From an uncultured Gammaproteobacteria bacterium (GTDB lineage: Bacteria; Pseudomonadota; Gammaproteobacteria; UBA9214): 64,000 nucleotides of DNA. The stretch lies in contig CAVVHS010000004.1 in NCBI GenBank assembly GCA_963748215.1, positions 1 through 64,000 on the forward strand. Reading direction: 5' to 3'. Shown here in pieces: positions 1 through 64,000 of this stretch. The stretch's first letter is position 1, and every line of letters starts with the position of its first letter. A program made the translations under genes and the position numbers. The notes under the pieces were generated by a model, which was given only the letters and a program-made list of their open reading frames with translations, was not told the DNA's origin and searched no databases.

Positions 1-133
1 TACGGTCAACCTGCAACTAAAAATAAAACACGTTTCTTGCTAACCGGAAGATGATATAACACTGGAATTATAGGGCTGTACCGCTATGAAATCATAGTTC
101 GTCACCCACACTAATCCGCGTAGATCCAATTAA

Positions 134-1450
134 CTACTGTGCATGCGTGCTTGAAGATAGTCGGTTTAAATTTCCGCCTTTTGCTACCGCATCATTTAAT
201 ACATTTTTTGATATCGCATGCAATGCAACAGTCAAAGCTAACTGTACCCAAAATATTGGGTAAAACAATACGCTAAAGAAAAAGCTCGAAATCAAATAAG
301 AAATCAATCCTCCATCAAGTCCATGCGCAGTATAAAACATAAATTTATTATTATGTCGTTTAGCATTTATTCTAGTGCGGTAGTTAGTAATAAATATAAA
401 AATTATAATTGAAGCGTAGAGAATAAAGCCTGTTATCCCTGTTTCGGAAACTGACTGTACTAGAGTATTGTGCTGTACAGAACACCGACCACTATTATTT
501 ATCCCATAAGGATTCATATACCAACAATAATCTACCCAATTAGAATACCCAATACCAAACATAGGATATTCTCGCATTACTTCCAAACCAAAATCCCATA
601 GTGCCAACCTCATAACAGAAGTGGCGTCTTCCCCAGCAACCTCAAATTCTTGAAACATTCTTTCGGGTACCAGAGCATAAATAATACTTGCAATTATAAC
701 AGCCCCAACTAAAGCTTTAAGACCCAGTTTACTTTTGATCAGAAACCATGTTCCTGCTGCAATAACACCTAACATTGCTCCACGTGAACTTGTTGCAATT
801 ATCGTAAATATTCCTGTTACCGGTAAGAAATAAAAAAAAAGTTTTTTATAATTATTCCAGTAGCCTTTTAACGCCAAGAGAAATCCAGTTGCGAGCGAAA
901 CAAATATTGTCATTTGGATACCCAAATCACCGGAATCCTTGAACCATCCGGGCGACCCTGACACTCCCCAAGCACTATAGCCTCTGAGTAAAAAACTACG
1001 AAAACCAAACTGAGACATTTTAAAATTGACTAAAAAGAAGATTAGCATGAAGACAATATATCTTTTTTCTGTATTGATAATAGTAATAATTAAGAAATAA
1101 AGAACCAGCCAATTGGTAACAATATCGAATTTAGAGAATGCTAGGGCTGGCTTAAATGCAAATATGGCAGACAGTAATACGACAATAAAGTAAACAATGA
1201 ATAGAAAATTTCCAGAGCTTTTGACCCACTTTACTTTTGTATCAGTTATCGCAAATACACAAGCTACTAATAATGCAAGCTGGCCCCATGGAAGGATATC
1301 AATGATTGGATATAGTGACTGTGGTCTTACATATTCAAGAATAAAATATATACATAGCCACCAAAACGCAGGACTCTCCTGCTTGACAACCCCTTCCAGA
1401 TTGATCTGAGCTTGAGCGCGTAATAATCCGTGATAGGGATTTCGGCCGTT
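134..1450 (-). CDS. O-antigen ligase/Wzy-family membrane protein of the EPS locus (5' end frameshifted near 1385, start approximate)
   Basis: Multi-TM; motifs TSSRGAMLG, R..LW..G, P.FGIG, HNT. The frame of ORF 134-1048 stays open upstream to ~1380 (ESPAFWWLCIYFILEYVRPQ); the N-terminus (DYYALKLRSIWKGL) is in another frame. Very AT-rich. Confidence 0.75.
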   Translation of the reverse strand, partial: NGRNPYHGLLRAQAQINLEGVVKQESPAFWWLCIYFILEYVRPQSLYPIIDILPWGQLALLVACVFAITDTKVKWVKSSGNFLFIVYFIVVLLSAIFAFKPALAFSKFDIVTNWLVLYFLIITIINTEKRYIVFMLIFFLVNFKMSQFGFRSFLLRGYSAWGVSGSPGWFKDSGDLGIQMTIFVSLATGFLLALKGYWNNYKKLFFYFLPVTGIFTIIATSSRGAMLGVIAAGTWFLIKSKLGLKALVGAVIIASIIYALVPERMFQEFEVAGEDATSVMRLALWDFGLEVMREYPMFGIGYSNWVDYCWYMNPYGINNSGRCSVQHNTLVQSVSETGITGFILYASIIIFIFITNYRTRINAKRHNNKFMFYTAHGLDGGLISYLISSFFFSVLFYPIFWVQLALTVALHAISKNVLNDAVAKGGNLNRLSSSTHAQ

Positions 1451-1988
1451 TGTTTGATTTTGCCGGTAATTTCATCGACTGAAGACTCTATGCCTGCAAA
1501 GCATTTATCGAAATAGGCCGCATTGGAAGCAAACGGATCATGTATATAAGGCTGCGGATTCGCGCCCCACAAGCCCAGCAAGCTGCATGCGTTGTTTTTT
1601 CCATATTTATTTTCAAGGTATATGGCCTGCCATGGTTCCATGGCAATGAGCAGATCGCTTTGTTGAATCAGTAAATATCTGTATCGGCGTTGTCCTTGGT
1701 TGTGCAGGTCATAACCCATCTTATCTGCAGCTGCATGGCCGTTGCATGCGCCGGTGCACCTTGGAAGTATCAATACCGCAGGAATTGCTTCAAGGCCGCA
1801 TGATCGGGATACGGCTTCTGCGTAAGCGCTTCTGCAGATATTCCCTCTTGCAAATAAATACCAGTCGTTCTACTGATTTCCAGTCAATTTGCTGATAATT
1901 ACGTCCGATCCAGCCAGCAGGATATTGCATCCGCCAGTAGCTGACCAGGCCCCGTCGTGAACCTATTATCCTTGATCCAGTGGTTCAT
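1450..1988 (-). pseudogene. Low-molecular-weight protein-tyrosine phosphatase (Wzb-like) with several indels
   Basis: Pieces across frames: RLVFICK-GNICRSAYAEA (CX5R P-loop), DLLIAMEP, IHDPF; ATG at 1988. Decay and sequence error cannot be told apart. Confidence 0.7.
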
Positions 1989-2130
1989 TAAAATTGGCTT
2001 GTTTATAATGTGTGAAGTCACCGCTGATACTGTAGCAGCGTCTGGAACTAGTTATTCGTAGTGAGCAGATAAAAATTCGAGTACTGATTGGATCCTTTTT
2101 CAAGCTGTCATGTGAGGCCTATTTCATTGC

Positions 2131-3303
2131 ATGAAACGCGTTCTTGTACTAGATGCGGCACAGCGCAGCGCCCTCGCGGTAACCCGCTCATTGGGCAAGC
2201 GGGGTGTCCCTGTGTTCACAGCAGAGGAGACCCCGGCCGCGCTTGCCGGATGCTCCCGTTTCTCGAAACGGCATTTAGTCTATCCATCGCCCAGACTATA
2301 TCCGGATCAGTTCGTTGATGTTCTAGCTGGCCTGGCAAACGAGCATCATATCGATATCGTGTTGCCGATGACTGAATTGACAACCACCCTGCTGCTTGAA
2401 CAGCAAACCACTTTACCCGGCACTATCCTCCCTTTTCCGGACATGAAGACAGTCGACTCGCTGGCTGACAAGTGCCACCTGATGCGCTTGGCGGAGTCGC
2501 TGAATATTCCCATTCCCCGGACCTGGTACGCCGACAACCCTGCCTCACTCCCAGTTCGCCTCGACGAACTGCCCTACCCCGTGGTTCTCAAACCCGGCAA
2601 ATCCTGGCTACTCCACCACGGTCAATGGATTGGTGCTTCTGTACGGTTCGCTGATAATCCATTGGACGCAGAGAATATTCTTTCTTCTGAGCCGGCGTTC
2701 AGTGCACATCCGTTTTTAATCCAGGAATGTGTAGCGGGTCATGGAGAGGGGATATTCGCATTATACGATCGAGGCAACCCTGTCGCGTTCTTTGCCCATC
2801 GCCGTATGCGCGAGAAACCCCCCTGCGGCGGTGTCAGCGTCTTGTCAGAAAGCGTTGCGCTGGATCCGGTATTACACTCACACGCACTTTCATTGCTGAA
2901 CAGTGCTGGCTGGCATGGTATCGCCATGGTCGAGTTCAAAGTGGCTCCTGACGGTACGCCCAATCTAATGGAGGTGAACACGCGGTTCTGGGGCTCGCTC
3001 CAACTGGCTATAGATGCCGGTGTAGACTTCCCTTATCTGCTGTACCAAATGGCGTGCGGGGAACACCCCGATCCGGTGGATGATTATAAGATCGGCACAC
3101 GGCTTCGCTGGCTACTGGGCGATCTGGACAGTCTGTATCTGACGCTTCGCGACCGGCGCTACACGCTTAGCCGGAAGGCGGGCGCTATAAGGCGTTTCAT
3201 TACACCCTCACCATTCAGGACCCGGCATGAAGTGAATCGGCGCGGAGATTTAGGCCCGGCCTGGTACGAAATCAAGCAGTATGTAAGAGATATTCTTGAC
3301 TAA
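2131..3303 (+). CDS. ATP-grasp domain carboxylate-amine ligase
   Basis: PVVLKP, LIQECVAG, GIAMVEFK, LMEVNTRFWGSL. Confidence 0.85.
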   Translation: MKRVLVLDAAQRSALAVTRSLGKRGVPVFTAEETPAALAGCSRFSKRHLVYPSPRLYPDQFVDVLAGLANEHHIDIVLPMTELTTTLLLEQQTTLPGTILPFPDMKTVDSLADKCHLMRLAESLNIPIPRTWYADNPASLPVRLDELPYPVVLKPGKSWLLHHGQWIGASVRFADNPLDAENILSSEPAFSAHPFLIQECVAGHGEGIFALYDRGNPVAFFAHRRMREKPPCGGVSVLSESVALDPVLHSHALSLLNSAGWHGIAMVEFKVAPDGTPNLMEVNTRFWGSLQLAIDAGVDFPYLLYQMACGEHPDPVDDYKIGTRLRWLLGDLDSLYLTLRDRRYTLSRKAGAIRRFITPSPFRTRHEVNRRGDLGPAWYEIKQYVRDILD

Positions 3304-3546
3304 CCCTCGTTTCCGGGAGGCTTCTCCTGGCAGGCTCTCGCGTCGCTGCTTTAATGAAGAACCACCTGATTCCGACTTTGATTATGGTGACTCTGGCAGA
3401 TATTCACTCTGTTGAAAGATATCACCGCAGCAACTCTGTTACTTTCCACTGTCTAGCGAAAACTAAAGCACGACTCTCAAAAACGTGTTCCCCATCAACC
3501 AGTTCGTTAACCTTGCACATCGAAAGGCAAGGGCCTGGGTGACCTT

Positions 3547-4686
3547 TTATTTCCACTGACTACCAAACGTCTCCAGGATGGCTTCAGCAGCCATTTCGTT
3601 TGCCAGTGAGCCAGGGTGTGGATCTAGCCGATTGGCCCAGAGCTGCGTAGCGGGTGATATATGGGCAAATACGGGACGCAGGTCAAGACACTGAATATCA
3701 TTCCGTACACAGGCATCCATTACCCGATCAAACAGGAAGCCATAGGGATAATTCTCGACAGAATTACCCGTCTCGACAAGATTAGGAAACATAACAATAC
3801 CCGTCGGGATATTACTGTTTTTTACCAGAGCAATGAATTCATTCAGTTCCTGGTTAGCCCTGCGGGAGTCCGCACTGTCAGGATCAGAAAAACGTCTCAA
3901 CATACTGTCTTGATATGTTTCGATTATCCCTGTCTGGCTTTGCAGTTGACTCCATTTTGCGTTGATCAGATAGAAAAGTGCCGAGTTCTTATGCAGCCAG
4001 CCTGACAAGTAATCCGAGGGAAAGAGACGGTAGGGCTTTGGCCGCCCAGACTTTTGATGGCCTTCTACATCATTTGAAAACCACTGCAGAAGAATGTAAT
4101 CCGGCTTCACCTCAAAGACATCTTCAAGCATACGAATATGGTCAATCGTCTCTGCACCCGGCCTGCCAAAATTCAACACTTCGTATCTTTTACTGACACT
4201 GTTTAGTTGGCGCTCTATTCTTGCGGAAAATCTGTCATCTTCCGGTATGCCTTGTCCGTAAGTGTATGAATCACCAACTATCGCAATGCGATACACACCG
4301 GGGTCTTTTTGTTTTGATATTTCGCGCTCACGAAAGCCGTACTGGTTTATTAAAGGTAGATGATTTTCCTTCCAGCGTTGTGCAAAATAACTGGTGTTAT
4401 CTCCTGTCGTCGTAATATCGTCAAACAGGTATCGAACAAATATTTCTGCAACACCCAGGCACAAGATTGTCGTTATGCCTAAAATTACCACGTTGATTAA
4501 TAATGCCTTCGCTCTTACCAACCCAATTGTTTTCACCACAACATAAGTGACTATGGGAATAGCGACTGAGGCAAATATTAAAAATTTCCCGACAAATAAC
4601 AAACCTTTGTTATCCGAAAGAAATAAAACTGGCAGCCCCACCAATAACAATATTAGTGAAGTAAAAAGAATCCGCTGAGTAAGCAT
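3547..4686 (-). CDS. Membrane-anchored SGNH/GDSL hydrolase family protein (possible O-acyl modification)
   Basis: N-terminal TM helices; GDSYTYG, NFGRPG, ND, DPHP. Confidence 0.8.
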   Translation of the reverse strand: MLTQRILFTSLILLLVGLPVLFLSDNKGLLFVGKFLIFASVAIPIVTYVVVKTIGLVRAKALLINVVILGITTILCLGVAEIFVRYLFDDITTTGDNTSYFAQRWKENHLPLINQYGFREREISKQKDPGVYRIAIVGDSYTYGQGIPEDDRFSARIERQLNSVSKRYEVLNFGRPGAETIDHIRMLEDVFEVKPDYILLQWFSNDVEGHQKSGRPKPYRLFPSDYLSGWLHKNSALFYLINAKWSQLQSQTGIIETYQDSMLRRFSDPDSADSRRANQELNEFIALVKNSNIPTGIVMFPNLVETGNSVENYPYGFLFDRVMDACVRNDIQCLDLRPVFAHISPATQLWANRLDPHPGSLANEMAAEAILETFGSQWK

Positions 4687-4747
4687 AAAGTCTAAGTTCT
4701 AATCCAGGAAAGAATATTGAGATGGAAGACAATAATCCGCTCATATA

Positions 4748-5878
4748 TCAGGATAGGTGTACATCCTCGGTGTTTATCAGGCTATCGTAAATCTTCTCAT
4801 ATGCTGCGAGCATCACGTTAATTCCATATGTGGATTCGGCATATTTCCGTGCATTTTCTGCAAATTTTTCCTGCAGCTCAGCATTACCAGCTACCAGCTC
4901 TATACCAGTGGCAAGTGCCGCCGGGTCACCTACATCTACCAGACAACCGTTCTGACCGTCGGCTATGAGCTTAAGAAAACCACCGCACCGCGTCGCAATA
5001 ATTGGCAGACCTGCAACCATGGCCTGTATTACTGACAGTGGCAGCCCTTCGGATATTGATGACGAAAGGAATAGGTCAACACTGGCCAGAAACTCGGCAG
5101 GATCATCGAGAAAACCCAGGAACTGGACATTCTCCTCGAGACCCAGCTCTTCCCTAAGCACAAGCAGATCATGGAAAAGCCTGCCCTTGTCTTCCTGGCC
5201 CGCGATTACAAAGCGGAAGGAATGAGGACTCTGTTTCAGCAGGGCGGCTGCACGTAGCAGGATGTCATAGCCTTTGGCTGGCCTGATATTACCCAGACTG
5301 CCAATAATGATATCGTCGTCGGACCACCCGTATTTCCGTCGCAGGGCACCCGACCGGGGGCGCTGAAATAGCGAGGTATCAATACCATTGTAGATTACCT
5401 GCATCTTTTTCGGCTTGAGCGAGGTTCTATCAAGAATATCGTCGCGCAGGCTGTCGGTCACCGCAACGATGGAACTGGCACCGGCACTGATCGCGGCATA
5501 CTTCAGACCCAGCAATCGCTCGTTTTTTCCGATATCGACAGATCCATGAAACGTGGCCACAACCGGCGTCCGTGTAAGCAGGCCGGCCAGCGAACAATAT
5601 ACGTTTGAACCCAGCAAATGTGACTGAATCAGTTCAACCCGCTCACGGCGGATAAGTGTGCGTAGTCCGGCCAGATACCGCCAGTTAAACGAACCCTTGG
5701 CATCGAGCAGGATGGGGTCCATGCCCCGCCGGCAGAGTTCTTCATAAACCCAGCCCTTTCCCCGGATGACCACTAGCGATCGATATTTTTCCTTTGGCAA
5801 CCGGGTTGCCAGGTCAATAAATAACGTTTCGGCACCACCGGGACCGGTGGTGTCGATGACATGGAGGATAGTTTTCAT
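4748..5878 (-). CDS. Glycosyltransferase family 4
   Basis: GGAE, IYNGID, KGYD, SSISEGLPLSVIQAM. Confidence 0.9.
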   Translation of the reverse strand: MKTILHVIDTTGPGGAETLFIDLATRLPKEKYRSLVVIRGKGWVYEELCRRGMDPILLDAKGSFNWRYLAGLRTLIRRERVELIQSHLLGSNVYCSLAGLLTRTPVVATFHGSVDIGKNERLLGLKYAAISAGASSIVAVTDSLRDDILDRTSLKPKKMQVIYNGIDTSLFQRPRSGALRRKYGWSDDDIIIGSLGNIRPAKGYDILLRAAALLKQSPHSFRFVIAGQEDKGRLFHDLLVLREELGLEENVQFLGFLDDPAEFLASVDLFLSSSISEGLPLSVIQAMVAGLPIIATRCGGFLKLIADGQNGCLVDVGDPAALATGIELVAGNAELQEKFAENARKYAESTYGINVMLAAYEKIYDSLINTEDVHLS

Positions 5879-6039
5879 ATTTTTATCCCGTCATCCCAGC
5901 CTTCAACCGATATCCGGCACCGAGGTACTGGGGAGGGGGAAAAATAAGATTCTTCATATGGTTTACTGGAAAAGGAATTTATTCACTATGTTTGCTGCAT
6001 GGGAATATACGTTATTACCAGCCCAAGTTCGACCAGCCT

Positions 6040-6667
6040 GACAGGCTCTCCTGCAAATAACTGACCGGACGAATCCAGTCAAACGTAGTATTGGGCGTAG
6101 CGTGTAGCATGAGGCAACCGGGGTTGGCCCACCTGCACCCACTCGCGACACTCCACAGGTCCTGGCAATTACCCGACACCGAACCACTGACCAAATCATC
6201 ACCACCAGCAAGGCAATCTCGGACCAGGATATCCATGCCCGGCTGGGTGCTGTTCAGACTACACAGGCAATGGGATCCACCTGCAAGCCGGCTTCGTTGC
6301 TGAAGTGGCATCAGGTGAGGCAAATACTGGACTCAAGTCTGGTCGAAATCGGCCGCCATACCTGCCATCATGTACGCCTGTATGTGGACACACTGGCAGA
6401 CCTGATGCAGCGGGAAATCACCAACAGCAAGACAGTCGATTGAGGAAAATACCGGCAAGGCGGCTGATGACGTATTGCTTTCCCAATGGGGATTTCACGT
6501 CGGACGCACTTGAACTGGTCAGACAGCGTTACGTTGGCGCAGTCACGACACAAAGCGGCTGGAACACAGCGGCTACTGATTGTTACCTGCTGTCCCGAAT
6601 CGGCATTCATAATGATATTGCCCGCGACCAGACGGCGTTACTGGCCAGACTCTCGGGGTGGATGTAA
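6040..6667 (+). pseudogene. 5'-truncated, frameshifted polysaccharide deacetylase (start approximate)
   Basis: LKWHQVRQILDSSLVEIGRHTCHH (from 6270) and TYCFPNGD...AVTT..GWN...RIGIH are in different frames; the TFDD-containing N-half is absent. Confidence 0.7.
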
Positions 6668-6668
6668 A

Positions 6669-8102
6669 GTGACAACTCAGGATCACAGGGACAGGAATCA
6701 GATTATAAGCAATCCTGTAACCGCCTACCGGGCTTTGTACCGGAATGCGGACACCCAGAAACTGCAAGCGATCAGCCAGCTTGCCGAACGGCACGACGAC
6801 CTCAAACGGCAACACCAGGACATTCAGGCACAGACACAAAAACTCTCCAGGCTAATTGGCACCGCGAAAAAACAGGGTGAGCCCATCGATACGCTTATCC
6901 ACACCATGCAAGAACACAGTGCGCAGCTCAAGGCCATCGTGAACCAGCAGTTGCACGTTGAAGAAGATCTTCTGAAATATTTTGATCTTCCACCGGCCGG
7001 CGAGGAATCCCCAAACCCGCCGGCACCGGCATTTGATACTCACCGTTATTCAGCGTCTGCCGTTGATGAACAGGATCTCAGCATCGAACACCTGGATGCC
7101 GGGCTGGCAGAATGGAATACCTATGTTGCCAGCAACCCGGCCGCATCCATTTATCACCGGTCAGAATGGCGGGAGCTGATTCACAAGACGTTCGGCCATG
7201 ACTGCCTCTACCTGCTTGCCCGCGACCGTAACAAGGGAGTAGTCGGTGTCCTGCCACTGGCACACCTGAACAGCCGGCTGTTTGGTAACTTTATGATTTC
7301 CATGCCATATTTCAATTATGGCGGCGCTGTCGCCGATCACCCCCTGATCGAACAGCGACTGATGGAAGCCGCCAATGCACACGCCGCGCAGGCAGGCATC
7401 GATCACATCGAATACCGCGACACCCTGCCCCGCGAGGGCCTGCCCGTGCGCAGCAACAAGGTCTGCATGCTGCTGACACTGCCCAAAGAGCAGGATGTGC
7501 TCTGGCACAGCTTCTCCTCCAAGCTGCGTGCACAGATCAGGCGTCCACAACGCGAACAGCCTGATGTCAGGTGTGGTGGACTGGAATGCCTGGATGATTT
7601 CTATGCCGTGTTCACACGCAATATGCGTGACCTCGGTACACCTGTATATGGCAAGGCCTTCTTCAGGAATATTTTGCAGACGTTCACAGAGCACAGCAGA
7701 ATCATCAGCATACACCTGCATAATCGGCCTGTAGCCGCCGCTTTTCTGCTGGGTTATCGAGGGCGACTGGAGATCCCCTGGGCATCATCCATCCGGCAGG
7801 TAAACCACCTGAGCATGAATATGCTGCTCTACTGGGAGGTGCTGAAATTCGCCATTGACCATCAATACACGGTTTTTGATTTCGGCCGCTCCAGCCGGGA
7901 TTCAGGTACTTACCGGTTCAAGCAGCAGTGGGGTGCACAACCCGTCCAGTTGTACTGGCACTACTGGCTGAATGACGCGGCCGAGCTCCCCGAACTGAAT
8001 CCGGATAATCCGAAATACGCACTGGCCATCAGCCTGTGGAAGCGCCTGCCCGTGCCGGTTGCGAACCGTATCGGCCCATCCCTGGTCAAGTATCTACCTT
8101 GA
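6669..8102 (+). CDS. FemAB-like XrtA/PEP-CTERM system protein with an N-terminal seryl-tRNA synthetase-like helical arm
   Basis: GTG at 6669. C-terminal ~340 aa has SRLFGN..ISMPYFNYGG, RNMRDLGTPVY, FDFGRS, FKQQWGA, LNPDNPKY. First ~110 aa align without gaps to the SerRS N-terminus. Confidence 0.85.
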   Translation: MTTQDHRDRNQIISNPVTAYRALYRNADTQKLQAISQLAERHDDLKRQHQDIQAQTQKLSRLIGTAKKQGEPIDTLIHTMQEHSAQLKAIVNQQLHVEEDLLKYFDLPPAGEESPNPPAPAFDTHRYSASAVDEQDLSIEHLDAGLAEWNTYVASNPAASIYHRSEWRELIHKTFGHDCLYLLARDRNKGVVGVLPLAHLNSRLFGNFMISMPYFNYGGAVADHPLIEQRLMEAANAHAAQAGIDHIEYRDTLPREGLPVRSNKVCMLLTLPKEQDVLWHSFSSKLRAQIRRPQREQPDVRCGGLECLDDFYAVFTRNMRDLGTPVYGKAFFRNILQTFTEHSRIISIHLHNRPVAAAFLLGYRGRLEIPWASSIRQVNHLSMNMLLYWEVLKFAIDHQYTVFDFGRSSRDSGTYRFKQQWGAQPVQLYWHYWLNDAAELPELNPDNPKYALAISLWKRLPVPVANRIGPSLVKYLP

Positions 8103-8132
8103 TAGCCCATCACCGGAATTAGCTCATTAAAA

Positions 8133-9173
8133 TTGAAGAATACTCTGAAAAAATGGCTTGTACCGGTTCTCGCCAGTCGCCCGATTGCTGCACTGGCCAT
8201 GCGTCTGCTTGGTTCCGGCATTCCGGTTTTCATGCTGCATCGCATCACGCTGGATGAGAACACGCAGACAGGCGCGGTCACATCCGAGTATCTACGGCGT
8301 TGCCTGACCTACCTGGCAGAGAACCGCTACACCTTCATCTCCCTGGAGCAACTGCTTGTTGCACTGATGAACAATGACAGGCTGCCACCCAGACCCGTGG
8401 TCTTTACCATGGACGATGGCTATGTCGACCAGGCCGAGATCGCAGCCCCCATCTTCCGGGAATTTGACTGCCCCCTGACATTCTTCGTCGTTACCGGCAT
8501 GCTGGACCAGGCACTCTGGCCATGGGATGCCAAGATAGCCTGGTTGACGCAAACGACCCGGCAGCCCGCGCTGAATCTGGACCTTGGTGGCAAACCTGTC
8601 GTGGTCAGTCTCGGCGCAAACGATGACCGCCGGCAGGCGAAACGCGCCTTGCTGGACATGCTGCGAAGTATCCCGGCAGTGGAAGTTCCGGATGCCATAC
8701 GGCAACTCGAAGTGGCTGCCGAGGTCAGGATCCCGGAAGACCCGCCCGCAGCGTACCGGCCCATGGACTGGAATATGGCCCGCATCCTGGAGCGCAGGGG
8801 TGTTCGCTTCGCACCGCACTCGGTCTCACACAATATCCTCTCCAGACTCGACCCGGAATCACTGCAGCATGAGATCGAAGATGCCTGGAACAGGCTGCAG
8901 GCGGAACTGCAGCATCCTCTCAAGGTGTTTTGTTATCCGAATGGACGTCAGAATGATTTCGGTCAGCGGGAAATCGCGCTGCTCAAAAATCTTGGCTTTC
9001 TTGGTGCCGTTTCCACAACACCGGAACCGGTCCAACCAAGGAGAAATCATCCGCAACAGCTGTTCAACCTGCCCCGGCTGGGGCTGCCCGGCAGCATGGA
9101 AGACTTTATCCAGTACTGTACCTGGATAGAATACTTCAAGGGTGGAAAACCCTTATCTGCCGCGAAGCAATAG
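8133..9173 (+). CDS. Polysaccharide deacetylase (NodB family)
   Basis: FMLHR, FTMDDGY, HSVSH, FCYPNG. Confidence 0.85.
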   Translation: MKNTLKKWLVPVLASRPIAALAMRLLGSGIPVFMLHRITLDENTQTGAVTSEYLRRCLTYLAENRYTFISLEQLLVALMNNDRLPPRPVVFTMDDGYVDQAEIAAPIFREFDCPLTFFVVTGMLDQALWPWDAKIAWLTQTTRQPALNLDLGGKPVVVSLGANDDRRQAKRALLDMLRSIPAVEVPDAIRQLEVAAEVRIPEDPPAAYRPMDWNMARILERRGVRFAPHSVSHNILSRLDPESLQHEIEDAWNRLQAELQHPLKVFCYPNGRQNDFGQREIALLKNLGFLGAVSTTPEPVQPRRNHPQQLFNLPRLGLPGSMEDFIQYCTWIEYFKGGKPLSAAKQ

Positions 9174-9183
9174 TACTGCCTTG

Positions 9184-10323
9184 CTAGCGCAGCAGTGATC
9201 GGCAACGCCGGACTACCGCACCCGCCAGTCTCTCCAGCAGAAACCGGGTGCGCCCACGCTGCAGGACAACCCAGTACAGCGGCTCGCTACGATTACAAAG
9301 GATCGACTTGTACAGCTCATTGCCATGCATGAGATCATAGACGTCCATCCCCTGCTCCCGATTGTGCTGCATGGCAAGTATATGCACCACGTAGCCCGGC
9401 TGCAGGCGTTTGTCCGCTGACATAGCAAATCCCGTCTGCTGGACATAGACACGCCCGCGCCACAGGAAATTGTAGAGATAACCGATTACGTGACTGGCAT
9501 TGCGCACACACAACAGCTGAATCTCACCGCTCGCAAAGCGATCCCGAATCAGGGCACGGTGAAAGGCTTCCCAGCGCGGATTGGCAAAAGCACCCCGCTG
9601 ACCTCTCGCCTGACGACGCTGGGTATGTAAAACCTTGAGACCATCCAGAAACGCCTGGGCCTGTCCTGCATCGGCTGCCTCATCCAGGATGAGCGGACTG
9701 TCTTGCTGATAGAGTTGCACGGCGCGCCGGACCTGGCTACGGCGGTTCTTGCTCAAATGAGCCAGGCAGCCTTCCAGCCCCGGCGGCAGGCCGGCCAGGT
9801 CCACCTGCCAGGCCGATGAAACCTCATTGGTCAGCAAACGCGCTGTGTCGGCTACCGCCACTTGCAAAGGTTCATAAGCATCGGCACCCGCAAGTGCACC
9901 GAAGTGGAATTCGTCGCGTGCCGGATAGTGGGCCAACAGATGCTGAACCGCCGCCCGGTAGACAATCACCTCGTGGCCGCACCGTACCAGCAGACCATTG
10001 TATTCCAGCACCATGTTTCTGCCGTCAAGTGGATACTCATTCAGAAACAGGGTCAGGGCATTAATGACGTGATGGCGGTGTAACTCTGCAGGCACCAGGA
10101 TGCCCAGGCCTATGATTGTCTGGTCTGCGTAAACCCGGAGCACCAGGGGGTTCAGGTCGCTGGCGACTTCTGCAAGCCAGGTACCGATCCAGCCCCAGGA
10201 CTGGAAAAAAGAAGCCTTGGCATCAACCTCGAGTGCCTGCCACTGCCGTGCCAGGTCAGGAAGATCATCCAGCGGGCGTGATTCAATCCTGATGTCCGCT
10301 TGTGTGTCGAGTGCTTCAGACAT
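9184..10323 (-). CDS. GNAT acyltransferase, CelD/BcsL-like
   Basis: FFQSWGWIGTW, LSKNRRSQVRR, QPG, YDLMHG..YK; ATG at 10323. Confidence 0.75.
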   Translation of the reverse strand: MSEALDTQADIRIESRPLDDLPDLARQWQALEVDAKASFFQSWGWIGTWLAEVASDLNPLVLRVYADQTIIGLGILVPAELHRHHVINALTLFLNEYPLDGRNMVLEYNGLLVRCGHEVIVYRAAVQHLLAHYPARDEFHFGALAGADAYEPLQVAVADTARLLTNEVSSAWQVDLAGLPPGLEGCLAHLSKNRRSQVRRAVQLYQQDSPLILDEAADAGQAQAFLDGLKVLHTQRRQARGQRGAFANPRWEAFHRALIRDRFASGEIQLLCVRNASHVIGYLYNFLWRGRVYVQQTGFAMSADKRLQPGYVVHILAMQHNREQGMDVYDLMHGNELYKSILCNRSEPLYWVVLQRGRTRFLLERLAGAVVRRCRSLLR

Positions 10324-10360
10324 GCGGCTTGCCGTGCATGAGCACAATCGAGCGCAGCAT

Positions 10361-11236
10361 TCAGGCCCGGTTTGCAACCGGAACGACCTCCTCCAGCAGA
10401 CCCAGGTCCTGCAGCACCTCCCGGGCGGTGGTAAATTCAAAATCTTTCATCAGTGCCAGCAGTCGGGCCTCGCAACGGTGCAGGTTGTTGTAATGACGAA
10501 ACCGTGAAAACCAGCGGGCCTCGATCCTGGGCTGCTTGTGGTCTATCTCCCACGGATGCAGGTAGAAGATAAACGGTTTGCTGGACTGGTGGTTGATCTG
10601 GCGCAAACCGGTACGGGTCAGGAAATAGGGATACAGGCGAAAATAGCCACCACCGGCAACCGGCATCCGTACCCCCAGCAGGCGTGCCGTAGACAGCGGA
10701 AATTCCACGATACGGTGACCGGCCGGCGTATCCTGGTGATAGGGAAAACTGGGGGCATCAGGGATGCCATAGCGATCATGGCGTACCGGAAATATGCTGG
10801 AATCATATGCAAAGCCGGCTTCGGCAAGGGTATCCAGCGCCCACAGGGAACGGTTAGTAATTGAATAACTTGCCGCGCGGTAACCGTATACGGGCGTCTG
10901 GATAATATCTTCGAGCAGTGACTTGGAACGCAGGGTTTCCTCTCGGAATTCCCCGGGGGTCTGATTGTAGACCAGCTGGTGACTGTAACCGTGGCAGGCC
11001 ACCTCATGACCCTGCGCGGCAATCTCCCTGACAAGATCCGGCACCCGTTCGGCAACCCACCCCAGCACGAAAAACGTGGCCTTCACACCGCTGTTATCAA
11101 ACAGTTCCAGCAAACGCTGCGTATTCTTTACCACCCGCAGCGGGTAGTTATCCCAGTCATCCCGGTTGATGCTGCCGGCAAAGGCAGAGACATGGAAATA
11201 GTCCTCGACATCAACGGTTAACGCGTTTCTTATCAT
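10361..11236 (-). CDS. XrtA-system polysaccharide deacetylase (DUF3473)
   Basis: NALTVDVEDYF, ATFFVLGWVAE, HGYSH, GYRAASYS, GGGYFRL, FYLHPWE. Confidence 0.9.
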   Translation of the reverse strand: MIRNALTVDVEDYFHVSAFAGSINRDDWDNYPLRVVKNTQRLLELFDNSGVKATFFVLGWVAERVPDLVREIAAQGHEVACHGYSHQLVYNQTPGEFREETLRSKSLLEDIIQTPVYGYRAASYSITNRSLWALDTLAEAGFAYDSSIFPVRHDRYGIPDAPSFPYHQDTPAGHRIVEFPLSTARLLGVRMPVAGGGYFRLYPYFLTRTGLRQINHQSSKPFIFYLHPWEIDHKQPRIEARWFSRFRHYNNLHRCEARLLALMKDFEFTTAREVLQDLGLLEEVVPVANRA

Positions 11237-11276
11237 GGTTATCAGTCACAGCCGGTACAGGCCCGCATACGACCTG

Positions 11277-12182
11277 TCAAATGGAAACTATCCGTCCTGC
11301 GCCGCTAGCCGGTATCTTCGGGGGGCTATCCGTGTCACCGTAAGCCGCGTAATAGTTGTAATAGTAGCCACCCCGGTTAGAGATGCTCTCGCTCTTGTTC
11401 AGCAACAGGCCGATGGCCTTGTCCCTGGGTACCATCTCCAGGGCGTCCTGCACAATTGTAAAGGGTGTCTTGCCTGCCTCTATGACGAATACAACCTGTC
11501 CGACAAGCCCTGCCAGCACCTGGGATTCCGGCGTGGACAGCAACGGGGGAGCATCAAACACCACGATACGATCGGTGTAACGGGTTGAAAACTCGCTGAC
11601 CAGCCGCGCCATTCGTTGACTGGCCATCATTTCAGTGATGTACTCATGGGGCTTGCCTGCCGGCAGCAAAACGAGGCCGGGCACATCGGTCTTCAGCAAG
11701 GCATCCTCGATCGGCATGTTCTCGCTGGCCAGCAGGTCGGTAATATCGGGGCGACGCTGCTCGACGCCCAGCAGCCGGCTCATGCCCTGCTTGGTGACGT
11801 CACAGTCCACCAGCAGCACGGTATGGTCCCGCTCCTGGGCAAGTGCCAGCGCGAGGTTGACGGCCGTGTAGGTTTTACCTTCACCGGGAACAGAACTGGT
11901 CACCATGATCAGGTTGCCCTGGTCAACCAGTGACGAGGACTTGCCGAAGGCATTGGACAGCAGCGGACGCTTGATCCTGCGGTATTCACCCCGGATATCG
12001 GGACCCAGCGCACTGTCAGGAACCAGCATGTTCCTGTCACGCAAGCGGTCCATGATCCTTACTGCATTCTGTGAGGTTTCTGAATCTTTCAAAGCCGCAC
12101 TCTTCAATTCGCTCACCTTGGCCTCGGCTGCTTTTGGCTGCCGGGCGTGCCGACTCAGACCATAACTGTCATTAACATGCAT
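11277..12182 (-). CDS. XrtA-associated protein-tyrosine autokinase
   Basis: EYRRIKRPL, Walker A GEGKT, FDAPP, C-terminal Tyr cluster GYYYNYYAAY. Confidence 0.88.
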   Translation of the reverse strand: MHVNDSYGLSRHARQPKAAEAKVSELKSAALKDSETSQNAVRIMDRLRDRNMLVPDSALGPDIRGEYRRIKRPLLSNAFGKSSSLVDQGNLIMVTSSVPGEGKTYTAVNLALALAQERDHTVLLVDCDVTKQGMSRLLGVEQRRPDITDLLASENMPIEDALLKTDVPGLVLLPAGKPHEYITEMMASQRMARLVSEFSTRYTDRIVVFDAPPLLSTPESQVLAGLVGQVVFVIEAGKTPFTIVQDALEMVPRDKAIGLLLNKSESISNRGGYYYNYYAAYGDTDSPPKIPASGAGRIVSI

Positions 12183-12186
12183 CTTA

Positions 12187-13773
12187 CTATATTACTTCAC
12201 TTATTTCGGCAAGCATCTGCCTGGCCTGTAGCGATCCCTGCTGCTGATAAAGCACGACAGCGCCGAAGAATCCAAACATTAAGACAAGCACCATGAGAAA
12301 AGACGCCATATCCAGGCGCCTCTGCCGGCGTTTCTCCGGTGTCACTTGCAGGCTGATGGTGCCCAGCACCGGCAGATCGATCATCTTTTGCAACTGCTTG
12401 AAATCCACAAAGGTCGGGTACAGCAGGAAACGGAACACACACCAGCCAAACCCGGCACCCAGTGCAGCCAGAAACACTGCCGCCAGCAATATTGGCCGGT
12501 TGGGACCCGCTGGCAGCAGCGGCACAACCGGCGCATCCACGACGCGGAAGATCAGGGCGCTGTTGTTCTTTTCGACCTGCTGTGCCATCCGGGCCGATTC
12601 ACGACGCTCCACCAGCGCCAGGTAGCGTTCCTTGGTAATGTCATAGTCCCGGTTCAACCTGACGAGGTCGGCCTCGACCTGCGGAATGATATCCATGGAT
12701 TGCTGCAACTCCGCCAGCTTCTGGCTCTGTTCAGCCAGCTGCACCTGCAGGGTGCTGACCTCGATACGGGCACGACTCTCCTGCGCCTTGAGATCCTGGT
12801 AGACAGGGTTCATGGCCACATCGGTATCACTGACAAACGACGCGCTGTCACCGTCCGTATCTATACCATTTTGCAGGTCCTCGATGCGCGCACGCATCGC
12901 CTTGACATCCGGATGTTCATCGGTGAACTGTGAGAGCATGTCGTTCAGCTGTTCCTGGTACCTGCGCAATTTCGCAGCGGTTGCCTGTGCATAGGCATTG
13001 TTAGCCAGCATGGGTGATTCGCCGGACAGCTGTCGTCTGAGTTCGTTATAACGCTGCTTGGCCTGCGCCAGCGCCGACTTGGTGTTGTCGATGAGCTGCT
13101 GCTGGCTGTTGAGACGTGCGTAGTAGCCACCCTGCTCGTTGGGCATGAAGCCGGAATTCTTTTTCTTGAACTCGGCCAGTCTTTCCTCGCCAGATTCAAG
13201 CCGCTTTTCGTAGTCCTTTATCTGTTCGTTCAGGAAGTCTTCCGCCATCTCCGTATCCATGCGCCCGGAGTTGAGCGTGTTCTCCATCAGGGTATTGAGC
13301 AGGTTGAAAACGACCTTAAAGGCCTGTTCCGCCGATGCGGACTGGTAGGTGATTTCATAAATACTGCTGTTGCTGGCGCGGCGGCGCGTGTCGCCTACCC
13401 GGTTCAGCTGGATCGAATTTGCCAGCCCAAGCACCATCATTTCGCGGGCCTGGGGGTTGTCGACGTTCAGATCCATGTCGGTTTCACGGATCACCTGCAG
13501 CAGGTTATCCCGGCTGAGCAGGACACTTTGCATCACATCGATTTCGTCCCGCGGACTGGCTTCCATCACAAGATCCGCCAGCAAGGGCTGCATGACGGAA
13601 CTGGTGTCAATATGCACGGTAGTCTTGGCAGCGTAGATGTTTGGCATCGAGTACACATACACCCCGCCGACAACGGCTACCAGCCAGGCAATCAGCAGGC
13701 CCGACCAGCGGTAACGCCACAATCCGTGAAGATAGCCAAAGGCAACATTTATCTGATCGTGTATCGATATCAT
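12187..13773 (-). CDS. XrtA-system polysaccharide chain-length determinant (Wzz/Wzc N-part)
   Basis: WRYRW, two TM regions flanking a long coiled coil, FTDEHPDV, LNRDY, FRVVDAP. Confidence 0.88.
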   Translation of the reverse strand: MISIHDQINVAFGYLHGLWRYRWSGLLIAWLVAVVGGVYVYSMPNIYAAKTTVHIDTSSVMQPLLADLVMEASPRDEIDVMQSVLLSRDNLLQVIRETDMDLNVDNPQAREMMVLGLANSIQLNRVGDTRRRASNSSIYEITYQSASAEQAFKVVFNLLNTLMENTLNSGRMDTEMAEDFLNEQIKDYEKRLESGEERLAEFKKKNSGFMPNEQGGYYARLNSQQQLIDNTKSALAQAKQRYNELRRQLSGESPMLANNAYAQATAAKLRRYQEQLNDMLSQFTDEHPDVKAMRARIEDLQNGIDTDGDSASFVSDTDVAMNPVYQDLKAQESRARIEVSTLQVQLAEQSQKLAELQQSMDIIPQVEADLVRLNRDYDITKERYLALVERRESARMAQQVEKNNSALIFRVVDAPVVPLLPAGPNRPILLAAVFLAALGAGFGWCVFRFLLYPTFVDFKQLQKMIDLPVLGTISLQVTPEKRRQRRLDMASFLMVLVLMFGFFGAVVLYQQQGSLQARQMLAEISEVI

Positions 13774-14638
13774 CTTTGTATCACTGTCAGAACTGGTCTG
13801 AAGACATCTGCATTGCGGGTAGTAGACAGGTTTTCATTCCAGATTGGTTGATCCTTCGCACCGTGCCAGAGGTTGTTACCAGGTAAGAGACTGTAGCGGC
13901 AATGGTGCAACATTCTTGTCCGGCTTCACTGATATTACACAAACAACACCAAGGTGATGGTACAGGAATTTCCAGTCATGGCATCACGTGTTCCGTTGTT
14001 CGATCAATTAAATAATTTACTGTTTTATAACAACTTTACTTGTAGGCGCCATTCACACGTCACCACAGGTCGACACCAGCTCTTCCGTGTGTTGGCAATA
14101 TTTCAATTCGTGGGCATACCGGCGACAATCAGGTAAGATTTGTATTGAATATCAATGTGTTAATAGTTTGATATTCGAAATTGACCTGGGAATAGTGCGT
14201 TCAACACCGAACATCGCAATCGACGACGGGTATTCTACACAAGAACATCCTGGAATTAATACCGTTATCCACAAAATGTCACCATCACACACGCCCTGCG
14301 TGGCGGCAACCCAGCCATTTTCGGGGCAGCCCCAGGCGGCGAGTTAACCGGCATCAGCGGCTTGTACATGAGTCCCGGCAGCGTGCTGTCACTTCCCAGC
14401 TTTCTGAACAGAAACATACCCCTGCAGACGATCTGGTCGATTGGCTACAGCGGCAGCGCCACCGACTTTCACCCGCACGGCGCAATTGGGTCTGTACCCG
14501 GCCACACTGGATTCCTCAACCACAGCACGGCGAGTATCCCGGGTACCGGCTGCCGTTGCCCTGCGTAGTCTCGGCCGGGTTGTTTCGGCGCCCTGCGTCA
14601 CCCCGGAAAAGCAGCCTGGTCTGTTGTGTCGCACGCTG

Positions 14639-14665
14639 AAAGCGGCTCGACCGGGTGGCTTTTTA
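14639..14665 (+). terminator. Imperfect hairpin with T tract next to the prsT stop
   Basis: AAAGCGGCTCG-AC-CGGGTGGCTTTTT. Confidence 0.35.
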
Positions 14666-14678
14666 TACCGTCAGCCGT

Positions 14679-17489
14679 CTATTTCTCTTTTGCCAGCAGT
14701 CGTTCTGCCTCATCCCGTCCTGGAAAGGACGTGACCTCGCCAAGCAGGGTCCTGAGCAATTGCCGCCCGGCTTCCAGGTCACCCGAACGGTACACGGCCA
14801 CGGCATGGTGATAACGCACTTCCGCATTATCCGGCAGCAACTTCACCGCGCGCTCGAGGATCTGCCTGCCCTCTTGCAGTGAACCCTGCTGGACCAGCAG
14901 CCAGCCATAGGTGTCCATGACCCCGGGATTGTCAGGGGCAAGCTGCCAGACCCGTTTTGCCAGGCCCAGCGCCTCCGCCTTGCCGGCCTGCTGGTAGAGC
15001 CCGGCGAGATTGTTGAGCGCCACTGTGTTATCCGGATCAATTGCCAGCACACGCTCGTACTGGCTGATTGCCAGTTCTGTCTGCTCCGTGTTCTGCCACG
15101 TGATACCCAGGTACTGCATGGCCTGAACATCGTCCGGGTGCCCGGACAACCAGTCCTGCAGGTAACCGACAGCGACAGCATGCTTGCCCTGCCGGCTGGC
15201 GTTATCCGCCTGCTTGATCACCAGTTCCACGGATTCCTGTCGATCCCGTGCGCGCGCATATTCCCTGTCCGCCGTCTCGAAATCACCCTTTGCCATGTAG
15301 GCATCTCCGGCCAGCTCGTAACCCAGGTAGAACTCCGGGCGCTGCTGCTGGATGCGCTGGCAGAGCTCAAGCGCCCGGTCGATGGCACCGCCAGCAATCT
15401 CCAGCTGCACCAGCAAGGATTGCGCCGGCACGTTATCCGGGCTGCCATCCAGTGCCAGCTCCAGCTGCTCGCGCGCCTCAGCAACACGTCCCAGCTCCAG
15501 GTAACACTCCCCCAGCAAGACGCGTGCATTGGCCAGGCCGGGCTGCATTGCGACCAGATCAGACAGCGGCGTGATGGCAGCGCGGTAATCCTTGCCGGCC
15601 ATGAGCAGTCGTGCCTGCAGGAGCAGCACTTCCGGCTGGCGCGGCGCGATCTTCAGCGCTGCGTTTGCATGCGACTGTGCCATCAGGATGTTGCTGTTGC
15701 GGAGGTAGTATTCAGCGAGATACAGGCGCGGTTTTACATCATCGGGTGCATGGTCAGCCGCCCGTTTCAGCCAGTCGACCATCGCCTCGATGTCACCCTG
15801 TGCTTCCGCCACGCGGGCCAGTGCCAGCATCGGCAAGGCGGATGCCTCGCGCTGGTCGACCAGTTTCAGGTAGATGTCGCTGGCTGCCTGGTAATTGCCC
15901 TCCAGCTCTTCCAGGTTGGCGAGTGACAGCAGGGCCGGTTGAAATTCCGGTTTACTGGCCAGTGCACGTTGCAGGTATCTGCGTGCTTCAGCACGGTCAC
16001 CACTGGCGGCAAATACGTTGCCTGCCAGCGTCAGCCGGACCTGATCTTGCGGATCATCCTCGACCATGGTCAGTACCAGACTGATTGCCTCGCTGAGCTC
16101 GCCGGCACCAAGGTGCGCCAACACCAGCAATGCCTGCGTCTGCCGCCGCTCGCCGCCTGCGGTCAGGATTGATCTGAGCTCGCTGATGGCAAGCCCGCTG
16201 TCACCTGAATCAAGGTAGGCACGTGCCAGCTCGGTTCGAATATCAACACTGTCCGGACTGACGCTGAGCGCCTTCTGCAGACCGGCTATACCGGCCTGCT
16301 TTTCACCACGGCCCAGCTCGGACAGACCCGCGAGTGCCAGCAGCTCGGCATCCTGGCTGTCTTCCGTTATCGCCGATTGCAGAATAACTCCGGCCTCCTC
16401 GTGCTGCCCGAGCAGGATCTTGCTGCGAGCCAGCAGTTTACGAGCAGCGATGTTCTCCGGCTCCGCGGCCAGATACTTTGACAGGAAATAGGCGGCCTGC
16501 TCAAAATTCTGTCTGGCAAAACTCACCGTGCCAAACAGCAGGCGTGTAGGATTATGCTCCGGTGCCAGTTTCAGCACCTTGAGCAACAGTTCGCCCGACT
16601 TTTCATAGTCACCCCGCTCGAATGCCAGCACCCCCCTCAGGTAATTGACAATCGGATCATTGGGGTCCCTGCCATACAACGGCTTGAGGGTTGCCTCGGC
16701 CAACGGGTTCTTCCCCGCCATAATCTGCAACTCCGCGAGTTGCAGGCGGGCATTCCGCCCATAGACGGAGATAAAGCCCGGCGGATCGATATCCATGACA
16801 CGCTGATAGCTGTCTGCGGCGGCATTTACATCACCGGTGTACTGGTACAGGCTGCCATCGAGCAACAACAGTTCCTGATCGTCGGGATAGCTCTCAACTG
16901 CAGAGTTCAGGATATCCCGGACTTCGGCCAGTTGTTCTGAGAGGATATGCAGCTGGATCCTGACCTTCTGTACCTGCAGGGCGGTGGGGGCCAGCTGCGT
17001 GGCCTGCTCGACCAGCAGACTGGCACGGTCCGGGTTGTCGAGCCCGGCCTCAGCGACCGCCTGCAGGGCAAGCAGGTTTGCCCGGCCAGTCGCCGTCCAG
17101 GAATCTTCGGGCTGCGTGGCATCACGCAGCTCACTGTACAGGCCCATACCCAGCAACGCGCGGGCGACGCCCAGGCGTGTTTCTTCCCTGTTCCATCCAG
17201 CCGATTCTGCACGCCTGAATTCCTTTGCAGCGGCCTCGTAATCACCGTAATCCAGATTGATACCGGCGAGCAGGTAACGTGCCCTGGCATTGTCCGGATT
17301 GGCCTGTAAAACATTCTTGAGTTCGATGACGGCGGCATTGATATTGCGATTTGCCAGGTAGTCAGCAGCTTTCTGCATCAGTTGCTGCTCGTCCATGAAC
17401 CAGTCACTGCAAGCCAGCAGCGACAGCACGAGCAGTGCCAGTATTGCGGATTTGCTTCCCGCCATTCGATAGATCATCACCTGTCCCAC
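14679..17489 (-). CDS. prsT: PEP-CTERM system TPR lipoprotein PrsT
   Basis: Lipobox LSLLAC, AAVIELKNVLQ, many TPRs, LNNLA...MDTYGW; adjacent to xrtA. Confidence 0.88.
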   Translation of the reverse strand: MGQVMIYRMAGSKSAILALLVLSLLACSDWFMDEQQLMQKAADYLANRNINAAVIELKNVLQANPDNARARYLLAGINLDYGDYEAAAKEFRRAESAGWNREETRLGVARALLGMGLYSELRDATQPEDSWTATGRANLLALQAVAEAGLDNPDRASLLVEQATQLAPTALQVQKVRIQLHILSEQLAEVRDILNSAVESYPDDQELLLLDGSLYQYTGDVNAAADSYQRVMDIDPPGFISVYGRNARLQLAELQIMAGKNPLAEATLKPLYGRDPNDPIVNYLRGVLAFERGDYEKSGELLLKVLKLAPEHNPTRLLFGTVSFARQNFEQAAYFLSKYLAAEPENIAARKLLARSKILLGQHEEAGVILQSAITEDSQDAELLALAGLSELGRGEKQAGIAGLQKALSVSPDSVDIRTELARAYLDSGDSGLAISELRSILTAGGERRQTQALLVLAHLGAGELSEAISLVLTMVEDDPQDQVRLTLAGNVFAASGDRAEARRYLQRALASKPEFQPALLSLANLEELEGNYQAASDIYLKLVDQREASALPMLALARVAEAQGDIEAMVDWLKRAADHAPDDVKPRLYLAEYYLRNSNILMAQSHANAALKIAPRQPEVLLLQARLLMAGKDYRAAITPLSDLVAMQPGLANARVLLGECYLELGRVAEAREQLELALDGSPDNVPAQSLLVQLEIAGGAIDRALELCQRIQQQRPEFYLGYELAGDAYMAKGDFETADREYARARDRQESVELVIKQADNASRQGKHAVAVGYLQDWLSGHPDDVQAMQYLGITWQNTEQTELAISQYERVLAIDPDNTVALNNLAGLYQQAGKAEALGLAKRVWQLAPDNPGVMDTYGWLLVQQGSLQEGRQILERAVKLLPDNAEVRYHHAVAVYRSGDLEAGRQLLRTLLGEVTSFPGRDEAERLLAKEK

Positions 17490-19063
17490 CCCTGTTCACT
17501 CGGTTGGCCGTCTGCGATCCGGGAAAGCATCGGTTCCATGGCTGCAAGGAAATCACCCAGCTCTCGGCGTACATCCGCAATATCCGCGTCGTGGTCTGCT
17601 GCGAGAGCGTAAATCGCGGCGCTCCGTCGCCCGGTCAACAGACCGGTCACTTGCAACGCCTTGGCCACATAGCGGCTGGTCGTATCGTGCCCGGCGACCC
17701 GGTATCGGTACCAGACCAGCCGGCGCTGGCCGCCCGCGGAAACCAGTTCTGCTTCGATCACTCGCTGCCCGCCACTGCTGACACGCTGTTTGCCGGCACC
17801 GGCCTGCTGCCAGGCCTGGTTATCGCTGATACTGTTCAGGTCATTGATCAACTCGCTGTCCTGGCGTTGCTGCGGGTAATAGCCGACATACAGCAGCACC
17901 CGGATACCGTCCTTATGGTAACTACGCCGGAGTTCGGTTGCACCATGATAAACAGGCATCCAGCTGTCATTTGGCAAGTCGGGTCCCGCCCAGCCGGATT
18001 GCCCGGGCGGCAATACCAGTGCCACGGTTGATGTCGCCGCTATGCGGTGTTTTGCCCACCACGCAATGGCAGGCCCGGACGCGATCAGTGCAGTAACGAC
18101 AACCAGCAACAGCGAGCCCCGCACGAGATCATAACCGCAGTCTGTCCGGCTGGTCGTGCCGACGTGATCCACGGTCGTATCATCCGCCACCACCCTGCGA
18201 CGGTAAATCATGTGATCGACAAACAGCAACACCAGCACCAGCGCGCCGAACAGGTACCAGCCAAGCATCAGATGATCTTTCACGAACGGGTGCTGCATAT
18301 CCGTGTGATAGGCCAGGTAGATAATGACGAACACGCGCAGTATGTTCGCCAGTACTGCAGCGCCTGCCACTATAGCGATTACCAGCAGACGGGACCGGAA
18401 ATTGCGGTAGTTCAGCCAGGCATAGAACACACCCAGCGTCAGCGACGCCAGCAGGTAGTTAAGACCGCTGCAGGCGGCCTCGATCGATAGCCACCCTGCT
18501 GGTAACTGCACCTCGTAATCCTGCACGTAGGCGGTTATACCGAACAGGTGTGTCAGGGAAAATGCACCGGCAGCCGTGATTTCACGCAGTACCGGCAGTA
18601 GCGGCTCCCAGACCGGCAGTGCAAAGACGATGAACATGACGGGAAACAGCAATTGCAGGGTAACGCGCGCGCCCGTAACGACCCATATCACCGACAGGAT
18701 CAATGGCAACAGGATAACCACCTGTACAACCTGCACGTCCGCAAGTGACGCCGCCAGCCATACGATTGTGCAGGCGGCAACCAGCAGCAGGGCACCGGCA
18801 CTCGGATATGGCGCCTGTGCGAGGATTTTTTCACGCCGGTGATAGACCAGATAAAGGCCGACCGCCAGTACGATGAACCCGTGGCCATAGGGCCCATCCC
18901 CGAAACGGGACCAAAGCCCGCCCAGATACAGTACCGTGTCCCGGTACAGGATCAGGAGCAGGCCGATCATGCCGGCCAGCAACAGGCCCACACTTCTCCA
19001 CCCGTATACTGACTGCCCGTCGTTATGAATCAATCCGTCAGGCTCCGTTCCTGTCAATACCAT
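17477..19063 (-). CDS. xrtA: Exosortase A (EpsH-EpsI fusion)
   Basis: Multi-TM with catalytic C (ACSGLNY), R (NILRV) and H (DHLMLGW); C-terminal EpsI domain. Confidence 0.92.
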   Translation of the reverse strand: MVLTGTEPDGLIHNDGQSVYGWRSVGLLLAGMIGLLLILYRDTVLYLGGLWSRFGDGPYGHGFIVLAVGLYLVYHRREKILAQAPYPSAGALLLVAACTIVWLAASLADVQVVQVVILLPLILSVIWVVTGARVTLQLLFPVMFIVFALPVWEPLLPVLREITAAGAFSLTHLFGITAYVQDYEVQLPAGWLSIEAACSGLNYLLASLTLGVFYAWLNYRNFRSRLLVIAIVAGAAVLANILRVFVIIYLAYHTDMQHPFVKDHLMLGWYLFGALVLVLLFVDHMIYRRRVVADDTTVDHVGTTSRTDCGYDLVRGSLLLVVVTALIASGPAIAWWAKHRIAATSTVALVLPPGQSGWAGPDLPNDSWMPVYHGATELRRSYHKDGIRVLLYVGYYPQQRQDSELINDLNSISDNQAWQQAGAGKQRVSSGGQRVIEAELVSAGGQRRLVWYRYRVAGHDTTSRYVAKALQVTGLLTGRRSAAIYALAADHDADIADVRRELGDFLAAMEPMLSRIADGQPSEQGWDR

Positions 19064-20417
19064 CCATACCCAGCTTCTTCATCAGGTTATACAGCGATGG
19101 CCGGCTGATACCGAGCGCCTCCGCAGCATGGGACATGTTGAAGTTGTTAACATCCAGTGCACGCTGGATAACCTTTTGCTCCGCCGCTTCACGCGCCTCG
19201 CGCAGGCTCAGTGACAGCGTCGCACCCGCATCATCATCCTGCAGCCCCAGGTCTTGCTCGGTAATGGTCTTGCCTTCCGCCATGATGACCGAGCGCTTGA
19301 CGCGGTTTTCCATTTCACGCACGTTGCCTGGCCAGTCATAGACCTCGATACGTTCGCATGCCTGATCGCTGAACCCGCGAAAGCGGCGGTGGTTCTCGCC
19401 GGAATATTTTTCCAGGAAGCTGCGCGCGAGCAGCAAACGGTCGCCCGCACGTTCCCGTAATGCCGGTATGTGGATGACGATTTCGGTGACGCGGTAGTAC
19501 AGGTCCTCGCGAAAGCTGCCGGCAGCGATCAGGCTCTGCAGATCGCGGTGCGTGGCGCAGATGACCCGCACGTCGACCGGTATCTGCCTGTTGCCGCCGA
19601 GTCGTTCGACTTCGTGCTCCTGCAGAAAGCGCAGCATCTTGGCCTGCAGCGACATCGGCATGTCGCCGATTTCATCGAGGAAAAATGTGCCGCCGCCGGC
19701 ATGCTCGATCTTGCCCGATTTCTGCCGCACCGCGCCGGTGAATGCGCCTTTTTCATAACCGAACAACTCGCTTTCCAGCAGGGTTTCCGGAATGGCCGCA
19801 CAGTTGACTGCCACGAAGGGGCCGTTGCGACGCGAACTCAGACCATGCAGGGCACGCGCAACCAGCTCCTTGCCGGTACCACTCTCACCGGTAATCAGTG
19901 TAGTCGCATCGGTCGGAGCGACCTTTTCGATCACCCGGCACACCTCCTGCATCTCGGCACTGGCATAGAGAATGCTCTCGAGTGCGTTGCCTGAACGCTC
20001 GGCAAGCAGCCGCCGGTTCTCGGCCTCCAGATCGTACAGGTTGTTGGCACGATCAACCATGAGTGCCAGCACTTCGGGGTCGACCGGCTTCTGGTAGAAG
20101 TCATAGGCCCCCAGCGACACCGCCTTCAGGGCGACCGCCTGGGCATCATTACCGGTCACCACGATAACCTTGGTATGCGGGGCAAGCTGCAGCATCTGCT
20201 CCAGCGCTGCAAGTCCTTCCGAGGCATTGGCAGTATCGGGCGGCAAACCCAGGTCGAGAGTGACTACGTGCGGCCGGTAGCGCTGTAACTGGTCGATTGC
20301 CGATTCACGTGTATCCGCGATATGGACCTCGTAACCATTGAACGCCCACTTGAGCTGCTTCTGCAATGCGGGATTGTCCTCCACGACCAGCAGGGGTTTC
20401 AGGTGACTGCCATTCAT
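19038..20417 (-). CDS. prsR: PEP-CTERM-box sigma-54 response regulator
   Basis: Receiver LDLGLPPD, GESGTGKE, GAFTGA, C-terminal HTH. Confidence 0.92.
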   Translation of the reverse strand: MNGSHLKPLLVVEDNPALQKQLKWAFNGYEVHIADTRESAIDQLQRYRPHVVTLDLGLPPDTANASEGLAALEQMLQLAPHTKVIVVTGNDAQAVALKAVSLGAYDFYQKPVDPEVLALMVDRANNLYDLEAENRRLLAERSGNALESILYASAEMQEVCRVIEKVAPTDATTLITGESGTGKELVARALHGLSSRRNGPFVAVNCAAIPETLLESELFGYEKGAFTGAVRQKSGKIEHAGGGTFFLDEIGDMPMSLQAKMLRFLQEHEVERLGGNRQIPVDVRVICATHRDLQSLIAAGSFREDLYYRVTEIVIHIPALRERAGDRLLLARSFLEKYSGENHRRFRGFSDQACERIEVYDWPGNVREMENRVKRSVIMAEGKTITEQDLGLQDDDAGATLSLSLREAREAAEQKVIQRALDVNNFNMSHAAEALGISRPSLYNLMKKLGMDGIDRNGA

Positions 20418-20476
20418 GCTTTTTTCCTGTGTATTGTAATTACATTTCTCCTGGTGAGTGCAGCCAGCAACCCGTG

Positions 20477-22591
20477 CTACGCGTCTACAGGCAACGCGTT
20501 CCGGTCATCCTGCGCCGCCGGAAGATACAGCGTGACAGTAGCGCCGTTGCCCGGCGAGCTGCTGACATTAATCTCACCTCCGAGTTCGCGGATGAACTCG
20601 CGGCTTTCGTACATGCCGATACCCATACCGGCGTTACCCTTGGTGGTGTCGAACGGTTTGAACAGGCGGTTACGGATGAAATCGTCATCCATCCCGTGGC
20701 CGTCATCCCGGATATCTACCACGCATACCGGGTCCTGCCTGCGCAGGCCGATCCGCACATACCCCTGTGCGGTAGTCGCCTGCTGGGCATTTTCGACCAG
20801 ATGTATCAGTACATTTTCAAGACGCTGCTGGTCGGCTGTCACCCGGCATACACCATCCGCCAGCTCAAGAACCGGGACAGGATCACTGCTGGAGCGCCGC
20901 GTGACTACGTCCTGCAACAGGGCCGGCAGTTCGATCAGCACATTTTTTCCGGACAGTGCCTTCTTGCTGCGCAACTGTTCAAGCAGGCGTTTGATATCCG
21001 TGGCAGCCGCTGACACCGAGTCAAACGCATCGCTCAGGAATTCCGGGTTATCCCTGTGCCGTACCGCATTCTTGGCGACCATTTCCAGGCCGGCGGCAAT
21101 ATTCTTCAGATCATGCACCATGTAGGAGGACAGGCGATTGAACACCTCGAACTGTTTCGCCTGTGCCAGCGCGTCTGATGTCATGATAACGGCCAGGTGG
21201 CCAGCCACCTGGCGCGCCGCCGTCTTCAGCAGGTCCCGGTCTTCCCAGTTCACATCCCTGGCTACCAGTGGTCTTGCCAGCACCACGAATCCCAGCAGGG
21301 ATTCCGTCCCGGGCAGCGGTACAATCAGCCAACCCTGCTCGATGTCAGCGAGCCATGCCGGCAGCTTCAAGCCGCTGTATTCATCCGGTCGTTCCGCCAG
21401 CTCCAGCAGATTGATCACGTAACCGTTGTCACCGAGAAATCGAACCAGACTGGAATCGGCAGGTTCCGTGGTGTCTATACGCCCCGCCCCCCAGCTTGCC
21501 ATGCAGGAATACACGCCGCGTTCGTCGCATAACCACAGCAATCCCGCCCGCGCATCCACGAGTTGCCCCAGCACCCGAATGGCCGTCTCGTAGCGGCCAG
21601 TTTCCCCGCCGGTCTCGCTCAGCGCACGGGTCAGCGACAGCCATTCCACGCGGTAGTCATATTTGTTCCGATAAAAGTGCTTGCCAAGAAATACCCGCAA
21701 CTGGCGCCGTATCTGCACGGAGAACAGCACCGCGATCAGAAAAATCGCTGCAAGCGTGAAAAAAGCAATCTTGGCGACACGCCCCCAGCTGCCGCCGTAT
21801 TCCTGCAGGTAATAGCCGGCCGCTGCCATCACCAGCAGGTACAGCCCGCTGCCGACGATGGCCGTGGTATGCAGCACGATATCGCGCGAGATGAATATAT
21901 TTGGCGACCAGTCCTTGTTGCGGGCGGCGGACAGGGCCAGCAGAGGCACCGTGAACAGGTTGATGAAGCCGCGCGCCTCCCAAAGTTCGCGGTCAAGTCC
22001 CTTGAACATCGCGGCGTTGGTATAAAGATAAAAATCGAATGCGAAAATCACCCCGGCCCCGATGAACAGGTACTTGAGCATATGCCGGTGATTTACCGCA
22101 AGATTGCGATACAGCTGTTCGATGATTGACAGCCCGATGACCGCCAGCAACACATGCCCCATGAATCCGAGTGCCGAGATATCATACGTATCGCTTAATC
22201 GCGGCACATACCGGACGACCATCTCGATCAAGATGACAATCAGGCCAAATCCCACCGCTACCGCACGCATATGACGCTGCAGAAAGGAATGCCCCACGAT
22301 TTGCCGGGCCGCCGGCTCGAACAACTTGAGCAGAAACAGGTACCAGAAGACATAGCGCATGACCTCGAACACCTGGTAAGCCACTGGCGGGTACCGGCCA
22401 TCGTGAACCACGGTCATTGCAAGCAGCGCCCAAAGCGCGGTACATAACACGACCGCCGTCAACAACTTGCCTTCAACGCTGCTGCGCCAGCTGAATAGCA
22501 ACAGCACGGCAAAAAAGCCGAAACCAAGTGCTGCACTGAGGTATCCGTAATAGCCGATCGTCATAGTCACGGGAGATGTTGCCTCCATCAC
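20477..22591 (-). CDS. prsK: PEP-CTERM system histidine kinase
   Basis: TM N-half, KHFYRNKYDYRVEW, GAF region, VHDLKN, DDGHGM, GMGIG. Confidence 0.92.
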   Translation of the reverse strand: MMEATSPVTMTIGYYGYLSAALGFGFFAVLLLFSWRSSVEGKLLTAVVLCTALWALLAMTVVHDGRYPPVAYQVFEVMRYVFWYLFLLKLFEPAARQIVGHSFLQRHMRAVAVGFGLIVILIEMVVRYVPRLSDTYDISALGFMGHVLLAVIGLSIIEQLYRNLAVNHRHMLKYLFIGAGVIFAFDFYLYTNAAMFKGLDRELWEARGFINLFTVPLLALSAARNKDWSPNIFISRDIVLHTTAIVGSGLYLLVMAAAGYYLQEYGGSWGRVAKIAFFTLAAIFLIAVLFSVQIRRQLRVFLGKHFYRNKYDYRVEWLSLTRALSETGGETGRYETAIRVLGQLVDARAGLLWLCDERGVYSCMASWGAGRIDTTEPADSSLVRFLGDNGYVINLLELAERPDEYSGLKLPAWLADIEQGWLIVPLPGTESLLGFVVLARPLVARDVNWEDRDLLKTAARQVAGHLAVIMTSDALAQAKQFEVFNRLSSYMVHDLKNIAAGLEMVAKNAVRHRDNPEFLSDAFDSVSAAATDIKRLLEQLRSKKALSGKNVLIELPALLQDVVTRRSSSDPVPVLELADGVCRVTADQQRLENVLIHLVENAQQATTAQGYVRIGLRRQDPVCVVDIRDDGHGMDDDFIRNRLFKPFDTTKGNAGMGIGMYESREFIRELGGEINVSSSPGNGATVTLYLPAAQDDRNALPVDA

Positions 22592-22707
22592 TCGGCCCCG
22601 ACCGGCCCTGGCAGGTCATCAACATGCGTGTCATTCATTAATGGGAGGCACCCTGTAGTCAGCCAATAAGATACTGAATTTGTTTAATTATCACTCGAAA
22701 TGGCGAG

Positions 22708-22724
22708 TGTCAAGATAATTTACA
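22708..22724 (+). promoter_or_regulatory. Putative PrsR enhancer (PEP-CTERM box)
   Basis: TGTCAAGATAATTTACA, TGT-N11-ACA. Confidence 0.65.
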
Positions 22725-22841
22725 TTCACTCGGCAGGCCGCTGCCATATTGTAACACCATGAAAGGAATGGTTTTTTATATGCCAATCTTGGCCGGGGTA
22801 ATTAATCACGTATAAATCAGTCGCTTAGAATGACCCCAAGC

Positions 22842-22858
22842 TGTCAACATTATTTACA
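22842..22858 (+). promoter_or_regulatory. Putative PrsR enhancer (PEP-CTERM box)
   Basis: TGTCAACATTATTTACA, ~120 bp upstream of the sigma-54 site. Confidence 0.7.
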
Positions 22859-22978
22859 CAAGCAACTGATGCCGCCCCCTGCCAGGCTTGCGGGCAAGCA
22901 CCCTTCCGTGCGTTACTGACATTATTTTCATATTATTTTCAATAGCATATGTACACACACCCGTATGCCCGCCCGATC

Positions 22979-22994
22979 TGGCATATTTCATGCT
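22979..22994 (+). promoter_or_regulatory. Sigma-54 promoter (-24/-12)
   Basis: TGGCATATTTCATGCT = GG-N10-GC, upstream of a PEP-CTERM gene. Confidence 0.7.
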
Positions 22995-23062
22995 TCTGTA
23001 ATGCACAGGAAGATTATTGATTGATGTCTTCCCACGCATGGAACGTCGGAAATGGAGGATTC

Positions 23063-23494
23063 ATGAATACTACTACACGCATACTCACTGTACTGGCGGC
23101 CTGCTTGTTTGCCACCCAGGCACAGGCAATGCAAATCAAAGGCAAGAGTTACAACGCTGTCAAGTCGATCAAGAGCAGCAAACTGATACCCGGACTGACC
23201 AGTGTGGACCTTACCAAGTTTGTCCTTGGCAGCAAATCGTATGTCTCGCCCAAGGGGAACAAGCAGACCATTCCTGGCGGTTACCCCAAACTGGACAAGA
23301 ACAAAGTCAAAAAAGTCATAAATGACTGGGGCAACAAGGATTGGGGCAACAAGGATTGGGGCAAGAAGGATTGGGGTTGCAAGAAGAAGGATTGCCGCCC
23401 GCCGCCGGTTAACGTACCGGAACCGTCGATTCTCGCCCTGCTTGGCACCGGCCTGTTACTGATCGGCTTCAGTCAGCGCAGAAAACCACGCTAA
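23063..23494 (+). CDS. Small Lys-rich PEP-CTERM surface protein with DWGxK repeats
   Basis: GGAGG RBS, signal peptide ending AQA, VPEPSILALLGTGLLLIGFSQRRKPR. Confidence 0.88.
   Translation: MNTTTRILTVLAACLFATQAQAMQIKGKSYNAVKSIKSSKLIPGLTSVDLTKFVLGSKSYVSPKGNKQTIPGGYPKLDKNKVKKVINDWGNKDWGNKDWGKKDWGCKKKDCRPPPVNVPEPSILALLGTGLLLIGFSQRRKPR
23324..23383 (+). repeat. Four 15-bp coding tandem repeats (DWGNK, DWGNK, DWGKK, DWGCK)
   Basis: GAYTGGGG..AAG units read directly. Confidence 0.85.
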
Positions 23495-23540
23495 GCTGCT
23501 GCCGGGCACCCGTGGCCCTTACAGATAGCACGATATAACA

Positions 23541-23565
23541 GACGGCGGTCGCAAGACCGCCGTTT
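23541..23565. terminator. Hairpin between convergent genes
   Basis: GACGGCGGTC-GCAA-GACCGCCGTTT. Confidence 0.75.
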
Positions 23566-23584
23566 GCGTTACTGCATACCATAG

Positions 23585-24946
23585 TCAGTGCTTCAACGCG
23601 GCCAGCAGCTTGTCGTGGATTCCGCCAAAGCCCCCGTTACTCATGACCAGGATGTGATCGCCCGGACGCGCGGCCGCGACCAGGGCCGCCACCATTTCGT
23701 CGATCGAGGACAGCACGGCCGCCGGCACCGGCAGCGTTCGCGCGATCGCGTCCAGCGACCAGCCGAGCTGCGTCGACTGGTACAGCCAGACCGCATCCGC
23801 CCCGTGCATGGCGGCACCGAGTGTGTCCCGATGCACGCCCATCTGCATGGTATTCGAGCGCGGCTCGAGCACCAGCAGGATGCGCTCGGCACCGACGCGC
23901 TTGCGCAAACCCTGCAACGTGGTCGCGATGGCGGTCGGGTGGTGCGCGAAATCATCGTAGACGGTCACCCCGGCCGACGTACCGCGTATTTCCAGGCGCC
24001 GCCGGACACCCTGGAATTCCGCCAGCGCCGCCACTGCCTGTGCCACCGGCACGCCGGCATGCCGGGCAGCCGCAATCGCGGCCAGTGCATTGTGCACGTT
24101 GTGCGCACCGAGCTGTGTCCAGTCCACCGTCCCCGCCACCTTCCCGTCGAGCAACACGTCGAAGCGGCTGCCGTCCGCAGACTGCAGCGCCGCGTGCCAG
24201 CGTGCAGCGCCGGTTACGGCCGTGACCTGCTCCACCGGCGTCCAGCAGCCACGTGCCAGCACACGCGCGAGATTGGCATCGCCGGCGTTGCTGACGATCA
24301 GGCCGTTGCCAGGCACGGTCCGCACCAGGTGATGGAACTGGGTTTCGATGGCCGCCAGGTCCGGGAAAATGTCCGCATGGTCGTATTCGAGGTTGTTCAG
24401 CACCAGCGTGCGCGGCCGGTAATGCACGAACTTGGATCGCTTGTCGAAGAACGCGGTGTCGTATTCATCCGCCTCGACCACGAAAAAGGGCGCATGGCCG
24501 GCGCGGGCGGAGATGCCGAAATTGCGCGGCACACCGCCGATCAGAAAGCCGGGCGCCAGGCCGGCATGCTCCAGTATCCACGCCAGCATGCTGGCGGTCG
24601 TGGTCTTGCCATGGGTGCCGGCCACGGCCAGCACCCAGCGTCCCTGCAGGATGTGTTCCGCCAGCCACTGCGGGCCCGAGCTGTATGCGATGCCCTCGTT
24701 CAGGACGTGTTCAACCGCCGGATTGCCGCGCGACAGCGCATTGCCGATCACCACGCAATCCGGTGCCGGCGTGAGGTGCGCCGGATCGTAGCCCTCGTCA
24801 AGTCCGATACCCTGGGCTGCCAGTTGCGTGCTCATCGGGGGATACACATTGGCGTCCGAACCACTGACTGTCACACCCTGCTCGCGCGCAAGCAGCGCGA
24901 TCCCGCCCATGAAGGTCCCGCAAATGCCAAGAATATGTATATGCAT
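23585..24946 (-). CDS. mpl: Murein peptide ligase
   Basis: MHIHILGICGTFMGG, GTHGKTTT, EADEYDTAFFDKRSKF, DDFAHHP, EPRSNTM. Confidence 0.96.
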   Translation of the reverse strand: MHIHILGICGTFMGGIALLAREQGVTVSGSDANVYPPMSTQLAAQGIGLDEGYDPAHLTPAPDCVVIGNALSRGNPAVEHVLNEGIAYSSGPQWLAEHILQGRWVLAVAGTHGKTTTASMLAWILEHAGLAPGFLIGGVPRNFGISARAGHAPFFVVEADEYDTAFFDKRSKFVHYRPRTLVLNNLEYDHADIFPDLAAIETQFHHLVRTVPGNGLIVSNAGDANLARVLARGCWTPVEQVTAVTGAARWHAALQSADGSRFDVLLDGKVAGTVDWTQLGAHNVHNALAAIAAARHAGVPVAQAVAALAEFQGVRRRLEIRGTSAGVTVYDDFAHHPTAIATTLQGLRKRVGAERILLVLEPRSNTMQMGVHRDTLGAAMHGADAVWLYQSTQLGWSLDAIARTLPVPAAVLSSIDEMVAALVAAARPGDHILVMSNGGFGGIHDKLLAALKH

Positions 24947-25003
24947 AGTCAGTTCTTATCGTATGGCCGGAGTTAGAGGGTTTAAGGAACCGCTGATTCA
25001 ACC

Positions 25004-25125
25004 GTCATTCCGGGCGAACCCCGGACTTGATCCGGGGAGAGACCCGGAATCCAGGCGTTACAATTCAGACCGTTACTGGATTCCTGCCTCTGCCTTCGCA
25101 GGGGCAGGCTTCGCGCCGCAATAAC
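25004..25125. repeat. GTCATTCC...GGAATCC-type palindromic intergenic element with nested hairpins
   Basis: GTCATTCCGGG...CCCGGAATCCAG / CTGGATTCC; internal CCCCGGA-CTTGA-TCCGGGG; related half at 37698-37723. Confidence 0.7.
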
Positions 25126-25338
25126 GAGCATTGAATTAATCAGAGCCTCCTTAACTGTCAGCAGCGATATTAGCCCCGTAAGCAGGTAGCAGGGGCATGA
25201 TAGGGTCCAACTGTGACAAATTCCATCCAGAAAGCAGCAGTACAAGCAGACCGGAAGAGGGATTTCCAATACAGGCCGGCATACCGGTCAGCATGCCCAT
25301 ACTACCGGTTAACAGGCAGTGTGTAGCAACACAGCAAT

Positions 25339-25365
25339 AAAAAAGCCCCCGCTCAGGCAGGGGCT
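25339..25365 (-). terminator. Intrinsic terminator
   Basis: Minus strand AGCCCCTGC-CTGA-GCGGGGGCTTTTTT. Confidence 0.8.
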
Positions 25366-25395
25366 CGAGGAGTTGCTATGCGCTTGTATTCAGAT

Positions 25396-25980
25396 TCAGG
25401 CGGCTGACCTTCTACGCGCTACGCCCACCAGTCCCAGCAGTCCGGAACCGAACAACCAGACAGCGGGGGGCACCGGTACCACGGCGCCGACCTTTGCGAT
25501 ACCGCCCGAGGCGCTGAAATCCTGACCCAACAGGGACAGGCCGTCACCGAATCCCGTGAGGCCGCCAAAAGCGCCCTCGACGCGGCCACCGGTCAGGCTG
25601 CCCGCCAGACTGCCTCCGGTATAGGTGAGGTCGGCATTCCAGAAAGCGGTCTGCAATAAAGCGCTGTATGTGATGGTCAGGTTTGCGAAATCCGCCTGCA
25701 GGGCGCTGCCCCCGGCAACCTGCAGGCTGCCAGCTCCGGAACCATTTGATATGAGGGTGAAGGACAGATCCGGTATCAGATCGACCAGGACAGTCGTCGG
25801 ATCTGACAGGGTAAATGGTGCCAGGCCAGTCATACTCACCCCGGAAGCAGTGCCGGTGACACTCACAGGATTCAGCTCGAGTGCCGGAAATGTCGTGATG
25901 GCAGAGACTCCCGCCGACCCAAACAGCATGAGTGCCGCCGATAGCAGGGTAAGTAATTTATTGGATTGTGTTTTTCGCAT
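25396..25980 (-). CDS. VPLPA-CTERM type sorted surface protein
   Basis: Signal peptide; VPVPPAVWLFGSGLLGLVGVARRR. Confidence 0.88.
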   Translation of the reverse strand: MRKTQSNKLLTLLSAALMLFGSAGVSAITTFPALELNPVSVTGTASGVSMTGLAPFTLSDPTTVLVDLIPDLSFTLISNGSGAGSLQVAGGSALQADFANLTITYSALLQTAFWNADLTYTGGSLAGSLTGGRVEGAFGGLTGFGDGLSLLGQDFSASGGIAKVGAVVPVPPAVWLFGSGLLGLVGVARRRSAA

Positions 25981-26049
25981 TGTCAGCTCCTTGATAGTGC
26001 GTGTTCGCGATTATTGTAGAAACTCGGGATATAAGCTTTGCTTGACTGA

Positions 26050-26682
26050 TCAGTCGATCCTGACGCAGGTCTCGCGTCGGTACCAACCGGAGATCCCAAA
26101 CAAACCAAGCCCGACTATCAGTAGCGAAATGATTCCTGGCTCAGGCACAGACGCCCTTGAAGTCACGTTGCCATTAACGTCGCCGGTGAAGTCGCCGCTG
26201 AAGATGTCAGCGCCGAATGGCGTGGATAGATTGAGCGTCATCGCAAACAAATCGGAAGGATCTGAAAAATAGGACAACAGGCTGCCGCCGGTCGGTGTCA
26301 AGAGCAGCGAGAGGGCACCCTGGTCGCTGCCATCAAGTCCGCCCATCTGGGCAAGACTGAATCCACCCGTCAGCAAACTGCCGCTGCTGTCACCGATATT
26401 GATTGAACCGGGACCAAAGGCACCCACGGTGACACCGTTTGCACTGGAGGGTGATATGAGTGTCGTACTCAGACTCAGCCAGCTGCTGGCACAATCAGGC
26501 ATCTTGATGATTGACTGGCTGCCAAGCAGCTGGCCGTCTAGCGACAACAGCCCGGTTGAGGCAGTGTAACTGACATGACCACCAAACGTCAGCGTCGGAA
26601 TTGCGTTGGCAGTTGATGCCAGCCCCAGCAGCATGATGCCGGCCATCATTCGAGCGAACCTTGAAATGTACATATCAATCAT
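26050..26682 (-). CDS. PEP-CTERM surface protein (Ser/Gly/Thr-rich)
   Basis: Signal peptide ending ANA; VPEPG + TM + RR. Confidence 0.88.
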   Translation of the reverse strand: MIDMYISRFARMMAGIMLLGLASTANAIPTLTFGGHVSYTASTGLLSLDGQLLGSQSIIKMPDCASSWLSLSTTLISPSSANGVTVGAFGPGSINIGDSSGSLLTGGFSLAQMGGLDGSDQGALSLLLTPTGGSLLSYFSDPSDLFAMTLNLSTPFGADIFSGDFTGDVNGNVTSRASVPEPGIISLLIVGLGLFGISGWYRRETCVRID

Positions 26683-26750
26683 CCTCTTTGATCGAACCAG
26701 TCAGCGGGAGTGATATACAGCCCGCCGATTGAAGCTCAGTAGTCAAACTA

Positions 26751-26769
26751 TTGGCATATTCCGTGCCAA
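26751..26769 (-). promoter_or_regulatory. Sigma-54 promoter (-24/-12)
   Basis: Minus strand TTGGCACGGAATATGC = GG-N10-GC. Confidence 0.7.
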
Positions 26770-26969
26770 CCGTATTTTTTCATAACAAATACAATCTACT
26801 AGGGTGTAATTTAGAGGAACACATGAAAAAACAGCGAACACTTGTGTAAATAAATAATTACACTCTATGGTGCCTTGGCACCCTGAATACCGTCGTGTTT
26901 TTATAATAACTAACTGAATTATATGTTTTATATGGTAAATGCCTGTGATGGCGGCGCGATTACAATCAC

Positions 26970-26986
26970 TGTAAATAATTGTGACA
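26970..26986 (-). promoter_or_regulatory. Putative PrsR enhancer (PEP-CTERM box)
   Basis: Minus strand TGTCACAATTATTTACA; an N12 variant lies at 26845-26862. Confidence 0.65.
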
Positions 26987-27101
26987 CTGGTTACGTCAAT
27001 CCGGACACGGTCAATAACTTGATCCAGTCCTGTCTGGCGGGACGTCGGGCGTTGAAAAATGCAGTAGTCAGTGTGGCTGAACGGCTGGCCCAGCCGGGAG
27101 A

Positions 27102-27599
27102 TTAGGCAGGAAACAAGCGCCCGATAATCTGCAGGGTGAGCATGAAATACAACAGGGAAACCCCGATGCCGATTGCCAGCGAGCTCGACAGTGCATGGCG
27201 CAGGATATGGGCACTGACCAGCAGATTCCACACCAGCAACAACAACCATCCCGTTGACAGCATCGGCGCTGCAGCGTCGGAAGCTGCGATCATGACCAGC
27301 AACAATGCCGGCAATCCCAGCAGGCTGCCGCTGCCGGTCAGGGCCGCGAGGGTCTGGCCGATTCGCGCCGGCCGGTTGAACAGGTACAGCAGGCCGGCCG
27401 TGAACATTACCAGCAGTGCCAGTTCCAGCAGCGCCACCCGGATGCCGTCATGCAAACCGCTGGACAGGCTCGCCAGCAGCATCGACACCAGCGCATAGCA
27501 ACCCAGCGACACGACCAGTACCGGTCGGGGTGCGGGGATATCCTGGGGAGCGGCCCTGAGCAGACAGAGCCCGAACCAGAAACGGATCAGCTGCTCCAT
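27102..27599 (-). CDS. Hypothetical membrane protein
   Basis: About 5 hydrophobic helices; PQDIP, HILRHAL. Confidence 0.7.
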   Translation of the reverse strand: MEQLIRFWFGLCLLRAAPQDIPAPRPVLVVSLGCYALVSMLLASLSSGLHDGIRVALLELALLVMFTAGLLYLFNRPARIGQTLAALTGSGSLLGLPALLLVMIAASDAAAPMLSTGWLLLLVWNLLVSAHILRHALSSSLAIGIGVSLLYFMLTLQIIGRLFPA

Positions 27600-27646
27600 C
27601 CGCTAACTCGCAATGCGACGACAGACAGCAGCAGACCGTATCGTGA

Positions 27647-28765
27647 CTAGCGCTTCCTGCCGGCAGATTTCTTCTTCGCAACCGCCTTTTTGCGCGCCGG
27701 CTTCTTTGCCGCCACTTTCTTTTTGATGGCCGGTTTCTTTTTCACAACCGGTTTCTTTTTGGCGGCCGGTCGGCTGGCAGCGGACTTTCTGGCGGGTTTT
27801 TTGGCCGCGACCTTCTTTTTGGCGGCGGCCTTCTTCTTTGCCGCAACCGGCTTTGCACGGGCGACGGCCTTCTTCTTCGCCGCGGCCGGCCTTGCGACGG
27901 CGGCAGCCTTTTTCTTCGCACTAACCGGCTTTGCGCCTGCGGCAGTCTTTTTCTTCGCCACGGCCTTCCCGGGTGCCGCCTGTTTCTTCGTCGCGGCCGG
28001 TTTGGCGGCCTTTTTCTTCGCCGTGCCGGTTGCGGCAGTCTTCTTGCCTGTCGCCTTGTGTTTCGCGATGGCGGCACGAATGGCGTCATTGCGGCGTGTT
28101 TCGGTCTTGGTGCTTGCCTTGATCTTGTCCACGATGCGCACGATGGCCTTGAACACGTCGGCAACTGCGCCGACACCCTGCACGGTGCGCAGCTTCTCCT
28201 GCGCCTTGTAATAATCCACGACCGGCAGTGTCTGGGCTTCATAGACGCGCAGGCGGTTGCCGATGGTTTCCTCGTTGTCGTCACCGCGGTGGCGCAGCTT
28301 GCCGCCACAGGCGTCACAGCGGCCATCCATGTGCGGCGGTGCGTAGAAGACGTTATACATCTGGCCGCAGGACAGGCAGGTACGCCGGCCGACCAGTCGC
28401 TGGATCAGGGCATCGACATCGACGGACACCAGCAAGGCCAGGTGCAGCGGGCGACCCAGCCCGGTCAGCAACTGGTCGAGCGCCTCGGCCTGCTGCAGGT
28501 TGCGCGGGAAACCGTCGAGGATGAAGCCGTTACGGGTATCCGGACGGGTAATGCGCTCGTGAATAATGCCCAGCACGATGTCGTCGCTGACCAGCTGGCC
28601 GGCATCCATCGCGACCTTGGCCTGGCGTCCGAGCGCCGAGCCGGCCGCCACCGCCTCACGCAGCATGTCACCGGTCGATATCTGCGGCAGCTGGTATTTA
28701 TCCTCGAGAAGTTTCGCCTGTGTTCCCTTGCCCGAGCCGGGCGCGCCCAGCAATACAATCCTCAT
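27647..28765 (-). CDS. adk: Adenylate kinase (Zn-binding long LID) with a Lys/Ala-rich C-terminal tail
   Basis: GAPGSGKGTQ, STGDMLR, LDGFPR, CxxC..CxxC lid; ~150-aa AKKK-rich tail. Confidence 0.93.
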   Translation of the reverse strand: MRIVLLGAPGSGKGTQAKLLEDKYQLPQISTGDMLREAVAAGSALGRQAKVAMDAGQLVSDDIVLGIIHERITRPDTRNGFILDGFPRNLQQAEALDQLLTGLGRPLHLALLVSVDVDALIQRLVGRRTCLSCGQMYNVFYAPPHMDGRCDACGGKLRHRGDDNEETIGNRLRVYEAQTLPVVDYYKAQEKLRTVQGVGAVADVFKAIVRIVDKIKASTKTETRRNDAIRAAIAKHKATGKKTAATGTAKKKAAKPAATKKQAAPGKAVAKKKTAAGAKPVSAKKKAAAVARPAAAKKKAVARAKPVAAKKKAAAKKKVAAKKPARKSAASRPAAKKKPVVKKKPAIKKKVAAKKPARKKAVAKKKSAGRKR

Positions 28766-28995
28766 AATGCGTTGATATCCCCTAGCACGTTGATTTTATT
28801 AACTTCCTGTTCTGGCGAAGAATTTTGAATACAGATATACATAATTTTGCGTAGCCGCCCCGCAGGGCAGCGTTTAAGCTACCCCCTGCACGTGGTAGAA
28901 GTCAACGAAGCTCATGAAATAAATCAGGTTTTGAGCTAGAATTCATGCCCTTTGACAGCCTGTCCATAGTGACCCACAACCCGGCACCTTCAGCT

Positions 28996-29343
28996 ATGAG
29001 CGCAATCGAAGATTTCACGGACAGCGAATTGTGGATTATCCGCACCACACTCGAGGAACGTTACGGCGTAAAAATCGAACCCCAGCTGGCTGACACCGAG
29101 TTGCGTCTGAATCCCTATGCTACGGAACTGACCGTCTGCCCGGCGGCTTACTGGGAGCATGACGGTTGTCACTTCATTCTCGTCAAGACCGGCGAACCGC
29201 GCTACCGCAGCCAGTTTTACTACCGTGTGCATGAAATGTACGGCACCGGTATCGAGGAGTTCGATGACCTGTCGGAATGTGTGGTGACGCTGCTGCAGGT
29301 ACAGGCGGATTACGTGGCCAGCGGTCGCGACACCAGCCGCTGA
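28996..29343 (+). CDS. Hypothetical protein
   Basis: Protein-like ORF from ATG 28996, ahead of pfp. Confidence 0.7.
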   Translation: MSAIEDFTDSELWIIRTTLEERYGVKIEPQLADTELRLNPYATELTVCPAAYWEHDGCHFILVKTGEPRYRSQFYYRVHEMYGTGIEEFDDLSECVVTLLQVQADYVASGRDTSR

Positions 29344-29395
29344 ATTCAGTACCGATTACCGAATAATTTAACTACTCGCAAGGGAGAGTTGGGAA

Positions 29396-30667
29396 ATGGC
29401 AAAAGCGAAAAAGAATGCGTTCTACGCCCAGTCCGGCGGCGTCACGGCAGTCATCAATGCCTCGGCCTGCGGTGTTATCGAGACCGCACGCAAGCACAAG
29501 GACAAAATCGGCAAGGTCTATGCCGGCCGCAACGGCATCATCGGTGCGCTCACCGAGGACCTGATCGACACCAGCAAGGAATCCGCCAGGGACATCGCGG
29601 CACTGCGCCACACCCCGAGCGGCGCGTTCGGTTCCTGCCGCTACAAGATGAAGAGCCTCGAGGCCAACAAGCGCGAATACGAGCGGCTGATCGAGGTGTT
29701 CGAGGCGCACAATATCGGTTACTTCTTCTATAACGGCGGCGGCGATTCCGCGGATACCTGCCTGAAGGTCTCGCAGCTGTCCCAGACCACCGGTTACCCG
29801 ATCCAGGCCATCCACGTGCCGAAGACGGTCGACAACGACCTGCCGATTACCGACAACTGCCCCGGCTTCGGCTCGGTGGCCAAGTACATCGCGATCAGCA
29901 CCCGCGAGGCCAGCTTCGACGTCGCTTCCATGGCCAAGACCTCCACCAAGGTGTTCGTGCTGGAGGTGATGGGCCGTCACGCCGGCTGGATCGCCGCGGC
30001 CGGCGGCATGGCCACGACCGACGACTGCGACCTGCCGATCGTCATCCTGTTCCCGGAGGTCGTATTCGACCAGGCCGCGTTCCTGGCCAAGGTCAAGGAG
30101 AAGGTCGAGAAGTACGGTTACGTATCCATCGTGGTCTCCGAAGGCGTGCACGACGCCAGCGGCAAGTTCCTCGCCGACCAGGGCCTGAAGGACGCCTTCG
30201 GCCATGCCCAGCTCGGCGGCGTAGCACCGGTGATCGCCAACATGGTGCGCGAAAGCCTGGGTTACAAGTACCACTGGGCCGTGGCCGACTACCTGCAGCG
30301 CGCCGCACGCCACATCGCCTCCAAGACCGACGTCGAGCAGGCCTACGCCATGGGCAAGGCGGCCGTGAAGCTGGCGCTGGCCGGCAGGAACTCGGTCATG
30401 CCGACCGTGGTGCGCAGCTCGAGCAGTCCGTACCGCTGGAAGGTGGGCGAGGCCGACCTGTCCAAGGTCGCCAACGTCGAGAAGATGATGCCGAAGAACT
30501 TCATCACCCGGGACGGTTTCGGCATCACGAACAAATGCCGCGATTATCTCGAGCCGCTGATGAAGGGCGAGGACTATCCGCCTTACGGCAAGGATGGCAT
30601 GCCGAAGTACGTGCAGCTGAAGAACGTCGCCGTCAAGCGCAAGCTGGGCGATTTCGAAATCAAGTAA
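29396..30667 (+). CDS. pfp: 6-phosphofructokinase, probably PPi-dependent
   Basis: QSGG, NGGGDS (Asp at the 104 equivalent), PKTVDND (Lys at the 124 equivalent), EVMGR. Confidence 0.9.
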   Translation: MAKAKKNAFYAQSGGVTAVINASACGVIETARKHKDKIGKVYAGRNGIIGALTEDLIDTSKESARDIAALRHTPSGAFGSCRYKMKSLEANKREYERLIEVFEAHNIGYFFYNGGGDSADTCLKVSQLSQTTGYPIQAIHVPKTVDNDLPITDNCPGFGSVAKYIAISTREASFDVASMAKTSTKVFVLEVMGRHAGWIAAAGGMATTDDCDLPIVILFPEVVFDQAAFLAKVKEKVEKYGYVSIVVSEGVHDASGKFLADQGLKDAFGHAQLGGVAPVIANMVRESLGYKYHWAVADYLQRAARHIASKTDVEQAYAMGKAAVKLALAGRNSVMPTVVRSSSSPYRWKVGEADLSKVANVEKMMPKNFITRDGFGITNKCRDYLEPLMKGEDYPPYGKDGMPKYVQLKNVAVKRKLGDFEIK

Positions 30668-30753
30668 TCTGACTACCGCGGGGATACGGTGACAGACCGG
30701 GGCTGCCCGGGCGCACCGTGTCCCTGCGGCTATTGCTGTGCAGGGAGAAACCC

Positions 30754-30975
30754 GTGACACTCACCAAGGCACGTGAACTGCTCGCAGTCCAGGCGAACAT
30801 GGGGGGCGGCTATAACCGGAACGCGGCCCGGCTGATCCTGGCCGAGGTGCAGGCGGATCACGGCCAGGCGGCCGTCGATGCCCTGATCCGGGAGTTCGAT
30901 ATGGAAACGCTGTTCGGATTCAAACCCGGTACTGAATTCAAGAAACGATTAAACACTGGGGTCAGACTCGATTGA
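30754..30975 (+). CDS. Small hypothetical protein whose stop codon lies in a palindromic repeat
   Basis: GGAG RBS, GTG start, GGGYNRNAARLILAEV. Confidence 0.6.
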   Translation: MTLTKARELLAVQANMGGGYNRNAARLILAEVQADHGQAAVDALIREFDMETLFGFKPGTEFKKRLNTGVRLD

Positions 30976-31030
30976 TCCGCTGTATATCTAACGACGCGAA
31001 CTGCTTCAGGATCAATCGAGTCTGACCCCA
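30957..31030. repeat. REP-like 22-bp perfect inverted repeat
   Basis: TGGGGTCAGACTCGATTGATCC ... GGATCAATCGAGTCTGACCCCA. Confidence 0.85.
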
Positions 31031-31060
31031 TTGATCCGCCACAAACCAAGGAGAACCCTG

Positions 31061-33090
31061 ATGTCGACTGAACTCATTTTTGCACTGGCCTGCGGCCTGG
31101 GTGCGCTGGTCTATGGCGGGCTGTCCATTCAATGGATCCTGTCCAAGCCGACCGGCAATGACCGCATGCGGGAAATCTCCGGCGGCGATACAGGAAGGCG
31201 CCAAGGCCTACCTGAACCGGCAGTACATGACCATCGGCATGGCGGGTATCGTGCTGCTGCTCATCATCGGCTTCTCCAAGATCGGCTGGACCACCGCCAT
31301 CGGCTTCGCCATCGGCGCGGTGTTCTCCGGACTGGCCGGCTACATCGGCATGAACATCTCGGTGCGCGCCAACGTGCGCACCGCGCAGGCCGCCAACGAC
31401 GGCCTGAATGCCGCCCTGCAGATCGCCTTCCGCGGCGGCGCCATCACCGGCCTGCTGGTGGTCGGCCTGGGCCTGATCGGTGTGGCCGGTTTCTACGCCA
31501 TCCTGCTCATGAGCGGCGTCGAGGACCCGCTGCACCCGCTGATCGGCCTGGCCTTCGGCGGCTCGCTGATCTCCATCTTCGCGCGACTCGGCGGCGGCAT
31601 CTTCACCAAGGGTGCTGACGTCGGCGCGGACATCGTCGGCAAGGTCGAGGCCGGCATCCCGGAAGACGACCCGCGCAACCCGGCGGTGATCGCCGACAAC
31701 GTCGGCGACAACGTCGGCGACTGCGCCGGCATGGCCGCCGACCTGTTCGAGACCTACGCCGTGACCGTGGTCGCCACCATGCTGCTCGGCGGCCTGCTGA
31801 TCGGCACAGCGCAGGCCGCGCTGTACCCGCTGGTGCTGGGCGGCGTGTCCATCATCGCCTCCATCATCGGCACCTTCTTCGTCAAGGCACGCGAGGGCGG
31901 CAAGATCATGAACGCGCTGTACCGCGGCCTGATCGTCGCCGGCGTGCTGGCGGCCATCGCCTTCTACCCGGTCACCACCTGGGTGCTGGGCGACAGCATC
32001 ATGCTGGAGGGTGAATCCATCGCCACGCGCATGCTCTACTACTGCGCGCTGATCGGCCTGGCGCTGACCGCGGCCATGGTGGTCATCACCGAGTACTACA
32101 CCGCCACCGAGTACCAGCCGGTGCGGCACATCGCCGAGGCCTCCACCACCGGTGACGGCACCAACGTCATCGCCGGCCTGGGCGTGTCGATGAAGTCCAC
32201 CGCGGTTCCCGTGCTGGTCGGTCTGCGCCAGCATCTGGGGCGCCCATGAACTGGCCGGCCTGTACGGCATCGCCATCGCCGCGACCTCCATGCTGTCGAT
32301 GACCGGCATCATCGTGGCGCTCGACGCCTACGGCCCGATCACCGACAACGCCGGCGGCATCGCCGAAATGGCCGAGCTGGACGAGAAGATCCGCAACATC
32401 ACCGATCCGCTGGACGCCGTCGGCAACACCACCAAGGCGGTGACCAAGGGCTACGCCATCGGCTCCGCCGGTCTCGCCGCGCTGGTGCTGTTCGCCGACT
32501 ACACCCATGCCCTCGCAGCGCACACCGACAAGGCGCTGAACTTCTCGCTCGACAACCACATGGTGCTGATCGGCCTGTTCATCGGCGGCCTGGTGCCCTA
32601 CCTGTTCGGCGCCATGGCGATGGAGGCCGTGGGCCGCGCCGCCGGCGGCATCGTCAACGAGGTGCGCCGCCAGTTCCGCGAAATGCCCGGCATCATGGAC
32701 CACACCCAGAAGCCGGATTACTCCAAGGCAGTGGACATGCTGACCAAGGCCGCCATCAAGGAGATGATCATCCCGTCCCTGCTGCCGGTCGTGGTCCCGG
32801 TCGTGGTCGGCCTGACGCTGGGCGCCGAAGCGCTGGGCGGCCTGCTGATCGGCACCATCGTCACCGGCCTGTTCGTCGCCATCTCCATGACCACCGGCGG
32901 CGGTGCCTGGGACAATGCCAAGAAATACATCGAGGACGGCAACTTCGGCGGCAAGGGCTGCGACGCACACAAGGCGGCGGTCACCGGTGACACCGTCGGC
33001 GACCCCTACAAGGACACCGCCGGCCCGGCCATCAACCCGCTGATCAAGATCATCAACATCGTGGCACTGCTGATCGTGCCGTTGTTGTAA
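31061..33090 (+). CDS. hppA: Membrane H+-translocating pyrophosphatase, K+-independent type (+1 frameshifts near 31181 and 32220, probably sequence errors)
   Basis: [36 protein letters not shown] spread over three frames. Confidence 0.9.
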
Positions 33091-33097
33091 TCCATAA

Positions 33098-33170
33098 GGT
33101 GTAGGAGCGCATCTCATGCGCGATCTCGTTTAAATTTACAAAGATCGCGCATGAGATGCGCTCCTACACC
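33098..33170. repeat. GTAG-type REP doublet (29-bp perfect inverted repeat)
   Basis: GGTGTAGGAGCGCATCTCATGCGCGATCT and its reverse complement. Confidence 0.9.
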
Positions 33171-33180
33171 CCTTTTAAAC

Positions 33181-33724
33181 ATGAAAATCTGCATCGTTTC
33201 CGACAGCCACGATAACCGCGCCCTGCTCGAGTCCGCCATCGCCGACGGCCGTGGGCGCCGGTGCCGAGGCTGTTTTGCACTGCGGCGACGTGGTTGCACC
33301 GAGTACGCTGGAAGTGATCCGGCCGTTCAATGTCCCGGTGCACGTCATCCACGGCAACAACGGCGGCGACCTGTACATGATGGGCCGCATCGCGTCGAAG
33401 CCGGCCAACCGCACCCATTACTACGGCCAGGATGCCGGTATCGAGCTGGCCGGCCGCCGCATATTCCTGGTGCACTACCCGCACTACGCACAGGCCATGG
33501 CCAGCACCGGCGACTGGGACCTGGTGTGCTGCGGCCACGATCACAAGGCGGACATCCGCACCATCAACAACCTCGCCGGCAGCAGCACCTGGCTGGTGAA
33601 TCCCGGCACGGTCGGTGGCATCAAGGCGCCGGCCACCTGGATCCTGGGCGACCTCGCCAGCATGCAGTTCTCCCTGCACGAAGTCGGTGTGGCGGTATCC
33701 GGCAACCAGACAGCAGGCGGCTAA
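33181..33724 (+). CDS. YfcE-like metallophosphoesterase (+1 frameshift near 33248)
   Basis: SDSHDN, HCGD, GNN, CGHDH, NPG. Confidence 0.85.
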
Positions 33725-34435
33725 ATGAAAGACATCAACCCTGAAAACATGGTGATCGGCGACAAGAGCGGCATCGACCTGTCCGACTCTCGCCCTTCGC
33801 TGAAGGCCCAGCTCAAGGAACAGCAACAGCAACTGGCGGCCCTGCCGCCGGACGCCGACCCGCTTGCGCGTGCACAACTGCAGCTCGACATGGCCGAGAC
33901 CCTGCTCGGGCTGCAGCAACGCGAAGACAGCTGGGAGCAGGCGCGCGGAGCGTTCGACGTGTTTGTCGCGGCAGAGGCGTGGCAGGACGCCGTCGAATCC
34001 TGCAATGTCCTGTTCCAGTGCGAACAGCCGGAATCACTGGCAGCACTCGGCAACGGTGTATGGCTGTCGATCACCTACCCGGTGCCGGCGGCCCTGACCG
34101 TCGCCCTGCTGCAGCACATCGTCGACGAGACCCCGGACGAATCCGATGGCGGCGCGGTCGCTGCCATGACGGCACACTACATCGCCGGCCTGCGCACCGA
34201 GGGCAAGGAACACGACAGCCTGACCTTCTTCACCAACCAGATGGTGGCCGGCGTGGCCAAACGCCATCGCGGTATCGAGAACGACCCCGAGATGATCAGG
34301 ATGTGGACGGAGATCCTCGGACTCAACGACGTGCCGGAACTGCTGTCCCGGCTGGCGGTCATGCTCGATGCCATTGTCGGTGACAACTGGTGGATCGACC
34401 GCGATGCCCTGCGTGCGCGATTGCCGGAGAACTAA
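33725..34435 (+). CDS. Hypothetical alpha-helical protein
   Basis: Abuts the upstream stop; typical codon bias. Confidence 0.75.
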   Translation: MKDINPENMVIGDKSGIDLSDSRPSLKAQLKEQQQQLAALPPDADPLARAQLQLDMAETLLGLQQREDSWEQARGAFDVFVAAEAWQDAVESCNVLFQCEQPESLAALGNGVWLSITYPVPAALTVALLQHIVDETPDESDGGAVAAMTAHYIAGLRTEGKEHDSLTFFTNQMVAGVAKRHRGIENDPEMIRMWTEILGLNDVPELLSRLAVMLDAIVGDNWWIDRDALRARLPEN

Positions 34436-34494
34436 CCGGCCACCAGGCAGTCAGACAGGCATGCAGTTCGGCACCGCCCGAACGGGAGTCAACC

Positions 34495-35007
34495 ATGCGG
34501 ATCCTTGCCCTGCTTGCCATCAGCCTGTTGCTGGGCGCGTGCCAGTCACTGCCCGGCTACAGCTACCCGACCGGACCGACACCGCAGCCCGAACTGACGT
34601 CCGTGACGCTCAACCGGGAACTGCATGTTCACCCCGATTACGCCAGCGTATATATTCAGTCCGGTCAACCCAGGCTGACCAACAGCGCCGCGGAATATCA
34701 CCCGCACTGCATACTGGAATTGCGCACGGTTGCGCCTGTCGCACGCACGGTACAGCCTGACACTTTCACCGTGACCGGCATTCACCGCGACCGCTTCATG
34801 GCAGGCCTCGATGGACTGATGCTGGCCGGTATGGTGGCCGGCGACTACAACCCGGTCATGTCGACGACGACGCTCACGCTGCACTCCGACCGTCAGCCGG
34901 ACGTATACCGCCTGAGCTGCCAGCAACTCGACGAACCGTTCCGGGCACATCACGTGACCCTGGCGGAAATGCAGCAGGCACTGGGGGACGTGATAACCCT
35001 GCACTAG
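34495..35007 (+). CDS. Putative lipoprotein
   Basis: MRILALLAISLLLGAC lipobox, GGAG RBS. Confidence 0.75.
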   Translation: MRILALLAISLLLGACQSLPGYSYPTGPTPQPELTSVTLNRELHVHPDYASVYIQSGQPRLTNSAAEYHPHCILELRTVAPVARTVQPDTFTVTGIHRDRFMAGLDGLMLAGMVAGDYNPVMSTTTLTLHSDRQPDVYRLSCQQLDEPFRAHHVTLAEMQQALGDVITLH

Positions 35008-35017
35008 CTTCAGGCAC

Positions 35018-35635
35018 AGGGTGCGCTCCATGCACCGTGCACCCACAAGGTGCGCATAGCGCACCCTACCATTGGCGCGGGAACGCGCGAATTAGAATGG
35101 CCACGGAATCCACGGAAGAACACGGAAAAGATGAATTCATAACGGGGCGTAGGGTGCGTTTTACGCACCGGCGACGGTGCACGGAGTGCACCCTACACCG
35201 TCTATTGGGTGTGGGAGCACATCTCATGCGCGATGATATGGCCACGGAATCCACGGAAGAACACGGAAAAAGATGAATTCATAACGGGGCGTAGGGTGCG
35301 TTTTACGCACCGGAGACGGTGCACGGAGTGCACCCTACACCGTCTAATTGGGTGCGGGAGTGCATCTCATGCGCGATGATATGGCCACAGAATCCACGGA
35401 AGAACACGGAAAAATCAAACCGGCTGCCAGAGAGTGCGGATTTACCAGTGGGTGAGCCGGCGCAGGGTGTCGTTCCATTCCCACATGCCCATCTGCTCGG
35501 TGCAGGCGGCGCATTCTACGATCCTGTTGGTGCGAAACCCGATATGGAAGCGCAATAGCAGGGAGAAATAAAACCTGGACAAGAATTAATTCGAAAAATC
35601 TTTTTCCGTGTTATTCCGTGTGTTTCCGTGGCTAT
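35018..35635. repeat. Composite BIME-like repeat cluster: ~142-bp unit x2.2 plus an inverted CACGGAA triplet
   Basis: Units start at 35097, 35238 and 35381; each is a CACGGAA triplet + GTAGGGTGC doublet + GGAG..CATCTCATGCGCGA; inverted triplet at 35601-35635. Confidence 0.9.
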
Positions 35636-35721
35636 TATATTTTTCACGAGCATCGAGCGCGATTGCCGCAACCGGCACCGATAATGCCATCTGCATCAAC
35701 CCTGCCTGATGAACCGGGCTG

Positions 35722-36615
35722 CTATTCCTGGTAGTAGTAGTCGTAACTGGTCAGGATATCCTGGGTGAAACCCCATGCCTCGTTGTAGGACAATCCGCTG
35801 TCCTTGGGAATGATGACCTTGACATAGAGCTGACCGGAGTACTCACCCTTCAGGGCCGACAGTTTTTTGTCGAGTTCCGCGCGACTCAGCGTCTTGTAAT
35901 CGTCCTTCTCCATTTCCTTGAATTCCAGCTGATACTTGCCATTCTCCTTGCGGTAGCGCACCGACACCAGGTACTTGCCGGCGGCGCTGCGTGCCGGCTT
36001 GATCAGCTTGTTGTACTTGACGCTGAGCTCGTCGTAGGTGCCCTGCAGGCTGGTGAGCAGCAGCTCGGACTCGGCGTACTGTGCCCGAAGCGCGGCCAGT
36101 TCGTCGCTGCGCACCAGTTCGAGTTGCTCCAGCTCGGAGACTTTTGCCTGCTGGCGCGACAGTTCGTCCTGTTTCTGCTGCAGCGTTTCCTGCACCCGAC
36201 GCAGGTCCAGCGCCGACTGCTGCATGCGCAACTCGAGTCCCTTGCGGTCGCTTTCCAGCGCCCGCACCTGCTGGCGCGTCTGCACCAGTTCGCGGCCGGT
36301 TGCCTGGTTGATTTCATTGCTGCGCATCAGCTGCATGCGCAGCTCGGAGATCTCGCTCTGCGCCGATGCCAGACGCTCCTCCAGCGTTTCGCTGGTGCGG
36401 GTGGCGGTCTTGGCCAGCGCCTCGGCCTGGCGTTCCGACTCGATGGTGGCACGCAGCTCGCGCACCAGTTCCCAGTTGCGCAGCATCAGGATGGTGCTGG
36501 TGATCATGAAGATCATCACCACCACCATCATGATGTCGGTAAACGACGGCCAGAAGCTGTCGCTGCCGGCACTGTGGTCGCCGGCATGCCTGAGATCGAT
36601 AAACCCCTCGTCCAT
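35722..36615 (-). CDS. MotB/ExbD-like single-TM protein with a long coiled coil and no recognisable OmpA domain
   Basis: FWPSFTDIMMVVVMIF with an intramembrane Asp; heptad-rich middle. Confidence 0.7.
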   Translation of the reverse strand: MDEGFIDLRHAGDHSAGSDSFWPSFTDIMMVVVMIFMITSTILMLRNWELVRELRATIESERQAEALAKTATRTSETLEERLASAQSEISELRMQLMRSNEINQATGRELVQTRQQVRALESDRKGLELRMQQSALDLRRVQETLQQKQDELSRQQAKVSELEQLELVRSDELAALRAQYAESELLLTSLQGTYDELSVKYNKLIKPARSAAGKYLVSVRYRKENGKYQLEFKEMEKDDYKTLSRAELDKKLSALKGEYSGQLYVKVIIPKDSGLSYNEAWGFTQDILTSYDYYYQE

Positions 36616-36617
36616 GC

Positions 36618-37544
36618 TCAGTTACCGGCAGGCGGCAGCCGGAACCCCTCGCGCAGCAACTGCTTGACCTGATTCATGTCGACCGTGACCTTGCTGACGC
36701 TTTCGGCAAGCCCGCCGATGGTCACATCCAGGCTGTCGCCGGCCGCAGCGAAATCCTGCTGCACCTGCTTCATGCCTTCAGCCGCCTCGCGCAGACCACT
36801 GACCAGACCGGTCACCTCGTGCAGCAGGCTCTCGCTGTCATGCGACAACCTCGGCAACAGGTAAACCGAGGTGATCTCTTCCACCTTGCCAAGCACGTTG
36901 GTCTGGGCATCGCCCAGCTTGAGATAGAAATAACCATAGAACAGATAGCACAGGATGGCGGTGAAGGTAGTCGACAGCGCGGTGGACATGCCGTGTATCA
37001 CCATGCCCATGCTGCTGGTGGCCTGGACATCCTCCAGCAGGTTGGAGGCACCGGCCAGTGCAATGGACAGCGATACGATGGTGCCGAACACACCGGTCAG
37101 GATCAGGATATTGCTGACGTACTTGGCGAAGCTGATGCGGGTACTCTCGACCGCGAGCAGGGTGGCGGCGAGCGCGCTGTGATTGATCTTCGCATACTGC
37201 TCGCTCAGCCGGCTGAGCGTCTGGTAACGGCGCGCGATGATGGAACGTGCATTGACACCCTTGATCGGGTTGTCATCGCCGCTCTCCAGGTGGGAGACGA
37301 GGCGGTCCAGCGCGACCTCCTCGCGCATGTAGCGCAGCAGTGACAGCACGATCTTGGCCAGTCCGAGCAGAAAGATACCGAAAATGCCGCCGTTGATGGC
37401 ATAGCCGACCGCGGTCAACTGGCGGGTGAAATACATCTCGTCGATGAATTTATAGTTTGCGATCAGGACAATCACCACGATTGCCCCGAGAACCATCATG
37501 CGCAACAGCATGCGGCCGCTGAAATTGGCGTTGGTCTGGTTCAT
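36618..37544 (-). CDS. MotA/TolQ/ExbB proton channel family protein
   Basis: LILTGVFGTIVSL...GMSTALSTT. Confidence 0.82.
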   Translation of the reverse strand: MNQTNANFSGRMLLRMMVLGAIVVIVLIANYKFIDEMYFTRQLTAVGYAINGGIFGIFLLGLAKIVLSLLRYMREEVALDRLVSHLESGDDNPIKGVNARSIIARRYQTLSRLSEQYAKINHSALAATLLAVESTRISFAKYVSNILILTGVFGTIVSLSIALAGASNLLEDVQATSSMGMVIHGMSTALSTTFTAILCYLFYGYFYLKLGDAQTNVLGKVEEITSVYLLPRLSHDSESLLHEVTGLVSGLREAAEGMKQVQQDFAAAGDSLDVTIGGLAESVSKVTVDMNQVKQLLREGFRLPPAGN

Positions 37545-37630
37545 TGCACGTCCTTAAAGAAAATAAATAGACAGATTCGGGATTGGCGCATATTACATCG
37601 TCCGGCTTCGTGTCACACAATCAAAATATC

Positions 37631-38020
37631 AATGGCCACGGAAGCACACGGAATTACACGGAAAAATTCTGATTCAGGAAGCATGAATTCCGGTTTTGTC
37701 ATTCCGGCGAATGCCGGAATCCAATAACCGTTGAATAACATTCGCTGTATTCCGTGGTTTAGTCGAATCGCGCACGACAAGAAAATGACTCAAAGAACCC
37801 TGATGAGTATTTTTCCGTGTAATTCCGTGGATTCTGTGGCCGTTACCCTTCGTGAAGCCTGCGCTCCTACAACAATCATTACATGAATGCTGGTCAATGC
37901 AACCTGCAGCCCGGTCGGTGCGCACAGCGCACCCTACAATCTCATCTATATCAAAAGGGTACTGGCCCTAATATTGAGTCAGGAATTTTTCCGTGTTGTT
38001 CCGTGTGCTTCCGTGGCCAT

Positions 38021-38021
<1 letters not shown>
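37631..38021. repeat. Composite repeat cluster bounded by inverted CACGGAA triplets
   Basis: + triplet 37631-37666; - triplets 37810-37842 and 37986-38021; GTCATTCC element at 37698; GCACCCTAC REP 37917-37937. Confidence 0.88.
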
Positions 38022-40077
<2,056 letters not shown>

Positions 40078-40248
40078 GGGCTACACGGTACCCAAAGGAC
40101 CGCCGGTTTGCAACAATACATTCCCTCCGGATGTGAGCAAGCCATTGTTTTAAATGTATTACCTGACTCCTACCCCAGCCAGATTGTTGCCAGCCCGGGA
40201 CAAAGTCCGTACCCTTGGCGGCCTTCAATCGAAACCGGCAACGCACAG

Positions 40249-40911
40249 ATGAACCAGGCAGAAATCGAACAGGCCCGTCATAACATGATCGTGCAGCAGG
40301 TCCGGCCCTGGGATGTGCTGGATGCGCAGGTTCTGGAGGCCATGTCACACGTTCCCCGTGAGGCCTTCGTGCCGGAACGCTACCGCTCCCTGGCCTTCGC
40401 CGACACCAATATACCGCTGGGCCATGAGCAGGTCATGATGAAGCCCAACGTCGAGGGCCGCCTGCTGCAGGCGCTGGCCATACAGCCGGAGGACGAGGTG
40501 CTGGAGATCGGCACCGGCAGCGGCTACCTGACGGCGTGTCTCGCCCGGCTTGGACGGCATGTCACCAGCGTGGAAATCCTGCCCGACCTTGCCGCGGCGG
40601 CCGAGGCGCACCTGGCGGAGCTGAGCGTCGACAATGTCACCCTGCAGACCGGCGACGCCCTCGCTGATATCGACCCGGGCAGACACTACGGCGTTATCGC
40701 CGTGACTGGCTCGCTGCCCGTACTGGACCAGCAGTTTTTCAGCAATCTCGAAAACGGCGGCCGCCTGTTCGTCATCACCGGCCCGCTGCCGATCATGGAA
40801 GCCCGCCTGGTCACCCGCATCAATGCCAATCACTGGGCCAGCGAATCGCTGTTCGAAACCTGCATTCCACCGCTGGTCAACGCACCCGCACCCGAATCCT
40901 TCAGCTTCTAG
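40249..40911 (+). CDS. pcm: Protein-L-isoaspartate O-methyltransferase
   Basis: ARHNMIVQQVRPWDV, VPREAFVP, LEIGTGSGY. Confidence 0.88.
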   Translation: MNQAEIEQARHNMIVQQVRPWDVLDAQVLEAMSHVPREAFVPERYRSLAFADTNIPLGHEQVMMKPNVEGRLLQALAIQPEDEVLEIGTGSGYLTACLARLGRHVTSVEILPDLAAAAEAHLAELSVDNVTLQTGDALADIDPGRHYGVIAVTGSLPVLDQQFFSNLENGGRLFVITGPLPIMEARLVTRINANHWASESLFETCIPPLVNAPAPESFSF

Positions 40912-40927
40912 CGGCAACCGTTCCTGC

Positions 40928-41248
40928 ATGCGCGAAATGACCCCCGACGAGTGCAAGGCGTACCTTGAGAGTACGCCGACCAGGCCCTTGCTGCTGGATG
41001 TCAGGGAACCCTGGGAGTACAACATTGTCCACCTCGAGGACTCCATGTTGATGCCCATGCGCCAGGTACCCGTCGAGGCCGACTCGCTTGATGCGGACCG
41101 GGAGATCGTCGTAATCTGCCACCACGGCATCCGCAGCCGGCAGGTCGCCCTGTTCCTCAAGGCCAGGGGCTTCAGCAATGTCATCAACCTGAGTGGTGGT
41201 ATCGATGCCTGGGCACGCCACACGGACACGAGTCTGCCGACCTACTGA
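40928..41248 (+). CDS. Rhodanese-like protein
   Basis: LLDVREPWE, CHHGIRS, LSGGIDAW. Confidence 0.9.
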   Translation: MREMTPDECKAYLESTPTRPLLLDVREPWEYNIVHLEDSMLMPMRQVPVEADSLDADREIVVICHHGIRSRQVALFLKARGFSNVINLSGGIDAWARHTDTSLPTY

Positions 41249-41267
41249 GCAGAATGCTTGCACGGAA

Positions 41268-41345
41268 ACAGGGGGCAGACCACGTTTTTTCTGAACCGGC
41301 TGCAAAGACAGGAAACAACGTCGAAGCAAAACGCGGTCTGTCCCC
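41268..41345. repeat. GGGGCAGACCACG-type inverted repeat element
   Basis: GGGGCAGACCACGTTTT / AAAACGCGGTCTGTCCCC; further copy at 42998-43024. Confidence 0.75.
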
Positions 41346-41380
41346 GACGATTTTCGAACAGGTTATAAAGGACAACAGCT

Positions 41381-42709
41381 ATGCTGCGCATGAAACAAAC
41401 GATCACGGTGTTTTTACTGTCTGGCTGCCTGCTGACAGCCCCGGCCACGCCGGCCGACGACCTTGCCGACGTCTACCGCAAGGCACTGGCGGCTGATCCG
41501 CAGTACCTCGCCGCCACGGCGGCATATCAGGCCGCGCTCGAGGTAAAACCGCAGAGCCGCGCCGGGCTGTTGCCCGATGTGGGATTGAGCGGCAGTGCCT
41601 CGCGCGACCGCTACGACCCCAGGACCAGCGGCCCGACCACCTACGCGACCAACCAGTCCTACAGCGTCAACCTGCGCCAGCCCGTCTTCCGCCGCGACCG
41701 TTTCATCCAGCTCCAGCAGGCCGACAGCCGCATCGCGCAGGCCGATGCCGTGTTCACGTCGGCGCAGCAGGAGCTTATCCTGCGTGTGGCGACGCGCTAT
41801 TTCGCCGTACTTGGCGCCCGTGACAACCTCGCCTTCGTGCGCGCCGACAAGGAAGCGCTGCAGCGCACGCTGGACCAGGCGCAGCAGCGTTTCGAGGTCG
41901 GCCTCGCGGCCATTACCGACACCCTCAAGGCGCAGGCCGCCTACGACATATCGATCAGCGACGAGATCAGCGCCGAGCAGCTGCTGGCCGATTCACAGGA
42001 GGCCCTGCGCGAGCTGACCGGATCACTGCCCGATACGCTGGAGATACTCAGCGACCAAATCCCGCTGCTGGTACCGGAACCGACCGACCAGGACCAGTGG
42101 GTCAGGTCGGCCATCGAGCAAAACCCGCTGATGCTGGCGGCGCAGGCGGCTACCGAGACTGCCAAACAGGAAATTCAGGTGCAAAATTCCGGCCATTATC
42201 CATCACTCGACATGGTTGCCGGCTTCAGTTACCGCGACAACAGCTTCGGTGGCGTCATCTCGCAGGAGCGTAACGACAGCAGCGTCGGACTGGAACTCAA
42301 CCTGCCCCTTTACCAGGGCGGCGCGGTCACCTCGCGCACGCGCCAGCAGCGTTCCCTGTACGAGCAGGCCGTGGAAGAAAAAGAACAGCAGTACCGCGCG
42401 ACGGAACGCCAGACGCGCGACAACTACCGTGGCATCGTCAGCGGCATCAGCCGTGTCAGCGCGCTCAAGCGTGCAATCGAGTCCAACGAGAAGGCCTACG
42501 AGGCCGCCAAGTCGGGCTTCGATGTCGGCACGCGGGATATTGTCGACGTGCTCGATGCCCAGCGCGAACTGCTGCGTGCCCGGCGCGATCATGCCCGCTC
42601 GCGCTACGATTACCTGCTGAGCACCCTGCGCCTGAAGCAGGCCGCCGGCATCCTCGCCGAGGAAGACCTGCTGCAGGTCAACGAACTGCTGGTCATGGAT
42701 GAGTTGTAG
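41381..42709 (+). CDS. tolC: TolC family outer membrane channel
   Basis: Signal peptide, DLADVY..AL..DP, RFEVG, GHYPSL, GFDVGTR..VDVL. Confidence 0.9.
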   Translation: MLRMKQTITVFLLSGCLLTAPATPADDLADVYRKALAADPQYLAATAAYQAALEVKPQSRAGLLPDVGLSGSASRDRYDPRTSGPTTYATNQSYSVNLRQPVFRRDRFIQLQQADSRIAQADAVFTSAQQELILRVATRYFAVLGARDNLAFVRADKEALQRTLDQAQQRFEVGLAAITDTLKAQAAYDISISDEISAEQLLADSQEALRELTGSLPDTLEILSDQIPLLVPEPTDQDQWVRSAIEQNPLMLAAQAATETAKQEIQVQNSGHYPSLDMVAGFSYRDNSFGGVISQERNDSSVGLELNLPLYQGGAVTSRTRQQRSLYEQAVEEKEQQYRATERQTRDNYRGIVSGISRVSALKRAIESNEKAYEAAKSGFDVGTRDIVDVLDAQRELLRARRDHARSRYDYLLSTLRLKQAAGILAEEDLLQVNELLVMDEL

Positions 42710-43262
42710 GGTGCACTCTGTGCACCATTGCGTGAGACGTGAATTAGAGCTCGGAATGATAATGGCCACGGAATCCACGGAAGAACACGGAAATACAAAT
42801 GCAGGACGTTTTTTGCAGGAGCGCATCTCATGCGCGATAAATAATGGCCATGGAAACACACGGAACAACACGGAAAGAATGTAGGGTGCACTCTGTGCAC
42901 CATTGCGTGAGACGTGAGACGTGAGACGTGAGACGTGAGACGTGAATTATAGGCCCGAATGATTATGGCCACGGAAGGCCACGGAAATACAAGACACAGA
43001 AAAACGTGGTCTGCCCCCTGTTCCGCTATTTCGCGTTCCAGTTTCTGCACATAGAAGGCTAACGGGAAGGAGCGTCGGCAAAATCGTCTGTCATGTATAA
43101 ATCAATTGATCTTTCCGTGTTCTTCCGTGGCTATTTTTAAGTATTCAATACTCGACCAGTTCGCGGATTGCATCCGCCCCTATAGATGCATGATGTATTG
43201 TAGGAGCGCATCTCATGCGCGATGGAATATGGAAAAGATCGCGCATGAGATGCGCTCCTACA
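42705..43262. repeat. Composite repeat cluster with REPs, CACGGAA units and a (GTGAGAC)5 tract
   Basis: Direct module copies at 42705 and 42880; heptamer tract 42907-42945; perfect REP doublet 43199-43262. Confidence 0.9.
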
Positions 43263-43296
43263 GATCTATTCATTGGATAGAACGGCGGAACACACC

Positions 43297-43807
43297 ATGA
43301 CCGACAACGGCCTGCCTGAACAACTGCCCGGTTTCGATGACCCGATCGGCTTGCTGCGCGCCTGCCACAAAAAAATGCTCGCGCACTGCGAGCTGCTGGA
43401 GGGACTGCTGACCGATCCCGATCCGGCGGCCGCTCAGCAGGTGCTGCGCTATTTCTCCACCAACGCGGTCACCCATCACCAGGACGAGGAGGAAGACCTG
43501 TTCCCGCGCCTGAACCGCCAGTCCATGAAACTGGCCGACCTGGTGCATCGTCTGAAAAAGGACCATGTCGAACTCGACCGGCTCTGGACCCGTATCGCGC
43601 CCGGGCCTGCGCCAGCTGTCGCAGGCCCGGGGCGACCCGGCCTTCAGCGAGGCGGTACAGGTGTTCTGTGCATTGTCCCGGGACCATATCGCACGCGAGA
43701 ACACGGATTTCCTGCCGCTCGCCTCAAGCAGTCTCAGCAGCACGGCGCTAGGCGAAATCGGCGAGGCCATGGCGGCGCGCCGCGGCGTGCGCTACTCGGC
43801 ACTCTGA
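43297..43807 (+). CDS. Hemerythrin/HHE domain protein (+1 frameshift near 43603)
   Basis: FDDPIGLLRACH, HHQDEEEDLFP, DH, HIAREN..FLP. Confidence 0.8.
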
Positions 43808-45084
43808 CAGGAATCAACTATCTGCCGGTCGATCATGGCCAGCACCGCAGCCAGCGCACCACGGTTCTTTTCCACGACCTTGCGCCCCTGCTCCCCGGCC
43901 TGGTGGCGTGCATTGGCGTCCTGCAGCCACTCGCGCACCGTGCGTTCCAGCCCGGCCACGCTTTCCACTTTGACGCAGGCCCCGGCTGCCAGCAGCAGGT
44001 CGCAGATCTCGGTGAAATTGAACACATGCGGTCCGGTCACCGCGGGTATGCCAAGCGCAGCCGGCTCCAGCAGGTTGTGCCCGCCGTGAGGTACCAGGCT
44101 GCCACCGACGAAGGCCACGTCGGAAGCGGCATAGAACAGCGGCAGTTCGCCCATGGAATCGCCGATGAATACCTGGGTCCGGTCGCTGCAGGGTTCGCGT
44201 GTACTGCGCAGGACCGTTTTCAGGCCACGCTTGCGGCACAGGTCCGCGACCGGCTCGAAGCGCTCCGGATGGCGCGGCACCAGCACCAGCAGACAGTCAC
44301 CGAACTGCCTGCGCAAAAGCCGGAACACATCGAGCACCAGTTCGTCTTCACCTTCGTGGGTGCTGGCGGCTATCCACACCGGGCGCCCGACGCCCCATTC
44401 GCGGCGCAGCACCTCGGCACGTTCCAGCAGGCTGGGCACGACGCGCTGCTCGAATTTCAGGTTGCCGGTCACGACCACACGCGTACTGTCCGCGCCCAGA
44501 CTGATGAAGCGTTTTGCGTCGGCGTTACCCTGGGCGGCAATCTGCGACACCGCCGCAAGCGTCTGGCCGACCAGCACGCGCACGCGCCGGTAGCCGCGCA
44601 TCGATTTCCCTGACAGGCGCGCGTTAAGCAGCAGCAAGGGTATGGACCGGCGCCGGCAGGTGGCGAACAGGTTCGGCCACAACTCGGTTTCCATGATGAT
44701 TGCCACGCACGGCCTGACACGGTCGAAAAACCGTGTCACTGCACCCGGCAGGTCATAGGGGGCATAGACATGCGCCACCTCGCCGCCGAACAGTGCCTGC
44801 ACCCTGGCCGAGCCCGTCGGGGTGACCGTGGTTATCAGGATGGAGTGATCGGGATAGCGGTCGAGCAGGGCCCTGACCACGGGTTGTGCCGCCTGCACCT
44901 CGCCGACCGACACGGCATGCAGCCAGATCACCTGCGATCCCAGTGGCGGCTCGATAAAACCGAAGCGCTCCGGCCAGCGACGCAGGTAGGCCGGCGAGCG
45001 CAGCCCGCGCCAGGCCAGGCGCAACAGCACCACGGGGGCCAGCAGGTAGAGCAGGATGGTATAGATGACGCGCAAGACAGGCAC
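43792..45084 (-). CDS. waaA: 3-deoxy-D-manno-octulosonate (Kdo) transferase
   Basis: WLHAVSVGE, METELWPN, GNLKF, AASTH, PRHPERF, GGHNLLEP. Confidence 0.95.
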   Translation of the reverse strand: MPVLRVIYTILLYLLAPVVLLRLAWRGLRSPAYLRRWPERFGFIEPPLGSQVIWLHAVSVGEVQAAQPVVRALLDRYPDHSILITTVTPTGSARVQALFGGEVAHVYAPYDLPGAVTRFFDRVRPCVAIIMETELWPNLFATCRRRSIPLLLLNARLSGKSMRGYRRVRVLVGQTLAAVSQIAAQGNADAKRFISLGADSTRVVVTGNLKFEQRVVPSLLERAEVLRREWGVGRPVWIAASTHEGEDELVLDVFRLLRRQFGDCLLVLVPRHPERFEPVADLCRKRGLKTVLRSTREPCSDRTQVFIGDSMGELPLFYAASDVAFVGGSLVPHGGHNLLEPAALGIPAVTGPHVFNFTEICDLLLAAGACVKVESVAGLERTVREWLQDANARHQAGEQGRKVVEKNRGALAAVLAMIDRQIVDSCQSAE

Positions 45085-45191
45085 CGGCTGTTTTCTGCCG
45101 CCAGCATAGCACAACCGTTCATGCGTGAATGACCGGATGGGACAGGCAGGAGCAGGCAGGGCCCGCACAAATCGCGTGTTAAAAACTGAAG

Positions 45192-45523
45192 AATAGCCAC
45201 GGAATCCACGGAAGAACACGGAAATAATTCGTATTCATGTACCGACTGGAGACTTCCGGATTGAGTGAATGTCCATCATCCATATCACTCCCGGCTTCGG
45301 CGCAGTCCAATATGCGTACTTCAGAGGCATCCAGGAAGGAGACGAGAGCAGGTCACGCTGTCTGCTTGTCTATATAGATTTATCTTTCCGTGTTCTTCCG
45401 TGGATTCCGTGGCCATTATCAAGCACAGGCCCGGGCCCCTGCACCAACCGACGCCCCGCAGGAGTGGACCTCATCCGCGATTTCCTGTCCCGCATATCCA
45501 TCGCGCTTGAGAAGCGCTCCTAC
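45192..45523. repeat. 33-bp inverted CACGGAA pair around a 160-bp unique spacer, followed by a degenerate GTAG REP doublet
   Basis: 45192-45224 and 45385-45417 (one mismatch); 45458-45523. Confidence 0.88.
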
Positions 45524-45623
45524 ACCAATAGAAATTCCTGCAGGCGCCGGCTGTCCGTAATAACTGCGAAATGTTACAGCGGGGCGTTACAATGGCAGCC
45601 GGATCCCGCGACCCGTACCTGTT

Positions 45624-46553
45624 ATGAGCAGCCCGACAACACTTGGCACCCGCCTGTACGCACCGCGTTACTGGCCGACCTGGCTCGGGGTCGTGCTGCT
45701 GTGGTGCCTGACACGACTGCCCTTCAGCCTGCAGATCCGGATTGGCCGCGTACTCGGCCACCTGATGCGTCTCTTCGGCGGGCGCCGCAAACGTATCATG
45801 CAGATCAACATCGACCTGTGTTTCCCTGAACTGTCGGCACGGGAACGCGCACGTATCACGTACGAGAATTTCGCCTCCATGGGTATCGCCTTGCTGGAGA
45901 TGGGCATGAGCTGGTGGGTATCCGATCGCCGCCTGCGCAAGCTGGTCACCATAGAGGGCCTCGAGAACCTGGACACCGCCCTGCAGGCAGGCCATGGCGC
46001 CGTCCTGCTGAGCGCCCATTTCACCACCATGGAAATCGGCGGCCGACTGCTGTCGATGTTCGCATCCTTCCAGGTCCTGTACCGTGAACACAAGAACGCC
46101 GCCATGGAATACGTCATTCACCGCGGTCGCAACAGGTTCACCCACAAGGCCATCCTGCGTGACAACCTGCTCGGCATGCGCCGGAGCCTGCGCCAGAACA
46201 TACCGGTCTGGTATGCACCGGACCAGGACTTCGGCATCGGCAAGGGCGTGTTCGTGCCGTTCTTCGGCATACCCGCGGCGACCATCACCGCCACCTCGAC
46301 GCTGGCGAAGATGGCGCATTCGCCGGTGGTGCCGTTCTACCAGACCCGCCTGCCCGGCGCGCAGGGCTACCGGCTCACGTTGCTGCCGGCGCTGGAGAAC
46401 TTTCCGGGCACTGACATCGAGGAGGATACCCGGCGCATCAACGAGTTGCTCGAAGACATCATCCGCAGGCAGCCGGAACAGTACCTGTGGGCACACCGGC
46501 GCTTCAAGACGCGGCCGCCGGGCAGCCCGTCGCTTTATCATTCCGGAACGTAG
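45624..46553 (+). CDS. lpxL: Lipid A late acyltransferase (LpxL/LpxP)
   Basis: PRYWPTW, HFTTME, YAPDQD, PEQYLWAHRRFKTRP. Confidence 0.9.
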   Translation: MSSPTTLGTRLYAPRYWPTWLGVVLLWCLTRLPFSLQIRIGRVLGHLMRLFGGRRKRIMQINIDLCFPELSARERARITYENFASMGIALLEMGMSWWVSDRRLRKLVTIEGLENLDTALQAGHGAVLLSAHFTTMEIGGRLLSMFASFQVLYREHKNAAMEYVIHRGRNRFTHKAILRDNLLGMRRSLRQNIPVWYAPDQDFGIGKGVFVPFFGIPAATITATSTLAKMAHSPVVPFYQTRLPGAQGYRLTLLPALENFPGTDIEEDTRRINELLEDIIRRQPEQYLWAHRRFKTRPPGSPSLYHSGT

Positions 46554-46617
46554 TCGTTGTCGTTGCCGCCGTGTCACGGGATAATCCTGCACAACACCGC
46601 GCAACAGGGCCAGCAAA

Positions 46618-47464
46618 TTGAATGATCGGACCAAAAACCCCGGGCGCTGGGGCAGCCATGCGCCACGCGGAACCGACCATCTGCTGTTACTGGCAAAAAA
46701 GGCGGGGCTGGCGCATGGCCCGCTGAAAAGGGTACTGGCCCGCGCCTGGCGGGCACGGCATCCCGGCACACCCGTCGACATCACCTACCAGGGCGTGCGC
46801 TTCAGACTGCACCCGTGGGACAATGTCACCGATGCCAAAATCCTGTTCGGTTCCCGGAATCGGGATCGAATCGAACTGGAGGCGCTGCGGGAGCGCGTTG
46901 CAGACGGCGGCATCTTCATCGATATCGGTGCGAATATCGGCTATTACTCGCTCTTTGCAGCCGCCTTCGGCGCCGCGCGTATTGTGGCAGTCGAACCGAA
47001 TCCGCTGGCCCTGGAAAGACTGGCTTTTCAATATATCGGCGAACGGCTACGGGGAACGGATCAAGCCCTTGCCGGTTGCCCTGGGCGCTTCAACCGGACA
47101 GGCAACACTGTTCATACCCGAGCAGGGCGACATGGGCGGCGGCAGGATCAGCGACCACGAGCTGGACGGCAGGCAGGTAACCGTCCCGGTGAGGCCATTG
47201 GCCACGGTGCTGGAAGAACTGGGAATCAAGCGGATAGATGCCCTGAAGATCGATGTCGAGGGCATGGAAGATACCGTGCTGTTTCCGTTTTTCGACACGG
47301 CACCCCGTTCCCTGTGGCCGCGCATGATCATCATCGAACATACCAGCGGCACGGACTGGAAGCGGGACATCCTGTCCTGGCTGCTGGCACATGGCTACAC
47401 CGGGAAAGCCAGGACGCGATCCAACATGGTACTGCAACTGGATGCCGGTGATACCGCCCCATGA
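46618..47464 (+). CDS. FkbM family methyltransferase (+1 frameshift near 47028)
   Basis: DIGANIG, VEPNP, LKIDVEG. Confidence 0.82.
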
Positions 47465-48502
47465 GCTCCGGCATCCGGGTAAAACTGCTGAGTCCTTTAA
47501 CGCAACGCTATTTCATGCACCAGTTTCCCGGTGGCGTTCCGGCCTGGGGCAACTGCCACTTCAGCTTTGCCCCCGAAGACCGGGACTATGACTGGCTGGT
47601 TGTGTACGAAGACCTGCCCGGCCTGCCTGATGTACCGCGCAACAGGCGCTGTGAAGAGCTGGCATGCGCAGCTGCACATACCCTGCTCACCACGCACCGA
47701 ACCCTCTTCCATCAAGCATTACGGCAATCCCTACACCCGGCAGTTCGGATGCGTACTGACCAGCCAGGAAGAATGGGCACTGCCACACCGCGACAGGATA
47801 TTCTCGCAGGCCGGCCTGGCGTGGATTTATGGCGTCGGACAGGCACACGAGATCCCGTTCGATGACATGCTTGCGAGGCCGCCGGCGCACAAGACCCGTG
47901 ACCTCTCCATGGTGTACTCACCCAAACGGCAGCGGCATACACTGCACCACCGCAGGAACAGGTTCATGCGCCAGTTGATGGATGAGTTGCCGGAAATGGA
48001 TGTCTACGGTCGCGGGGCACGTCCACTCGATGACAAGGCCGAGGCCCTGGATGCCTACCGCTATCACGTGGCCGTCGAGAACCATATCGGCCCCCACCAC
48101 TGGACCGAAAAACTGGCCGACGCCTTCCTTGGCATGACATTGCCGTTCTACTGCGGCTGCCCCAACGCCACGGACTACTTCCCGCCGGAAAGTTTCATTC
48201 CCGTCGACATGAACGACCCGCACGGCGCGGCACGCATCATTCGCTCCGCCATCGCCGCCGGGGAATACGAGCGACGGCTGCCAGCCATTATCGAGGCCCG
48301 TCGTCGGGTACTTTACGAGTATAATTTGTTCGCCGTGCTTGCACGCGAAATCGAAAAGCGCCATCACGCCGGATTACCGGGAGACACGAAGCACCGGATC
48401 TGTTCACGACATGCCCTTCGCCGGCACAGCCTGACCGGCGGCTTGCAGGACAGCTATGGCAAGGCCCGTGCGCGGCTGATCCATCTGTTCCGGCGCGGAT
48501 GA
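47461..48502 (+). CDS. GT10 (fucosyltransferase-like) glycosyltransferase (+1 frameshift near 47695)
   Basis: YRYHVAVEN....WTEKLADAF....PFYCG. Confidence 0.78.
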
Positions 48503-48621
48503 GCCGGTCACACGGCGCGCTGCCCGGGTCCGCAGCACCCGCCACGGGCAGCCACGCTGTTTTTGCAGGCGCCAAGCTGGTAAATTGCGATCGACCCGAC
48601 TAACGAAGAACCGAGCAACAG

Positions 48622-49344
48622 ATGAGCCTTTCGATCAAGCGACTCAGCCGCACGCTGCGCCAGCCGTTTCACTCCCGCCATGCCTTCAAACGGCTCGAGG
48701 AATACCATTCGAAGACGCGCACACTTGATGAGGTCGTCGACTGGGCGATGAACTTCGGCGGCCATGGCTACATGCGGGTGAAAACGCTGCAGATTCCGGC
48801 CGAGATCACCCTTCTGGCGCGGGCGGTACAACAGCTGGAACCGAAGACTATCCTGGAAATCGGCGCCGCCAGCGGCGGCACCTCGCTGATCTGGTCATAT
48901 CTGGCTGCAGAACGCGTCATCACCTGCGACCTGATCGACATGACGCACCAGTCCCCCCTGTTCACCCGTTTCCCGCCGCCCGGATCGAATTGCCGGGTAA
49001 CATTGCTGAGCGGCAACTCGCACAGCGCGGAATTCAGGGCGCGGGTCGCCGCGCAACTGGACGGCACGCAGGTCGACTTCCTGTTCATAGACGGCGACCA
49101 CACAGTGCAGGGCGTGACGGCTGATTACAACGACTACAAGGGCTTCGTGCGTCCCGACGGACTGATCGGTTTTCACGATATTGTGGAATGCCAGCCACTG
49201 CCAACCAACCAGGTGTATTACCTGTGGAAGAAGCTGAAACCGCTGGCCGAGGTGGAAGAATTTATCAACGACCCGCACCAGCGAGGCTTCGGTATCGGCT
49301 TACTTCACGTGCCACCGCAGGGCGCACCCGACCTGCCCGCCTGA
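48622..49344 (+). CDS. Class I SAM methyltransferase (Methyltransf_24-like)
   Basis: LEIG...GGT, FLFIDGDH, FHD. Confidence 0.82.
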   Translation: MSLSIKRLSRTLRQPFHSRHAFKRLEEYHSKTRTLDEVVDWAMNFGGHGYMRVKTLQIPAEITLLARAVQQLEPKTILEIGAASGGTSLIWSYLAAERVITCDLIDMTHQSPLFTRFPPPGSNCRVTLLSGNSHSAEFRARVAAQLDGTQVDFLFIDGDHTVQGVTADYNDYKGFVRPDGLIGFHDIVECQPLPTNQVYYLWKKLKPLAEVEEFINDPHQRGFGIGLLHVPPQGAPDLPA

Positions 49345-49360
49345 GACATCACCCGCGCAC

Positions 49361-50095
49361 ATGAAAAATATCGTCTGCATGAAGTGGGGCACATTGTACG
49401 ACGCCGGCTTCGTCAACAAGCTGTATGCCATGGTCAGCAGGAGCATCAGCGGTGACTTCCGCTTTGTCTGCATGACCGACGATCCGTCCGGACTCAATCC
49501 GGCCATCGAATACCGGGATTGCCCCGCCATCGAAGGCCCCTTGCCCTGGCGCGAAACGGGCTGGCGCAAGATCGCCCTGTGGGCCGGCACGCTGCCCGGC
49601 ATGGAGGGTGACTGGCTGTTCCTCGATCTCGACGTGGTCATCACCGGTTCGCTGGATGCCTTCTTCGACTATCTTACGGACAGGTCTTTCGTGGTCATGC
49701 AGAACTGGACCCAGCCGGGACAGAACATCGGCAACACCTCGGTGTACCGCTTCCGGGTCGGCAGTCATCCCGAACTGCTCGAGGAGCTGCAGCGCGATTT
49801 CATGGGCGTCATCCAGCGCCATGGGAATGAACAGACGTTTGTGACACGCAAAATTCCCGATACCGCATTCTGGCCTGACGAGTGGTGCGTGCTGTTCAAG
49901 GTACAATGCGTACCGGCAATGCCGATGCGCTGGTGGCAGGCGCCGCGACTGCCGACCGGCGCGCGCGTGGTGGCCTTCCCCGGCTCACCCAACCCGGATG
50001 ACGCCGCAGACGGCATCTGGCCGGCAAAGAGCTACAAGAAGCTGTACAAGCACATCAGGCCGGCCACCTGGATCAACGATTTCTGGCATGAATAG
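49361..50095 (+). CDS. Putative glycosyltransferase (DxD)
   Basis: CMKWGT.Y, CMTDD, FLDLDVVI, NTSV. Confidence 0.7.
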   Translation: MKNIVCMKWGTLYDAGFVNKLYAMVSRSISGDFRFVCMTDDPSGLNPAIEYRDCPAIEGPLPWRETGWRKIALWAGTLPGMEGDWLFLDLDVVITGSLDAFFDYLTDRSFVVMQNWTQPGQNIGNTSVYRFRVGSHPELLEELQRDFMGVIQRHGNEQTFVTRKIPDTAFWPDEWCVLFKVQCVPAMPMRWWQAPRLPTGARVVAFPGSPNPDDAADGIWPAKSYKKLYKHIRPATWINDFWHE

Positions 50096-50104
50096 GGTCT
50101 TTAA

Positions 50105-50878
50105 ATGAAAGCAGTCATACTCGCCGGCGGCCTGGGCACACGCATATCAGAGGAAACCCATCTGAAGCCGAAGCCCATGATCGAGATCGGCGGAAAACCC
50201 GTTCTCTGGCACATCATGAAGCTGTACTCCGCGCACGGGGTGCATGATTTCGTGATCTGCTGCGGTTACCGGGGTTATATCATCAAGGAATATTTCGCCA
50301 ATTACTTCCTGCATATGTCGGATGTCACTTTCGACATGGAGCACAACCGGATGGAAGTTCACCAGCGCAATGCCGAACCCTGGCGCGTTACGCTGGTGGA
50401 TACCGGCGATGACACGCTGACCGGCGGACGGCTGAAACGGGTGAACGATTATATCGAGGGTGAGGAGGCCTTCTGCTTCACTTACGGCGATGGTGTCGCG
50501 GACATCGATATCACCGCCGAAATCGAGTTCCACAAACAGCACGGCAAACTGGCCACTGTCGTCGCTGTGCGGCCGCCGGGCCGCTATGGCGCACTACAGA
50601 TGGAAGGCACACGCGTCAGCGGATTCCTGGAAAAACCCCGGGGTGACGGCGGGCTCATCAACGGTGGTTTTTTCGTGCTGTCGCCAAAGTGCATACAGTT
50701 GATAGCCAGCGATCAATCCAGCTGGGAGGGTGGAGTTTTAACCCGCCTCAGCGAACAAGGCCAGCTCATGGCGTTCGAACACAACGGATTCTGGCAACCC
50801 ATGGATACCCTGCGCGACAAGAATCAGCTTGAGGAGCTGTGGCAATCGGGCGAGGCTCCCTGGAAAATCTGGGAATGA
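50105..50878 (+). CDS. rfbF: Glucose-1-phosphate cytidylyltransferase
   Basis: [31 protein letters not shown]. Confidence 0.95.
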
Positions 50879-51939
50879 ACCGGTCATTCTGGAAAGACAA
50901 ACGGGTTTTCATCACCGGCCATACCGGCTTCAAGGGCAGCTGGCTGTCGCTGTGGCTGTCCGGACTGGGTGCCGAGGTTCATGGCTACGCCCTCCAACCA
51001 CCGACCGAGCCGAATTTCTTCACGGTTTGCGGCATGCAACAGCGCCTCGCCAGCAGCACCATCGCCGATGTCCGCGATATCGATACACTGACCCGGGCAC
51101 TGCAGGCCGCGCGGCCCGATATTGTTCTCCACCTGGCCGCGCAGTCACTGGTGCGCTACTCCTACACGGCACCCGTGGAGACCTATGCCGTCAATGTCAT
51201 GGGCACGGTCAACCTGCTCGAGGCCGTGCGCCACGTCCCCGGTGTCATGGCCGTGGTCAATGTCACGAGCGACAAATGTTATGAAAATCGCGAGTGGGTC
51301 TGGCCCTATCGCGAGAATGAGGCCATGGGTGGCTACGATCCCTACTCCAGCAGCAAGGGCTGCGCGGAACTCGTCTCTGCGGCCTATCGCCAGTCTTTCC
51401 TGGAGGCAGCCGGCGTACAGCTGGCCAGCGCGCGCGCCGGCAATGTCATCGGCGGCGGCGACTGGGCCGAAGATCGCCTGCTCCCCGATTTTCTGCGGGC
51501 GCTCGATGCCGGCGAAAAACTGAAGATTCGCGCGCCTGGCGCCACACGTCCCTGGCAGCATGTGCTCGAACCGCTCTCCGGCTACCTGATGCTGGCGGAG
51601 AAACTCGGCACGGAAGGCCCCGGCTTTGCAGAGGCGTGGAATTTCGGACCCGAGGAAGCGGACGCCAGAACGGTGCAGTGGATCGTCGAATCCCTGTGCA
51701 GCCGGCTGCCCGGTGCACAATGGCAGTGCGAGAACGCGCAGCAGACCCATGAGGCAAATGCCTTGCGGCTGGACAGTTCCATGGCCAGATCCAGGCTGGG
51801 ATGGTACCCGCGCTGGAACCTGCAGACTGCACTCGACAAGACCCTGGCCTGGCACCAGGCCTGGCGAGAGGGCCAGGACATGGCGGCCGTCAGCCTGCAG
51901 CAGATTCATGACTACGAGGCAACGGCAAGGCCGGCATGA
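50875..51939 (+). CDS. rfbG: CDP-glucose 4,6-dehydratase
   Basis: [33 protein letters not shown]. Confidence 0.95.
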
Positions 51940-52499
51940 GCACCCGCTTCGAGATTCTCGCCACGCCCATCAGCGACCTGCGGATACTGCAGCGCAAGCC
52001 GCTCGGAGACGACCGGGGTTACCTGGAGCGCCTGTTCTGCACTGAAGAACTGCATGCTGTCCTGTCCGGCAAGACCATCGCCCAGATCAATCACACGCTC
52101 ACCGCCAGCCAGGGCACGGTGCGCGGCATGCACTTCCAGCACCCGCCCCATGCCGAGACCAAGTTTGTCAGCTGTCTGCGGGGCGAGGTGTTCGATGTGG
52201 CACTGGATCTGCGCAATGATTCACCCACCTTCCTGCGCTGGCATGCCGAGATACTGAGCGCTGACAACCACCGGAGCCTGGTCATCCCGGAAGGCTTTGC
52301 CCATGGCTTCCAGACCCTGAGCGACAACTGCGAGATGCTGTACTTCCATACCGCCCCCCATAACCCCGAGGCAGAAGGCGGACTGAACGTAAACGATCCA
52401 CGACTCGGCATCACATGGCCATTGCCGGTCACCGGCCTCTCGCCGCGTGATGCCGGACACCCGCCAGTGAAAGGTGACTTTGCAGGGGTCACGTCATGA
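51936..52499 (+). CDS. rfbC: NDP-4-keto-6-deoxyhexose 3,5-epimerase
   Basis: DDRG, RGMHFQ, GFAHGFQTL. Confidence 0.88.
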   Translation: MSTRFEILATPISDLRILQRKPLGDDRGYLERLFCTEELHAVLSGKTIAQINHTLTASQGTVRGMHFQHPPHAETKFVSCLRGEVFDVALDLRNDSPTFLRWHAEILSADNHRSLVIPEGFAHGFQTLSDNCEMLYFHTAPHNPEAEGGLNVNDPRLGITWPLPVTGLSPRDAGHPPVKGDFAGVTS

Positions 52500-53722
52500 A
52501 ATGCCGACACTGCGGCGCGTCGCTCGATCTGCCGCTGGTCGACCTGGGCAGCGCCCCCCCGTCCAACGCCTACCTCACGGAACAGGCACTGCATGCCCCG
52601 GAACTCTGGTTTCCCCTGCGGGTACTGGTATGCGAGAACTGCTGGCTGGTGCAAACCGAGGATTTTTCCCGGGCTGACGAGTTGTTCGATGCCGAATACG
52701 CCTACTTCAGCGGTTTCTCGAGCAGCTGGCTGACTCATTGCGAACGCTATGTCAACGACATGGCAGCGCGCTTTGCGCTGGACACCAACAGTCATGTGGT
52801 CGAAATCGCCGCCAACGACGGTTACCTGCTGCAATACGTCAAGGCACGCGAAATCCCCTGCACCGGCGTGGAACCAACCGCAAGTACTGCCGCCGCCGCA
52901 CGCGCCAGGGGCATCCCGATCGTCGAGGACTTCTTCGGGGTGCGGCTGGCGCAGGAGCTGGCCGCCAATGGCAAGCAGGCCGACCTGACCGCGGCCAACA
53001 ACGTGCTGGCGCACGTGCCGGACATCAACGATTTCGTGGCAGGCTTCGCCGTATTGTTAAAGCCGCACGGTGTCGCCACCTTCGAGTTTCCGCACCTGTT
53101 GCGCCTGATCAGCGAAAGCCAGTTCGACACTATCTACCACGAACACTTCTCCTACCTGTCACTCACCGCGGTCCGCCGCATCTTTGCCGCAGCCGGGCTT
53201 GACATGTTCGACGTGGAAGAACACCCCACCCACGGCGGCAGCCTGCGCGTGTTCGCACAGCGCAGCGATACCGGACAGCACCCGCACAGTGAACATGTCG
53301 ATGAACTGCTGCTGCGGGAGAAACAGGCCGGCCTGTGCAGTGCTGATTTCTACCGCGGCTTTCAGGCGAAGACTGATCGGATCAAGAATGACTTCCTGGC
53401 TTTTCTGATCGAGGCCAGGCGCCAGGACAAGACGGTGGCGGCCTACGGTGCCGCCGCCAAGGGCAATACCCTGATGAACTATGCCGGCATCCGCCCGGAC
53501 CTTGTCGCGTACGTGGCGGACCGCAACCCGGCCAAACAGGGCAAATACATGCCCGGCAGCCGGATCCCCATCGTCGACGAGGCAGGCCTGCAGACTGCCC
53601 GGCCGGATTACGTGGTATTACTGCCGTGGAATCTCAAGACAGAGCTGATGGAACAGCTCGATTACATTCGGGACTGGGGCGGAAAGTTCGTCATCGCCGT
53701 ACCCCGTCTGGAGCTGTTATGA
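52496..53722 (+). CDS. NDP-hexose C-methyltransferase
   Basis: CRHC zinc site, EIAANDG, NNVLAH, FDTIYHEH, YGAAAKG. Confidence 0.88.
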   Translation: MKCRHCGASLDLPLVDLGSAPPSNAYLTEQALHAPELWFPLRVLVCENCWLVQTEDFSRADELFDAEYAYFSGFSSSWLTHCERYVNDMAARFALDTNSHVVEIAANDGYLLQYVKAREIPCTGVEPTASTAAAARARGIPIVEDFFGVRLAQELAANGKQADLTAANNVLAHVPDINDFVAGFAVLLKPHGVATFEFPHLLRLISESQFDTIYHEHFSYLSLTAVRRIFAAAGLDMFDVEEHPTHGGSLRVFAQRSDTGQHPHSEHVDELLLREKQAGLCSADFYRGFQAKTDRIKNDFLAFLIEARRQDKTVAAYGAAAKGNTLMNYAGIRPDLVAYVADRNPAKQGKYMPGSRIPIVDEAGLQTARPDYVVLLPWNLKTELMEQLDYIRDWGGKFVIAVPRLELL

Positions 53723-53772
53723 ACACGCGCATTCACTACACGAAGCCGTCGATCACCGAACTCGAGATCGGC
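53719..53772 (+). pseudogene. N-terminal stub of a DegT/DnrJ-type sugar aminotransferase
   Basis: Coupled to the upstream gene by ATGA; MNTRIHYTKPSITELEI resembles starts of these aminotransferases (from memory), then similarity stops. Confidence 0.55.
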
Positions 53773-53972
53773 AATTCCGTGCCGAAGTGCAAACCAACAG
53801 TACCGGCACAACAGCATCGATCTTTAATACAAGATGGAGATGACCCGATTGGCGACCGTGCAAGCCAGACTTGCGGCGTATTGAAGTGAATGAAACAGGT
53901 TATATTATGTTAGATTCCTGAAGGCACGGTTTGTACCGGAGCAACAATGATGCAGACACAACCAGAATATTC

Positions 53973-54818
53973 ATGAAAATTGCAGTTACTGGAGCCAATG
54001 GGTTTATCGGTCGGCATGTGCTTGCTGAATTAGCAAAGCATCCAGTTGAGATTACATCTATCGTAAGACGCTTATCTACTTCACCGCCCGAATCAACAAG
54101 TATAAAAATAATCGAGCTGGACATTCACCACAGCCCTGCAAATGCATATGAACTCCTGGGACACCCTGATGCTCTTATACATCTGGCATGGAGTGGATTG
54201 CCGAATTACAGATCACTTCATCACTTCGAGCAAGAACTACAGAAGCAGTATCAATTTTTGCGACGTCTCGTTATGTCTGGCCTCCGGACATTAGTTGTAG
54301 CGGGAACCTGTCTTGAATATGGCATGCAATCAGGTGTACTGAATGAAGACATGGCGGCCCACCCTAACACCCCTTATGGATTTGCCAAGGATGTACTACG
54401 GCAGCAACTTGAATACTTGCAACAAACACATTCTTTTTCATTGACATGGGCGCGATTATTCTACGTCTATGGCGAGGGACAATCTGGGAATTCGCTGCTT
54501 CCACAATTGCGGAGCGCGGTTGATCAGGGAGAGAAAGTCTTCAACATGTCCGGCGGCAAGCAGTTACGGGATTATTTGCATGTTTCAGAAGTAGCGAAAT
54601 CCCTTGTTTCATTGGCGATCAGTGGTGAAAACATCGGTATAATAAACATCTGCTCTGGAACGCCGATCTCTGTTCAAACACTGGTTGAGAAATGGATCAA
54701 GGATAACAATTGGGAGATCAACCTCAACCTGGGCCATTACCCCTACCCCGATTATGAGCCAATGGAATTCTGGGGAGACAGGCGCAAGCTGGATAGCTAC
54801 CTGAAGCCTGCAAAATGA
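53973..54818 (+). CDS. NAD-dependent epimerase/reductase
   Basis: TGANGFIG, HLAW, YGFAK, RLFYVYG. Confidence 0.88.
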   Translation: MKIAVTGANGFIGRHVLAELAKHPVEITSIVRRLSTSPPESTSIKIIELDIHHSPANAYELLGHPDALIHLAWSGLPNYRSLHHFEQELQKQYQFLRRLVMSGLRTLVVAGTCLEYGMQSGVLNEDMAAHPNTPYGFAKDVLRQQLEYLQQTHSFSLTWARLFYVYGEGQSGNSLLPQLRSAVDQGEKVFNMSGGKQLRDYLHVSEVAKSLVSLAISGENIGIINICSGTPISVQTLVEKWIKDNNWEINLNLGHYPYPDYEPMEFWGDRRKLDSYLKPAK

Positions 54819-55894
54819 ACATCTCTAATCTCAAGGAACTCTACAAAGCAGACAGGCTGCCCGTATTCCAGAATCATATGTTTAATACACATGAAGAGGC
54901 GATCAACTGTGTAACGGGTGACATGCTACTGGCCCAGAATCTGGAAACGGGTTTGATTTCCAACCAGGCTTTTAATCCAGAGTTGATGCAATACGATGCC
55001 GGCTATCAAAATGAACAGGCCCACAGCAATATTTTCCAAAAACATTTGCACGATGTTGTAAATGTAATACAACGGAATTTCCAGAATGCCACACTGATTG
55101 AAGTTGGTTGTGGCAAGGGCTATTTTCTTGAACAACTTCAATCTCTGGGATTTACAATAACCGGCCTGGATCCTGCTTATGAGGGCAATAATCCAGATAT
55201 TATTAAAGAATACTTTACCCCCTTTACCGGGTTACAGGCGAATGGACTTATTTTGCGCCATGTTCTTGAACATGTGCGGAACCCGGTGGAATTTCTTGTC
55301 AATCTCCGCGATGCAAATGGCAGCCAGGGCCAAATTTATATTGAAGTACCCTGTTTCGACTGGATTTGCCAGCATCGTGCCTGGTTTGACGTGTTCTATG
55401 AACATGTAAATTATTTCCGCCTCTCTGATTTCAAACGCATGTTTAGTCATATTCATGAGGCAGGACATCTTTTCGGAGGACAATATATTTATGTTGTTGC
55501 CGATCTTGCAAGCATCCATGAGCCTATCAGGGACAAATCTGACAACTTCATTTTCCCAGCTGACTTCCTTGACTCAGTTGATGAATTTTCGCGCACGATA
55601 AAAACCCATGGCAATAGTTCAGTGGTATGGGGAGCCGCGTCAAAAGGAGTTATTTTTTCGCTTTTCATGCAAAGAGCCGAGGCAAACATTAACTTCGTTG
55701 TCGACATAAACCCTGCAAAGCAGGGCAGGTTCCTGGCCGCTACAGGTTTAAGGGTCGAGGCACCGGAAACGATAATTGATCGACTCGAGGCAGATGCACA
55801 CATATTCGTTATGAATGGCAATTACCTTCCCGAAATCAAAAAGCTAACCAATAACCAGTTTAACTATATCACGGTGGATCATGAAAGCATTTGA
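54815..55894 (+). CDS. Class I SAM methyltransferase
   Basis: EVGCGKG, RHVLEH, YEHVNYF, WGAASKG. Confidence 0.85.
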   Translation: MNISNLKELYKADRLPVFQNHMFNTHEEAINCVTGDMLLAQNLETGLISNQAFNPELMQYDAGYQNEQAHSNIFQKHLHDVVNVIQRNFQNATLIEVGCGKGYFLEQLQSLGFTITGLDPAYEGNNPDIIKEYFTPFTGLQANGLILRHVLEHVRNPVEFLVNLRDANGSQGQIYIEVPCFDWICQHRAWFDVFYEHVNYFRLSDFKRMFSHIHEAGHLFGGQYIYVVADLASIHEPIRDKSDNFIFPADFLDSVDEFSRTIKTHGNSSVVWGAASKGVIFSLFMQRAEANINFVVDINPAKQGRFLAATGLRVEAPETIIDRLEADAHIFVMNGNYLPEIKKLTNNQFNYITVDHESI

Positions 55895-56648
55895 ACAAGA
55901 AGCACAGGAACGGATCAACGCAAATGAGAAAGACCGCGCACTGATGAAAAGCGCCGCTTCATTTATGCAAGCATCAATCATCCAACAATATTCTTACAAT
56001 TTTTCCTGGCTCGGCCGCCCTGTCATCCAGTATCCACAGGATATCGTGGCCATGCAGGAACTGATCTGGACTATCAGGCCCGACCTGATCATCGAAACCG
56101 GTATCGCCCATGGCGGCTCACTGATATTCAGCGCCTCGATGCTGGCCCTGCTGGACATGGCTGAAGCCATCGAGACCTCCAGCACCATCGATCCCGGCAC
56201 TTCCCGGCGCAAGGTATTGGGAATAGACATTGACATACGCGCCCACAACCGCGCAGCCATAGAAGCCCACCCGATGGCCTCCCGAATCCAGATGATCCAG
56301 GGCTCCAGCATCGCACCGGAAATTATTGAACAGATCAATCAAGTGGCATCGAACTACAAGCGCGTCCTTGTCTGCCTCGACTCCAACCACACCCACGAAC
56401 ATGTGCTGGCGGAACTGGAAGCCTATGCACCACTAACGTCGCCCGGAAGTTACTGCGTGGTATTCGATACTATCGTCGAGGATATGCCTGCCGAGCTGTT
56501 CCCCGACCGCCCCTGGGGACCGGGAAACAACCCGAAAACAGCTATCAGGGAATATCTCAAAAGCCACCCGGAATTTGAAGTCGACAAGAGCATTGAGCAT
56601 AAATTATTGATTACGGTGGCGCCCGATGGATACCTGAAAAGGGTATAA
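55881..56648 (+). CDS. CmcI/cephalosporin hydroxylase-family (rhamnosyl O-methyltransferase-like)
   Basis: WLGRPVIQYPQD, IETGIAHGGS, LDSNHTH. Confidence 0.88.
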   Translation: MKAFEQEAQERINANEKDRALMKSAASFMQASIIQQYSYNFSWLGRPVIQYPQDIVAMQELIWTIRPDLIIETGIAHGGSLIFSASMLALLDMAEAIETSSTIDPGTSRRKVLGIDIDIRAHNRAAIEAHPMASRIQMIQGSSIAPEIIEQINQVASNYKRVLVCLDSNHTHEHVLAELEAYAPLTSPGSYCVVFDTIVEDMPAELFPDRPWGPGNNPKTAIREYLKSHPEFEVDKSIEHKLLITVAPDGYLKRV

Positions 56649-56710
56649 CGAGAAAATCAATAGCGCCGCTTTTCACAATACAATACCGCCGAATTCCTGA
56701 TCATCGTTTT

Positions 56711-57634
56711 ATGAAAAACGGGCTAACGATCGGCATTCCCGTATACAACGAGGAAGAACGCATCGAAAAAGCCATTCGATGTGCTGCAGATCAGTGCGAA
56801 AGACTGATTGTCGCCGACAACGCCTCTACCGACGACACCGGCGCTGTATGCAAACGGCTGCTGCAACAATTCCCGAACATGAAATATATCCGCAACCCGG
56901 AGAACGTCGGCGCAATAAATAACTGGTTTCGCATACTGGAAAATACCGAAACACCCTACATTATGTTCCTGGGGAGTCACGACCATATCGAAAACAACTA
57001 CGTCGGAAAAGTCCTGGCGGCCCTTGAAAACGATGAATCCATTGAAGTCGCGACAGGCGAGCTGTATTTCGATTATGGCATGCGGGAAGAACCAGTCTCT
57101 TCATACAACAACTGGACCGGCGGCATGGATCAGAACGCGTACTCCAGAGTTCGCGCCTTTCTATTCGACCGCGCACATCTTGCCTGGGGCGCTTATGGCA
57201 TTTATAGAACTTCATCGTTCAGACAATGTTTCACAGACGACCTGCCTGAGTATGGCGTTGACATCATCTTCCTGACGAGAATACTGAATATTGGCCGTTT
57301 CATTATTGTCAAAGGGACAGGTTTTCATGCCTGGATACGCAACGAGAAAGACGCAAAGACCGATTACCTGGAGCGTGTTGTCGCAAAAAAACATGCGTCA
57401 AACGAAAGATTGCAGATGCGCAACGATTTCCGCGTGGCCCAGCATCAGGGAATAATGAATTTCTTTCCGTCGGCAGGCTTTCTGAAAAAGCTGGCGCTTC
57501 GATATGAGTCCATGGTGCGTTTTGGCACATTCAGGAAACCGGGACTTGATACCCTGTTTTTCCTGCTCTACATACCGGTCAAGCTGGTCCGCAAATTCGA
57601 CCGTGCATCCCGCCGGGCACAACACGATAGCTGA
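56711..57634 (+). CDS. Glycosyltransferase family 2
   Basis: IGIPVYN, DNASTD, NVGAINN. Confidence 0.85.
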   Translation: MKNGLTIGIPVYNEEERIEKAIRCAADQCERLIVADNASTDDTGAVCKRLLQQFPNMKYIRNPENVGAINNWFRILENTETPYIMFLGSHDHIENNYVGKVLAALENDESIEVATGELYFDYGMREEPVSSYNNWTGGMDQNAYSRVRAFLFDRAHLAWGAYGIYRTSSFRQCFTDDLPEYGVDIIFLTRILNIGRFIIVKGTGFHAWIRNEKDAKTDYLERVVAKKHASNERLQMRNDFRVAQHQGIMNFFPSAGFLKKLALRYESMVRFGTFRKPGLDTLFFLLYIPVKLVRKFDRASRRAQHDS

Positions 57635-57660
57635 AAATACCGCTTCCAAACCGTCAAGCC

Positions 57661-58728
57661 CTAGCGACCGGGATAGCACTCCAGTGGCCAGACGTAGGCA
57701 TGTGAAAACGGCATTCCTAGCGTCGCCTCGATCATGTACTGCGACACGAGTCGCTCGTTGAACTCACGGTGCGCCAGTTCGTAACCGGTTCCGGCAATCT
57801 TCTGTCGCTCGGCATCATGCTGCGCATAGAAGCGCAGCTTATCGATGAAGTCATCGGCCCCGCCCACCTCGACCAGCGCATCCGGGCCATACAGCTCGCC
57901 AAGACTGAAGGCACTGGTCGAGAACACCAGCAGGCCGTTGCCCATGAACAGGCCGATACGGTCCGAGGAGTAAAGGTACAGCTCGCCGCCCGGTCCGGAT
58001 TTCGCCGCTGCGGTACGCTGGCTGAAGTTGAGACCGATTTTCGCCTCGCCAAGGGCACGCATGAACGCCGCACCGTACAGTGGCTTGCCGACTCCAAGAC
58101 CGTGCGCGGAGCACCGCACTTCGGGAAGCCGTTCCTGAATCAGCAACGGCGCACGCCCGCGCAGGTCCCCGGGATCACTCCAGTCGGATACGTGCCCCGC
58201 GAAAAACACGTCAAACGCCTGGTCCGTCCGCTCGTGGCAACGATGGACATCGATGCTGCTGTCCACGGCGTTGGGGATGAATGACACAGCTGATCTCGAT
58301 CCGGCAATACATGCAATCACCGGTCCGGCCGTGGTTACAAAGGCATGGTCCAGCACGTCTGCCTTGCTGCGCGCATCGTGAACATTATCAGAAATGAACA
58401 GGGCGTCGATGTAATACTGGAAGATCGCCACGTTCGGTAGAATGCGCCGCGCCTCGGCCAGTGTCTCCGGTTTGATAATATCCGCCGAACACAAGGCAAT
58501 CACATCCGGCTCGAAGTTCCGACACACCTCCAGGAACTTGCGGTTGCAGGCACCCACCCCTGTCTTGCGGCTGCCGAACAGGGATGAGTAACGCGCCATG
58601 TCACGGTCACTGAACCAGTAGACCTCGTGATTGTTGCGGATAAAGCCGTTGTTGATCCGCACCGGCAGGAAGTAGTTGCGGGCACCCAGGGATTTCATGT
58701 GGGTATGTGAGGCGTGCAGGATTCTCAT
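57661..58728 (-). CDS. CgeB/Glyco_trans_1_2-like glycosyltransferase
   Basis: NGFIRN, FIPNAVD, KIGLNFS, YSSDR. Confidence 0.75.
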   Translation of the reverse strand: MRILHASHTHMKSLGARNYFLPVRINNGFIRNNHEVYWFSDRDMARYSSLFGSRKTGVGACNRKFLEVCRNFEPDVIALCSADIIKPETLAEARRILPNVAIFQYYIDALFISDNVHDARSKADVLDHAFVTTAGPVIACIAGSRSAVSFIPNAVDSSIDVHRCHERTDQAFDVFFAGHVSDWSDPGDLRGRAPLLIQERLPEVRCSAHGLGVGKPLYGAAFMRALGEAKIGLNFSQRTAAAKSGPGGELYLYSSDRIGLFMGNGLLVFSTSAFSLGELYGPDALVEVGGADDFIDKLRFYAQHDAERQKIAGTGYELAHREFNERLVSQYMIEATLGMPFSHAYVWPLECYPGR

Positions 58729-58874
58729 GGCCGGTTCCGTGTGTGTTCTGCGCGTCTGTCAGCAGCGGCATTCACGACGACACAGCTGTTTCCTTCACAG
58801 GTATCGCGGGATGCAGAATTGCGGATGCGACGTGGACAGGGAGGACAGAAATCAGACAGGCGTCCTGCCTTCAT

Positions 58875-58910
58875 CCCCTCTCCCCAACCCTCTCCCGGAG
58901 GGAGAGGGAG
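58875..58910. repeat. CCCTCTCCC...GGGAGAGGG palindromic element
   Basis: CCCCTCTCCCCAACCCTCTCCCGGAGGGAGAGGGAG. Confidence 0.7.
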
Positions 58911-58927
58911 CATGCTGGTCAGCAGCG

Positions 58928-59989
58928 TCATGATGACAAGCCCGCCAGCAGACCGGACAACTGGTCACGCAGCACCGTCCTGGAAAAATACTGCCGGCTG
59001 GTTTGCGCCGCGGCCTCGCCCAGCGCGGGCAGCCGGTTGGGTGCCGCCGCCAGCCGCGCCACCTGCTTCGCCAGCGCGTGCGCATCCCCGGCCGATACCC
59101 AGACCAGCCCGCTGTCATCAGCATCAGTCAGCGCCGCCGGGTAGGCCTCCGAACTGCACGTCACGACGGGCCGGCCGCAGGCCAGCGCCTGGTAGACCTT
59201 GTTGGGAATGACCCGGCCCGCCTTCGGTGTCGTGCCGAAGATGCCGAGCAGGATGTCGGCCTGCCGGATGCGTGCCGGCAATTCCTCGTAGGGCAGCCAG
59301 TCCTCGAAGCGGACGTTGGTCAGCGCCGCAGCCGCCGCCTCGCACCGCTTGCGCAGCGGGCCCTGCCCGAGCAGCGTCCGACTCTGCGGCGGCCCCTGGT
59401 ACTGGCGGGCCGCCTCGACCACGACCTGCGGCCCCTGCAGCGGGATGAAGCTGCCGAAGAACAGCGCCTCCAGCGGTTGATCGCCACGCAGCGGGGCGGC
59501 CGGACCGGGCCGGAACAGGGCCGCCTCGGCACCGACATAGACCACTGCGAGCCGCGTCCTGTCCACCCCGAGCACTTGCGCGAAATAATCGACATGCGCA
59601 GGCGTATCGGCCAGCACACGATCGGCGCGCTGGAATTGCGTCCGCTCCCTGACCAGCAGCTTCCTGACCGCGCGCGCACTGCCGGGCGCGATCTTGCCCC
59701 GCTCGTCGACCTGCTTGTCATAGGCGGAGATGAGCGGATCGAAAACCAGCGGCACGCCCTGGCGCCGCGCCCAGCGACTCGCCGCCGCCAGGTCGCGCTG
59801 ACGAAAACACGGCACCCAGACCAGGTCGGGGCGCGGGATGCGTCGCAGGTGTGCCTCCAGGTCACCCGGCGCGCTGAGCCGGGGATGAAAATCCCGGACC
59901 TCCCAGCCCAGCTCGCCGAACAGCTGGCGCAGGATGCGGTTGCGGGAATAGCCGGGATCGAATCGTCCCCACCAGAGTACCGTGTTCAT
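58928..59989 (-). CDS. Glycosyltransferase (GT4-like)
   Basis: YSRNRI, FDPLISAYD, LGIFG, VIPNKVYQALA. Confidence 0.85.
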   Translation of the reverse strand: MNTVLWWGRFDPGYSRNRILRQLFGELGWEVRDFHPRLSAPGDLEAHLRRIPRPDLVWVPCFRQRDLAAASRWARRQGVPLVFDPLISAYDKQVDERGKIAPGSARAVRKLLVRERTQFQRADRVLADTPAHVDYFAQVLGVDRTRLAVVYVGAEAALFRPGPAAPLRGDQPLEALFFGSFIPLQGPQVVVEAARQYQGPPQSRTLLGQGPLRKRCEAAAAALTNVRFEDWLPYEELPARIRQADILLGIFGTTPKAGRVIPNKVYQALACGRPVVTCSSEAYPAALTDADDSGLVWVSAGDAHALAKQVARLAAAPNRLPALGEAAAQTSRQYFSRTVLRDQLSGLLAGLSS

Positions 59990-61126
59990 GGCGAGCCGCT
60001 GCCCGCGTCCCCGTCTGCCAGCTGCCGGTACAGGTCCAGCGTCCTGTCCAGCATGTCATCGAGGGTGTAGGCATTGCCCGGCGGCACGGCTGACGGTGTC
60101 TCGAGGAGTTGCGCCGTGCGCTCCAGCAACCCGGAGGTATCGCCGCGCGCCACCTTGCCCGCGGGGTAGAGCGCATCGAGGATCTCTCCCACGCCGCCGT
60201 GTGCGTAACCGATCACCGGCACACCGAGGCTGAGCGCCTCGAGTACCGTCCTGCCAAAGGATTCCGGCTTGTTCGACAGGGACAGGACGATATCCGAAAA
60301 CGCATAAACCTCGCGGATGTCCCTGCGCTGCCCGGTGAACGTGATGCGAGCCGCCATCCGCCTGTCATCAACGAGCTGTTGCAGTTCCCTGATGTAGGAT
60401 TGCCGCCCCGGATCGAGATGACCCACAATCAGGCCATGCACATCGTGACCCTGCGCCACCAGGGCCGCGATCAGCCCGATGAAATCCTCATGTCCCTTCA
60501 GGCGCGTCAGCCGCCCCGGCAGCGTCAGCACCCGGCGTCCCTTCAACAACGGGTACTGGCCATACCATGCGTCCAGCCAGTCCACATCGGGCCGGTAGCC
60601 GTACGGGAACTCGGCCCGGTCCACGCCGCGGTGGATGGTGACGACGCGCTGCGGATCGACAGCCGGGTAATTGTCGAGGATGTAGTTGCGCACCGTGTCC
60701 GACACGGCAATCACGCGCTCGCCGCGGGTCATGATTGCGCTGTAGCGGTTGACCGAGTAAAGCCCGTGCACGGTCGTGACGAAACGCGGCCGCCCGGCAG
60801 CCGGCAGGCCACGCCAGGCCAGCCAGGCGACCCACGCCGGCAGGCGCGAACGCGCATGCAGGATATCCACGCCCTGCTCGCGCAACAGCCGGCGCAACGG
60901 ACGCACCTGCAACAGCGTGGCCAGCGATTTCCTGCCCACCGGCAGACTGATATGCGTCGGACCCCGCCGCGATCAGGGCCTCGACCAGCCGGCCGCCGGC
61001 CGATACCACGAGCGAACGATGGCCTGCCGCGACCAGCGCCGCCGCCACTTCCAGCGTGCCACGCTCCACACCGCCGCTTTCCAGCGCCGGCAGGATCTGC
61101 AGCACCGTCAGTCTGCGCCCAGCCAT
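59986..61126 (-). CDS. Glycosyltransferase family 4 (+1 frameshift near 60958)
   Basis: [37 protein letters not shown]. Confidence 0.85.
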
Positions 61127-62088
61127 CGTTCCGCTATCCAGGCGGCACAGCGTGCCGCCTCGTCGAAGGGTTCAGCCGGTGGCTGCAACGCTTTGCCCTG
61201 CTGCCAGGTGTCGAATGCCGTGACCAGCCCGTCCCGCAACAGCTGCGCCACCCCACGCGCCAGGCGGTCACGTTCGTTGCGCCATGGCACCGAGAGCAGC
61301 CCGACCGCGGCACCCGCGGTCAGGGCCTCGTACACCATGGACACGCTGTCCTGCGTGACCCAGACCCGCGCCGCCCGGGCCAGCTGCTCCGGCAGCCAGT
61401 CGGGGCCGGTCTGGTCGCAGGGTACAACCGTCAGTTGCGGCACATCCGTGTCGAGCTGTGCCAGGAAATCCGCCGGCGTACGGCGCGAGGTGGTCAGCGT
61501 CCAGCGCACGTCGGGCGTGCGCGACAGCACGGCATCGATCTGCCCGGCCACCGCCGTACCGGACCATGTCACGTGCTCGGACGGGCCACCGACCAGGATC
61601 AGCCCGGCGCGCTCGTCCTTTGCCGCGTCGCGCCGGACCCGGTTCAGCACGCCGCGCGTGACCAGGATGTTCTCCCTGTGAGTCGTCCGGTCATGCGCGG
61701 GTATCACGCACAGGTCGAACCAGGCGGTCGGCAGGGTCGGTTTCATCAATACCACGACCCTGCCGCCGCGTACCCGGCGGGCATTGAGCATGGGCAGGTG
61801 CGTGGCATGACCCGCGCCGATGATCAGGTCCGGGTCGGGCGCTTCCAGCCTGGACGCCGTGCGCCCTGTCAGGCAGGCCACCAGCCCGGCCCGGCAATCC
61901 ACAATCTGTATCGGAAAATCATCGACGGGGACGTGCGTACGCAAGGCTGCCAGCAAACCCTGTGTCTGATTGTCGTGGCCGGGCTTGCCATCCGTGAAAC
62001 GCCAGACGATCAGCGGGCGGCGTTCAGGGGATGCGTGGATGAGGGGTCGCCTGACGGCAGCGCCGGATTCAGGAATGCGCGCGGCCAA
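61108..62088 (-). CDS. ELM1/GtrOC1 family protein (start uncertain)
   Basis: [33 protein letters not shown]. Confidence 0.85.
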
Positions 62089-62096
62089 GGCCGCGC

Positions 62097-62327
62097 CTAC
62101 GCTTTACGTGCATCAACAAGGGTATAGTCGGCGCCGCAATAGGGGCACTTGGCCTTGCCGGTTGTTTCTATAGGCAGGTAGACACGCGGGTGGGAGTCCC
62201 ACAGGCTCATCCCGTCCAACGGACAATGCAGGGGCAGGTCCGCCCGGGTCACTTCGTAGTGGTTCTCGGCATTCGGCTCGACGTAGGCCTGCTCGCCGGA
62301 CGCATCCGCGGTATGTGGATTTGGCAC
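62097..62327 (-). CDS. Zinc-finger CHCC domain protein
   Basis: LPLHCP...SHPRVYL...CPYCG. Confidence 0.85.
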   Translation of the reverse strand: MPNPHTADASGEQAYVEPNAENHYEVTRADLPLHCPLDGMSLWDSHPRVYLPIETTGKAKCPYCGADYTLVDARKA

Positions 62328-62423
62328 TGTGTTCTCCTGCGGCCTGGCCTGCCAGGCAATGAATACCGCGCAATTATGGCATGATAGCGCGGCCGGAATC
62401 ACTAGCCTGCATTTCTCACCGGG

Positions 62424-62701
62424 ATCCCGAATGCTGGCGCAGGGCTCGTATGTCCGGACGCCGCTCTGGAATGAAAGACCCGCTCGAGGCGCAGAGCAGG
62501 GGCCCCGGCGTAGCCGGGGATGCGACCGCCGGTGGGCGGGATGTCGCTTCGAATGCCACTGCGGGTCTTCGCTCCACCGGGGGTCAGATCCCCACCGCTG
62601 CGCGGCGGGGCCCCTCTTCCGCCCCTCGAAGCGATGCAGCCGTAGCTACCACTTGAGTGAAGAGCAAGTACGGGCGTGCGAGAACCAGCCAGGGCCGGGA
62701 T
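62424..62701 (+). ncRNA. Candidate structured RNA of unknown family
   Basis: 5' and 3' ends close a long irregular helix with G-U pairs; several nested stems (see findings). Confidence 0.5.
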
Positions 62702-62903
62702 AGGCAGCGGCCAATGACAGACTGTTCATTGCCGAATGGGTATTAGCTTCATGGTTTCAGCTCATTACGTTGGATAACCGCCGCCCGGCGAGAAATGCGG
62801 GCTAGCTGCCGGCATTGCGCCCAACCGGGCTGTATAATCGCCTGCGGCAATAAAATCAGGCCCATAGCGGAACGCACCCGACCCCTGGACCAACCATACA
62901 GGC

Positions 62904-64000
62904 ATGGACAGACCGACCACCACCCGAGAGCTGTACACGCGCCTGCTGCGCTACGTCGTGCCGTACTGGAAGGTATTTCTGCTGGCGATCGTCAGCATCA
63001 TGGTACTGGCCGCCACCGAACCGGCCATCCCGGCGCTGATGAAACCGCTGCTGGACGGCAGCTTTATCAAAAAGGATCCGGACACCATACGGCTCATGCC
63101 GGTCCTGCTGATCCTGCTGTTCCTGGTGCGTGGTGTTTCCAACTACATCAGCTCGGTCTCGCTCAGCTGGGTGTCCGGCAAGGTGATCAAGGACCTGCGC
63201 ACGGATATGTTCAGCCGGCTGCTGACACTGCCCAGCCGCTTCTACGACGACAACCCGACCGGCACGCTGATTTCGAAGATCACCTTCAACGTGGAACAGG
63301 TCGCGGCTGCTGCCAGCGAGTCGCTGCTGATCATGGTGCGCGATACCCTGTCGGTGATCGGGCTGCTGGCCCTGATGGCCTGGATCAACTGGCAGCTGTC
63401 GGTGATCTTTTTCGTCGTGGCGCCCGCCATCGGCATTGTGGTGAAACTGATGAGCGGCCGCCTGCGCCGGCTCAGCACCTTCCTGCAGCAGTCCATGGGC
63501 GATATGACCAATGTCGTCGAAGAGGCGATCAAGGGCAATCGTGTGGTCAAGCTGTTCGGCGGCCAGGACTACGAAAACAAACGCTTCGATACCATCACCA
63601 ACCGCGTGCGCCACATGAATCTGAAGATCATCGCAACCTCGGCCGCCAATGTTCCCGCCGTGCAGATGATCGCGGTCATCGCACTGGCCATCATGATCTA
63701 CATCGCGTCGTCACAGACCCTGGAGAACGAATTCACGGTAGGCAGTTTCATCTCGTTCTTCGGCGCCATGGGGCTGCTGTTTTCGCCCATCAAGCGCCTG
63801 ACCAAGGTCAACGAGCAGCTGCAGCGCGGCATGGCGGCATCGCAGTCCATCTTCGAGTTGCTGGAACAGCCGCCGGAACCGGAGACCGGTAACCTGCGCA
63901 TGCCCGCTATCCGGGGCGCCCTCTCGTTCCGCCACGTCAGCCTGCGCTACGACACCGACAAGATCGCGGCACTGGACGATGTCAGCCTGGACATCGAACC
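62904..64000 (+). CDS. msbA: Lipid A flippase MsbA (runs off the window end, so absent from the ORF track)
   Basis: MDRPTTTRELYTRLLRYVVPYW..., MKPLLDGSF, VVKLFGGQDYE, PIKRLTKVN..LQRGMAA. Confidence 0.92.
   Translation, partial: MDRPTTTRELYTRLLRYVVPYWKVFLLAIVSIMVLAATEPAIPALMKPLLDGSFIKKDPDTIRLMPVLLILLFLVRGVSNYISSVSLSWVSGKVIKDLRTDMFSRLLTLPSRFYDDNPTGTLISKITFNVEQVAAAASESLLIMVRDTLSVIGLLALMAWINWQLSVIFFVVAPAIGIVVKLMSGRLRRLSTFLQQSMGDMTNVVEEAIKGNRVVKLFGGQDYENKRFDTITNRVRHMNLKIIATSAANVPAVQMIAVIALAIMIYIASSQTLENEFTVGSFISFFGAMGLLFSPIKRLTKVNEQLQRGMAASQSIFELLEQPPEPETGNLRMPAIRGALSFRHVSLRYDTDKIAALDDVSLDIE

Follow-up and report, generated by a model that had tools for sequence, protein, structure and literature searches.

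The window analysed here is a 64,000-nt stretch of contig CAVVHS010000004.1 (GCA_963748215.1), which comes from an uncultured Gammaproteobacteria bacterium (UBA9214). The gene under study is located at 6669..8102 (+ strand), with a GTG start and a stop codon at 8100-8102. Its 477-aa product consists of an arm of the seryl-tRNA synthetase (SerRS) type, a linker, and a FemAB-like (TIGR03019) domain. The core XrtA/PEP-CTERM genes, coding for the Tyr autokinase, the chain-length determinant, PrsT, XrtA-EpsI, PrsR and PrsK, are located at 11277..22591 (- strand), where TIGR03018, TIGR03007, TIGR02917, TIGR03109/TIGR02914, TIGR02915 and TIGR02916 all scored above their cut-offs. The XrtA-EpsI gene, the Prs genes, the chain-length determinant, the kinase and a TIGR03006 deacetylase are all found within 15 kb, and the locus is a complete XrtA/PEP-CTERM exopolysaccharide (EPS) locus. 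No tRNA gene is present within the 64,000-nt window, and a promoter and terminator scan of 5700-9400 revealed nothing exceeding the shuffled expectation.

In the clade of the window, deacetylase paralogues lie on both sides of the fused gene. Directly downstream is a polysaccharide deacetylase-family gene (CE4, PF01522; 8133..9173, + strand), and its homologue is located 31-107 nt 3' of the fused gene in nine related loci (L033, L034, L035, L038, L039, L040, L042, L043 and L046). The upstream sequence (6305..6667, + strand) is the remnant of a second deacetylase-family paralogue, which retains the C-terminal part only and ends 2 nt before the GTG. The tblastn search with the 8133-9173 protein matched this remnant through residues 245-295 of that protein only (E 0.003), and no intact N-terminal half was found in a three-frame read of the stretch; in related loci, too, homologues of the stretch precede the fused gene. 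The XrtA-system polysaccharide deacetylase (TIGR03006, NodB-like) is located at 10361..11236 (- strand), with a TIGR03006 score of 419 bits and a NodB match at E 3.4e-13, and no signal sequence was seen when its N-terminus was read. In 26 of the 80 loci compared, with and without the fusion, the FemAB-like gene is immediately preceded, on its own strand, by the TIGR03006 deacetylase gene. In the clade of the window, the position after TIGR03006 is taken by a second, very distant Acetyltransf_6 (GNAT) protein of 418 aa (9184..10440, - strand; PF13480 E 6.6e-24), which also has homologues in related loci. This protein was considered as a second Fem-like enzyme and rejected; the hhalign probability against the FemAB-like alignment was 1.6%, and no NCBIfam family was matched at E<=1.

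The reading frame of the fused gene is uninterrupted from 6486 to 8102 (+ strand); the upstream ORF closes with TAA at 6665-6667, followed by the GTG at 6669. Translation from 6669 yields the 477 aa, including all the strings quoted in an earlier note on this DNA, which had proposed from the letters alone that a SerRS arm precedes the FemAB-like domain. For comparison, an alignment (A1) was built from the query and 113 of 120 database homologues; the query's own record (P0002) and six shorter proteins (P0063, P0068, P0095, P0103, P0109 and P0111) were left out. The N-terminal extension before W149 is 141-197 aa long in these 114 full-length sequences, mostly 146-148 aa, and is 146 aa long in the window protein. 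These lengths support the start at 6669 and exclude a true start after 6995, which the earlier note had kept in view.

Residues 8-103 (6690..6977, + strand) constitute the SerRS N-terminal tRNA-binding arm. The PF02403 (Seryl_tRNA_N) scan proposed in the earlier note gave 39.5 bits (E 7.5e-10), above the cut-off of 28.2, with residues 8-103 covering positions 3-99 of the 108-position profile. The six-frame search of the whole 3.5-Mb genome placed the arm at the same coordinates; only the SerRS gene and the fused gene (42.9 bits) matched PF02403, and no further match was found in the genome. The second-best PF02403 matches in five other genomes were generic coiled-coil proteins, which reached only 20.8-22.9 bits. 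Moreover, the BLASTP comparison of the fused protein with the genome's own SerRS gave 24/68 identities (35%, E 8e-8) between residues 34-101 and 29-96, in register and free of gaps, as the by-eye alignment with SerRS had suggested. When a profile of the arm only was searched against the PDB, the nine best distinct sequences were all SerRS (E 2e-10 to 1.6e-3), again in register, and the first non-SerRS sequence appeared at E 0.0088. The nearest PDB relatives are the gammaproteobacterial SerRS of Pseudomonas, Klebsiella and E. coli. A word-indexed search with residues 1-110 alone matched only the query's own record.

The predicted structure agrees with this assignment. In the AF2 model, helices are predicted at residues 3-14, 16-23, 29-69 and 74-103; the last two would form a long antiparallel coiled coil behind two short helices, which is the fold of Seryl_tRNA_N. 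The model of the arm only has a pLDDT of 93.6, and its Foldseek matches at ranks 1-16 were all SerRS (TMq 0.65-0.72), although with weak E-values (0.02-0.3), which are usual for helical hairpins. Since the PF02403 scan, the genome search, the BLASTP match to the genome's own SerRS, the PDB profile and Foldseek agree, the N-terminal ~105 aa are a true homologue of the SerRS tRNA-binding arm and not a generic coiled coil; both the PF02403 match and the structural match that the earlier note had made its claim depend on are present.

The fused protein is not a SerRS. The TIGR00414 model gave only 16.7 bits, against a cut-off of 301.65, and matched residues 8-101 only. With no class II catalytic core, the protein cannot charge tRNA; the fusion contains nothing of the synthetase beyond its tRNA-binding arm, so that the housekeeping SerRS must supply the charged tRNA.

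Within the arm, conservation is highest at the tip of the hairpin, S60-R-L-I-G-T-A-K-K-Q-G70 (6846..6878, + strand), which matches the SerRS motif S-K-x-I-G-Q-A-K-x-x-G-E-D. The residues S60, R61, I63, G64, A66, K67 and G70 correspond to the tip of Seryl_tRNA_N (S-K/R-x-I-G-x-x-K...G-E/D), and in the PDB search with the arm profile the tip aligned with SKAIGQAKQRGED and a second stretch in the SerRS chains of Pseudomonas and Klebsiella. G64 does not vary among the 114 sequences of A1, where conservation of S60, R61, I63 and A66 is 90% or higher; in 42 diverse arms this level is reached by R61, G64 and L76. The stretch S-R/K-x-I-G-x-A-K-K-x-G is the most conserved of the arm in both sets. The alignment of the arms themselves (A3) contains 41 of 43 arm stretches (L063 and L072 left out). 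The net charge of the hairpin (residues 40-95) was also tried as a test of RNA binding and was dropped; it does not discriminate, since the hairpin of the genome's own SerRS has a charge of 0. The mean net charge of the 42 hairpins is +3.2, with only +1 in the window protein.

Residues 104-146 (6978..7106, + strand) form a flexible linker of low complexity across the family. Residues 104-133 are predicted to be disordered, with pLDDT below 50 at 108-121, and the position of the arm relative to the catalytic domain is consequently not fixed in the model. The linker was described in the earlier note as Pro-rich, which holds for the window protein; across the 114 homologues, residues 104-135 correspond to 27-37 aa rich in Ala, Pro, Glu, Thr, Ser and Asp.

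The remaining part of the protein (residues 147-477; 7107..8099, + strand) is a FemX-like tandem-GNAT aminoacyl-transferase domain. The TIGR03019 model, the second profile named in the earlier note, matched over its full length (positions 1-330 of 330) at 380.3 bits, above the cut-off of 260.35; the arm is thus joined in frame, in the same ORF, to a complete FemAB-like domain, as had been claimed. The Pfam families Acetyltransf_6 and FemAB also matched within these residues. The Foldseek search with the predicted model gave the FemX of Weissella as the best match (E 1e-15, TMt 0.70-0.72), followed by S. aureus FemA (8e-13) and FemX (1.5e-12), and then by Sbb17/Sba18, peptide synthases that depend on aa-tRNA, and MprF; the profile search against the PDB also found FemX, at 7e-8. 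Both searches thus agree on the tandem-GNAT FemX fold. The residues F417 and K418 (7917..7922, + strand) are the equivalents of Phe304 and Lys305 of FemX_Wv; in the alignment, ...YRFKQ pairs with ...YVFKH, whose last residue is FemX 306. Both in A1 and in A2, an alignment of 79 genome-derived sequences from which L042, L063, L072 and L097 were left out (contig end or broken frame), K418 never varies and F417 is at least 90% conserved. In FemX_Wv, Lys305 is the catalytic residue and Phe304 touches C75 of the tRNA (PMC9723616). Judging by its fold, its catalytic pair and the tRNA-binding arm fused to it, the window protein probably uses an aminoacyl-tRNA as donor. The EPS locus and the deacetylase neighbours point to an acceptor other than a peptidoglycan precursor.

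The fusion is a conserved but minority form of the TIGR03019 family. The arm was found in three of the 68 family-bearing genomes within a phylum sample of 401 genomes, which gives the count across genomes that the earlier note had suggested; the other 65 are without it. The in-frame fusion is kept in 91 of the 120 best database homologues (precomputed Pfam), in 41 of 79 genome-derived proteins (Pfam), and in 44 of 80 loci (arm HMM). It occurs in marine Gammaproteobacteria, including Marinobacter with a shorter arm. The Marinobacter/Oleiphilaceae forms keep only profile positions ~42-99, so that a large subclade has a shortened hairpin only, and the tip is what all arms have in common. The short-arm form is carried by the cultured M. 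algicola DG893, M. lipolyticus and M. maroccanus, and genetics and EPS chemistry are therefore feasible.

Whether the arm arose once was examined on a Fem-domain tree from a quick ML run (79 rows, 332 columns), which demonstrated neither one origin nor several. The backbone of the tree is unresolved, with 30 of the 76 inner branches open. The arm label changes four times on it, and the well-supported branches force at least two changes, one of which is L069, a locus labelled as arm-bearing only from its long open frame, without an arm match. The idea of a stand-alone arm gene was dropped. None was found with the A1 arm HMM in the short flanks (+/-1.5 kb) of the 27 arm-less loci among L006-L032, the second PF02403 matches in five arm-less genomes stayed below the cut-off and lay at other places in the genome, and ten short top matches from the representative search proved on reading to be truncated fragments of fused proteins.

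Several known systems can be compared with the window protein. The closest relative of its catalytic domain, by structure and by PDB sequence, is FemX of Weissella viridescens (PDB 1NE9, 4II9, 7Z6A), although the sequence identity is only 15-16%. This enzyme of ~335 aa has no arm, like the arm-less TIGR03019 majority, and uses Ala-tRNAAla and UDP-MurNAc-pentapeptide. The S. aureus FemA (also FemB/FemX; PDB 1LRZ, 6SNR) shares the tandem-GNAT Fem fold and has a helical arm of its own; to our knowledge, this arm is not homologous in sequence to SerRS, whereas that of the window protein is a true homologue of the SerRS N-terminal domain. Moreover, the FemA arm is an insertion in the second GNAT domain (residues 246-307), whereas that of the window protein is N-terminal, behind a linker predicted to be disordered. 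The donor and acceptor of FemA are Gly-tRNA and lipid II; whereas the acceptor of the window protein is presumably an EPS precursor. PMC4964394 compares the long antiparallel helical arm of FemA with that of SerRS and proposes that glycyl-tRNA binds to it. With the SerRS N-terminal domain (PF02403), the window protein shares the sequence, the predicted fold and the tip motif, and lacks the class II core.

A precedent for reading the donor from a fused synthetase part is found in other GNAT-fold transferases. MprF-like enzymes are fused to a LysRS paralogue, and VlmA of the valanimycin pathway, which transfers Ser from Ser-tRNA, works with the SerRS paralogue VlmL (PMC2922099); in both pairs an aminoacyl-tRNA transferase is coupled, physically or genetically, to a donor-matching synthetase part. 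By analogy, the synthetase part fused to a transferase may name the donor. The catalytic domains of MprF are also structural neighbours of the window protein in Foldseek; however, MprF/LysRS and VlmA/VlmL use a complete and active synthetase paralogue, whereas the window protein carries the tRNA-binding arm alone. The NodB/NodA pair of Nod factor synthesis follows the same pathway logic, and the NodB-matching TIGR03006 gene adjoins the FemAB-like gene in many loci. NodB is a cytoplasmic CE4 deacetylase that exposes a sugar amine, which is re-acylated by the next enzyme, NodA; the acyl group that NodA transfers is that of a fatty acid, and NodA is not known to be related to the Fem proteins.

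The reading that we favour, at about even chances, is that the gene encodes a cytoplasmic aminoacyl-tRNA-dependent transferase of the XrtA/PEP-CTERM EPS pathway that has acquired a gammaproteobacterial SerRS arm, with Ser-tRNASer as the preferred substrate. The arm would capture the tRNA in the manner of SerRS, by contacts to the elbow and the long variable arm that would favour Ser-tRNASer. The flexible linker of ~40 residues would give the acceptor end access to the Fem active site, in which the CCA end and the acyl transfer would be handled by F417 and K418. The serine would then be moved to a free amine, which would most probably belong to an amino sugar in an EPS precursor linked to a lipid or a nucleotide. 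This amine might just have been exposed by the partner NodB-like CE4 deacetylase, in the order of NodB and then NodA, with an amino acid replacing the fatty acyl group. The linkage to the NodB-like deacetylase suggests such a de-N-acetylated amino sugar as the acceptor. Judged from the sequence, Ser-tRNASer is a plausible donor, and the fusion suggests a transfer of serine from tRNA to a sugar polymer, which may be the EPS or, as the earlier note also allowed, the glycans of PEP-CTERM proteins.

The strongest competing explanation, which we consider possible but rather doubtful, is that the arm is a general tRNA-affinity module for the elbow and T-loop, which does not select tRNASer and helps the transferase to compete for charged tRNA. 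It would then be the Fem pocket that determines the donor (Ala, Gly or another), which would be the one used by the arm-less majority. A helical arm alone does not dictate serine, because FemA has one and yet uses Gly-tRNA, to which its arm is proposed to bind (PMC4964394). The rarity of the arm (absent from 65 of 68 family-bearing genomes) indicates that it is dispensable for the chemistry of the family, and the active-site region is almost identical with and without the arm, with many invariant columns in A2, which suggests a chemistry common to both forms, to which the arm is an accessory. In the short-arm clades, what is left is mainly the tip and about two thirds of the coiled coil; in mitochondrial SerRS, the tip contacts the T-loop and not the V-arm (PMC9427863). 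However, in bacterial SerRS the same domain is the recognition site for the V-arm (PMC9427863), and the arm studied here is specifically derived from SerRS and has kept the SerRS tip motif. The identity of the synthetase also equals the donor in the known synthetase-transferase pairings (PMC2922099).

It is improbable that the coiled coil now serves a function unrelated to RNA, such as oligomerisation or docking on the coiled-coil proteins of the EPS system (chain-length determinant, Tyr kinase), in which case the arm would be silent on the donor. Antiparallel coiled coils are common as protein-protein modules, PF02403 also matches unrelated coiled-coil proteins weakly (20.8-22.9 bits, as above), the arm is not packed with certainty on the catalytic domain in the model with its disordered linker, and seven of the 42 arms have a neutral or negative hairpin. 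Nevertheless, 35 of the 42 hairpins carry a net positive charge, conserved residues cluster in the SerRS-specific tip motif and not at heptad positions, and the characterised relatives of the fusion partner's family all use aminoacyl-tRNA. An artefact (a real start after the arm, a pseudogene fragment in the arm stretch, or a misassembled contig) might be suspected from the GTG start codon and the degraded remnant directly upstream, but is extremely improbable and refuted for practical purposes by the conservation data, given the unbroken frame from 6669 to 8102, the extension lengths clustered at 146-148 aa, and the recurrence of this architecture, with its arm residues conserved, in over 100 independent database proteins and at least 40 genome loci of different assemblies.

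The serine-specific reading can be extended to the family, though only tentatively and with lower confidence than for the gene itself. The XrtA-type exopolysaccharides, or their lipid-linked repeat units, might carry N-seryl amino sugars, made in the cytoplasm in two steps by a NodB-like deacetylase and then a Fem-like transferase with Ser-tRNASer as its serine source; the SerRS arm might then reveal the donor for the whole TIGR03019 family, including the arm-less majority. In a literature search that was thin on subscription journals and did not extend to supplements, no paper was found that describes a SerRS-arm/Fem fusion or a modification of EPS that depends on tRNA, nor was any donor, acceptor or product of TIGR03019, in line with the remark in the earlier note that no donor had been described for the family.

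The TIGR03019 gene is a signature of XrtA/PEP-CTERM EPS loci, which are widespread in environmental, floc- or biofilm-forming bacteria. For this family the fusion offers a concrete and cheap donor hypothesis, Ser-tRNASer, to which the deacetylase linkage adds an acceptor hypothesis, a de-N-acetylated amino sugar. The appended SerRS domain also represents a second, independent route by which a Fem-type transferase gained a helical tRNA-binding arm, beside the insertion in FemA, and the two routes bear on how tRNA-dependent transferases divert charged tRNA from translation. If the N-seryl reading is true, it would be the first case outside peptidoglycan in which a polysaccharide is aminoacylated from tRNA.

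The fused gene (6669-8102, forward strand) lies in a single open frame that spans positions 6486-8102. The upstream ORF ends at a TAA (6665-6667), and the GTG at 6669 comes next. Translation from this GTG gives a 477-aa protein (P0001), in which all the strings quoted in the earlier note are present. P0001 was aligned with 113 database homologues, whose extension N-terminal to the conserved W149 is 141-197 aa long, mostly 146-148. The window protein has 146 aa at this place, which gives good support to the start at 6669; a true start downstream of 6995, which the earlier note had considered, is excluded by these lengths. The Pfam search gave Seryl_tRNA_N (PF02403) at residues 8-103, matching profile positions 3-99 of 108 (E 7.5e-10, 39.5 bits; gathering cut-off 28.2 bits), and Acetyltransf_6 and FemAB matches in the C-terminal part. 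The NCBIfam model TIGR03019 was matched in full (residues 147-477, model 1-330 of 330) at 380.3 bits, with a cut-off of 260.35 bits. Both domains proposed in the earlier note were thus recovered. The SerRS equivalog TIGR00414 scored 16.7 bits against a cut-off of 301.65, and only the arm was matched; judged from these scores, P0001 is no synthetase. According to the domain matches, P0001 therefore has a ~105-aa arm, which a linker of ~40 aa connects to a complete FemAB-like domain.

Both Pfam domains have already been recorded on fused proteins by automatic annotation. The database names are 'FemAB family XrtA/PEP-CTERM system-associated protein' or 'serine/alanine adding enzyme', the latter transferred from MurM. 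Helical arms on Fem transferases are known, and so are aminoacyl-tRNA synthetase parts coupled to tRNA-dependent transferases (available portions of PMC2922099 and PMC4964394). A literature search, of incomplete coverage and with supplements outside it, found no paper on a SerRS-arm/Fem fusion, on the donor of TIGR03019, or on tRNA-dependent modification of XrtA-type exopolysaccharide (EPS). The sole paper found with both 'PEP-CTERM' and 'FemAB' merely tabulates the gene.

The arm could be a generic coiled coil; however, four controls agree that it is a SerRS N-terminal homologue, as the earlier note had proposed. First, a six-frame search of the whole 3.5-Mb genome with PF02403 matched only the housekeeping SerRS and the fused gene (42.9 bits). 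The extra matches in five other genomes, located in large coiled-coil proteins, reached only 20.8-22.9 bits. Second, BLASTP aligned P0001 with the SerRS of the same genome without gaps (24/68 identities, residues 34-101 opposite 29-96, E 8e-8). Third, a profile built only from arm sequences (42, taken from different genomes) retrieved SerRS as the nine best distinct PDB sequences (E 2e-10 to 1.6e-3), with alignments in register over SerRS residues ~5-101; the first non-SerRS protein had an E-value of 0.0088. Fourth, the AF2 models of the full-length protein (pLDDT 88.5) and of the arm alone (93.6) have the same predicted arm helices (3-14, 16-23, 29-69 and 74-103), and ranks 1-16 of the Foldseek search with the arm model were SerRS chains (TMq 0.65-0.72; the E-values of 0.02-0.3 are weak, as expected for a helical hairpin). 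Conservation in the arm is highest at the hairpin tip, S60-R-x-I-G-x-A-K-K-x-G70, which aligns with S-K-x-I-G-Q-A-K-x-x-G-E-D of gammaproteobacterial SerRS. All 114 aligned sequences have G64, and conservation across the 42 diverse arms is at least 90% at R61, G64 and L76.

The best PDB match of the full-length model is FemX of Weissella viridescens (E 1e-15, TMt 0.70-0.72). Other top matches include FemA (1LRZ) and FemX (6SNR) of S. aureus, the aminoacyl-tRNA-dependent peptide synthases Sbb17 and Sba18, and MprF/aa-PG synthase domains. The phmmer alignment places Y-R-F417-K418-Q of P0001 opposite Y-V-F304-K305-H of FemX. In the 114 sequences, as in 79 Fem-domain sequences with and without the arm, K418 never varies and F417 is conserved to at least 90%. 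In the accessible text of PMC9723616, Lys305 is the catalytic residue of FemX and participates in the chemical step; Phe304 is conserved in all Fem transferases and touches C75 of the tRNA. Since F417-K418 corresponds to this conserved pair, the machinery for aminoacyl-tRNA-dependent transfer is predicted to be present.

The fused gene lies within a textbook XrtA/PEP-CTERM locus. Matches above cut-off include PrsK (20477-22591), PrsR (19038-20417), XrtA with an EpsI domain (17477-19063), PrsT (14679-17489), the chain-length determinant (12187-13773), the Tyr autokinase (11277-12182), and the XrtA-system deacetylase TIGR03006 (10361-11236). A GT4 glycosyltransferase gene is located at 4748-5878 (minus strand), and no tRNA genes were found in the window. 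Directly before the fused gene lies what remains of a deacetylase paralogue, its C-terminal part (6305-6667), and directly after it a full CE4 deacetylase-family gene (8133-9173). The TIGR03006 protein matches NodB (E 3.4e-13); its N-terminus, MIRNALTVDVEDYF..., contains no signal sequence. NodB uncovers the amine of a sugar, which is then re-acylated.

The fusion is conserved and linked to these putatively cytoplasmic deacetylases. In 26 of the 80 FemAB-like loci most similar among species-representative genomes, arm-bearing or not, a TIGR03006 homologue is directly upstream on the same strand, and overlaps the FemAB-like open frame or lies at most 50 nt from it. The genes before it are usually those of chain-length determinant and Tyr kinase. 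The window's clade is arranged differently: in most of its loci the fused gene lies between deacetylase paralogues, one preceding it in 7 loci; another is 31-66 nt downstream in 7 loci (L033, L034, L035, L038, L039, L040 and L046), and TIGR03006 is further downstream on the opposite strand in 8 loci (L035-L040, L044 and L046). An intact N-terminal half of the upstream paralogue was not seen in any frame of region 5879-6667. In related loci, 1000-1250 nt separate the GT4 gene from the fused gene's open frame, and the paralogue seems to be present there in full length; L046 is the one locus without it. The window ORF 6305-6667 looks like a decaying gene.

Several other genes of the region were also noted. 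After TIGR03006, where other loci carry the FemAB-like gene, is a gene for a 418-aa distant Acetyltransf_6 (GNAT) protein (9184-10440, minus strand). It matched no NCBIfam family, keeps 40-57% identity across 8 related loci, and has only remote similarity to the FemAB-like family (hhalign probability 1.6%). The listed start, a TTG, gives an 80-nt overlap with the deacetylase gene; translation therefore probably begins further inside. Homologues (38-69% identity) of the carbamoyl-phosphate-synthase-like ATP-grasp gene (PF15632; 2131-3303, forward strand) recur in XrtA loci with or without the arm (L037-L040, L046, L051, L098, L101, L109 and L112), often near a homologue of the 8133-9173 deacetylase; this enzyme may perform a second amino-acid-ligating step of the same pathway. 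The 194-aa ORF at 25396-25980 (minus strand) has a weak match, below cut-off (E 2.5e-7), to PepA, a PEP-CTERM protein associated with flocculation, and is followed by two similar-sized ORFs without family (26050-26682 and 26743-27249); these are candidate PEP-CTERM substrates for the exosortase. The G+C content is much lower at 1-2000 (39.5%), at the edge of the EPS cluster adjoining an O-antigen-ligase-like gene (134-1048), and at 54001-56000 (44.5%) than in the rest (~55-65%).

Among the best 120 database homologues, 91 have PF02403 in the precomputed Pfam list; nearly all of the remaining 29 have a length of 443-499 aa and a query coverage of at least 93%. In a same-phylum sample of 401 genomes, 68 have a TIGR03019-like gene. 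The match extends into the arm in only three of them (G000, G107 and G394), and begins at profile position 99 or later in the other 65. PF02403 was found in 386 of the 401 genomes (G383 in this tally is flagged unpublished), nearly always once, with two copies in G000 and G107. Among the 80 loci, an HMM of the 114-sequence alignment found the arm in 44, and Pfam found PF02403 in 41 of the 79 complete proteins. Full-length arms (~145-aa extension) are carried by uncultured Gammaproteobacteria, Thiotrichaceae, Granulosicoccaceae and Spongiibacteraceae. Marinobacter (L051, L068, L082 and L099) and Oleiphilaceae (L076 and L090) have a short arm (~105-aa extension, arm profile ~42-99), which is the hairpin only with its tip motif intact. 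Forms lacking any arm come from Nitrospirota, Steroidobacteraceae, Woeseiaceae and others. In a quick ML tree built from the Fem domain the arm-bearing proteins cluster (4 changes, mean 25 in shuffles); the tree backbone is unresolved, and the arm may have been acquired once or more often. The arm profile retrieved 59 cluster representatives at E<=1e-10 from 1.84 billion proteins. Ten short matches were inspected as candidate stand-alone arms, and proved to be truncated fused proteins.

A FemAB-like gene of G394 (L005, 1501-2865, minus strand) has a 126-aa N-terminal extension and a very long tree branch (1.87). The extension was missed by the arm HMM as well as by PF02403, which has a single match in G394, and may be a strongly diverged arm or unrelated. 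Genes from Verrucomicrobiaceae (L045), Hydrogenophaga (L079) and Saprospiraceae (L052) MAGs group with gammaproteobacterial family members; either the EPS module was transferred horizontally or the bins are contaminated.

At the sequence level, P0001 joins a SerRS-derived arm to a catalytic domain of the Fem type, in which the Phe-Lys pair is intact. Bacterial SerRS uses its arm to recognise the long variable arm of tRNASer (PMC9427863, in part), and Fem enzymes move amino acids from aminoacyl-tRNA to amines (PMC2922099 and PMC4964394, in part). The arm would recruit Ser-tRNASer, the flexible linker would let the CCA end reach the active site, and serine would be passed to an amine that the partner deacetylase has freed on an amino sugar of a cytoplasmic EPS precursor. 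It is fairly probable that the arm binds tRNA; for the full scheme, with serine as donor and the deacetylase-freed amine as acceptor, the chances are about even.

Another amino acid might instead be the donor. The helical arm of FemA was likened to that of SerRS, yet was proposed to bind glycyl-tRNA (PMC4964394, in the part available), which weakens the serine reading. It is also weakened because most family members have no arm and a large clade has a shortened one. Moreover, the tip is the part common to all arms, and the hairpin tip of mitochondrial SerRS contacts the T-loop (PMC9427863, available part). The low hairpin charge is a further point against serine (net +1 in the window; 7 of the 42 arms are not positive). 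With Ser-tRNASer still the proposed donor, the fusion gives a clear and testable functional prediction for the widespread, uncharacterised TIGR03019 family, and experiments could be done in cultured Marinobacter strains that carry the short arm (M. algicola DG893, M. lipolyticus and M. maroccanus).
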